NCBI GenBank assembly: GCA_036478295.1 | Contig: JAZGDW010000201.1 | Coordinates: 1-34,557 of the forward strand | Reading direction: 5' to 3' | Origin: Candidatus Krumholzibacteriia bacterium | Lineage (GTDB): Bacteria > Krumholzibacteriota > Krumholzibacteriia > WVZY01 | Length of the DNA stretch: 34,557 nucleotides | Shown: positions 1 to 34,557 of the stretch, piece after piece | Layout of the letters: every line of letters begins with the position of its first letter | Position numbering within the stretch: position 1 is the first letter of the stretch | Notes under the pieces: model-generated | The model's input: only the letters and a program-made list of their open reading frames with translations | The model's database searches: none | Told to the model about the DNA's origin: nothing | Translations under genes and position numbers: made by a program

Positions 1-1032
1 CAGTGCGCCCGTGGAAATTCCGTGGTTGAGCATCTGGTAAATGGCCCCCTGAACCGCCTGCGTGTTCAGCATGAAGAGCCCCAACATGACGAAGCCGAGA
101 TGGGACACGGAGGAATACGCCACGAGCTTCTTCACGTCTTTCTGCACCATGGCCACCAGCGCCCCGTAGATTATACCGATGATGGCCAGGGCCGCGATGT
201 ACGGCACGGCTTTCATCGCCGCCGCCGGAAACAGGGGCATGGCAAAGCGGAGAAACCCGTATCCCCCCATCTTGAGCAGTACGCCGGCCAGGATAACGCT
301 GCCCGCCGTCGGCGCCTCCACGTGCGCGTCCGGGAGCCAGGTGTGAAACGGAAACATCGGCACCTTGATGGCAAAAGACACCGCAAAGGCGAGAAACAGC
401 AGCCACTGTGCCGTGTCACTCAGCTGAACTCCGTACAGACGGGACAGCTCGAACGTCAGCACGCCGCTCTGCTGCTTGTGCGTGTACACCAGAACGAGGA
501 TAGCGACCAGCATGAGAAGCGAGCCGAGCATCGTATAGATGAAAAACTTGACGGTCGCGTAGATCTTGTTCTCGCCGCCCCACAGACCGATGAGAAAGTA
601 CATGGGGATGAGCATCAATTCCCAGAACACATAGAACAGAAACAGGTCCAGCGAAACGAAGGCCCCGATCATCGCCGTTTCGAGCAGCAGCAAACATATG
701 TGAAATTCCTTCACGCGCTCACCAATCGCCCGGAAGCTGCTCAGCACGGCAATGGGCATGGTGAAGGTGACGAGAAGCACGAGAAACACGCTCAACCCGT
801 CGACGCCAACTTTGTAAGAGATACCCAGCGACGGGATCCATGCGACGTTCTTGACGAACTGCATGTCCGCTACCGGCTGGAAATGTGTGATCATCTTGAG
901 CGACAGAAAAAAGACGACCGCCGTCATGAAAAACGAAAAGGTACGAATGACGCCGTGCCCCGCCCTGGGAAAGGCGAGCAGCGCCAAGGCGCCGAATAGC
1001 GGCAGGAATGTGACGATACTAACTAGATCCAC
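1..1032 (-). CDS. nuoM: NADH-quinone oxidoreductase subunit M (3'-truncated by window edge)
   Basis: Absent from the ORF track because it has no stop in the window. My translation from GTG at 1032 (AGGGG upstream) gives MDLVSIVTFLPLFGAL...VGVDG...FWELMLIPMYFLIGLWG...PFHTWLPDAHVEAPTAGSVILAGVLLKMG.YG...AYSSVSHLG...QMLNHGISTGAL, all NuoM motifs. It follows nuoL. Confidence 0.95.
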   Translation of the reverse strand, partial: MDLVSIVTFLPLFGALALLAFPRAGHGVIRTFSFFMTAVVFFLSLKMITHFQPVADMQFVKNVAWIPSLGISYKVGVDGLSVFLVLLVTFTMPIAVLSSFRAIGERVKEFHICLLLLETAMIGAFVSLDLFLFYVFWELMLIPMYFLIGLWGGENKIYATVKFFIYTMLGSLLMLVAILVLVYTHKQQSGVLTFELSRLYGVQLSDTAQWLLFLAFAVSFAIKVPMFPFHTWLPDAHVEAPTAGSVILAGVLLKMGGYGFLRFAMPLFPAAAMKAVPYIAALAIIGIIYGALVAMVQKDVKKLVAYSSVSHLGFVMLGLFMLNTQAVQGAIYQMLNHGISTGAL

Positions 1033-1062
1033 TGGTTGTCCCCTGCTGGCGGACTCGCATCG

Positions 1063-3066
1063 CTAGCCCGCCAGCTTGAAAACGAGATACAGAATTCCGA
1101 ACAAAAAGAAAAGGGCATACGTCCTCACCAGCCCGGTCTGCAACAGGCGCGCCGCCGCCCCGAAGACGCGTGCCGTGATGCCGACGGCGTTGACCAGCCC
1201 GTCGATTACCCACACGTCGATTACTCGAAAGAGGAACCCGTTCGACAGCTTGAAGCCCGGATCGACGAGGGTTTTTTCGTATGCCTCGTCCACGAAGTAC
1301 TTGTTATAAACGAGCCGGTACAGTCCCGCGAATCTTTCGCCCAGGCGCGCTGGCACCATGGGCGCCTTGATGTACAGGCGATAGGCCACCACGATACCCA
1401 CAAGTCCCACGAGCACCGACGCCACCATCAGACCCAGCTCGAGGGCCCGCGATCCGTGCGCGACCCCGTGCGCGACGGCCTCACCGCCGTCCGCGCCCGC
1501 CGCGTGCCCGGCCAGTGGCCCGAGGGCCGGCGCGAGAAAATGGTGAAAATGATTCACGCCCCCCAGGACCGCCGGGATGCCGATATAGCCCGCGACGACG
1601 GAACCCAGCGCGAGGATGATGAGCGGCAGCGTCATGGTCGGCGGCGACTCGTGCACGTGGGCTTCGACGTCGGCCGAGTAGCGTTTCTCACCGAAAAAGG
1701 TCAGGAAAACCGCGCGAAAAATGTAGAAGGCCGTGATACCCGCGCTTACGAACAGCAGCGCCCACAGGAAACCGCCCAGCCACACCGGTCCTATCGAGGC
1801 GGTAAACGAGGTCCACAGGATCTCATCCTTGGAGAAAAAACCGGCCATCCCGGGCACACCGGCGATGGCGGCGCCGGCGATGAGAAAGGTAACAAAGGTA
1901 ATCTTCATGCGGCGGCGCAGTGAACCCATCTTGAACATGTCCTGCTCGCCGCTCATGGCGTGGATCACCGAGCCAGACCCCAGAAAGAGACACGCCTTGA
2001 AGAACGCATGTGTCACCAGGTGAAAAATGCCGGCGCTGAACGCACCCACGCCGACCGCCGCAAACATGTAACCCAGCTGACTCACCGTGGAGTACGCCAG
2101 CACCTTCTTGATATCGCGCTGGCAAACGCCGATGGTCGCCGCAAAGAGCGCCGTCAAGGCGCCGACAGTGGCCACGACCATCATGGCCACCGGGCTTTCC
2201 AGATAGAGAAATGACATCCGCGCCACCATGTACACACCGGCGGTGACCATGGTTGCCGCGTGAATCAGGGCGCTGACGGGCGTCGGTCCCGCCATGGCGT
2301 CGGGAAGCCATACATACAGCGGGATCTGTGCGGATTTCCCCGTGGCGCCAACGAAAAGCAGGATACAGGCGGCGGTCGCGGTGGCCGCAAAGGCCTCGGG
2401 GTGCTCGCTGACCATTTCACGCAGGCCGATAAAGTCGAGGGTCGGGTGCCCCGCTCCGCTCGACGCCACGAACAGGACGAACATCCCGATGAGGAATCCG
2501 AAATCGCCGATGCGGTTGACGATAAACGCCTTCTTACCCGCCGCCGCGTTGAGGAGGTCTTTGTACCAGAACCCAATCAACAGGTACGAGCAGAGCCCGA
2601 CGCCTTCCCAACCGACGAAGAGCATGGGCAGGTTCTTGCCCATGACCAGCACCAGCATCGAAAACATGAACAGGTTGAGATACGCGAAATACCGCGCGAA
2701 CCCCCGGTCTTTGGCCATGTAACCGACCGAGTAGATGTGGATCAGCGTGCCGACCCCGGTGACCACGAGCACCATAATGATCGATAGGGCATCGACCATA
2801 AACGCAAAGTCGATGTGGAGGCTGCCTGTTGCAATCCACGGGAAAAGCGTCTGGGTCACGACGCGCTGCTCGGGGTCGAGGTGGAGGAGATGGAAAAAAA
2901 GGAAGACGGCGGTGACGAACGATACCAGGGGCGCCAGCACGCCGATGAGTGATACCACGCCCTCACGCGGGCCGCTCTCACGCTTTGCGTACGAGATGGC
3001 GATGGCGCCGTTAACGGCGGCCCCGATCAGGGGAGAAAAAGGTATCAGCCACAGGTATCCCTGCAC
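1063..3066 (-). CDS. nuoL: NADH-quinone oxidoreductase subunit L
   Basis: 667 aa; GWEGVGLCSYLLIGFW, KAFIVNRIGD, GKSAQIPLYVWLPDAMAGPTPVSALIHAATMV, HAFFKA motifs; GTG start. Confidence 0.97.
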   Translation of the reverse strand: MQGYLWLIPFSPLIGAAVNGAIAISYAKRESGPREGVVSLIGVLAPLVSFVTAVFLFFHLLHLDPEQRVVTQTLFPWIATGSLHIDFAFMVDALSIIMVLVVTGVGTLIHIYSVGYMAKDRGFARYFAYLNLFMFSMLVLVMGKNLPMLFVGWEGVGLCSYLLIGFWYKDLLNAAAGKKAFIVNRIGDFGFLIGMFVLFVASSGAGHPTLDFIGLREMVSEHPEAFAATATAACILLFVGATGKSAQIPLYVWLPDAMAGPTPVSALIHAATMVTAGVYMVARMSFLYLESPVAMMVVATVGALTALFAATIGVCQRDIKKVLAYSTVSQLGYMFAAVGVGAFSAGIFHLVTHAFFKACLFLGSGSVIHAMSGEQDMFKMGSLRRRMKITFVTFLIAGAAIAGVPGMAGFFSKDEILWTSFTASIGPVWLGGFLWALLFVSAGITAFYIFRAVFLTFFGEKRYSADVEAHVHESPPTMTLPLIILALGSVVAGYIGIPAVLGGVNHFHHFLAPALGPLAGHAAGADGGEAVAHGVAHGSRALELGLMVASVLVGLVGIVVAYRLYIKAPMVPARLGERFAGLYRLVYNKYFVDEAYEKTLVDPGFKLSNGFLFRVIDVWVIDGLVNAVGITARVFGAAARLLQTGLVRTYALFFLFGILYLVFKLAG

Positions 3067-3070
3067 GGTT

Positions 3071-3373
3071 CTAGTCCCTCATCAGCCTGAGATCATCCGC
3101 CTGCACGGTGGAACGATTACGAAACAGCATCACCAGGATCGCCAGCCCGACGGCCGCCTCGGCGGCCGCGAGCGCCATGACAAAAAACGCGATGACGTGG
3201 CCGTCCATGCTCTGCGTGTAGCGGGCAAAGGTGACGAACGACAGATTGACCGCGTTGAGCATCAGTTCGATGGACATGAAGATCACGAGAATGTTCCGGC
3301 GGTAGAGCACGCCGAAGACCCCGGTAAAAAAGAGGATCGCGCTCAGAATCATATAATGATGAATCGTTACCAT
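3071..3373 (-). CDS. nuoK: NADH-quinone oxidoreductase subunit K
   Basis: 100 aa from ATG 3373; [19 protein letters not shown] and [10 protein letters not shown] motifs. Confidence 0.95.
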
Positions 3374-3386
3374 CGCGAGCACCGGT

Positions 3387-3881
3387 TCATATGACCTTTT
3401 TGGCCAGCAGCACCACTCCGACCACGGCAACGAGCAGCAGCACGGATATGATTTCGAATGGATACAGATAGTTGCCCAGCATCAGTTCGCCGACCGGCTC
3501 GATGTTGCCGAACGCCGGGTCCACCTCTGCCTGCAACGCCGGCAGCCCCCTGAACACGCGGATGAAGCCCAGCAGCCCCACGAGCGACGCGACGAGGATA
3601 ATGAGTCCCCTGATGCGACCCACTGGCGGCTCGCGCAGCTCCTCTTTCGACAGGTTGAGGAGCATGATGGTGAAGATGATCAACACCATGATCGCGCCGG
3701 CGTAGAGCAGGATCTGCAGGATGAACAAGAACTCGGCGTGCAGCATCGCGAACAACCCCGCCACCGACACCAGGCTGAGAATCAACGCGAACGCACCGTT
3801 GAGAGGGTTGCGGCGCGTGACCATGACCACCGCCCCGGTGACGGCCAGCGCCGCCAGTATGTAGAAAACGATCAGTTCCAT
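3387..3881 (-). CDS. nuoJ: NADH-quinone oxidoreductase subunit J
   Basis: 164 aa from ATG 3881 ([11 protein letters not shown]); [15 protein letters not shown] and [13 protein letters not shown] motifs. Confidence 0.94.
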
Positions 3882-3910
3882 TCTATTTTTGCGGATTCCA
3901 CAAGTCACAC

Positions 3911-5197
3911 CTACGACCGGAAACGGTCGATCAACACGAGCACCACACCGGTAAAGAATATGTTTGCGAACGCCAGCGGGATCAGACTCTTCCAACCGAG
4001 GCGCATCAGCTGGTCGTATCGGAACCTCGGCAGGCTCCAGCGCACCCAGATAAAAAACCAGCAGAAGAAAAGCAGTTTGCCGATGAACGCGCCGAACTGA
4101 GCGGCGGTGGCGACGGTCGCCAGGCCCCACGCGGGCAGCTCTTTTCCCCACAAGAAGACCAGCCCCGCCAGGTGTGCGGCGCACGCCACGAAGGCCACAA
4201 CGGCGAGGATCTTGCCTTCCTGGTCGCGCAGATCTCCCCAGTGCCCCAGGCGCTTGTCGTAACCCAGACAGAGCAGTCCCGCCACCAGCGACACCACGGT
4301 GCCGGCGCCCAGCAGGATCTTGAGCACCACGGGTGCGTGGGCGACGAGCTTTTCGGTGGGGAAATACGGCACCTGCCACCCGCCGAAGAAGAGCGTGGCG
4401 ATCATTGCAGACGCCAGGACGATGGCGACGTACTCACCCATATAAAAGAGCGCGAACCGAACACCGCTGTACTCCGTGTGATAGCCGGCGACGATCTCCG
4501 ACTCGCCCTCCGGCACGTCGAAGGGGTTGCGGTTGGTTTCCGCAAACGCCGCGACCATGAAGAGAATGAGTCCCAGCGGCTGGACGAAGATGCCCCACCG
4601 GGGCAGAAATCCGAAGAGCAGTTCTCCCTGCCCCCGGACGATCTCGTTCAGCTGCACGGAACCATACACCATGAAGATCCCCACTATGGACAGCCCCAGC
4701 GGTATCTCGTAGCTCACCATCTGTGCCGCGGAGCGCAGGCCGCCGAGAAGCGAATACTTGTTGTTCGAGGACCAGCCGGCGAGCACGATGCCGTAGACAT
4801 TCAGTGATGTGATGGCGAGGATGAAGAGCACGCCCCCGTTGAGCGTGGACACCTGCATCGGTATGTTCCAGTCACTGAAACGCAGGTTGTCCGCCCAGGG
4901 AATTACGGAGAACGCAAAGAGCACGACGGTGATGCCGAGGAACGGGGCGATGACGAAATACCAGCGGTTGACGTGGGAGGGTACCAACATCTCCTTCATG
5001 ACCAGCTTGACCACGTCGGCGATATTGTGAATAAACCCGCCCAGGCGCACACCGAGGACGGCCGCGCGGTTCGGCCCCACGCGGTCCTGGATGAACGCGC
5101 TGCCCTTGCGCTCGAACCAGATGAGCACAGGGATCATGGTCAGCGACAGTCCCCAGATAAATACGGCCTTTCCCAACCCGATCAAGTGTAGCTCCAT
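3911..5197 (-). CDS. nuoH: NADH-quinone oxidoreductase subunit H (long form)
   Basis: 428 aa from ATG 5197; ERK..AFIQDRVGPNR, SNNKYSLLGGLRSAAQMVSYE, AETNRNPFD.PEGESE, PRFRYDQLM.LGWK motifs. Confidence 0.95.
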   Translation of the reverse strand: MELHLIGLGKAVFIWGLSLTMIPVLIWFERKGSAFIQDRVGPNRAAVLGVRLGGFIHNIADVVKLVMKEMLVPSHVNRWYFVIAPFLGITVVLFAFSVIPWADNLRFSDWNIPMQVSTLNGGVLFILAITSLNVYGIVLAGWSSNNKYSLLGGLRSAAQMVSYEIPLGLSIVGIFMVYGSVQLNEIVRGQGELLFGFLPRWGIFVQPLGLILFMVAAFAETNRNPFDVPEGESEIVAGYHTEYSGVRFALFYMGEYVAIVLASAMIATLFFGGWQVPYFPTEKLVAHAPVVLKILLGAGTVVSLVAGLLCLGYDKRLGHWGDLRDQEGKILAVVAFVACAAHLAGLVFLWGKELPAWGLATVATAAQFGAFIGKLLFFCWFFIWVRWSLPRFRYDQLMRLGWKSLIPLAFANIFFTGVVLVLIDRFRS

Positions 5198-5199
5198 CC

Positions 5200-6825
5200 T
5201 CAATCCCTTGAAGGCAACGGCGCCTGGACAACCTGCTCCTGCAGGCGAACCCCGAACGGTCCGACGGCGTTCAGGTCGACCGCCGAAAACGCTGCTTCCT
5301 GTTCGCCGAGCGCGGCGCGCAAATCGGTCAGGTCGTCGAAGCCGTTTTCGCCGGTGACCGACGCTACGAGACCCATGATAATCTGCCACGGCGGCGTCCG
5401 GTCCCAGAGGTTATCCAGCGCGGGCGCGAGCTTCTGAATATGCCCCTGGAAATTGACGACCAGCCCGTCCTTTTCCGCAAAGGTCAAGCCGGGCACCAAC
5501 ACGCTTGCCCCCGCCGTGAGACTGCTCTCGCACGACGCCACGAGTGCGACCTTATTGAAATTTCCAAAAAATTCTTCCAGCTTCCCACCGATACCGTAGT
5601 CGAAACCGACGGCGAGGAGCACCGTCTCTCCGGAAACCTGCCCGATGGCCTCGGCGCCCTTTTCCCCACTGCCCTCGCGGAAGTCCACCAGCGGGATGTC
5701 GAGCAGTTCCGCTCCCTTGCGGTTGGGATGGCGGTCGCTGCGCCGCAAGAGATTATCCTGTTCGCCGTCGGGCACATGGCGGGCGGCATAGAGCGACGCC
5801 TCGGGCAGCACCGCGGTGAGTCTCTTGATGGCGTACATTTCCTCGAGCGTGCAGGTGGCCGAGGCGAGCATCACGACCGGCACCCGTTCCTGTCCCTGCG
5901 GGCCGCCGCCGATACCCAACAGGGCCCGCAGCTCGTTCACGGCGTTTTCGAGCGAACACTCGTAGCGTTCTCCTCCGCGCTCGACGACAGCGCACCGGAT
6001 GCGCCCCGTGTTCACAAATTTGTAGTTCAACCGCCCCGCATCACACATCCAGTAGCCGTTGACGTCGGGATTGTGCCGCGGCCGCAGCCGGTGAACGGTC
6101 TGGTCCTTCGCATCCACTGCGATCGCGCAACCCCGCGAACAGCTGGTGCACACCGAAGGTGTCCGCTTCAGAAACCAGGTCGGGATGGAAAAACGGAAGT
6201 CCTTGCTGGTCAACGCGCCCACGGGGCACAGGTCGACCGTATTGAGCGAGTAGGGACTGGTGACCTCTTTGCCGGGAAACGGCGTGAGAAACGCATCGTG
6301 GCCCCGGCCGGCGATGTACAGCTCCTCGCTTCCCGCCCAGTCGCGGAGAAAGCGAACGCACCGGTCGCACAAAACGCAGCGCTCCTGGTCGAGCACCATC
6401 GTGGGTCCGATATCGATGGCCTTTTTCTTTTTGAAACGCGGGAAGTCCTGGCGCGAGGTCTTCATGTCGTGCGCCATGTAATAGTCCTGCAGCGTGCACT
6501 CGCCCGACTTGTCGCAAATGGGACAATCGAGGGGGTGGTTCAAGAGCAGGAATTCCTCGACACCGGCGCGCGCGGCTTTGACCACCTGGCTGTCCGTGAC
6601 GACGTTGAGGCCTTCTGTGACCTGCGCGTTGCACGAGATGGCGAGGCGCGAACCGCGCTCCGACACGTACTCCACCTGGCACATGCGGCAGTTGCCATCC
6701 GGTCCGAGTCCCGGGTGGTAGCAGAAATACGGGATATCCATCCCGATCTCGTTCAAGACGTCGATCAGCCAGCGGCCCGCTTCGGCCTGGTACTCTTTCC
6801 CGTTTACAGTGATGGTAACGCTCAT
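5200..6825 (-). CDS. nuoG: NADH-quinone oxidoreductase subunit G (short, 541 aa)
   Basis: CYHPGL..DGNCRMC (N1b), HPLDCPICDKSGEC (N5), CVLCDRC...DLCPVGAL (N4), CTSCSRGC...CDAGR (N7) motifs. Confidence 0.93.
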   Translation of the reverse strand: MSVTITVNGKEYQAEAGRWLIDVLNEIGMDIPYFCYHPGLGPDGNCRMCQVEYVSERGSRLAISCNAQVTEGLNVVTDSQVVKAARAGVEEFLLLNHPLDCPICDKSGECTLQDYYMAHDMKTSRQDFPRFKKKKAIDIGPTMVLDQERCVLCDRCVRFLRDWAGSEELYIAGRGHDAFLTPFPGKEVTSPYSLNTVDLCPVGALTSKDFRFSIPTWFLKRTPSVCTSCSRGCAIAVDAKDQTVHRLRPRHNPDVNGYWMCDAGRLNYKFVNTGRIRCAVVERGGERYECSLENAVNELRALLGIGGGPQGQERVPVVMLASATCTLEEMYAIKRLTAVLPEASLYAARHVPDGEQDNLLRRSDRHPNRKGAELLDIPLVDFREGSGEKGAEAIGQVSGETVLLAVGFDYGIGGKLEEFFGNFNKVALVASCESSLTAGASVLVPGLTFAEKDGLVVNFQGHIQKLAPALDNLWDRTPPWQIIMGLVASVTGENGFDDLTDLRAALGEQEAAFSAVDLNAVGPFGVRLQEQVVQAPLPSRD

Positions 6826-6877
6826 CTTGCTTCCGTGTAATTCCCGCGTTCCGGGCGCTTGCGCCCGTTCCCCTTGA

Positions 6878-8167
6878 CTATGCGACTGCCGGCGCCCTCG
6901 CCGAATCGTAAGGGCAGCGTTTCTGTTTGACGTGTTCGTCGAATTCGTGCCTGAATTTTTCTATGTAGCTTCTCGCCGGTATGGCAATGGAGTCCGCCAA
7001 CACGCACACCGTCACCCCCATCATCATGGGACAGGTGTCGAGAATCTTCTCGATGTCGGATTGGTCGCCGTGCCCACTCTCCAGGCGCTCGGCGAGCTCT
7101 GATATGAAATACGTGCCCTCGCGGCACTGCGGGCACTGTCCACAGGACTCGTGGGCGTAGAAGCGCGCGATGACCCTCAGCGCCTTTACCACACAGTCGT
7201 CTTCGCCGAGGACCATAATGGCGCCGGAGCCGACCATCGATCCCGCGGCCGCTAGCGACTCGTAGTCGAGGTTCGTGCTCCCCGCCTCTTCCGCCGTCAG
7301 AATGGCCGCCGAGGACCCGCCGGGGATAACCGCTTTGAGCTTGCGCCCGCCACGGACCCCGCCGGTGCTCCGCTCGATGAAATCCCACAGGTTGACACCG
7401 AATTCTCCCTCGTAAACGCCGGGCCGCTCGACCGAGCCGCTGATGGAAAAGAGCATGGTCCCGGTACTCTTTTCGGTACCGAGTCTCGCGTAGGCCTCCC
7501 ACCCCTCATTCATAATGAAGGGGAGGGCGGAAAGCGTCTCTACGTTGTTCACGACCGTGGGGCATCCGAAGACCCCGATTACCGCGGGGTATGGAGGCTT
7601 GGCCCGTGGCTCGCCCTTTTTGCCCTCCAGCGATTCGATGAGTCCGGTTTCTTCTCCGCAGATATAGGCGCCGGCCCCTCTGTGTACGATCACGTCGAGA
7701 TCGAAACCCGATCCCAGGATATTCCTGCCGAGGTAGCCTTTCGCGTACGCTTCATCGATCGCCGCCTGGGTACGGATACGGGGCTTGGTGTACTCGCCGC
7801 GAATATAGATGTAGGTGGTGTGGATGCCAACGGCGTACGAGCAGGTGATGATTCCTTCTATCATGCTGTGCGGATCGAGCTGCAGGATCTTGCGGTCCTT
7901 GAACGTGCCCGGCTCACCCTCGTCCGCGTTGACACATAGATATTTCGGCTTGTCGATACTCTTGGGAACGAAGCCCCATTTCATCCCGGCCGAGAAACCC
8001 GCGCCACCGCGGCCCCGGAGACCCGACTTCTTGACGTGGTCGATGATCTCCTCGGGTTTCATCTTGAACACTTTTTCGAGCGAGCGATAGCCGCCAAGTT
8101 TCTCGTATACTTCGAGCTTGTGCGCGTCCGCTTTGTCGAAGTTCGTGCTGATAATCTGCTTGCTCAT
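6878..8167 (-). CDS. nuoF: NADH-quinone oxidoreductase subunit F
   Basis: 429 aa from ATG 8167 (MSKQII); SGLRGRGGAGF, NADEGEPGTFKDR, GAGAYICGEET, HESCGQCPQCREG motifs. Confidence 0.96.
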   Translation of the reverse strand: MSKQIISTNFDKADAHKLEVYEKLGGYRSLEKVFKMKPEEIIDHVKKSGLRGRGGAGFSAGMKWGFVPKSIDKPKYLCVNADEGEPGTFKDRKILQLDPHSMIEGIITCSYAVGIHTTYIYIRGEYTKPRIRTQAAIDEAYAKGYLGRNILGSGFDLDVIVHRGAGAYICGEETGLIESLEGKKGEPRAKPPYPAVIGVFGCPTVVNNVETLSALPFIMNEGWEAYARLGTEKSTGTMLFSISGSVERPGVYEGEFGVNLWDFIERSTGGVRGGRKLKAVIPGGSSAAILTAEEAGSTNLDYESLAAAGSMVGSGAIMVLGEDDCVVKALRVIARFYAHESCGQCPQCREGTYFISELAERLESGHGDQSDIEKILDTCPMMMGVTVCVLADSIAIPARSYIEKFRHEFDEHVKQKRCPYDSARAPAVA

Positions 8168-8187
8168 GGTCTTCTTAACCTGGCAGC

Positions 8188-8730
8188 TCAATGCGGCTGC
8201 ATCGGGTCCTCTTCGAGCTGGGTGCCGGCCTTGCAGCTCTCTATTATCTTGTCCACCTTCTCGAGGGTGAGGTTTTCGCAGTACACGTCGTTCACGCGCA
8301 TGACCGGCGCGGTCCCGCACGAGCCCAGGCACTCCACGAGCTCCAGGCTGAACATGCCGTCATCCGTTTTCTCACCGGGATGGAGGCCGTGCTTCGCCGC
8401 CAGGTGCCGCTCGATGCCCTCCATGCGGCACAGCGTGCACGAAAGGGTCCGGCACAGCTGAATGTGATAGCGGCCCGGCGGCGTGCGATGGTACATGGTG
8501 TAGAACTCGACCACCGCGTAGACGTGCACGGGGGAGAGCTCGAGACGCTCTGCCACGTACTCGAGGATGGCGTCGGTCAGGTAGCCGTTCTGCTCCTGCG
8601 CCAGCCATAGCGCGGGCAGGAGCACGGCCATCTTGGTGGGGTATTTCCCCAACGTCTCCTGAAACTTCCGTTCCGTTTCCTCGTTGAACGCGAACGGTTC
8701 CCCCGTCCGCTCTTCGACTTGCTCACTCAC
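8188..8730 (-). CDS. nuoE: NADH-quinone oxidoreductase subunit E
   Basis: 180 aa; CRTLSC and ECLGSC..AP 2Fe-2S (N1a) ligands. Confidence 0.95.
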   Translation of the reverse strand: MSEQVEERTGEPFAFNEETERKFQETLGKYPTKMAVLLPALWLAQEQNGYLTDAILEYVAERLELSPVHVYAVVEFYTMYHRTPPGRYHIQLCRTLSCTLCRMEGIERHLAAKHGLHPGEKTDDGMFSLELVECLGSCGTAPVMRVNDVYCENLTLEKVDKIIESCKAGTQLEEDPMQPH

Positions 8731-8781
8731 GTCGATCCCTCTTGATTATGTGCAGAAGAGTGGTGCCGGAATACGTCGCGA

Positions 8782-10065
8782 TTACCGGTCGAGTTCACCG
8801 GCAATGATGTTCAGCCCCCCAAGAATGGCCACAATATCGGCCATCATACCGCCCTGTATCATTTTCTTCAACGCGTTCATCGTGTAAAAGCACGGCGGCC
8901 GGCACTTGATACGGTATGGATGCTGGGACCCGTCACTCACGATGTAAAACCCGAGCTCGCCGTTGGGAGCTTCGATCGCGTCGTATATTTCACCGGCGGG
9001 CGGCTGGATTCCTTCAATAATCAGTTTGAAATGATTGATCAATGCCTCCATCGAGTTGTGAACGTCCTCCTTGGGTGGAAGCATTATATCCTTGTCATCG
9101 ATGTTGATGGGCCCGCCCGGGAGGATTTTCAACGCCTGCTCGACGATGCGCAGGCTCTGCTTCATTTCCTCCACCCTGACAAAGATCCGGTCGTAGCAGT
9201 CACCGTGCTCGCCCAGGGGTACATCGAAATCGAACTCGTCGTAGTGGTAATACGGCCTTTTCTTGCGGAGATCAAAATCGACGCCGCTCGCCCGCAGGCA
9301 CGGACCGGTGAATCCGTAGCTGACTGCGTCCTCGGCACTCATCACTCCGATATCGCGACAGCGGTCTACGAAGATACGGTTGCGCCTTACCAGCCCACTG
9401 ACGTCGGCGATGGCCTTGGGGACTTCGCTCAGGACCGCCTTGACCCGGTCCTCGAACCCTTCCGGCAGATCCCACGCCAGCCCGCCGACACGCACATAGG
9501 TATAGGTCAGTCGCGCCCCGGTCAGGGCCTCCAACAGGTTGTTCAACTGCTCGCGCGCGTTGAAGAAATACCAGAAATTAGTGAGCGCCCCGATATCCAC
9601 GAGGTTGGCGCCGACGCAAATCATGTGGTCCATGATGCGCTGGATCTCGCAGACGATGACACGGATTATCTCGGTGCGGGGTGTAATCTGAACGCCCAGC
9701 ATGCGCTCGACGGCCTTGCAGAAACCCACATTATTGACCAGGCTGCTGCAGTAATTCAGACGGTCCGTGTAGGGGATGACCTGTGTATATTGCTTCGTCT
9801 CGACGATCTTCTCGAAACCGCGGTGAAGATAGCCCACCTCCACGGCGGCCCGCTCGATGGTCTCACCGTTGATCTTGCAGAATATGCGAAACGTCCCGTG
9901 CGTCGCCGGGTGTGTCGGGCCGACATTGATATAGAGCGGTTCGGTATCGAGATCCTCGAGCGTGGTCTCGTCCACCTCTTGCGCCCGCGCGATTATCTCC
10001 TCGTCGGTCACCGAAAGAGTCTTGTCTGTTCTTGCATCGGACATAACAGGTCGCCCCGTGTTCAT
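8782..10065 (-). CDS. nuoD: NADH-quinone oxidoreductase subunit D
   Basis: GPTHPATHG, GYLHRGFEK, DRLNY, C-terminal GELDR; the ATG overlaps the nuoC stop (ATGA); alternative start at 10044. Confidence 0.96.
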   Translation of the reverse strand: MNTGRPVMSDARTDKTLSVTDEEIIARAQEVDETTLEDLDTEPLYINVGPTHPATHGTFRIFCKINGETIERAAVEVGYLHRGFEKIVETKQYTQVIPYTDRLNYCSSLVNNVGFCKAVERMLGVQITPRTEIIRVIVCEIQRIMDHMICVGANLVDIGALTNFWYFFNAREQLNNLLEALTGARLTYTYVRVGGLAWDLPEGFEDRVKAVLSEVPKAIADVSGLVRRNRIFVDRCRDIGVMSAEDAVSYGFTGPCLRASGVDFDLRKKRPYYHYDEFDFDVPLGEHGDCYDRIFVRVEEMKQSLRIVEQALKILPGGPINIDDKDIMLPPKEDVHNSMEALINHFKLIIEGIQPPAGEIYDAIEAPNGELGFYIVSDGSQHPYRIKCRPPCFYTMNALKKMIQGGMMADIVAILGGLNIIAGELDR

Positions 10066-10583
10066 TCTTCCTCGAGATGGGACATGAGGTCAGTGCTGGT
10101 CGTCGCCCATTGGCCCTTCATGATTGGATAATCCTTGCGCAGGGCGTGGCCCTCGAATTCGCTGTGGCACAGAATCCGGGACAAATTGGGATGGCCTTCG
10201 AAATGGAAACCGAACATGTCGTACGCTTCACGTTCCGCCCAGTTGGCCGAATGCCAGATGTCCGACACCGAAGGGACGTTCATGTCGTCCTCGGGCACGT
10301 TTACCTTGACCCGCAACCGCAGATCGTTCGCGATCGAGTAGAGGATGTAGACCAACTGGAAGCGGTCCTTGTGCTCCACCCCGAGCAGGTCGACGCCGGC
10401 GATGTCCGACAGCAGATCGAAACCCTGCTCGCGGAAAAATTTAAGGACTTCATGGCACTGCGCGCGCTTGACGAGGATCACCAGGTCGTCGTACGGGCGT
10501 TCGCTGCCCTCGATCGCACCGGGGACCCGTTGCTCGACGGCCGTCAGGAGTTCTTCGAGTTTTTGTTTTTCGTTGTGAGTCAT
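10062..10583 (-). CDS. nuoC: NADH-quinone oxidoreductase subunit C
   Basis: 173 aa from ATG 10583 (ATGA overlap with the nuoB stop); ANWAEREAYDMFG.HFEGHPNL.RIL...GHALRKDYP signature. Confidence 0.95.
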   Translation of the reverse strand: MTHNEKQKLEELLTAVEQRVPGAIEGSERPYDDLVILVKRAQCHEVLKFFREQGFDLLSDIAGVDLLGVEHKDRFQLVYILYSIANDLRLRVKVNVPEDDMNVPSVSDIWHSANWAEREAYDMFGFHFEGHPNLSRILCHSEFEGHALRKDYPIMKGQWATTSTDLMSHLEEE

Positions 10584-11062
10584 CGTGCCGGCGTCCGATC
10601 GATCTTTTGCTGCAGTTTCAAGATGGCGTCGAGAACAGCCTCGGGCCTGGGCGGGCACCCCGGTATAAAAACATCCACCGGGATGATCTGATTGATGCCC
10701 TGGATGGTCGCGTAGTTGTCGTAGAAGCCGCCGGAGCAGGCGCAGGCACCCATCGACACCACGTACTTCGGTTCACATACCTGGTCGTAGATGCGCTTGA
10801 GTATCGGTCCCATCTTGTAGTTGATGGTACCGGCGACGATTATCATATCGGACTGGCGGGGTGAGAAACGCACCAGTTCGGCGCCGAAGCGCGAGATGTC
10901 GAATTCGGCGGACACCACACCCATGAACTCGATGGCACAGCACGCCGTTCCGAAGGGGAGCGGCCACAGTGAGTTCTTGCGTCCCCACTTGATCACCTCG
11001 TCCATACGCGTGGTGACGACGCCGGTCTCCGCCTTGGTCACCGTTGTACCTTTTACTCCCAT
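10580..11062 (-). CDS. nuoB: NADH-quinone oxidoreductase subunit B
   Basis: 160 aa from ATG 11062, overlapping the end of nuoA; FGTACCAIE, SPRQSD, SMGACA, IPGCPPRPE motifs. Confidence 0.96.
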   Translation of the reverse strand: MGVKGTTVTKAETGVVTTRMDEVIKWGRKNSLWPLPFGTACCAIEFMGVVSAEFDISRFGAELVRFSPRQSDMIIVAGTINYKMGPILKRIYDQVCEPKYVVSMGACACSGGFYDNYATIQGINQIIPVDVFIPGCPPRPEAVLDAILKLQQKIDRTPAR

Positions 11063-11415
11063 TCCAGCGCTCCCTTTTTCCATACGTACGCCAGGCCCAG
11101 CAGCAGGATCGTCAGGAAGACGCCCATTTCGATCAGCCCGAACAGACCGAGACGCCTGAAAATGACCGCCCACGGAAAGATAAAAATCGTTTCAACGTCG
11201 AATATGAGAAAGAGCAGCGCGACCAGAAAGAATTTCACGGAAAATCGCCGGCGCGGGTTGCCGGTGGGGTCGACGCCGCACTCGAAAGGCAGGTCTTTCC
11301 CCGTGGTCGGGCGCTTCGGTCCGGCCAGCGATGCGATTCCCACCAGCATGACCGGTATGGCGACGGAAAGAACGAGCAATATGAGCAGAGGCGAATACTT
11401 GTCCGCGAGGGGCAT
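11053..11415 (-). CDS. nuoA: NADH-quinone oxidoreductase subunit A
   Basis: 120 aa; PFECG, FLIFDVE..FIFPWA, W.KGALEW motifs. Confidence 0.97.
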   Translation of the reverse strand: MPLADKYSPLLILLVLSVAIPVMLVGIASLAGPKRPTTGKDLPFECGVDPTGNPRRRFSVKFFLVALLFLIFDVETIFIFPWAVIFRRLGLFGLIEMGVFLTILLLGLAYVWKKGALEWE

Positions 11416-11478
11416 GGGTCACAGGCCTTTACGAAAGAGGCGCCGGCTAAGCCCGACGCCGCCATCAACCCTAATACT

Positions 11479-11496
11479 TTGTGCAATTTTTCACAA
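11479..11496. promoter_or_regulatory. Rex-type operator (imperfect palindrome) upstream of nuoA
   Basis: TTGTGCA-ATTT-TTCACAA matches the Rex consensus TTGTGAA-N4-TTCACAA with one mismatch, just downstream of the predicted nuo promoter. Confidence 0.75.
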
Positions 11497-11510
11497 ATAT
11501 ATTCTTAACG

Positions 11511-11539
11511 AAATTATCCCGTTTCTTGAGAAATGTCAA
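11511..11539 (-). promoter_or_regulatory. sigma70-type promoter of the nuo operon
   Basis: Minus strand reads TTGACA-17 nt-TAATTT (GATAAT at 15 nt is an alternative -10) within an AT-rich island. Confidence 0.7.
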
Positions 11540-11670
11540 GCGGTTCAGGTCCACTTTGGCCGGTACCCAGTGCGGCTTACCGAGCGTACCCGCAAGGGGT
11601 GCTTGCGCCGCCTGCGGAGCACGCGCCATGCTACCCATTCTGCCCGTCGCCGCCGACGGGGGCGGCTGCA

Positions 11671-11699
11671 TTGACGCCGCCTGAACCATCCCCTACACT
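11671..11699 (+). promoter_or_regulatory. sigma70-type promoter of the methyltransferase gene (leaderless geometry)
   Basis: TTGACG-17 nt-TACACT, with ATG 11707 seven nt after the -10 and no SD. Confidence 0.65.
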
Positions 11700-11706
11700 G
11701 CGGCGT

Positions 11707-12465
11707 ATGCCGCCGTACGAAGACGCTCTCCCGCATCTCGCAGCCGGCAAGTCGGCCGACGAAGAAGACTTGATCATTCGGAGGCGCTACCGTCTTGCCC
11801 GAAAATTCATGCCCCCTTCAGGAGAAATCCTGCTCGACTTTGGGTGCGGGACCGGGGCACAAACCCTGCTTTTCGCACCGCACTTCCCGGTGACTATCGG
11901 CGTCGACATTAATATACGGTCGCTCGAGCGGCTCAAGGCGGCCGCCGATGCCCGTGTTCCGCAGCGGTGCGTCGGCCCTGTCTACTACGATGGTATCCGC
12001 CTGCCGCTCGGCAGGAGCAGTGTCGACTACGCGATCTCCTTCGAGGTTCTCGAGCATGTGACAGACGAGCAGGAGGCTCTCGACGAGTTGAGCCGCGTGA
12101 TTCGTCCGGGCGGCGTTCTCGTCCTGTCCGTACCCAATCGCTGGTGGATTTTTGAAACGCACGGCGCGGATCTGCCGCTGCTCCCGTGGAACCGCGTCCC
12201 GTTCTTCAGCTGGCTCCCGAAGCGCCTGCACGACCGTTATGCGAGAGCGCGCAATTATACGAGGACCGAGATAGTGCGCAAGATCGAGCATGTTGGTTTT
12301 ACCGTTCTAGAAAGTGTCTATGTTACGGCCCCGATGGATGTCGTCAAATGGTCGCCTCTGCGAAATGCGCTCCGCAAGACATTCTTTCGTTCGGACTGGA
12401 CGCGGCTCGCTCCCCTGGCCACAGCAATCTTGACGGTCGCAAAGAGAGACGGCGGAGGAACTTGA
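11707..12465 (+). CDS. Class I SAM-dependent methyltransferase (Methyltransf_11-like)
   Basis: LLDFGCGTG motif I, D..ISFEVLEHV, RVIRPGG.LVLSVPN; start moved from 11533 to ATG 11707 on promoter position. Confidence 0.88.
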   Translation: MPPYEDALPHLAAGKSADEEDLIIRRRYRLARKFMPPSGEILLDFGCGTGAQTLLFAPHFPVTIGVDINIRSLERLKAAADARVPQRCVGPVYYDGIRLPLGRSSVDYAISFEVLEHVTDEQEALDELSRVIRPGGVLVLSVPNRWWIFETHGADLPLLPWNRVPFFSWLPKRLHDRYARARNYTRTEIVRKIEHVGFTVLESVYVTAPMDVVKWSPLRNALRKTFFRSDWTRLAPLATAILTVAKRDGGGT

Positions 12466-12493
12466 CAGTCCGTGGGCGTATCCGCCGGCAACC

Positions 12494-12522
12494 TTGACAA
12501 GGCACGTCGTCCGTGGTAACCT
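12494..12522 (+). promoter_or_regulatory. sigma70-type promoter (extended -10) of the secreted beta-helix protein
   Basis: TTGACA-17 nt-TAACCT preceded by TGn. Confidence 0.65.
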
Positions 12523-12594
12523 TCCGGTAAATCCCACCTGACCGTGCCTATCGCTCGTGGTCCTCGCGCGCCCTTCATTGCGGAGGTGATTGCA

Positions 12595-14646
12595 GTGTTA
12601 CCCAAACTCTGCTGCCGCCTGGGGTTGTCTTTCCTGCTCGCTTTTTTCATACTGCCCCTTTCTATACAGGCAACTGTTTTAACCGTCCGTCAGGACGGAA
12701 GCGGTGATTTCTTGACCATAACCGATGCGGTCACCGCCGCCGTTTCCGGCGATACCGTTGAGGTCGGCCCCGGCACGTACCCGGAAGAAGTGGACATCTT
12801 CATCCGCCTGGTTTTCACCTCGACCAACGGTCCGGCCGTTACCATCGTGGATGGACAAGACACACGTCATCACTTGTGGTTTCTTGGCGGTGGACCCGGC
12901 AGCGAAGTGAACGGTTTCAAGTTCATAAATGGGTTCAACCCAAGCGGCGGTGGATCGATTCGCGTCCAGGGCGGTGCCACGCTGACTATTCAGAATTGTG
13001 ACTTCGAAAACAACTCGTCGGCTTTTGACGGCGCGGCACTGTTCGCCCGCGACTTTGGGTCTGAATTGCACGTTGAGAACTCCACGTTCACCGGCAACCA
13101 CGCGACCCACAATGGAGGCGCCGGCAACGCCATTCTCGGCGCCCGTTTGACTGTCACTGATTGCACCTTTCTGCAGAATTCCTCCGGTGAGGTCTCCGCC
13201 GGACTTGGGTGCAACGATAGCAGTATGGACGTCATCGGATGCGTGTTCACCGGCAACGTGTCCGCGGATCTGGCCGGGGCCATACACTATTTCCGATCCA
13301 CCGGTCTTGTTGCCAACAACACGTTTCATGAAAACACGTCACCGGGACCGAACGCCGGAACGGTCGTCATGCAACAGAGCACAGGCACTACTGTGTCGAG
13401 GAACATCTTTTCGGGGGATACCGCGGGACCCGGTATCTCCTACGTGGAAGGGAGCGGATCGCACTCGTGTAACGTCTTCTGGGGCAATGCGGATGGCCCC
13501 ATAAGAGGCGGCGCGTTGGCAGGCGACGAGGTCGTGGCCGATCCTGTCTTCTGCCGTGCCGCGGCAGGCGATTTCACCATATCCACCCATTCGCCGGCGT
13601 CGGCGGCAAATAGTGCCTGCGGCCTGCTCATCGGGGCCTTGCCCGAAGCGTGCAGCATCGAGCCACCGTCCGCTGCACCGGCAATCATCAGCATCCTTGA
13701 CATACCTAACGATAACGGGCGGCAGGTTCGCATCAAATGGGCGAAATCCTCGCACGACGCCTCGGGTCAACCGTTCGTCATAACCGAGTATGGCATATAT
13801 CGGTTTCAGGGACTCCTGGCCGCACCGCGAGTGCCGCCCACCGACCTGCCACGATCGCGGAGCGTCACCATCGACGGTTGGGATTTCATAGCCACCGTGC
13901 CCGCTAGAGGCGACGACGTCTACCAGTTTGTGGCCCCGACGCTCTGCGATTCGACGATTGCAGACGGCATGTGCTGGTCTGTATTCTTTGTCTCAGCCAT
14001 GACGCCGGATCCACTGGTCTTCTTCGATTCCCCACCGGACAGCGGTTACTCTGTCGACAACGTTCCGCCGCAGATGCCTCAGGGGCTGTCGGTCACCTTG
14101 CAGGCGACCGGCAACCTACTCGCGTGGGACTCCTCCCCGGACGCCGATTTCGACGTGTTCAACATTTATCGCGGACCCACGGAGAACTTCACACCCGGCG
14201 CCGCGACGCTTGTGAATTCGCTACCGGAAAACCAGTGGACGGATCCGGTGGCAAACACGACGCCGCACTTTTACAAAATCAGTGCGGTCGACGATGCCGG
14301 CAACGAGAGCGAAGCGGCGTCACCGGAAACGGTCGTCGGCATTGCAACTCTCGCCATACCGACCACATACCGTCTGCACCAGAACGCCCCCAACCCGTTC
14401 AATCCATCGACCATCATCCGCTACGATGTTCCCCGTGGTGGAGGTCACGTGACGCTGCAAATCTTTGATGTGAGTGGCAGACTCGTCCGAACGGTGTTCA
14501 ACCGCTTCGAATCCGCCGGGACGGGAAAATCCGTGGTATGGGATGCTCGGGCCAACAATGGGCAGAGAGTCAGCTCAGGCGTTTATTTCTACCGGTTGAC
14601 CGCTGCGGGATTCGCAGAAACACGGAAGATGACCCTTCTCGAATAG
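12595..14646 (+). CDS. Secreted right-handed beta-helix (pectin-lyase-like) protein with Fn3-like and FlgD-Ig/T9SS-like C-terminal domains
   Basis: GGAGGTG SD, then GTG 12595 and a signal peptide; V.QDGSGDFLTITDAV...GDTV.VGPGTY cap; F..N.. beta-helix repeats; DNVPP..P..L...YKISAVD.AGNES Fn3-like domain; LHQNAPNPFNPST.I.Y...SSGVYFYRL...TRKMTLLE tail. Confidence 0.8.
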   Translation: MLPKLCCRLGLSFLLAFFILPLSIQATVLTVRQDGSGDFLTITDAVTAAVSGDTVEVGPGTYPEEVDIFIRLVFTSTNGPAVTIVDGQDTRHHLWFLGGGPGSEVNGFKFINGFNPSGGGSIRVQGGATLTIQNCDFENNSSAFDGAALFARDFGSELHVENSTFTGNHATHNGGAGNAILGARLTVTDCTFLQNSSGEVSAGLGCNDSSMDVIGCVFTGNVSADLAGAIHYFRSTGLVANNTFHENTSPGPNAGTVVMQQSTGTTVSRNIFSGDTAGPGISYVEGSGSHSCNVFWGNADGPIRGGALAGDEVVADPVFCRAAAGDFTISTHSPASAANSACGLLIGALPEACSIEPPSAAPAIISILDIPNDNGRQVRIKWAKSSHDASGQPFVITEYGIYRFQGLLAAPRVPPTDLPRSRSVTIDGWDFIATVPARGDDVYQFVAPTLCDSTIADGMCWSVFFVSAMTPDPLVFFDSPPDSGYSVDNVPPQMPQGLSVTLQATGNLLAWDSSPDADFDVFNIYRGPTENFTPGAATLVNSLPENQWTDPVANTTPHFYKISAVDDAGNESEAASPETVVGIATLAIPTTYRLHQNAPNPFNPSTIIRYDVPRGGGHVTLQIFDVSGRLVRTVFNRFESAGTGKSVVWDARANNGQRVSSGVYFYRLTAAGFAETRKMTLLE

Positions 14647-14711
14647 TCGGTGTTCAGATCTAGGCAAAAGGCGGATTGGGGACGAACCTGATCCGCCTTT
14701 TTTCTATGGAA

Positions 14712-14740
14712 TTGTCATCGTACGTTCCCGGTGTTATCAT
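14712..14740 (+). promoter_or_regulatory. sigma70-type promoter (extended -10)
   Basis: TTGTCA-17 nt-TATCAT preceded by TGn, upstream of ATG 14766. Confidence 0.6.
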
Positions 14741-14765
14741 ACACGGACACGGGCAGCGTGATCGT

Positions 14766-15455
14766 ATGGCGTATTTCAAGAAACTAGGCATCTTCGTAAA
14801 GACCCCGCGGCCGGGCAAGGTCAAGACCCGCCTGGTGCCGCCGCTTTCTGCCGAAGAGGCCTGCGACCTCTACCGGGCGTTCCTGCAGGACCTCTTCGGA
14901 CGGCTCGACCGGCTGAAGAAGATCGATGCCACCGTCTTCTACGCAGGCGACGACGAGGGGGAAATGGACGGACTCGTCCCCAAGCGCTTCCGGATACAGC
15001 GGCAGCAAGGCGACAACCTCGGGGAGCGCCTGCGGAGCGCCTTTGGACATCTGCTGCGGCAGGACAACGACATGGCTGTGATCATCGGCTCGGACAGTCC
15101 TGACATTCCCCTGGTGTTCTTGAAGCGCGCCTGGCTAAAGCTCAAACACAAGGACGTGGTCCTCGGCCCTTCGTCCGACGGCGGCTACTACCTCATCGGA
15201 CTCAAGAAAGCCGCCGATCCGCTCTTCAACGGGGTGGCGTGGGGTGGTGAAACGGTGCTCGAGCAGACGCTCGCTCGCATCCACGAGCACGATCTCGCGT
15301 TTTCCCTCCTTCCCCTGTGGTACGACGTGGACAACGCGCACTCGCTGGCGCTCCTGCGAAGTATGGTGTTTGCCAGGCGGATCGAGCACCGCGACCGGCT
15401 GCACAACACCGAGCGGGTGCTGGACGAGTTGAATAAGCGCACACCGGGCGTGTAG
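14766..15455 (+). CDS. TIGR04282/DUF2064 family transferase (CofC-like, annotated as arsenosugar biosynthesis glycosyltransferase)
   Basis: FVKTPRPGKVKTRL, QQGDNLGERL, IIGSDSP, VVLGPSSDGGYYLIG, WYDVD motifs; start at ATG 14766, downstream of the promoter. Confidence 0.85.
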   Translation: MAYFKKLGIFVKTPRPGKVKTRLVPPLSAEEACDLYRAFLQDLFGRLDRLKKIDATVFYAGDDEGEMDGLVPKRFRIQRQQGDNLGERLRSAFGHLLRQDNDMAVIIGSDSPDIPLVFLKRAWLKLKHKDVVLGPSSDGGYYLIGLKKAADPLFNGVAWGGETVLEQTLARIHEHDLAFSLLPLWYDVDNAHSLALLRSMVFARRIEHRDRLHNTERVLDELNKRTPGV

Positions 15456-15467
15456 TGACAAAATCCC

Positions 15468-16199
15468 ATGTTTCTTCCGCTGAAAGACATCAACCCGACC
15501 CGGCGATTCCCCTTCGTCACGATTGCTTTCATTGCGATAAACGTGGTCGTTTTTTTGTACGAAGTCGCGCTGGGGCCGCACATAAATGCGTTCATCTCCG
15601 CCTGGGGGATTGTCCCGTATGAGATCACACACGGCGTGGATCTGGTCGGGCCCACAGCGGGCGGTCGCATTTATCACGCCGAAGGGCCTTCTATCATTTT
15701 TGCCACGCTGTTCTCATCCATGTTTATCCACGGAGGGTTTCTTCACATTTTCGGCAACATGCTCTATCTGTGGATTTTCGGCAACAACATCGAGGATCTT
15801 CTGGGTCCGGCGAAATTCTTCGTGTTCTACATCGTGTGCGGGCTGATCGCGGGTGGGGCGCACATCGCCACCCAACCCAACTCGGCAGTCCCTACTGTGG
15901 GCGCAAGCGGTGCGGTTGCAGGTGTACTCGGCGCATACCTGATCGCCTACCCGCGCGCGCGTGTCTTGACCCTCGTTTTTGTGTTCATTTTCATTCGGGT
16001 CATGATGATCCCCGCCAGTTTTCTTCTTGTGTTCTGGTTCATTATTCAGATCTTCAGCGGTGTGGGGTCGCTGGGTGCGGGCAGCGGTGTGGCCTGGTTT
16101 GCACACATCGGGGGTTTCATCGGTGGCATCGTACTCTTGAAGTTGATGGCCGGCCGCCGGCTGGCGTGGCGCGGGGTCAGGAGCAATGATGACTGGTGA
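15468..16199 (+). CDS. Rhomboid family intramembrane serine protease
   Basis: SMFIHGGFLHIFGNMLYLWIFGNNIE, GASGA (catalytic Ser), AWFAHIGGF (catalytic His), several TM segments. Confidence 0.95.
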   Translation: MFLPLKDINPTRRFPFVTIAFIAINVVVFLYEVALGPHINAFISAWGIVPYEITHGVDLVGPTAGGRIYHAEGPSIIFATLFSSMFIHGGFLHIFGNMLYLWIFGNNIEDLLGPAKFFVFYIVCGLIAGGAHIATQPNSAVPTVGASGAVAGVLGAYLIAYPRARVLTLVFVFIFIRVMMIPASFLLVFWFIIQIFSGVGSLGAGSGVAWFAHIGGFIGGIVLLKLMAGRRLAWRGVRSNDDW

Positions 16200-16208
16200 G
16201 TGCGGGGG

Positions 16209-16856
16209 CTAGAGCAGGTGCTGCGGGGGTGTGTTGGGCGCGTAACGAACCGCACCGTTCAAGTGACTGATGTCGTTCAGTACTTCGATACGCGGCGCAT
16301 TCATCGGAAAGATAATCTTGGTGATGGAGCAGTTTCGTATCTTGAACCGCCACAGATCGTCGAGCTTGAGTCCGAGCAAACTGGTCAGGTACGCGCAAAT
16401 CACGCCGCCGTGGGCGAAGATCACCACGCCGGCGTCCGGGTGTCGGTCGCGGATGCCCTCGATCTCGCGTGTGACCCGCCGCCTGAACGAACGAAGCGGC
16501 TCGGCCCCCTCGATCCGAACCTGCGACGGCGCCCGGAACCACAGCTCGGTCGCTTCCGGCTCACGTTGCTTGAGCTCGCTCGCCTTGACCCCCTCCCATA
16601 CCCCGAGCTTCATTTCGCGCAGTGCGTCGCGGGACTCGATGGGCAGCCGGTGGCCCAGAGCGATGCGCCCGGTCTCCTGCGCCCGGATCGATGTACTCGA
16701 ATAAGCGGCATCGATCTTCTCCAGGTCGAGCCGCACTTTCAGATACCCGGCCTGCTCCCGGCCGAGGTCACTCAGATCGCAGTCCATGTACCCCTGGATG
16801 CGACCGTCTCGGTTCCATTCGGATTCGCCGTGCCGGATCATCAACAGTCGCTGCAT
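16209..16856 (-). CDS. Histidine phosphatase / phosphoglycerate mutase family protein (CobC/GpmB-like)
   Basis: 215 aa from ATG 16856 with AAGGAG upstream; RHGESEWN, LRE..G.WEG, FAHGG motifs. Confidence 0.92.
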   Translation of the reverse strand: MQRLLMIRHGESEWNRDGRIQGYMDCDLSDLGREQAGYLKVRLDLEKIDAAYSSTSIRAQETGRIALGHRLPIESRDALREMKLGVWEGVKASELKQREPEATELWFRAPSQVRIEGAEPLRSFRRRVTREIEGIRDRHPDAGVVIFAHGGVICAYLTSLLGLKLDDLWRFKIRNCSITKIIFPMNAPRIEVLNDISHLNGAVRYAPNTPPQHLL

Positions 16857-16967
16857 GAAGCTCCTTGGGTTGCCATCGAAGAATGAGAGGGACGTTTCCA
16901 CGTGATTTCGAGTATAATAAAAGACCCGATGGAAAGAAAACACTATTGCCCAAGGAGAGCACAACCG

Positions 16968-17726
16968 GTGAGCAGAGTAAGCCCATTCATAATCGCAATG
17001 AGCATCGCATTGTTCGTCATTCCCTCCCTCGCCGTGGGTCATCCCGCCAAGGACGTGATCGACCTCATCTGGAAATATATGGGCGGCAAGGAAAACTTTC
17101 AAAAGGCACGTTACGTCCATTTTACGTGGGCCTACGAACAGGAGGGGACCGTGATCGTATCCCGCGACCACACCTGGGATCGATATAGTGGTGATTACGT
17201 ACTCGGGATGAAGGACAAGGAGAGCGGCGCCGACATCAAGGTGTATTTCAATGTCGAGACCAGGAAGGGCGTGGCGCTCAGGAACGGCACGGCCCTCGAG
17301 GGTCAGGAGGCCAAGGAGATGCTTGACCGTGCCTACAGTATTTTTATCAATGACACCTACTGGCTCCTCGCCCACACCAAACTCGAGGACTACGGGGCTC
17401 GGCTGAGGTTCGACACGCACGAGGAAACGGAGGAGTTCGGCACCTTGCTCGTACTACACCTCTCCTTCGAGGAGGTCGGGCTCACGCCGGGCGACCAGTA
17501 CTGGATTTATTCCACTGTGAAGGGGAAGGTCGTGAAGTGGCGTTACAAGCTGGAGGGTGGCACGGAAGGCGAGTCCCTGTGGCAGGAGGAGAAGGACTGC
17601 GGTATGGGCCTGCGCTTCTGCGCCCGAAAAGCCGCGCCGGACGGCAAGAAAGCCATCATCTTCCCGGCGATCGAGTTCACAGCGTCGATGGACCCGGCGA
17701 CCTTCGAGGCCCCGGGTACCCCGTGA
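16968..17726 (+). CDS. Secreted hypothetical protein (FINDTYWL motif, possibly DUF6503-like)
   Basis: AAGGAG SD, then GTG 16968 (alternative ATG 16929); signal peptide; MGG..F, H.WDR..G, FINDTYWLL, VGLTPGD.YW; TATAAT at 16913-16918. Confidence 0.7.
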   Translation: MSRVSPFIIAMSIALFVIPSLAVGHPAKDVIDLIWKYMGGKENFQKARYVHFTWAYEQEGTVIVSRDHTWDRYSGDYVLGMKDKESGADIKVYFNVETRKGVALRNGTALEGQEAKEMLDRAYSIFINDTYWLLAHTKLEDYGARLRFDTHEETEEFGTLLVLHLSFEEVGLTPGDQYWIYSTVKGKVVKWRYKLEGGTEGESLWQEEKDCGMGLRFCARKAAPDGKKAIIFPAIEFTASMDPATFEAPGTP

Positions 17727-17760
17727 CACCCACGCTCAAGACCCGCCAAAGAGGACGGTT

Positions 17761-17799
17761 GCCGGGCTGCGGGCGGCCCTGCGGTGGCCCGGTGTTTTT
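17761..17799 (+). terminator. Probable intrinsic terminator
   Basis: GC-rich inverted repeat (CCGGGC...GCCCGG) followed by TGTTTTT, 35 nt after stop 17726. Confidence 0.55.
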
Positions 17800-17895
17800 C
17801 GCCATTTTCTCACCAACTTAAGCTATAATTGGTGGTACTTATTATAGTTATTCGAAGGAATGTCGGCCAACGGTTGGAACGGAAGGTAACCGAAG

Positions 17896-18867
17896 ATGCT
17901 CAAGAAAATGATCCTGTGGCCTGTCGCGTGCGCCATCCTCGTCTATTTACCGGTCAGATTCCACTCTCCAACGCAAGTTCAAGCGAATACACCACTTGCA
18001 GTGTTGATTTCGTGTCTGGGTGATGTCACCGTGGTCAAGAGTGACGGCCCGACCGTGCAAGGGATTTTCGGTTTACCCCTGAACGCCGGGGACGAGGTGC
18101 GGACGGGTGACGCGGCCCAGGCCGACATCCTCTTTGCAAACGACAATCTGATCCAGGTAGGGGCCAACAGCAGCACGCGGATCATGGGGCGGAAGGGAAG
18201 CCGTTCGGCCGAGTCCAGCACATCGATGGGCGAAAAGAGTTTCCAGACGGTGCAGAATTTTCTCAAACTCACAGACTCCGGTGGGACCAGCTCGCTGGCC
18301 CAACTACGCTCCGCGGACAGCGACCAGGAGATCCGGCTGGAATCGCCGTGCCAGACCCGGGTCCGGAGTGACCGCCCGACCTTCCGGTGGCAGGCGGCCG
18401 ATCCGGCGGAGGAGCTGCAGATCTCCGTGTACAGCGACGCGGCAGTTCAGTGGGAGTACGATGTAACCAGCGAGATGAAAATAAGTTACCCGGAAAGCGC
18501 CCCGGCGCTGAAACCGGGCACGACCTACTGGTGGACACTGAAATCCACCGATCCACTACGGTTTCCTCCGGTCACGACAAATGCAGTGCCGTTCGAGATC
18601 CTGGGTGAAGCGGATGCCCGGAAACTCGACGTGGCCCTTAGCGAGATCGCAAAGGACGAGAGCCGTCCGTCTTCATATCACTTTTTCCGCGCGAGCCTCT
18701 ACTTCGACTACGGGCTGATGGAAGCAGCCATCATGGAAACCATCCAGGCGCTGGAAGGCGACGCGGACAATCCGACCCTGCACTCCATCCTTGCCCACCT
18801 CTACGCCGAGACCGGTCGTTCGCAGGAGGCACTCGGCGAGTACAACCGACTGCTCGAAAAACGCTGA
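17896..18867 (+). CDS. Exported/anchored protein with FecR-like N-terminal domain, DUF928-like middle domain and C-terminal TPR
   Basis: N-terminal hydrophobic segment; GDVTV...LNAGDEVRTG....A.ILF.ND..I.VGANS (FecR-like); SP.....RPTFRW...YP..APALKPG.TYWW (DUF928-like); helical TPR tail. Confidence 0.65.
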   Translation: MLKKMILWPVACAILVYLPVRFHSPTQVQANTPLAVLISCLGDVTVVKSDGPTVQGIFGLPLNAGDEVRTGDAAQADILFANDNLIQVGANSSTRIMGRKGSRSAESSTSMGEKSFQTVQNFLKLTDSGGTSSLAQLRSADSDQEIRLESPCQTRVRSDRPTFRWQAADPAEELQISVYSDAAVQWEYDVTSEMKISYPESAPALKPGTTYWWTLKSTDPLRFPPVTTNAVPFEILGEADARKLDVALSEIAKDESRPSSYHFFRASLYFDYGLMEAAIMETIQALEGDADNPTLHSILAHLYAETGRSQEALGEYNRLLEKR

Positions 18868-18905
18868 TCTTGCGGTAATCTCTTGCATCGTAGTACTATG
18901 AGGTT

Positions 18906-20519
18906 ATGGCCAAGGCGGAGATCGGCGGCTACAGGATTGATGGAACCCTCGGTGAAGGCGGCATGGGTCACGTTTACCGCGCCCGCGACGTCACCCTCGA
19001 ACGCGATATCGCACTGAAAGTCATCCGCGCGGATAGCCTCACTGCGGTTGGTAAGGAACGTTTCCTCAGGGAAGCCCGCGCCTGCTCCCGTATTAGTCAC
19101 CCCAATATCATTACTGTCTACGCTGCAGGCGAAGATGATGGTCATCCGTATATGGCGATGGAACTTATCGCCGGCCGCACCCTGCGTGAGCTTATCGATG
19201 AGGGCCCCGTCCCCTGGCGGCAGGCCATCCGCTGGATCGCCGACATCGCCGACGCGCTTTGCCGCCTGCACCAGGAGGGGATCATCCACCGCGACCTGAA
19301 ACCGGAAAACATCATGGTCAAGGAAGACGGTTTGGTCAAACTAATGGATTTCGGAATCGCCCATATGGCGACGAGCGCGACCTTGACCCGGGAGGGTGTG
19401 AGCCTGGGGACGGTGTTTTACATGTCACCGGAGCAGGCCTCCGGCAAGAAGGCTGACGCGAGGAGCGACATCTTCTCCCTCGCCGCCGTCCTCTACGAGA
19501 TGTTGACCGGCCAGTTCGCCTTCAAGGGCGAGCATCCCATGGCGGTAATGTATTCCATTACCAACGCTTCACCGCCCGCGATTGACGGGTTTGGTATCGA
19601 GTTTCCGGAAAATCTCAAGGAAATCGTCGAGCGGGCGCTGGAAAAAGATCCGGAGGACCGTTTCGACGACGCTGGCCAGCTGCGCGACGGGCTCGAGAAG
19701 CTCCTCGGGGGCACGAGGGGGGGGCCGCAATCCGGCGTTCTGATGCGCCTGGTGCTGCCGGCGGTGGTCGCTATTACGGTCGGTGTCATCGTCTGGGCCG
19801 TATTTATGCGGGGCGGACCGGACCGGGAGGCGGCGACGCGCCACAACGAGAAGGGTCTGGCCTTCGAGGAAGCCGGAGACGTCGTAAAGGCCCGTGATCA
19901 GTACTTGGAGGCGATCGATGAGGATCCCGACTACGTGTTGCCGTACAACAACCTGGGGATGCTCTACTTGAGGCAAGGTGATTCCACCCAGGCGGTCGTG
20001 CAGTTCGACAAGGCGCTGATGCTCGGCAGCGACATAAAGCTCGACGTGTCGGTTCTCTACAACCTGGCGGATCTGCGTTTGGGAATGCAGGATTCCACCC
20101 GCGCCTACCTGTATTTTATGCGTGCCGTTGACGAGAACCCCTCGTTTCTGTACGCACACAACAATCTGGGAGCACTCCTCATCGGCCGCAATCAAATCGA
20201 AGAGGCCAAAGCGATTCTCGATGACGCGCTGGGCAAGACGACGAGCCCACACTATACCGAGGTCGCTCCTTACCTGTTGAAGAACCGCGGCAAGGTCGCG
20301 GCGCGTCTCGGACGCCAGGATGAGGCCTTCGACTACTGGACGCGCGCGGTGGCCGTGATGCAGGACAACGTCGAACTCCACCTCCTGCTCGCCGCCTGGC
20401 ACCAGCGAGACGGCACCCTGGAAAAAGCACGGGAACACTGGGCCCGCGTCGTCGAGTTGACGAACGGGGAGCAGCAGCGGCAGGCGCAGGCGGCACTCGA
20501 GCGGCTCGGATCCAAATAA
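18906..20519 (+). CDS. Membrane Hanks-type Ser/Thr protein kinase with C-terminal TPR repeats
   Basis: GEGGMG.VY, IALK, HRDLKPEN, DFG, GT..YMSPEQ, D.RSDIFSL; one TM (LVLPAVVAITVGVIVWAVF); several YNNLG/HNNLG TPRs. Confidence 0.93.
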   Translation: MAKAEIGGYRIDGTLGEGGMGHVYRARDVTLERDIALKVIRADSLTAVGKERFLREARACSRISHPNIITVYAAGEDDGHPYMAMELIAGRTLRELIDEGPVPWRQAIRWIADIADALCRLHQEGIIHRDLKPENIMVKEDGLVKLMDFGIAHMATSATLTREGVSLGTVFYMSPEQASGKKADARSDIFSLAAVLYEMLTGQFAFKGEHPMAVMYSITNASPPAIDGFGIEFPENLKEIVERALEKDPEDRFDDAGQLRDGLEKLLGGTRGGPQSGVLMRLVLPAVVAITVGVIVWAVFMRGGPDREAATRHNEKGLAFEEAGDVVKARDQYLEAIDEDPDYVLPYNNLGMLYLRQGDSTQAVVQFDKALMLGSDIKLDVSVLYNLADLRLGMQDSTRAYLYFMRAVDENPSFLYAHNNLGALLIGRNQIEEAKAILDDALGKTTSPHYTEVAPYLLKNRGKVAARLGRQDEAFDYWTRAVAVMQDNVELHLLLAAWHQRDGTLEKAREHWARVVELTNGEQQRQAQAALERLGSK

Positions 20520-20582
20520 AGCGCTCAGCCGGTGGGATCCGCAGGTACAGCGCGGGTACCCTATCTGATAACTACCACGAAG

Positions 20583-20608
20583 GAGGCCGCCCCATGTGAG
20601 GCGGCCTC
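20583..20608. terminator. Hairpin between convergent genes, probable bidirectional terminator
   Basis: GAGGCCGCC-8 nt-GGCGGCCTC perfect 9-bp stem; only short U-rich tails on either strand. Confidence 0.6.
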
Positions 20609-20656
20609 TCTTGTCGGACCATTACGGCGGTGCCTTTGGAACTCGTGCGCGGCCGC

Positions 20657-23600
20657 TTACTTCAGCAGCAACATCTTGCGCGTCTTCGAGAACTTGCCGG
20701 CCACGATCTTGTAGAAGTAGACACCGCTGGCAACTGAGTGCCCGCTCGAGTTCCGGCCATCCCATTCCACGTCGTAGTGATTCGCGATTCGCTTCTCGTT
20801 GACCAGCGTTTGCACGCGCCGGCCGGCGACGTCGTAGACCACGAGCTTCACATGGCTGTCCTGCGCCAGCGTGAAGCGGATGGTCGTCGTCGGGTTGAAC
20901 GGGTTGGGAAAGTTCTGCTCCAGAGTAAACGGCGCGCGGTACGTGAACTTGAACGGCCCAAAAACATCCCCTGCGCCGTCGCTGCTCACTTCCTCGAGCT
21001 TGTAGTAGTACGTCTGGTTGGGCCGAACGGTCGTGTCGCGGAACTCGTAGCTCGAACCGTTCGGTCTGCCCGAACCGGGAATGGCATCTGCAGTGAGTCT
21101 CTCGTAACCGACGTGTGGCTTGTCCGACCGCAGCACGTGAAAGCCGGAGAAACCGACCTCGAGAAGGGTCTGCCATTTCAACACCGCGGCCCGGTCCTGC
21201 TGAACGGCCGTGAAGCTGCCCAGCGTCACCGGAACGTTGCCATGTACCGTGAACGCCTCACTCATACCCGCCCCGATGGATACAGTCGATTCGCCCTCCT
21301 CTGTATAGAGGATCAGCATGACCCGCCCCGAAGGGGAGTCGAAACCGCGCGGTATCCACCAGTTCAGAACTTCGGTGTTGGGAGCGCCGAGTACGATCGC
21401 TATCCAGGTTTGTCCATCGTCCGGACTCCACCAGAAATCCACGGCCGTGATCGGCGTGAAGGCCGGTGATTGCCACCGGATGTCGAACGTAGCGCCACCG
21501 AAGACCTCGTCCTCCGATGTCGGAGCGAGCAACGTGGGCCGGAAGGTCCGGATGGAATCGGTGCCGCTGAATTCCTGGCCGCTGGCAAGACCGGTGACGG
21601 TTACCGGGACTTGCGCGCCCTGACCGACGATGTTCTGGAACTCGATGCGGTCGAATTCCACATGGATCTCGTCAAGACCGTCGTCATCTACATCGGTGAG
21701 CGTGGATGATACCGCTGTGACTGACACCAATCCGTTCATGGCCAGACTACCGGAGACGATATTTAACGGGTTGAATCCCGCCGGCAGTTCGATCGCCGCG
21801 CGAATATCCCGGAACGGCGGGTTGAGCATACTGGTGGGGTCTGTCGGCCTGGACTGCACCACGACGTCGGCAAGCAGCCCCAGGATGGTCATGGTGGCGT
21901 CACCTGCGTTCGTGACGAGAGCGATACCGGTGCCGGACGGATCGAACGCAACCGCCGCTGGATCCGCACCGGTCGAAATGGTGCCGACCACGGTCAGGGT
22001 TTGCGGCGTCACAACGGCATTGGGATCGAGCACCGATACCGAGCCCACGATGTCGAGCGACACAATGATGATGATGTCGCCCTCATTCTGCACCAGCCAC
22101 AGGAACGCTCCGTCGGGCGTGATCTTGAGACTCCGGGTCGACGTACCACCGCCGACCTCCGCAAGGACTTCGTTCTCCGACGGGCTTCCCGGCGCGATGT
22201 CGTATATCAAGACATCGCCTTCCGTGGTCAGCACGACCAGCAGCGACCCATCCGGCGTAATCTTGAGGCTCCTCGTCGAGGATCCACCGCCGACACTACC
22301 CAACACTCCGAAGTCCAGCGCGCTTAGAATCACGTAGCCGTCGTCGGTGCCCACGTAGAGGAGCCCGCCGTCGGGGGTAATGGCCAGGCTTCGCGTGCCG
22401 TCGCCCCGGCCGACAGTGGACAACACGGTATGAAACGTCGCACTGAGATTATCCGTGTCGATCACGCTCAGGTCGTCGGACCCGGCATTGGCCACGACAA
22501 CACGATCCCCGTCGGGGGTGATCACGAGATCGACGGGATTTGTACCGACAATCACCGTTTCCGTCACGCTGTTGAATCCAGGAGACCCAGAATCAACGTC
22601 AATGATGGAAAGGGTTCCCGAGAGAAAGTTCACCACGTAGGCGAACGTCCCATCCGGATTGATGATGATGGCGAACGGGGTGTCGCCGACCTGTATGCTG
22701 GGCAGCGTCGTCAAGGTCACCAGATCGATGGGAACGACGGTACCGTTATCGGGACTGACGCCGTAAGCGAACGCCCCGTCCGGCGTGATGGCCAGGCTGC
22801 GCGTGGAGGACCCCGTACCGACCGCGCCGAGTACGTCGTCCGCGGGCGACAAGCTGGGCACCAGTACCGTGAAAGGCAGCGCGTTGGACGTGTCCGTCAC
22901 GATGACGACACGGATTTCTCCCGTAGCGGCGCCGAGGGGGACCGTCACGTTCAGAAAGTTGTCACCGGCCTCCGTGACCGTACCCACAACCGCGTCGAAA
23001 AGCACGGTGTTGTTGGCCGGCACCGGGTCAAAACTGGTCCCGGACAGCACGATGCCAACCGTCGCCGCCGCACTGGGCGGGCTGATGGCGGAGAGCGCCA
23101 GCGGCGGTGGTGGCACGGTCGTGAAACTCGCCGTGTCCGCCTCCGAGAGCGCGTCACCGAGCGCGGCGATGATGCCGGTGGTGGCCACTATCTCGTAGGT
23201 CTTACCCGGCTCGAGAATGTGTACCGGTGTCAGCGAGATCTTGCGATTCAGGTCTGTAAAACCGACGATGGTTGGCACCTGCGCGAGTGACACGCTTTCC
23301 CGCAAGAAATAGTTCGTGCTGTTCACCGAAGTCGGATTCACTCCCCGGCTGAACGTGGTCTGGATGGCCGTGCTCGTGTTCACGCCCATTTGCCCGTCGC
23401 TCGGGACGAAGCTGCTGACGGTAAGCGGTAGCGAATCGGGATCGTTCAGCGTATTGGCGACGAAGTCGACCGGCGAACCCGTCAGGCCCAGCGATGAAGC
23501 CCGGACTCCCTGGGTCGCGGCGCCGACTGTCGACCCCAGCCTATAGTCGACCTCGGCGAACCCATCCGCGTCGGTCACGACCACCTGCGTGGTCGGATTG

Positions 23601-26600
23601 ACCGCGGGATCCCCGGTCTCAAAAGAGCCGTCATCAGCGGTCACATCGAAGGTGACCGCGACCCCGGCGGATGGATCGCCGGACACGGTGTTGATGACCC
23701 GAACCTTCAGCGGGTCGGGCAGTGTCTGGTTAATAACGCCGGTTTGATTATCCCCCGAGACTTTGACCAGTTCTTGCGCCGTGGTGAAGTCGTAGACAAA
23801 GACACTGTCCTGCGACGTGCTCGTTGCGTACAGGAGCGCACCGCCGGAGGAATAACTGAAATCGACCCCTCCCGAGTGGAGTGCCCCGCCGGACTGGTCC
23901 AGCACGGGGATCGTCGGAGAGGTGGTGACGTTGAGATGCGAAAACCCATCGCTCAGGATATTCAGGACCGCCCGGTCACCGCGCGGTGACACGTGGATGT
24001 GCTCGTCGGCCGCAACGGCCGTCGTCGAGAACAGCTCCGAGCCAAGCAAGGTCGGGCTCACCACGTTCGCCGGCGCGCTGGTGTTCAGCGTCAATACGGT
24101 CCGGTTCGGGCCCGCGGCAACGCTTTTCTGGCTGGTCAGCACGAAGCACCGTGACCCGTCGGGCGTAAACGATATCGAAATGGGCATCTCATCCGGAGTC
24201 GACCCCGGAGGCACCAGCGGCATTTTGTGCACTACCATGCCGAAGTCCGGGCTCCCGAGACCGACGTCCATTACCAGGATTGCCGCGGGCACGGAATCCT
24301 GAACGGCGAGATACGCGAACTGTCCGGCGGGATGGAAAGTCATCTCGCCCACGAGTCCGTTGATACCCAGCGGGACATCGGCGGTCGGCGTGGTGGCGAT
24401 GACCTGGTTCGCCTGTGCCGAGCCCTCGCGTATGTCCACGATGTGCACACTGGCGAGTCCCGGATCCGAAATCAGCATGAAAAAGCCGTCGGGGCTGATA
24501 CTCAGCCTCTCGAGGGCCAGGCCGCCGGTGACGTCGACCGAATCGATCACAGTACCCAGGTCGGTACTGTTGCGATCGATGTTGACCACCGGCACGAACT
24601 GCTCGGTCTTCGACAATACGTACGCGCGCCGTCCGTCCGGTGTGATGGCGACGTCGGCCAGTGAACTGCTCAGTGGAACGGCGCTGGCGATGAACTGGGT
24701 GAACGTGGCACTCGAAGAATTCGCGTCGAGCACAAAGAGCTCACCGGCGTCGCCGCCGACCGCAACCACTTCTCCATCCGGAGGGATGGCCAGAGCCCGT
24801 GACAGCTGGGGGCCTCCCACTGGCTGAGATTTCGCCGCCAGGCGTAGCCCGCCGGCCGGCGTCGGCAGATCCAGAACATCGAAGAAAATCGCGTTGGATA
24901 TCTCAACGGGTGGTTCGAGATTCGTGACGCGGACGGTAACCGGTCCATCGGTCGCGCCGGGTGGCACGGCAACCGCGAGCACCGAATCGCCCACTTGTTC
25001 GGGGGTCGTAATGATCCCGTTGAACGATACGGTCGTCGAGCTCTCGGCGGTGAAATCCACACCCGCGAGTACCAGCCGGGTTCCGACCGGTCCCGCGTGC
25101 CGCGACATTGACCTCAACACGGGTCCCACACCGATACCGGTCACCACCATGGCCTGCTCGGCCTCGGAGAGCGACAGCGCAAAAATACCATCCGGCGTCA
25201 GCGCGACATCTACCGGGTTGGCTCTTTGGTCGATGTCGGCCGCCAGACCGCGAAATGTCGGGGACCCTTCCCTGAGATCGATCACATCGAGGAGATCTCG
25301 CTCGCGGTTCGTCACATAGAAGAAATTACCAGTCGGCGCAATCGCCCCGCCCCGAAGCGTACCGCCGATCGGAATATCCGTTACGTGGGACAGCGAGTTC
25401 AGGTTCACGATGCTCGTGAAACCGAACTCGTCGGGTATATACGCCCGGTCGCCGAGCGGGTCCACGATAACGTCATTCGGATCGGGACCGACGTTGATTT
25501 CGGCCACGAGCGAGTCGAGGTCGAGGTCGAACACCAGCACCTTGCCGATGCCGCTGAGGCCCAGCAGGAGATTACCCGCCGGGTTCACGGCCATCTTGCC
25601 ACGAAGGTTGGGTTCGGCGATGATCTCGCCGATCTGGCGCTCGAAGGTCGGGCTGCCGCTCGTGATATCCCAGATCTGTACTTCGCTCGCGTCGGTTGGA
25701 ATGTATGCGCGGTTGGGCAAGACAAACAATCCCCGGGGTACCGCCCCGACGTCCTTCTCACTCAGTCTCCCCACAGATCCCAGAGCGGGATCAACGTTGA
25801 GCCGGTAGAGCTTCTCGTTGAGCCGGCTCACCGCGTAGACTACGCCGGTGGGGGTAATGCTGATCTCGTTCAAACCACCGGTGATATCGATGGGCGTATG
25901 AAGCAGGTAGTCCGGCCGCCCGGGATCTACGACCACAACGGAGGCACCGGCATTGGTCGCGATAACCGCGCGGCTACCGTCGGGCAGGACAGCGATCGAG
26001 CGCGGCAGCGCCCCGAGGGCCACCACCGCCGCCTCGAATCCCCGCGCCACGTCGTCGACCGGCAAGACAGTGTACGCAAGCTCGTTGCTGGGCGGGGGTC
26101 GCAGTAAGTTCGTCACGCCTACCAGTGCCACGCCGACGGGAGCGCCGGCGGGTACTTCAAAAACCAGCTGGCTTGGCGATGCGGAGATGATGTTCGCCGT
26201 CAAACCGCCGAACGTCACCAGATTGTTGCCCGGGTCGCTTTCGAAACCGAAGCCGTGGATGGTGACCTCGGTGGCAACGGGCCCGTGGGTGGGCACGAGA
26301 CTGGTGATGCCGACCGCAGGCTGAACCTCCGTCGTGAAGTGCAATACAAACGGGGCTTGCAGTCCGTTCCCGAACTGATCGGTCAGTCCGGTACCCAGCT
26401 CGAGTTTGTAGACGGTATCGAAGGAAAGGTTGCCGCCGGGAAGGAATGCCAGCGTCGAATCGTCTTCGAGCACCGCCGCGCTTCCCGAAATGAACAGGCC
26501 TGCCGCCGTATCAGTCAGCGCGAAATTCCCCTGAATGCTGCCGCTCGCGATCGCTTCGGAGAACGCTATCAGTACCGCCGCGTCGATTGCGACGTCCAAC

Positions 26601-29600
26601 CCGTTGTCGGTCGGAGACGACTCGGTAACCGTGGGTCCCGTCTCGTCGACGTTGGTGATGATCTGGATGTCCGTCGTCGTCCCGCTGGTCACCGTCACCG
26701 GATCCGCGACGGTGGGATCGTCGAACTTGGACTCCGCGAGGTCCCAGAACTCCGGAACCAGGACGGTGACCGCCTCGTCGAAAATCAGCTGGTTGATGTT
26801 CTGTGGTGCAATGAACCCGATCGGCGAGGTCCCATTCAGCGGGTGGATGCCCACGTTGTAAGTGCCGTCGGGTATTCCCAAAAACTCGAACGTGCCGAAT
26901 GGAGGCAGCGTGTAATCGTTGGCAATCGTGTCTCCGGTCGCCGTATCCATGACGTAGACGATGACGCCCGGCACGGGGCTCAGATCCGTGCCGTCCAGCA
27001 CCGTACCGGTCAAACGGCTCATCGTCGCAAGGGCGCTCGCACTGGGGTATGACTTGAGCACCATCTGCTCGTCCTCGGGCGTCGGCGATGCCGCATCCTC
27101 GCCCGGCGGCAGTACGAAGAACATCGTGGAGGTCTTGACCGCTGCGTGCGAAACGCCGAAGAGGTGCAGTGCCTCGTGGGCGGTCACGCTCTCGGTATCC
27201 GTACCGGATCCCGCCATGGCTGTTTTGAAGCTCTTGGTGGGATTGAAGATTATATCGGCGTCGACGATCTGGCCGGGACGGGCGAGCGTGCCGTTGAACA
27301 TCGTCGGGACCAGGAACGACGTTGAGATTCCTACCGCCAATACGCCTGCCGGAAAAGCAAAGTCCGGGTCCTCGAACGTGATCAGATTGATCCCGTCCAG
27401 CGCCTGGGCATCGGCCTGTGTCGTCGTTGCTTGAAAACTGACCGCATATTCCGCACCGGGAATCGAAGACCACACGTCCATCCCTGCCTGCAGTGCGGCA
27501 AAGTCGCTGCCGTCCGTTATTCCGGATATGCCATTCTCGTGGATGAAGTAAGGAAGCGGCAGATCTTCGGGCGGCCAGTACTCGAGGTGGCGCGCGCTCA
27601 AGATGTCGTCGAGACAGCCGTCACCGTCGCGGTCGAAGAAGGACGCGTCCTCCAGCGGGCACAGGTCGACGATATCGGGCACACCATCCCCATCCGAGTC
27701 GGCGCCCGTGTCGGTGGTCAGTATGATGGCCGAGAACGCGGTGTTGTCGCTTTCATCCTCATCTTCCACTTCATCGAATTCATCGATTATAACGCCGAGG
27801 AAGACCGGTCCGGTCCCTGCACCTGCAGGGATCGTGACATTGGATGGAAAGGTTACGACCCGTACTTCACCGGCTACCATAATGGGTTCATTCTGCCGGC
27901 CGTTGACGAGCAGCTGATCGGCGAGCGTGATCGTGGTATCTGTAGAGATGTACAGACCCACGGAAAAGCCAACCTGCGTCGCCTTCTTACCGGCATTTTG
28001 AATGGTCAGACTGATATCGTCGCCGATAGCGCCTCCCACCAGCGCCGTAGCCGGACCGCTGAACTCAACCACACCCAGGATGAGATTGTCATTGTCGTCG
28101 AGGAGCACGAATGCGTCCTCGAGTCCCTCGCTGACCTGGCCGTCGAGTGTGCCGGCAGTAAAACCTGCCACATTAACCCCTAACGGTGAGGTTGAAATCG
28201 CCAGTGAGCGGTCATCACTTGCGGTTCCGAACTGGCGGGTCCAGATCTCGTTGCCGTCCAAATCGTATTTTTGGAGAAACGCATCTTCACCACCCAGGTT
28301 CATCTCTCCCGGCAGCGTCCCAGTGGTGTAACCGCTGGTATTGACGCCCGATGGATCCAGAGAAATCGCGCAGGCCTCGTCCTTCAAGTTCGTACCGAAC
28401 TGACGCGTCCACAATTCGTTGCCGTTCACATCGTACTTCACGACGTAGGCATCGAGGTCGCCCAGATTCGACTCTCCAGGCAAGGCACCATACGTACTCC
28501 CCGTGACAAACAGGCCCGAGGGGTCACAGGCGATGGCGAACGCATCATCGACCGACGAGGAACCGAACTGCCGGGTCCAGATTTCATTGCCGTCGGAGTC
28601 GTACTTGCGCACGTAGGAGTCCCTCAGTCCCAACCCGGACTGGCCCGGCAAGACACCGTCGGTGCTGCCCGTGACATAGATGCCCGAGGCATCGGCGGAG
28701 ATTGCAAACGCCTTGTCGGTTCCCGCAGTCCCGAACTGGCGGGTCCAGATCACGGTGCCGGCGAGATCATATTTGCGCACGAAAGCGTCATATCCACCGG
28801 CACTCGTCTCTCCTGGCAACGTACCAAGCGTAAACCCGGTAACATAAACGCTGGATCCGTCCGACGATATCCCTGTCGCCTCGTCGTCAGCGCTGCTTCC
28901 AAACTGGTCCGTCCACAAGACAGTGCCACCCGCATCGTACTTGCAAATGAAGACGTCGATGCCGCCAGCACTGGAATGCGTCGGAAACACATCGTCCGTA
29001 CTACCTGCGACAAAGACCGCCGAGGCATTCGCGACGACCGAACTGGTGATGTCATCCCCTGGGGTTCCGAACTGGCGGGTCCAGATCTCGGTGCCGTTCG
29101 CGTCGTACTTACGAACGTAGGCATCGACGCCGCCGGCACTCGACTGCCCGACGAGCGTTCCTTTCGTCCGTCCGGTTATGTAAAGCTCCGTCGTACCGAC
29201 GGCGGAGATTCCGGCCCCGTGATCGAGCAGGGCGCTCCCGAACTGGCGAACCCACATCGGCACCGATGCATCGATAATGACCGGCGAGGCCCCGGTGTTG
29301 TCCACCTCGCTCCCTTCGGCGATGAGGTCAAATTCATCGACAATCACGCCGAGATAGCCGCTTCCGAGTGGCGCGGCTCGAGGGATAGAAACGTTGTCGA
29401 CCGGCACCGTCATCGTCGCGCCGGCTGCCAGCGCGACCACAATCTTTCGGCCCGTCACTAGAATGAGATCTTCCGTCGTAATCACCGCATCGGGTGAAAG
29501 GTAAAAGCCGACGTAGAACTCACTGTTGATATCTTCGGTTCCACTGTTACGGATGGTGACACTCAGCTGCGAGCTGATATCATCGTCCCGTGCCGCGTCG

Positions 29601-29749
29601 GACGGGGTGGAAAACGAAACGATTTCCAGATTCATCGGAACGGCGGCCAGGACACCATCTCGGCCCATCGGCAAAAACATGTTTGAGACCACACCCGCAA
29701 CCAGGAGGATCGCGGGAAGCACGAGTGTTCTTAGCATTCGAGATTTCAT
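20657..29749 (-). CDS. Giant (3030 aa) secreted multidomain protein: CARDB, SBBP propeller, CARDB, TSP3-like Ca motifs, matrixin-like Zn metallopeptidase, Ig/IPT domains, YVTN-type propellers, FlgD-Ig/T9SS-like C-terminal domain
   Basis: AAGGAG SD and signal peptide; 7x W.RQFG repeats; DSDGDGVPDIVDLCP; HEALHLFGVSH...STM; Big_5-like SSP.D....V; IPT repeats; ITPDG repeats; LEQNFPNPFNPTT...ASGVYFYK...TRKMLLLK. Confidence 0.88.
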   Translation of the reverse strand: MKSRMLRTLVLPAILLVAGVVSNMFLPMGRDGVLAAVPMNLEIVSFSTPSDAARDDDISSQLSVTIRNSGTEDINSEFYVGFYLSPDAVITTEDLILVTGRKIVVALAAGATMTVPVDNVSIPRAAPLGSGYLGVIVDEFDLIAEGSEVDNTGASPVIIDASVPMWVRQFGSALLDHGAGISAVGTTELYITGRTKGTLVGQSSAGGVDAYVRKYDANGTEIWTRQFGTPGDDITSSVVANASAVFVAGSTDDVFPTHSSAGGIDVFICKYDAGGTVLWTDQFGSSADDEATGISSDGSSVYVTGFTLGTLPGETSAGGYDAFVRKYDLAGTVIWTRQFGTAGTDKAFAISADASGIYVTGSTDGVLPGQSGLGLRDSYVRKYDSDGNEIWTRQFGSSSVDDAFAIACDPSGLFVTGSTYGALPGESNLGDLDAYVVKYDVNGNELWTRQFGTNLKDEACAISLDPSGVNTSGYTTGTLPGEMNLGGEDAFLQKYDLDGNEIWTRQFGTASDDRSLAISTSPLGVNVAGFTAGTLDGQVSEGLEDAFVLLDDNDNLILGVVEFSGPATALVGGAIGDDISLTIQNAGKKATQVGFSVGLYISTDTTITLADQLLVNGRQNEPIMVAGEVRVVTFPSNVTIPAGAGTGPVFLGVIIDEFDEVEDEDESDNTAFSAIILTTDTGADSDGDGVPDIVDLCPLEDASFFDRDGDGCLDDILSARHLEYWPPEDLPLPYFIHENGISGITDGSDFAALQAGMDVWSSIPGAEYAVSFQATTTQADAQALDGINLITFEDPDFAFPAGVLAVGISTSFLVPTMFNGTLARPGQIVDADIIFNPTKSFKTAMAGSGTDTESVTAHEALHLFGVSHAAVKTSTMFFVLPPGEDAASPTPEDEQMVLKSYPSASALATMSRLTGTVLDGTDLSPVPGVIVYVMDTATGDTIANDYTLPPFGTFEFLGIPDGTYNVGIHPLNGTSPIGFIAPQNINQLIFDEAVTVLVPEFWDLAESKFDDPTVADPVTVTSGTTTDIQIITNVDETGPTVTESSPTDNGLDVAIDAAVLIAFSEAIASGSIQGNFALTDTAAGLFISGSAAVLEDDSTLAFLPGGNLSFDTVYKLELGTGLTDQFGNGLQAPFVLHFTTEVQPAVGITSLVPTHGPVATEVTIHGFGFESDPGNNLVTFGGLTANIISASPSQLVFEVPAGAPVGVALVGVTNLLRPPPSNELAYTVLPVDDVARGFEAAVVALGALPRSIAVLPDGSRAVIATNAGASVVVVDPGRPDYLLHTPIDITGGLNEISITPTGVVYAVSRLNEKLYRLNVDPALGSVGRLSEKDVGAVPRGLFVLPNRAYIPTDASEVQIWDITSGSPTFERQIGEIIAEPNLRGKMAVNPAGNLLLGLSGIGKVLVFDLDLDSLVAEINVGPDPNDVIVDPLGDRAYIPDEFGFTSIVNLNSLSHVTDIPIGGTLRGGAIAPTGNFFYVTNRERDLLDVIDLREGSPTFRGLAADIDQRANPVDVALTPDGIFALSLSEAEQAMVVTGIGVGPVLRSMSRHAGPVGTRLVLAGVDFTAESSTTVSFNGIITTPEQVGDSVLAVAVPPGATDGPVTVRVTNLEPPVEISNAIFFDVLDLPTPAGGLRLAAKSQPVGGPQLSRALAIPPDGEVVAVGGDAGELFVLDANSSSATFTQFIASAVPLSSSLADVAITPDGRRAYVLSKTEQFVPVVNIDRNSTDLGTVIDSVDVTGGLALERLSISPDGFFMLISDPGLASVHIVDIREGSAQANQVIATTPTADVPLGINGLVGEMTFHPAGQFAYLAVQDSVPAAILVMDVGLGSPDFGMVVHKMPLVPPGSTPDEMPISISFTPDGSRCFVLTSQKSVAAGPNRTVLTLNTSAPANVVSPTLLGSELFSTTAVAADEHIHVSPRGDRAVLNILSDGFSHLNVTTSPTIPVLDQSGGALHSGGVDFSYSSGGALLYATSTSQDSVFVYDFTTAQELVKVSGDNQTGVINQTLPDPLKVRVINTVSGDPSAGVAVTFDVTADDGSFETGDPAVNPTTQVVVTDADGFAEVDYRLGSTVGAATQGVRASSLGLTGSPVDFVANTLNDPDSLPLTVSSFVPSDGQMGVNTSTAIQTTFSRGVNPTSVNSTNYFLRESVSLAQVPTIVGFTDLNRKISLTPVHILEPGKTYEIVATTGIIAALGDALSEADTASFTTVPPPPLALSAISPPSAAATVGIVLSGTSFDPVPANNTVLFDAVVGTVTEAGDNFLNVTVPLGAATGEIRVVIVTDTSNALPFTVLVPSLSPADDVLGAVGTGSSTRSLAITPDGAFAYGVSPDNGTVVPIDLVTLTTLPSIQVGDTPFAIIINPDGTFAYVVNFLSGTLSIIDVDSGSPGFNSVTETVIVGTNPVDLVITPDGDRVVVANAGSDDLSVIDTDNLSATFHTVLSTVGRGDGTRSLAITPDGGLLYVGTDDGYVILSALDFGVLGSVGGGSSTRSLKITPDGSLLVVLTTEGDVLIYDIAPGSPSENEVLAEVGGGTSTRSLKITPDGAFLWLVQNEGDIIIIVSLDIVGSVSVLDPNAVVTPQTLTVVGTISTGADPAAVAFDPSGTGIALVTNAGDATMTILGLLADVVVQSRPTDPTSMLNPPFRDIRAAIELPAGFNPLNIVSGSLAMNGLVSVTAVSSTLTDVDDDGLDEIHVEFDRIEFQNIVGQGAQVPVTVTGLASGQEFSGTDSIRTFRPTLLAPTSEDEVFGGATFDIRWQSPAFTPITAVDFWWSPDDGQTWIAIVLGAPNTEVLNWWIPRGFDSPSGRVMLILYTEEGESTVSIGAGMSEAFTVHGNVPVTLGSFTAVQQDRAAVLKWQTLLEVGFSGFHVLRSDKPHVGYERLTADAIPGSGRPNGSSYEFRDTTVRPNQTYYYKLEEVSSDGAGDVFGPFKFTYRAPFTLEQNFPNPFNPTTTIRFTLAQDSHVKLVVYDVAGRRVQTLVNEKRIANHYDVEWDGRNSSGHSVASGVYFYKIVAGKFSKTRKMLLLK
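27122..27178 (-). other. Metzincin zinc-binding motif HExxHxxGxxH plus Met-turn inside the giant protein
   Basis: HEALHLFGVSH at 27178-27146; Met 8 residues after the third His (27124-27122), the matrixin/MMP spacing. Confidence 0.85.
28110..29260 (-). repeat. Seven 168-nt (56-aa) SBBP-type beta-propeller repeats
   Basis: CCGAACTG(G/C)CGGGTCCAGAT-like cores recur near 28228, 28396, 28564, 28732, 28900, 29068 and 29239; protein motif DA(F/Y)V.KYD..G...WTRQFG. Confidence 0.88.
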
Positions 29750-29764
29750 CGTGATTCTCCTTTC

Positions 29765-30322
29765 TTACTTGCGGCCCAGGGCCTGGTCAATGAATCGTTC
29801 AAGAGGCATCTTCTCCACACGTGACGCCCGCTTCAGCGCATCCGGCGTCGCCCCGCCCACAAGCTCCACTCCATCCTGCGACGGCCGCTCGATATACGGC
29901 TGATTCGTCCGCGGGTCGCGCACGATGTTGAATTTACCCTGGGAAAATCCCGATACCTGGAAGGCGCCGTTCGTATACGGCTCTAGAAAGACCAGGACTT
30001 CCTCGTCCGCGCGCCACTGCAGCGCGCCGGCAACGTTGACTTTGACGTTGTCCACCACGCCGCCCAGCTGCAGGATGAGGATCGCGGGAGGCTGATCCCC
30101 TTTGTAGGACTGATCGACCGTGATCTCGGTCTCGGTGAAGATCTTGGTGTGCTTGTCGTTCCAGAAGGAACGTACCCCGGTCACCTTTCCCCGCACAACG
30201 AGCGAGGATTGCTGACCGAGCTGCTCAATGCTTCGATGAATCACCTGTGTCGCCTGGGACAGCGTCGCGGTCCCAAACGTGATCACAAGTGAAACGGCTA
30301 GTACTCGAATAAAAGTTTTCAT
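29765..30322 (-). CDS. Small secreted protein, putative TIMP/NTR-like (OB-fold) propeptide or inhibitor domain
   Basis: GGAGG SD, MKTFIRVLAVSLV...SQA signal peptide; SIEQL...SSLVVRGKV...IFTE.EI.V..SYKG...GG.V.....VAG...EEVLVFL...G..QGKF; in-frame upstream ATG 30376 also has an SD. The CDS is solid, the function is inferred. Confidence 0.7.
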   Translation of the reverse strand: MKTFIRVLAVSLVITFGTATLSQATQVIHRSIEQLGQQSSLVVRGKVTGVRSFWNDKHTKIFTETEITVDQSYKGDQPPAILILQLGGVVDNVKVNVAGALQWRADEEVLVFLEPYTNGAFQVSGFSQGKFNIVRDPRTNQPYIERPSQDGVELVGGATPDALKRASRVEKMPLERFIDQALGRK

Positions 30323-30396
30323 GTTACTCCTCCGCACACATTTTGCACAGCGACGGGATTTAACAACAAAGTACATCTCTTTAGCCTCCTTGTTGA

Positions 30397-30422
30397 CCGT
30401 GCCGGCAGGCCTTCCGGCACGG
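30397..30422. other. Intergenic stem-loop without U-tract
   Basis: CCGTGCCGG-8 nt-CCGGCACGG, 9 nt after the upstream gene's stop and just before an AAGGAGG SD. Confidence 0.55.
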
Positions 30423-30431
30423 CCTGTCCAC

Positions 30432-33400
30432 CTACTTCAGTAGCACCATCTTACGGGTCATTCTAAATGCCCCCGCTTCGAGCCTATAAAAGTATACGCC
30501 ACTCGCAACCGAACCGCCGTTGCGACTGGTGCGATCCCACACGATTGTGTGGATGCCCGCCGGTTTTTTCTCATTCACCAGCGTCGCCACCAGGCGACCC
30601 ATGACGTCGTAGATCTTCAGACGTACGTGTGTTGTGACCGGCAGGTCGAAACGTATGGTCGTGGTCGGATTGAACGGGTTGGGATAGTTTTGCCCCAGGG
30701 CGAAACGCCGGGGAATCCTGTCCGACGCGTAGGCAATATTCGCGGTGCTCAGCGGAATCGTCCCCGCTGAAATGATAACGGCATTGTTTATCATCTCCGC
30801 TATGTTCTTCGCCTTCTCGTCGTTGCCGCTGTCTCTGTCATCGATCAGCTCATCGCAGTACGTTATGGCCTGCGAGACCGTGGCACTGTCTTCGCTGATG
30901 AACTCGGTCAGGCTGATATGCACGGCCGCCACGTTCAGGAGCAGGGTCACCAGCTGTTGCTTGGCCCGGTCGATCATGGTTGACGACCCTCTCAAATTGA
31001 GAAGATCCTTCGCCACGTTAAGCTTGTCGTCGCACTCGTCTGAGGTTGGCGGTTGATAAACGATCACCTGATTGATCGCGTTGCTGTTGAACCGGGCGGC
31101 TATCAGATCAAGATGATCGCAGAGAGTGGATGCATCAATTTCCGCTACGCCGATGCCACCAGTCGCGATTCCAATCTGGTGCTTCCAGAAGCCGATCCCC
31201 CTCGGCTGCGCGATAATAGGTACACAGGTGAGGGCGAAATCAACGACGGCCGTGTCACCGACTGAAATTGTGATCGGAACTTCCTGCGAAGCAATGCTGT
31301 ACCCCAGCGGCTTTACGATTGTGATCGTGTAGTCGCCCGGAGCCAGGCCACCAAAGTAATCACCATTCCCATTGGTCACGAAGCCGGCCCTCAGATCACC
31401 ACTGCCCGCTGCGAACGCGTCGATCGTCACACCGAGCAAACCGCTGTCAGGTACCGGACAGTCCGCAAACACCCTGCCGGCGAGGAACCCGAGACTACCC
31501 AGAATCGTAATGGTATTGTCTCCCGCGTTGGTCACCACTGCGCGCCCCGAGCCTGATGGATCGAAGGCCACGTGCGACGGGTCTTCGCCCACTGTGGTGA
31601 TGGTGTCGATGATCGTCGCTGTCAAAATAGTAACCGCCGCATCCGGTTCAAGAACGCCCACAGAAGTCCCGACATCCAGCGAAACCACGATAATGATGTC
31701 CCCTTCTACCTGGATCAGGTAGAGAAGCGAACCGTCTGGCGTAATCGAGATACTGCGCGTGCCGGATCCGGTGCCCACCGTGGAAAGAACCTCGTTCTCG
31801 GACGGGCTGCCAGGGGCGATATCGAAGATGAGAACGTCGCCCTCCGTTGTTAAGAGCACCGCCAGCGTCCCGTCGGGTGTAATCGAGATACTGCGCGTGC
31901 CGGATCCGGTGCCCACCGTGGAAAGTACGCCGAAGTCCAGAGCGTCCATGACGATGTAGCCCGTATCGGTTCCCACGTACAACCGTGTCCCGTCCGGCGT
32001 AATCGAGATACTGCGTGTGGTAGAACCGGTACCGACCGTGGACAATACCGAGTTGAAGGTCGAACTCGTGCTGTCAGCGTCGATCACGCTCAAATCGTTG
32101 GATCCCAGGTTGGCGACAAAAACCCGGTCGCCATCGGGACTCGCGACGATATCAACAGGATTGGTGCCCACGATGACGGTTTCGACCACCTGGTTGAACG
32201 TCGCCGGGTCAGCGATATCCACGCCGATAATCGTGACTGTTCCCGAAAACAGATTGACCACGTAGGCCAATGAGCCATCGGGAAGAATAACGATGGCAAA
32301 CGGGTGATCTCCCGTAGGAACAGCGGAAAAGGTCGTAAATCCTACCAGATCGATCGGAACCACCGTGTTCGCATCCGGGCTCACCGCGTATGCCAGGGCA
32401 CCGTCCGGCGTGATCGAGAGACTGCGCGTGGAGGAACCGGTGCCCACAGTGGACAGAACCTCATCCGATGCTGTGCTGGTTGGAATCAGGACCGTAAAAG
32501 GTAACGCGTTCGACGTGTCGGGCCCGACCACCACACGAACCTCGCCCGTGGTAGCGCTGAGAGGGATTGTCACAACGATGAAGTCGTTGCCGGCATCCGT
32601 CACCACACCCGGAACATCGTTGAACAACACTGTGTTGTTCCCTGGAGCCGGGTCGAATCCGGTGCCGGAAAGAACTACCGGATCATTGGTGACGGCGGCG
32701 GGCGGACTCGCCGCTACCAATTCGAGGGGTGGCGGCGGTGTCGTCGTAAAATCCGCGGTTGCACCCGCCACCAGCGCGCCGCTGCTCGTATCCTTGAGAC
32801 CGGTCGTGATCACGATCGTATAGATGGTTTCCGGCTGCAGGGGATCCACCGGGGTAAGCGACAGCTTCCGGTTCGAGTCCGTAGAACCCAGGATCGTCGG
32901 GACCAGCGTTGAAGAGAGCTTTTCCCTCAGAAAGTAGGTTGTGTTATCCACGGTGGTCGTATCCACCGAGCGGCTGAAGGTAACCTGAATTGCCGTAGTG
33001 ATGCTCACGTCTGTTTCATTCGAATCGGGCACGATGATCGAGATCGTGAGCGGAAGCAGGTCGGGGTCGTCGAGCGTACTCGCCACAAAGGTCGTGGGCG
33101 AGCCACCCAGGCCCAGGGATGTCGCCTCCACCGCCTGGGTTGACGAACCAATCACCGGGCCCATGGTCCAGTTGACTTCGGCAATTCCGTCGGAGTCGGT
33201 GGCGACGACGAGCGTGGTCGGATTGACCATGGGATCGCTGGTCGTGAAGAAACCTCCGCCTGCGGCGACCTCGAATGACACCGGCACTCCGGGTGACGCA
33301 GTTCCCGAATCCAGAACTTCTACCCTCAGCGGCGCGGACAGGGCCTGATTGATGATGCCCGTCTGGTTGTCACCCGACACCTGGGCCAGAGTCAGCGCGG

Positions 33401-34557
33401 CACTGAAATCATAGACAAACACGGTGTCCCGGGCGGAACCGGTAGCGTAGAGGCGGGCCGCATCCGGCGTGTAATCGAAGTCGATCTCCGAGGTGTGAAG
33501 TGCTCCAGCCAGCTGATCCAGCACGGTCAGCGTGGGTGAGGTCGCAATGTCAATATGCGAGAAACCATCGCTCAGTATGTTCAGCACCGCCCGATCACCG
33601 CGCGGCGAAACGTGAATATGCTCGTCAACCGCCGCGGATGCGGTGGGAAAGGGCCGAATAAAGTCGATGGTGGGGGTTGCCGGAGCCGTCGTGCCCAGGG
33701 TGACGACGGTGCGGTTCGGGGCACCGGTTTGCTGCGCCGTCATAACGAAACAGCGGGATCCATCGGGCGTAAAGGACAGCGAAACCGGAACCTCATCGGG
33801 CGCCCCCGTCGGCAGAAACAGCGTGTCTACGATGGTGCCAAATGCGGGATCCGCCGGGTTTGTGTTCAGTACCTCGATCACGGCGGGGCTGTCGTCTGCA
33901 ATCGCCAGATACGCAAATTCCCCACCGGGGTGAAATGCCATTTCCCGGGCGCTTCCGTTTAGACCCAGCGAGGTGTTGGACACCAACGTCGATGCAATCA
34001 CCTGGTTTTCCAGCGAGGAACCCGGTCGGATGTCTATAATGTGCACGCTGCTGAGACCGGGATCCGAGGCCAGCAAGAAGAAACCATCGGGACTGACCGC
34101 CAGTCTTTCCAATCCAGCACCAGTGCCGGCAAGGTCGATCGAATCCGCGACGGCTCCGAAGTCTGGGCTGTGTCGGTTGATGTTGACGATCGGTATCAGG
34201 TCGCCACCGGACGACACCACGAAGGCCCTTTGCCCGTCTTGTGCGATCGCGATATCAACCAGCGACGTGATTAGAGGAGTCGCGCTGTTGATGAACTGGT
34301 TGAAAGTCGGGCTGCCCGCCTCGGCGTCCAGCAGGTACAGCTCGCCGCCCTGCCCACCGACTGCGACCAGGTTTCCATCCGGCGAGACGGCCAGGGCCCG
34401 TGACAGCGCCGGAGCCCCGGTCGGGGCGGCCTGGGCGGCCAGGCGAAGCGCGCCCTGCGACGGGTCCAGAACTTCGAAGAAAATTTCGTTCGACACCTCA
34501 ACCGGCGGCGTGGCATTGCTTACCAGAACTGCAACCGGTCCACTGGTTGCCCCCGGT
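30432..34557 (-). CDS. Giant secreted beta-propeller/Ig-domain protein with FlgD-Ig/T9SS-like C-terminal domain, paralog of 20657-29749 (5'-truncated by window edge)
   Basis: The frame stays open from 34496 to the window end (PGATSGPVAVLVSNATPPVEVSNEIFF), matching the paralog's PGATDGPVTVRVTNLEPPVEISNAIFF; ends LGQNYPNPFNPTT...MTRKMVLLK. Confidence 0.88.
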   Translation of the reverse strand, partial: PGATSGPVAVLVSNATPPVEVSNEIFFEVLDPSQGALRLAAQAAPTGAPALSRALAVSPDGNLVAVGGQGGELYLLDAEAGSPTFNQFINSATPLITSLVDIAIAQDGQRAFVVSSGGDLIPIVNINRHSPDFGAVADSIDLAGTGAGLERLAVSPDGFFLLASDPGLSSVHIIDIRPGSSLENQVIASTLVSNTSLGLNGSAREMAFHPGGEFAYLAIADDSPAVIEVLNTNPADPAFGTIVDTLFLPTGAPDEVPVSLSFTPDGSRCFVMTAQQTGAPNRTVVTLGTTAPATPTIDFIRPFPTASAAVDEHIHVSPRGDRAVLNILSDGFSHIDIATSPTLTVLDQLAGALHTSEIDFDYTPDAARLYATGSARDTVFVYDFSAALTLAQVSGDNQTGIINQALSAPLRVEVLDSGTASPGVPVSFEVAAGGGFFTTSDPMVNPTTLVVATDSDGIAEVNWTMGPVIGSSTQAVEATSLGLGGSPTTFVASTLDDPDLLPLTISIIVPDSNETDVSITTAIQVTFSRSVDTTTVDNTTYFLREKLSSTLVPTILGSTDSNRKLSLTPVDPLQPETIYTIVITTGLKDTSSGALVAGATADFTTTPPPPLELVAASPPAAVTNDPVVLSGTGFDPAPGNNTVLFNDVPGVVTDAGNDFIVVTIPLSATTGEVRVVVGPDTSNALPFTVLIPTSTASDEVLSTVGTGSSTRSLSITPDGALAYAVSPDANTVVPIDLVGFTTFSAVPTGDHPFAIVILPDGSLAYVVNLFSGTVTIIGVDIADPATFNQVVETVIVGTNPVDIVASPDGDRVFVANLGSNDLSVIDADSTSSTFNSVLSTVGTGSTTRSISITPDGTRLYVGTDTGYIVMDALDFGVLSTVGTGSGTRSISITPDGTLAVLLTTEGDVLIFDIAPGSPSENEVLSTVGTGSGTRSISITPDGSLLYLIQVEGDIIIVVSLDVGTSVGVLEPDAAVTILTATIIDTITTVGEDPSHVAFDPSGSGRAVVTNAGDNTITILGSLGFLAGRVFADCPVPDSGLLGVTIDAFAAGSGDLRAGFVTNGNGDYFGGLAPGDYTITIVKPLGYSIASQEVPITISVGDTAVVDFALTCVPIIAQPRGIGFWKHQIGIATGGIGVAEIDASTLCDHLDLIAARFNSNAINQVIVYQPPTSDECDDKLNVAKDLLNLRGSSTMIDRAKQQLVTLLLNVAAVHISLTEFISEDSATVSQAITYCDELIDDRDSGNDEKAKNIAEMINNAVIISAGTIPLSTANIAYASDRIPRRFALGQNYPNPFNPTTTIRFDLPVTTHVRLKIYDVMGRLVATLVNEKKPAGIHTIVWDRTSRNGGSVASGVYFYRLEAGAFRMTRKMVLLK
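31741..31925. repeat. Exact 47-bp direct repeat (31741-31787 and 31879-31925) within propeller blades
   Basis: GTAATCGAGATACTGCGCGTGCCGGATCCGGTGCCCACCGTGGAAAG occurs twice; degenerate copies near 31999 and 32410; encodes LSTVGTGSGTRSISIT. Confidence 0.9.

Follow-up and report, generated by a model that had tools for sequence, protein, structure and literature searches.

A cysteine-free protein with a predicted TIMP-like fold as the likely detached prodomain of a bacterial matrixin-like protease

Introduction

How is a secreted matrixin kept latent when its gene encodes no cysteine-switch prodomain, and what does the small secreted protein encoded directly upstream of it do? Both questions arise from a 34,557-nucleotide stretch of DNA from a Candidatus Krumholzibacteriia bacterium (assembly GCA_036478295.1, contig JAZGDW010000201.1), hereafter the window, in which the gene for P0004 (the partner) precedes that of the protease P0002. 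A preliminary description, made from the letters of the window, likened the two to the animal MMP-TIMP pairing, with the partner acting in trans as a propeptide, inhibitor or chaperone. TIMPs have been described as an animal family (PMC4860685), and the Cys-X-Cys at their N-terminus is regarded as central to inhibition.

Results

A matrixin without a cysteine switch

Inspection of P0002 revealed the motif HEALHLFGVSH, contributing H858-E859, H862 and H868, together with Met876 eight residues after His868, which is the HExxHxxGxxH and Met-turn combination of a matrixin. No PRCG cysteine switch occurs anywhere in the 3030 residues, six of which are Cys, so the ORF bears out the preliminary description of a matrixin without a prodomain. 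When searched alone, P0002 matched PF00413 at 22.7 bits, slightly below the cut-off of 24, and its catalytic domain matched NCBIfam NF041905 at 29 bits against a cut-off of 250; a family profile of the catalytic domains matched MMP-16 at 1.2e-15 and karilysin at 2.6e-14. Animal MMPs possess a His-based structural zinc site, and no His is present in the aligned segment of P0002 or of the family profile.

Ahead of the catalytic domain lie two CARDB stretches (the better at residues 41-152), an SBBP propeller and an acidic DxDGDG loop that probably binds calcium, much as the preliminary description had listed them from sequence (Table 1). The 680 N-terminal residues were considered as a prodomain and rejected because they consist of CARDB and propeller modules that are missing or different in most relatives. 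In principle, the acidic loop might serve as an Asp-switch prosegment conferring latency on P0002; it is kept in Krumholzibacteria-type proteases and absent from myxobacterial and acidobacterial ones. The C-terminus carries a T9SS-type tail (TIGR04183, 43.7 bits against a cut-off of 23). A T9SS-type route is available in this genome, which encodes PorV and SprA, both above their cut-offs, along with 54 ORFs ending in PNPFN-like tails. Upstream of the pair lies P0003, a giant paralogue that is 60% identical to P0002 residues 1597-2626 and is truncated by the contig end.

Table 1. Positions of the partner gene, the protease gene and their parts within the window
Feature	Position	Strand	Basis or detail
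Partner gene P0004, 185 aa, predicted TIMP/NTR fold	29765..30322	minus	ATG 30322, stop 29767-29765
Predicted Sec/SPase I signal peptide, residues 1-24, AxA-type site	30251..30322	minus	sequence, conservation
Predicted mature N-terminus Thr25-Arg30, equivalent to TIMP residues 1-6, in the predicted cleft interface	30233..30250	minus	
Gly-rich hairpin, residues 86-99, roughly where the sC-connector lies in TIMP	30026..30067	minus	
15-nt spacer with Shine-Dalgarno-like AAGGAG for the protease gene	29750..29764	minus	
Protease gene P0002, 3030 aa, secreted, multidomain, matrixin-like	20657..29749	minus	ORF and domain matches
P0002 layout: CARDB-propeller-CARDB, acidic loop, M10-like domain, Big_5/TIG/propellers, T9SS tail			
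M10-like catalytic domain, W725 to about P907	27032..27577	minus	
Zinc motif HEALHLFGVSH, residues 858-868	27178-27146	minus	
Met-turn, Met876	27124-27122	minus	
Acidic DxDGDG loop with Cys697/Cys712, immediately N-terminal to the catalytic domain	27614..27688	minus	
T9SS type A C-terminal sorting domain, residues about 2947-3030	20660..20911	minus	
P0003, upstream paralogous giant, partial at contig end	30432..34556	minus	visible part only

A small secreted partner of a large unnamed family

The stop codon of P0004 and the ATG of the protease are 15 nt apart. The hydrophobic signal peptide of P0004 ends between SQA and TQ, as judged by eye and from the conservation of A22 and A24, the latter being kept in 109/117 close homologs and in 64/68 of a wider set. 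The whole protein contains no Cys and no PNPFN tail, in agreement with the preliminary description of a secreted 185-residue product ending just short of the protease start and lacking the PNPFNP tail. An alternative start at 30376 would lengthen P0004 to 203 residues, and a Shine-Dalgarno-like motif precedes both ATGs; homologs are mostly about 185 residues long, and the mature protein is identical from either start. We found no promoter or terminator when scanning positions 29600-30600.

The closest named relative of P0004 (82%) belongs to Ca. Krumholzibacteriia. No Pfam or NCBIfam family was found for P0004, PF00965 gave no match to it, and PDB sequence searches returned chance matches alone; among the 68 members of the wider set, weak Pfam matches comprised DUF4131 (12/68) and TIMP (1/68, E=0.094). 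The nearest named clusters in the ESM Atlas were TIMP, NtA and NTR at 0.80-0.87, which we treat as a lead only. Comparison with a phage collection gave no match, and comparison with plasmids one weak match. A HMMER search recovered 21,660 clusters at E<=0.001 (12,351 at 1e-10), and by sequence the partner family is unnamed and very large.

To follow the mature N-terminus we used two sets, the 117 close homologs and the 68 sequences spanning Krumholzibacteria/Latescibacteria, Myxococcota and Acidobacteriota. Thr occupies mature position 1 in 116/117 and 65/68, respectively, and the spacing from T1 to G21, the Gly of the first strand, is invariant in both (117/117 and 68/68). No Cys occurs in the mature part of 114/117 and 59/68, and the remainder have one. 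Thr or Ser holds position 1 in 141 of the best 150 of the 21,660 clusters; some copies begin with Ala, and P0315 contains two domains with no free Thr1.

The predicted fold is that of N-TIMP and NTR domains

An AlphaFold2 model of P0004 built on 117 homologs had a mean pLDDT of 86.9, and we aligned it exhaustively against 48,161 chains. The best of these was N-TIMP-3 (Z 11.1, rmsd 2.7 A, 113 aligned residues, model 25-185 on chain 1-118); TIMP entries scored Z 11.1-11.5 with rmsd 2.6-2.7, all 11 matches at Z>=8 were TIMP/NTR-type domains or proteins containing one, and generic OB folds reached Z 7.2 or less. Foldseek returned eight matches at E<=0.001, namely agrin NtA, TIMP-1 and TIMP-2. P0004 is thus predicted to adopt an N-TIMP/NTR OB-fold, as the preliminary description had anticipated. 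No potempin was among the 50 rows of structural matches listed.

In this superposition, model residue 25 corresponds to residue 1 of TIMP-1, -2 and -3 in 3ma2, 3cki, 6mav, 2j0t, 1d2b and 2e2d (the register being read from the ends of the alignment ranges), such that the predicted mature Thr1 superposes on TIMP Cys1. We infer that the hairpin at residues 86-99 is the equivalent of the TIMP sC-connector. Many of the animal NTR domains among these matches, such as those of agrin and complement, are not known as inhibitors, and because agrin NtA and complement C345C lie within about 1.5 Z of TIMP, the fold alone is no proof of inhibition.

The partner gene is coupled to a matrixin gene

The matrixin profile has a single strong match in the window's own genome, P0002, which is the partner's neighbour; the pairing is therefore not a matter of chance. 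The preliminary description had suggested surveying homologs for adjacency to matrixins, and we did so with the best 80 of 292 relatives, which fall in 79 loci. By a plain motif test, HExxHxx[GA]xxH is present in the next gene for 68/79. Loci without the motif were judged with a profile built from the neighbours, which is circular for the 68 and informative for the others, and one (L028) was placed by hand. On this basis a matrixin adjoins the partner in 70/72 readable loci, the other seven being unreadable at contig ends; the 70 include one with the matrixin upstream, one across an assembly gap and one in which only the start of the matrixin is seen. The two loci without a matrixin are L008, in which the partner is intact and none lies within 8 kb, and L053, in which it is truncated. 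At L092 the partner adjoins a protease in which other residues take the place of the first and third zinc His.

We then counted in both directions across 41 genomes drawn evenly from the phylum, beyond which one myxobacterial genome was searched. These hold 21 partner copies in 14 genomes, and 18 of the copies adjoin a metzincin, 17 directly upstream of it (two with HExxHxxNxxH) and one directly downstream. All three copies without a metzincin are broken: one (G000:C214) has lost about 66 residues in frame and is followed by a gene with 777 codons visible up to the contig end, in which a later protease domain is possible; another (G007:C5) lacks its N-half, at the same place as L053; and the third (G024:C12) lacks its C-half. 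In the other direction, 17 genes account for the 18 matrixin matches at E<1e-9, and all 17 are clustered with a partner (15 directly downstream of it, one upstream and one second in a tandem pair); this tally covers the matches at E<1e-9 plus G011:C6 among 20 weak ones. Because the genomes are related and not independent, these adjacency tallies are counts and not a statistical test.

Features of the neighbouring proteases recur along with the pairing. All 68 catalytic domains match NF041905 at E<=0.001, the position of the catalytic Glu859 is invariant (68/68), and PRCG occurs in 0/86 matrixin ORFs of the examined loci. Between the partner stop and the first conserved Trp there are at most 110 codons in 50/67 pairs, which before the catalytic domain leaves room for a signal peptide and at most a short acidic loop; the other 17/67, like the pair in the window, have varied modules inserted ahead of the catalytic domain. 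The distances of partners and proteases were correlated (rho 0.46, 43 pairs, permutation p=0.001), a value left unused because shared ancestry is uncontrolled in it.

Natural fusions place the domain in the prodomain position

Among seven longer homologs, six contained PF00413. Searching with one such fusion gave 334 matches, and in all of the best 120 of 334 both domains were present with the TIMP-like domain in the prodomain position, in line with the N-terminal fusion to some bacterial matrixin-like proteases named in the preliminary description. Within these best 120 of 334, the zinc motif was found in 119/120 and PRCG in 0/120. The order is constant: the TIMP-like domain, a poorly conserved variable linker, F/Y (120/120) and RW, with a Trp nine residues after the F/Y in 118/120, which we take to be the mature start pattern of MMPs. 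The T1-G21 spacing was kept in 111 and gapped in 9.

Modeling of a mature fusion gave a pTM of 0.86, a disordered linker and a strand at residues 2-4, with residues 1-10 at pLDDT 91; the N-terminal segment had pLDDT 67 in the model of the lone partner, in which the signal peptide was still attached. Residues 1-2 of the fusion superpose on the prosegments of proMMP-9 (98), ADAM17 (183), profragilysin (190), pro-astacin and pro-meprin, at residues that presumably lie at the zinc switches. The superposition lends indirect support to a fusion N-terminus placed in the cleft.

A predicted complex across the zinc cleft

We modelled the catalytic domain (residues 713-909) with zinc and the mature partner. 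The complex scored 0.85 (three runs, 0.84-0.88), as compared to 0.01, 0.26 and 0.53 for the controls, the best of which paired the same partner with an unrelated protein in place of the protease. Of solved pairs, 116/157 reach the pass mark, as do 2/215 of the mismatched ones; these figures are approximate for a model with its own alignments and a ligand. Since TIMP-MMP structures have been solved, part of the complex score may be model memory. The runs shared at least 79% of contacts, with a partner pLDDT of at least 83. On the partner side the interface comprises residues 25-30, 55-61, 86-99 and 114-127, and on the protease side H858, E859, H862, H868, the strand 800-814 and residues 878-882 after the Met-turn. 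Interface positions showed no excess of conservation (0.56 versus 0.58 for the core).

The partner is therefore predicted to lie across the zinc cleft of the protease. In TIMP3, the N-terminal residues and the sC-connector occupy the active site with Cys1 above the zinc (PMC7308558), and the predicted interface shares this layout, with its N-terminus and connector segment at the active site. The preliminary description had proposed looking for the mature N-terminus in the zinc cleft: residues 25-30 and the zinc His are indeed in the interface, but the best-resolved contacts lie elsewhere, in an antiparallel beta-zipper between partner residues 92-97 and the upper-rim strand 807-813. The TIMP register and the interface residues together suggest that the partner N-terminus may chelate the catalytic zinc.

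Discussion

The reading that we favor, given the models, is that the partner is a detached prodomain which likely blocks, in the fashion of a TIMP, the zinc cleft of the downstream gene's product, a matrixin without a prodomain of its own. Gene order, the sequence motifs, the lack of PRCG and the recurrent adjacency and fusion are observed, and the fold and the docking are predictions. Signal peptidase would free Thr1, and from then on the partner would inhibit as TIMPs do, occupying the cleft of its cognate matrixin as a detachable safety catch. In relatives that carry it fused, the domain would be covalently attached as a prodomain and set free when the linker is cut. With a T9SS present, the detached partner might stay in the periplasm, as the preliminary description suggested, or could be co-exported bound to the folded protease. 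Replacement of Cys1 by Ser abolishes inhibition by TIMP3 (PMC7308558), and a disulfide-free partner therefore needs another brace for its N-terminus, which would be provided by the beta-zipper and the invariant glycines.

Alternatively, the partner may mainly be a folding chaperone or a stable co-subunit for folding or export, with inhibition incidental. Prodomains often act as chaperones, the domain holds the prodomain position in the fusions, the best-predicted contacts form the beta-zipper, the P0315 domains have no free N-terminus and the partner at L092 persists beside a protease with two zinc His replaced, all of which suit such a role. However, Thr1 and its distance to the barrel are conserved as strictly as one would expect of a zinc-chelating N-terminus and not of a chaperone, and the predicted interface covers the zinc ligands; we therefore consider a chaperone unlikely, though worth keeping in mind.

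Binding in the cleft would be equally expected of a substrate, and a bacterial metzincin is described as cleaving a co-encoded TIMP-like protein in Listeria (PMC8235301), such that by analogy with Mtz-Tim the partner may be a dedicated substrate or effector processed by the protease. In that pair, however, the Tim gene follows mtz, and its lipoprotein product is shortened by about 50 residues at the N-terminus (PMC8235301). Here, by contrast, cleavage by signal peptidase is predicted to be enough to expose the TIMP-like N-terminus, and fusions with the domain as a prodomain occur in many genomes, which makes processing as the main role highly improbable. An accessory NTR-like binding or adhesion module that does not enter the cleft, any latency then coming from the acidic loop, is barely plausible: the closeness of agrin NtA and complement C345C, the single intact orphan L008 and the conservation of the loop in Krumholzibacteria-type proteases speak for it, but the complex passes its controls with an interface at the active site, Myxococcota and Acidobacteriota keep the partner gene though the loop is absent, and 3/3 orphans in the genome sample are decayed.

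If the partner is a detached prodomain as proposed, it would represent a further latency mechanism for metzincins and explain the absence of a propeptide in these bacterial matrixins, and basic research on MMP inhibitors would gain a natural TIMP-like scaffold free of disulfides. The origin of TIMP/NTR would likewise become testable. We put forward only tentatively, as a reading that we doubt somewhat more than we trust, that the family is a bacterial sister or ancestor of TIMP/NTR, in which case TIMP began as a Thr1-chelating, disulfide-free matrixin prodomain of bacteria, fused or split, the TIMP-MMP pairing predates animals and animal MMPs gained their cysteine switch separately.

Parts of this picture are already known: bacterial MMP-like enzymes with an inhibitor gene upstream have been reported, and for one bacterial metzincin a TIMP-like partner was proposed earlier. 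Brew and Nagase reportedly mentioned eubacterial N-TIMP-like proteins bearing CxC in 2010. In the literature outside subscription papers and supplements we found no description of a Thr1, cysteine-free, fused-or-split family, and we found no literature on MXAN_2676-2679. The NF041905 metalloproteases MXAN_2677/MXAN_2678 have related catalytic domains, and neither NCBIfam nor Pfam has a family for the upstream partner.

The Listeria pair likewise joins a metzincin gene to a TIMP-like protein, Tim (LMRG_00714), called TIMP-like by Phyre2 at about 60-90% confidence and cleaved as a substrate; its authors noted no earlier record of bacterial TIMP-like proteins (PMC8235301). As described, Tim differs from our partner in being encoded downstream, lipid-anchored and cleaved. 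The serralysin inhibitors AprI/Inh (I38) are also co-transcribed periplasmic metzincin inhibitors, with M10B serralysins as their targets, and are described as engaging the enzyme as TIMPs do with a structure that is not TIMP-like (PMC8235301).

Potempin A of Tannerella forsythia is an OB-fold inhibitor whose gene lies immediately upstream of karilysin, a T9SS MMP-like peptidase (PMC9890683), and the partner gene shares this position directly upstream of a T9SS peptidase. Potempins are described as lipoproteins with a loop-based, bilobal inhibition, to which TIMPs are called otherwise unrelated by the authors, and the KLIKK peptidases as secreted zymogens (PMC9890683). The partner differs in being of SPase I type, without a lipobox Cys and with a free N-terminus in the TIMP register, and no zymogen segment is seen in the window's protease.

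Finally, the partner resembles the animal TIMP N-domain (I35, PF00965) in its predicted NTR/OB fold, in a mature residue 1 in the register of Cys1 and, in many relatives, in a Thr at position 2, while P0002 shares the zinc motif and Met-turn of animal MMPs (M10A) without their PRCG prodomain. At 11-19% identity, and lacking CxC, disulfides, a C-terminal TIMP domain and any Pfam match, the partner is TIMP-like and not a member of the TIMP family, and by prediction it works like a TIMP. Unlike the animal proteins, it is coupled to, or fused onto, one cognate protease, itself devoid of a cysteine-switch prodomain.

Genes and elements flanking the partner gene

The giant protein encoded upstream of the small partner gene shares 60% identity with residues 1597-2626 of the 3030-aa matrixin-like protease P0002 and bears its own T9SS tail. 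If this upstream giant has a catalytic domain, two enzymes could share the one small gene. Between the stop codon of the upstream gene and the start of the small gene, we noted by eye a GC-rich, 9-bp hairpin lacking a U tract; a terminator scan of window positions 29600-30600 returned no match, including at this hairpin.

Two genes are oriented convergently with the protease gene. From motifs recognized by eye, one encodes a TPR protein of 323 aa that looks secreted, and the other a membrane Ser/Thr kinase. At the homologous locus L012, a comparable TPR/kinase pair flanks the partner gene, and L017 has a kinase gene upstream of it. At L001, L025, L045, L053 and on G000:C214, a protein of ~1050-1150 aa, which we take to be of the CHAT/TPR type, is encoded directly upstream of the partner gene and ends C-terminally in an HPF[YH]W motif; many other Krumholzibacteria-type loci likewise carry ORFs of similar length in this position.

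Coordinates of features around partner and matrixin genes
Feature	Location	Strand	Remark
Giant paralog of P0002	window 30432-34556	-	directly upstream of small gene; cut by contig end
Hairpin	window 30422-30397	-	
TPR protein and kinase genes	window 17896-20519	+	
TPR/kinase pair	L012 5001-7663	-	
HPF[YH]W-ending protein	L001 4111-7563		
HPF[YH]W-ending protein	G000:C214 2-1924		
Degenerate partner duplicate	L001 7564-8004		
Second partner copy	G000:C214 about 1995-2366		
ORF with two matrixin domains	G029:C25 62084-64123		

Atypical partner and protease arrangements

The second partner copy on G000:C214 (88% DNA identity over 173 nt) has lost ~66 residues in frame, and the repeat protein downstream of it shows no zinc motif within 777 visible codons. 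At L001, the degenerate duplicate sits immediately 5' of the intact copy.

Partners also occur beside altered zinc motifs: at L092 (G041:C48), the partner is divergent and lacks Thr1, and the matrixin-like gene downstream of it has zinc His 1 and 3 substituted; at L083 and L085 the metzincin downstream of the partner carries HExxHxxNxxH instead of the Gly motif. A single partner gene is common to two tandem matrixin genes at L084 (G012:C37), and one ORF on G029:C25 holds two matrixin domains.

Among the TIMP-like/matrixin fusions, P0124 has a protease domain without a zinc motif, and P0315 begins with a lipoprotein-type N-terminus followed by two tandem TIMP-like domains. P0342, possibly a read-through product, places the matrixin, which retains its own signal-like segment, ahead of the TIMP-like domain.
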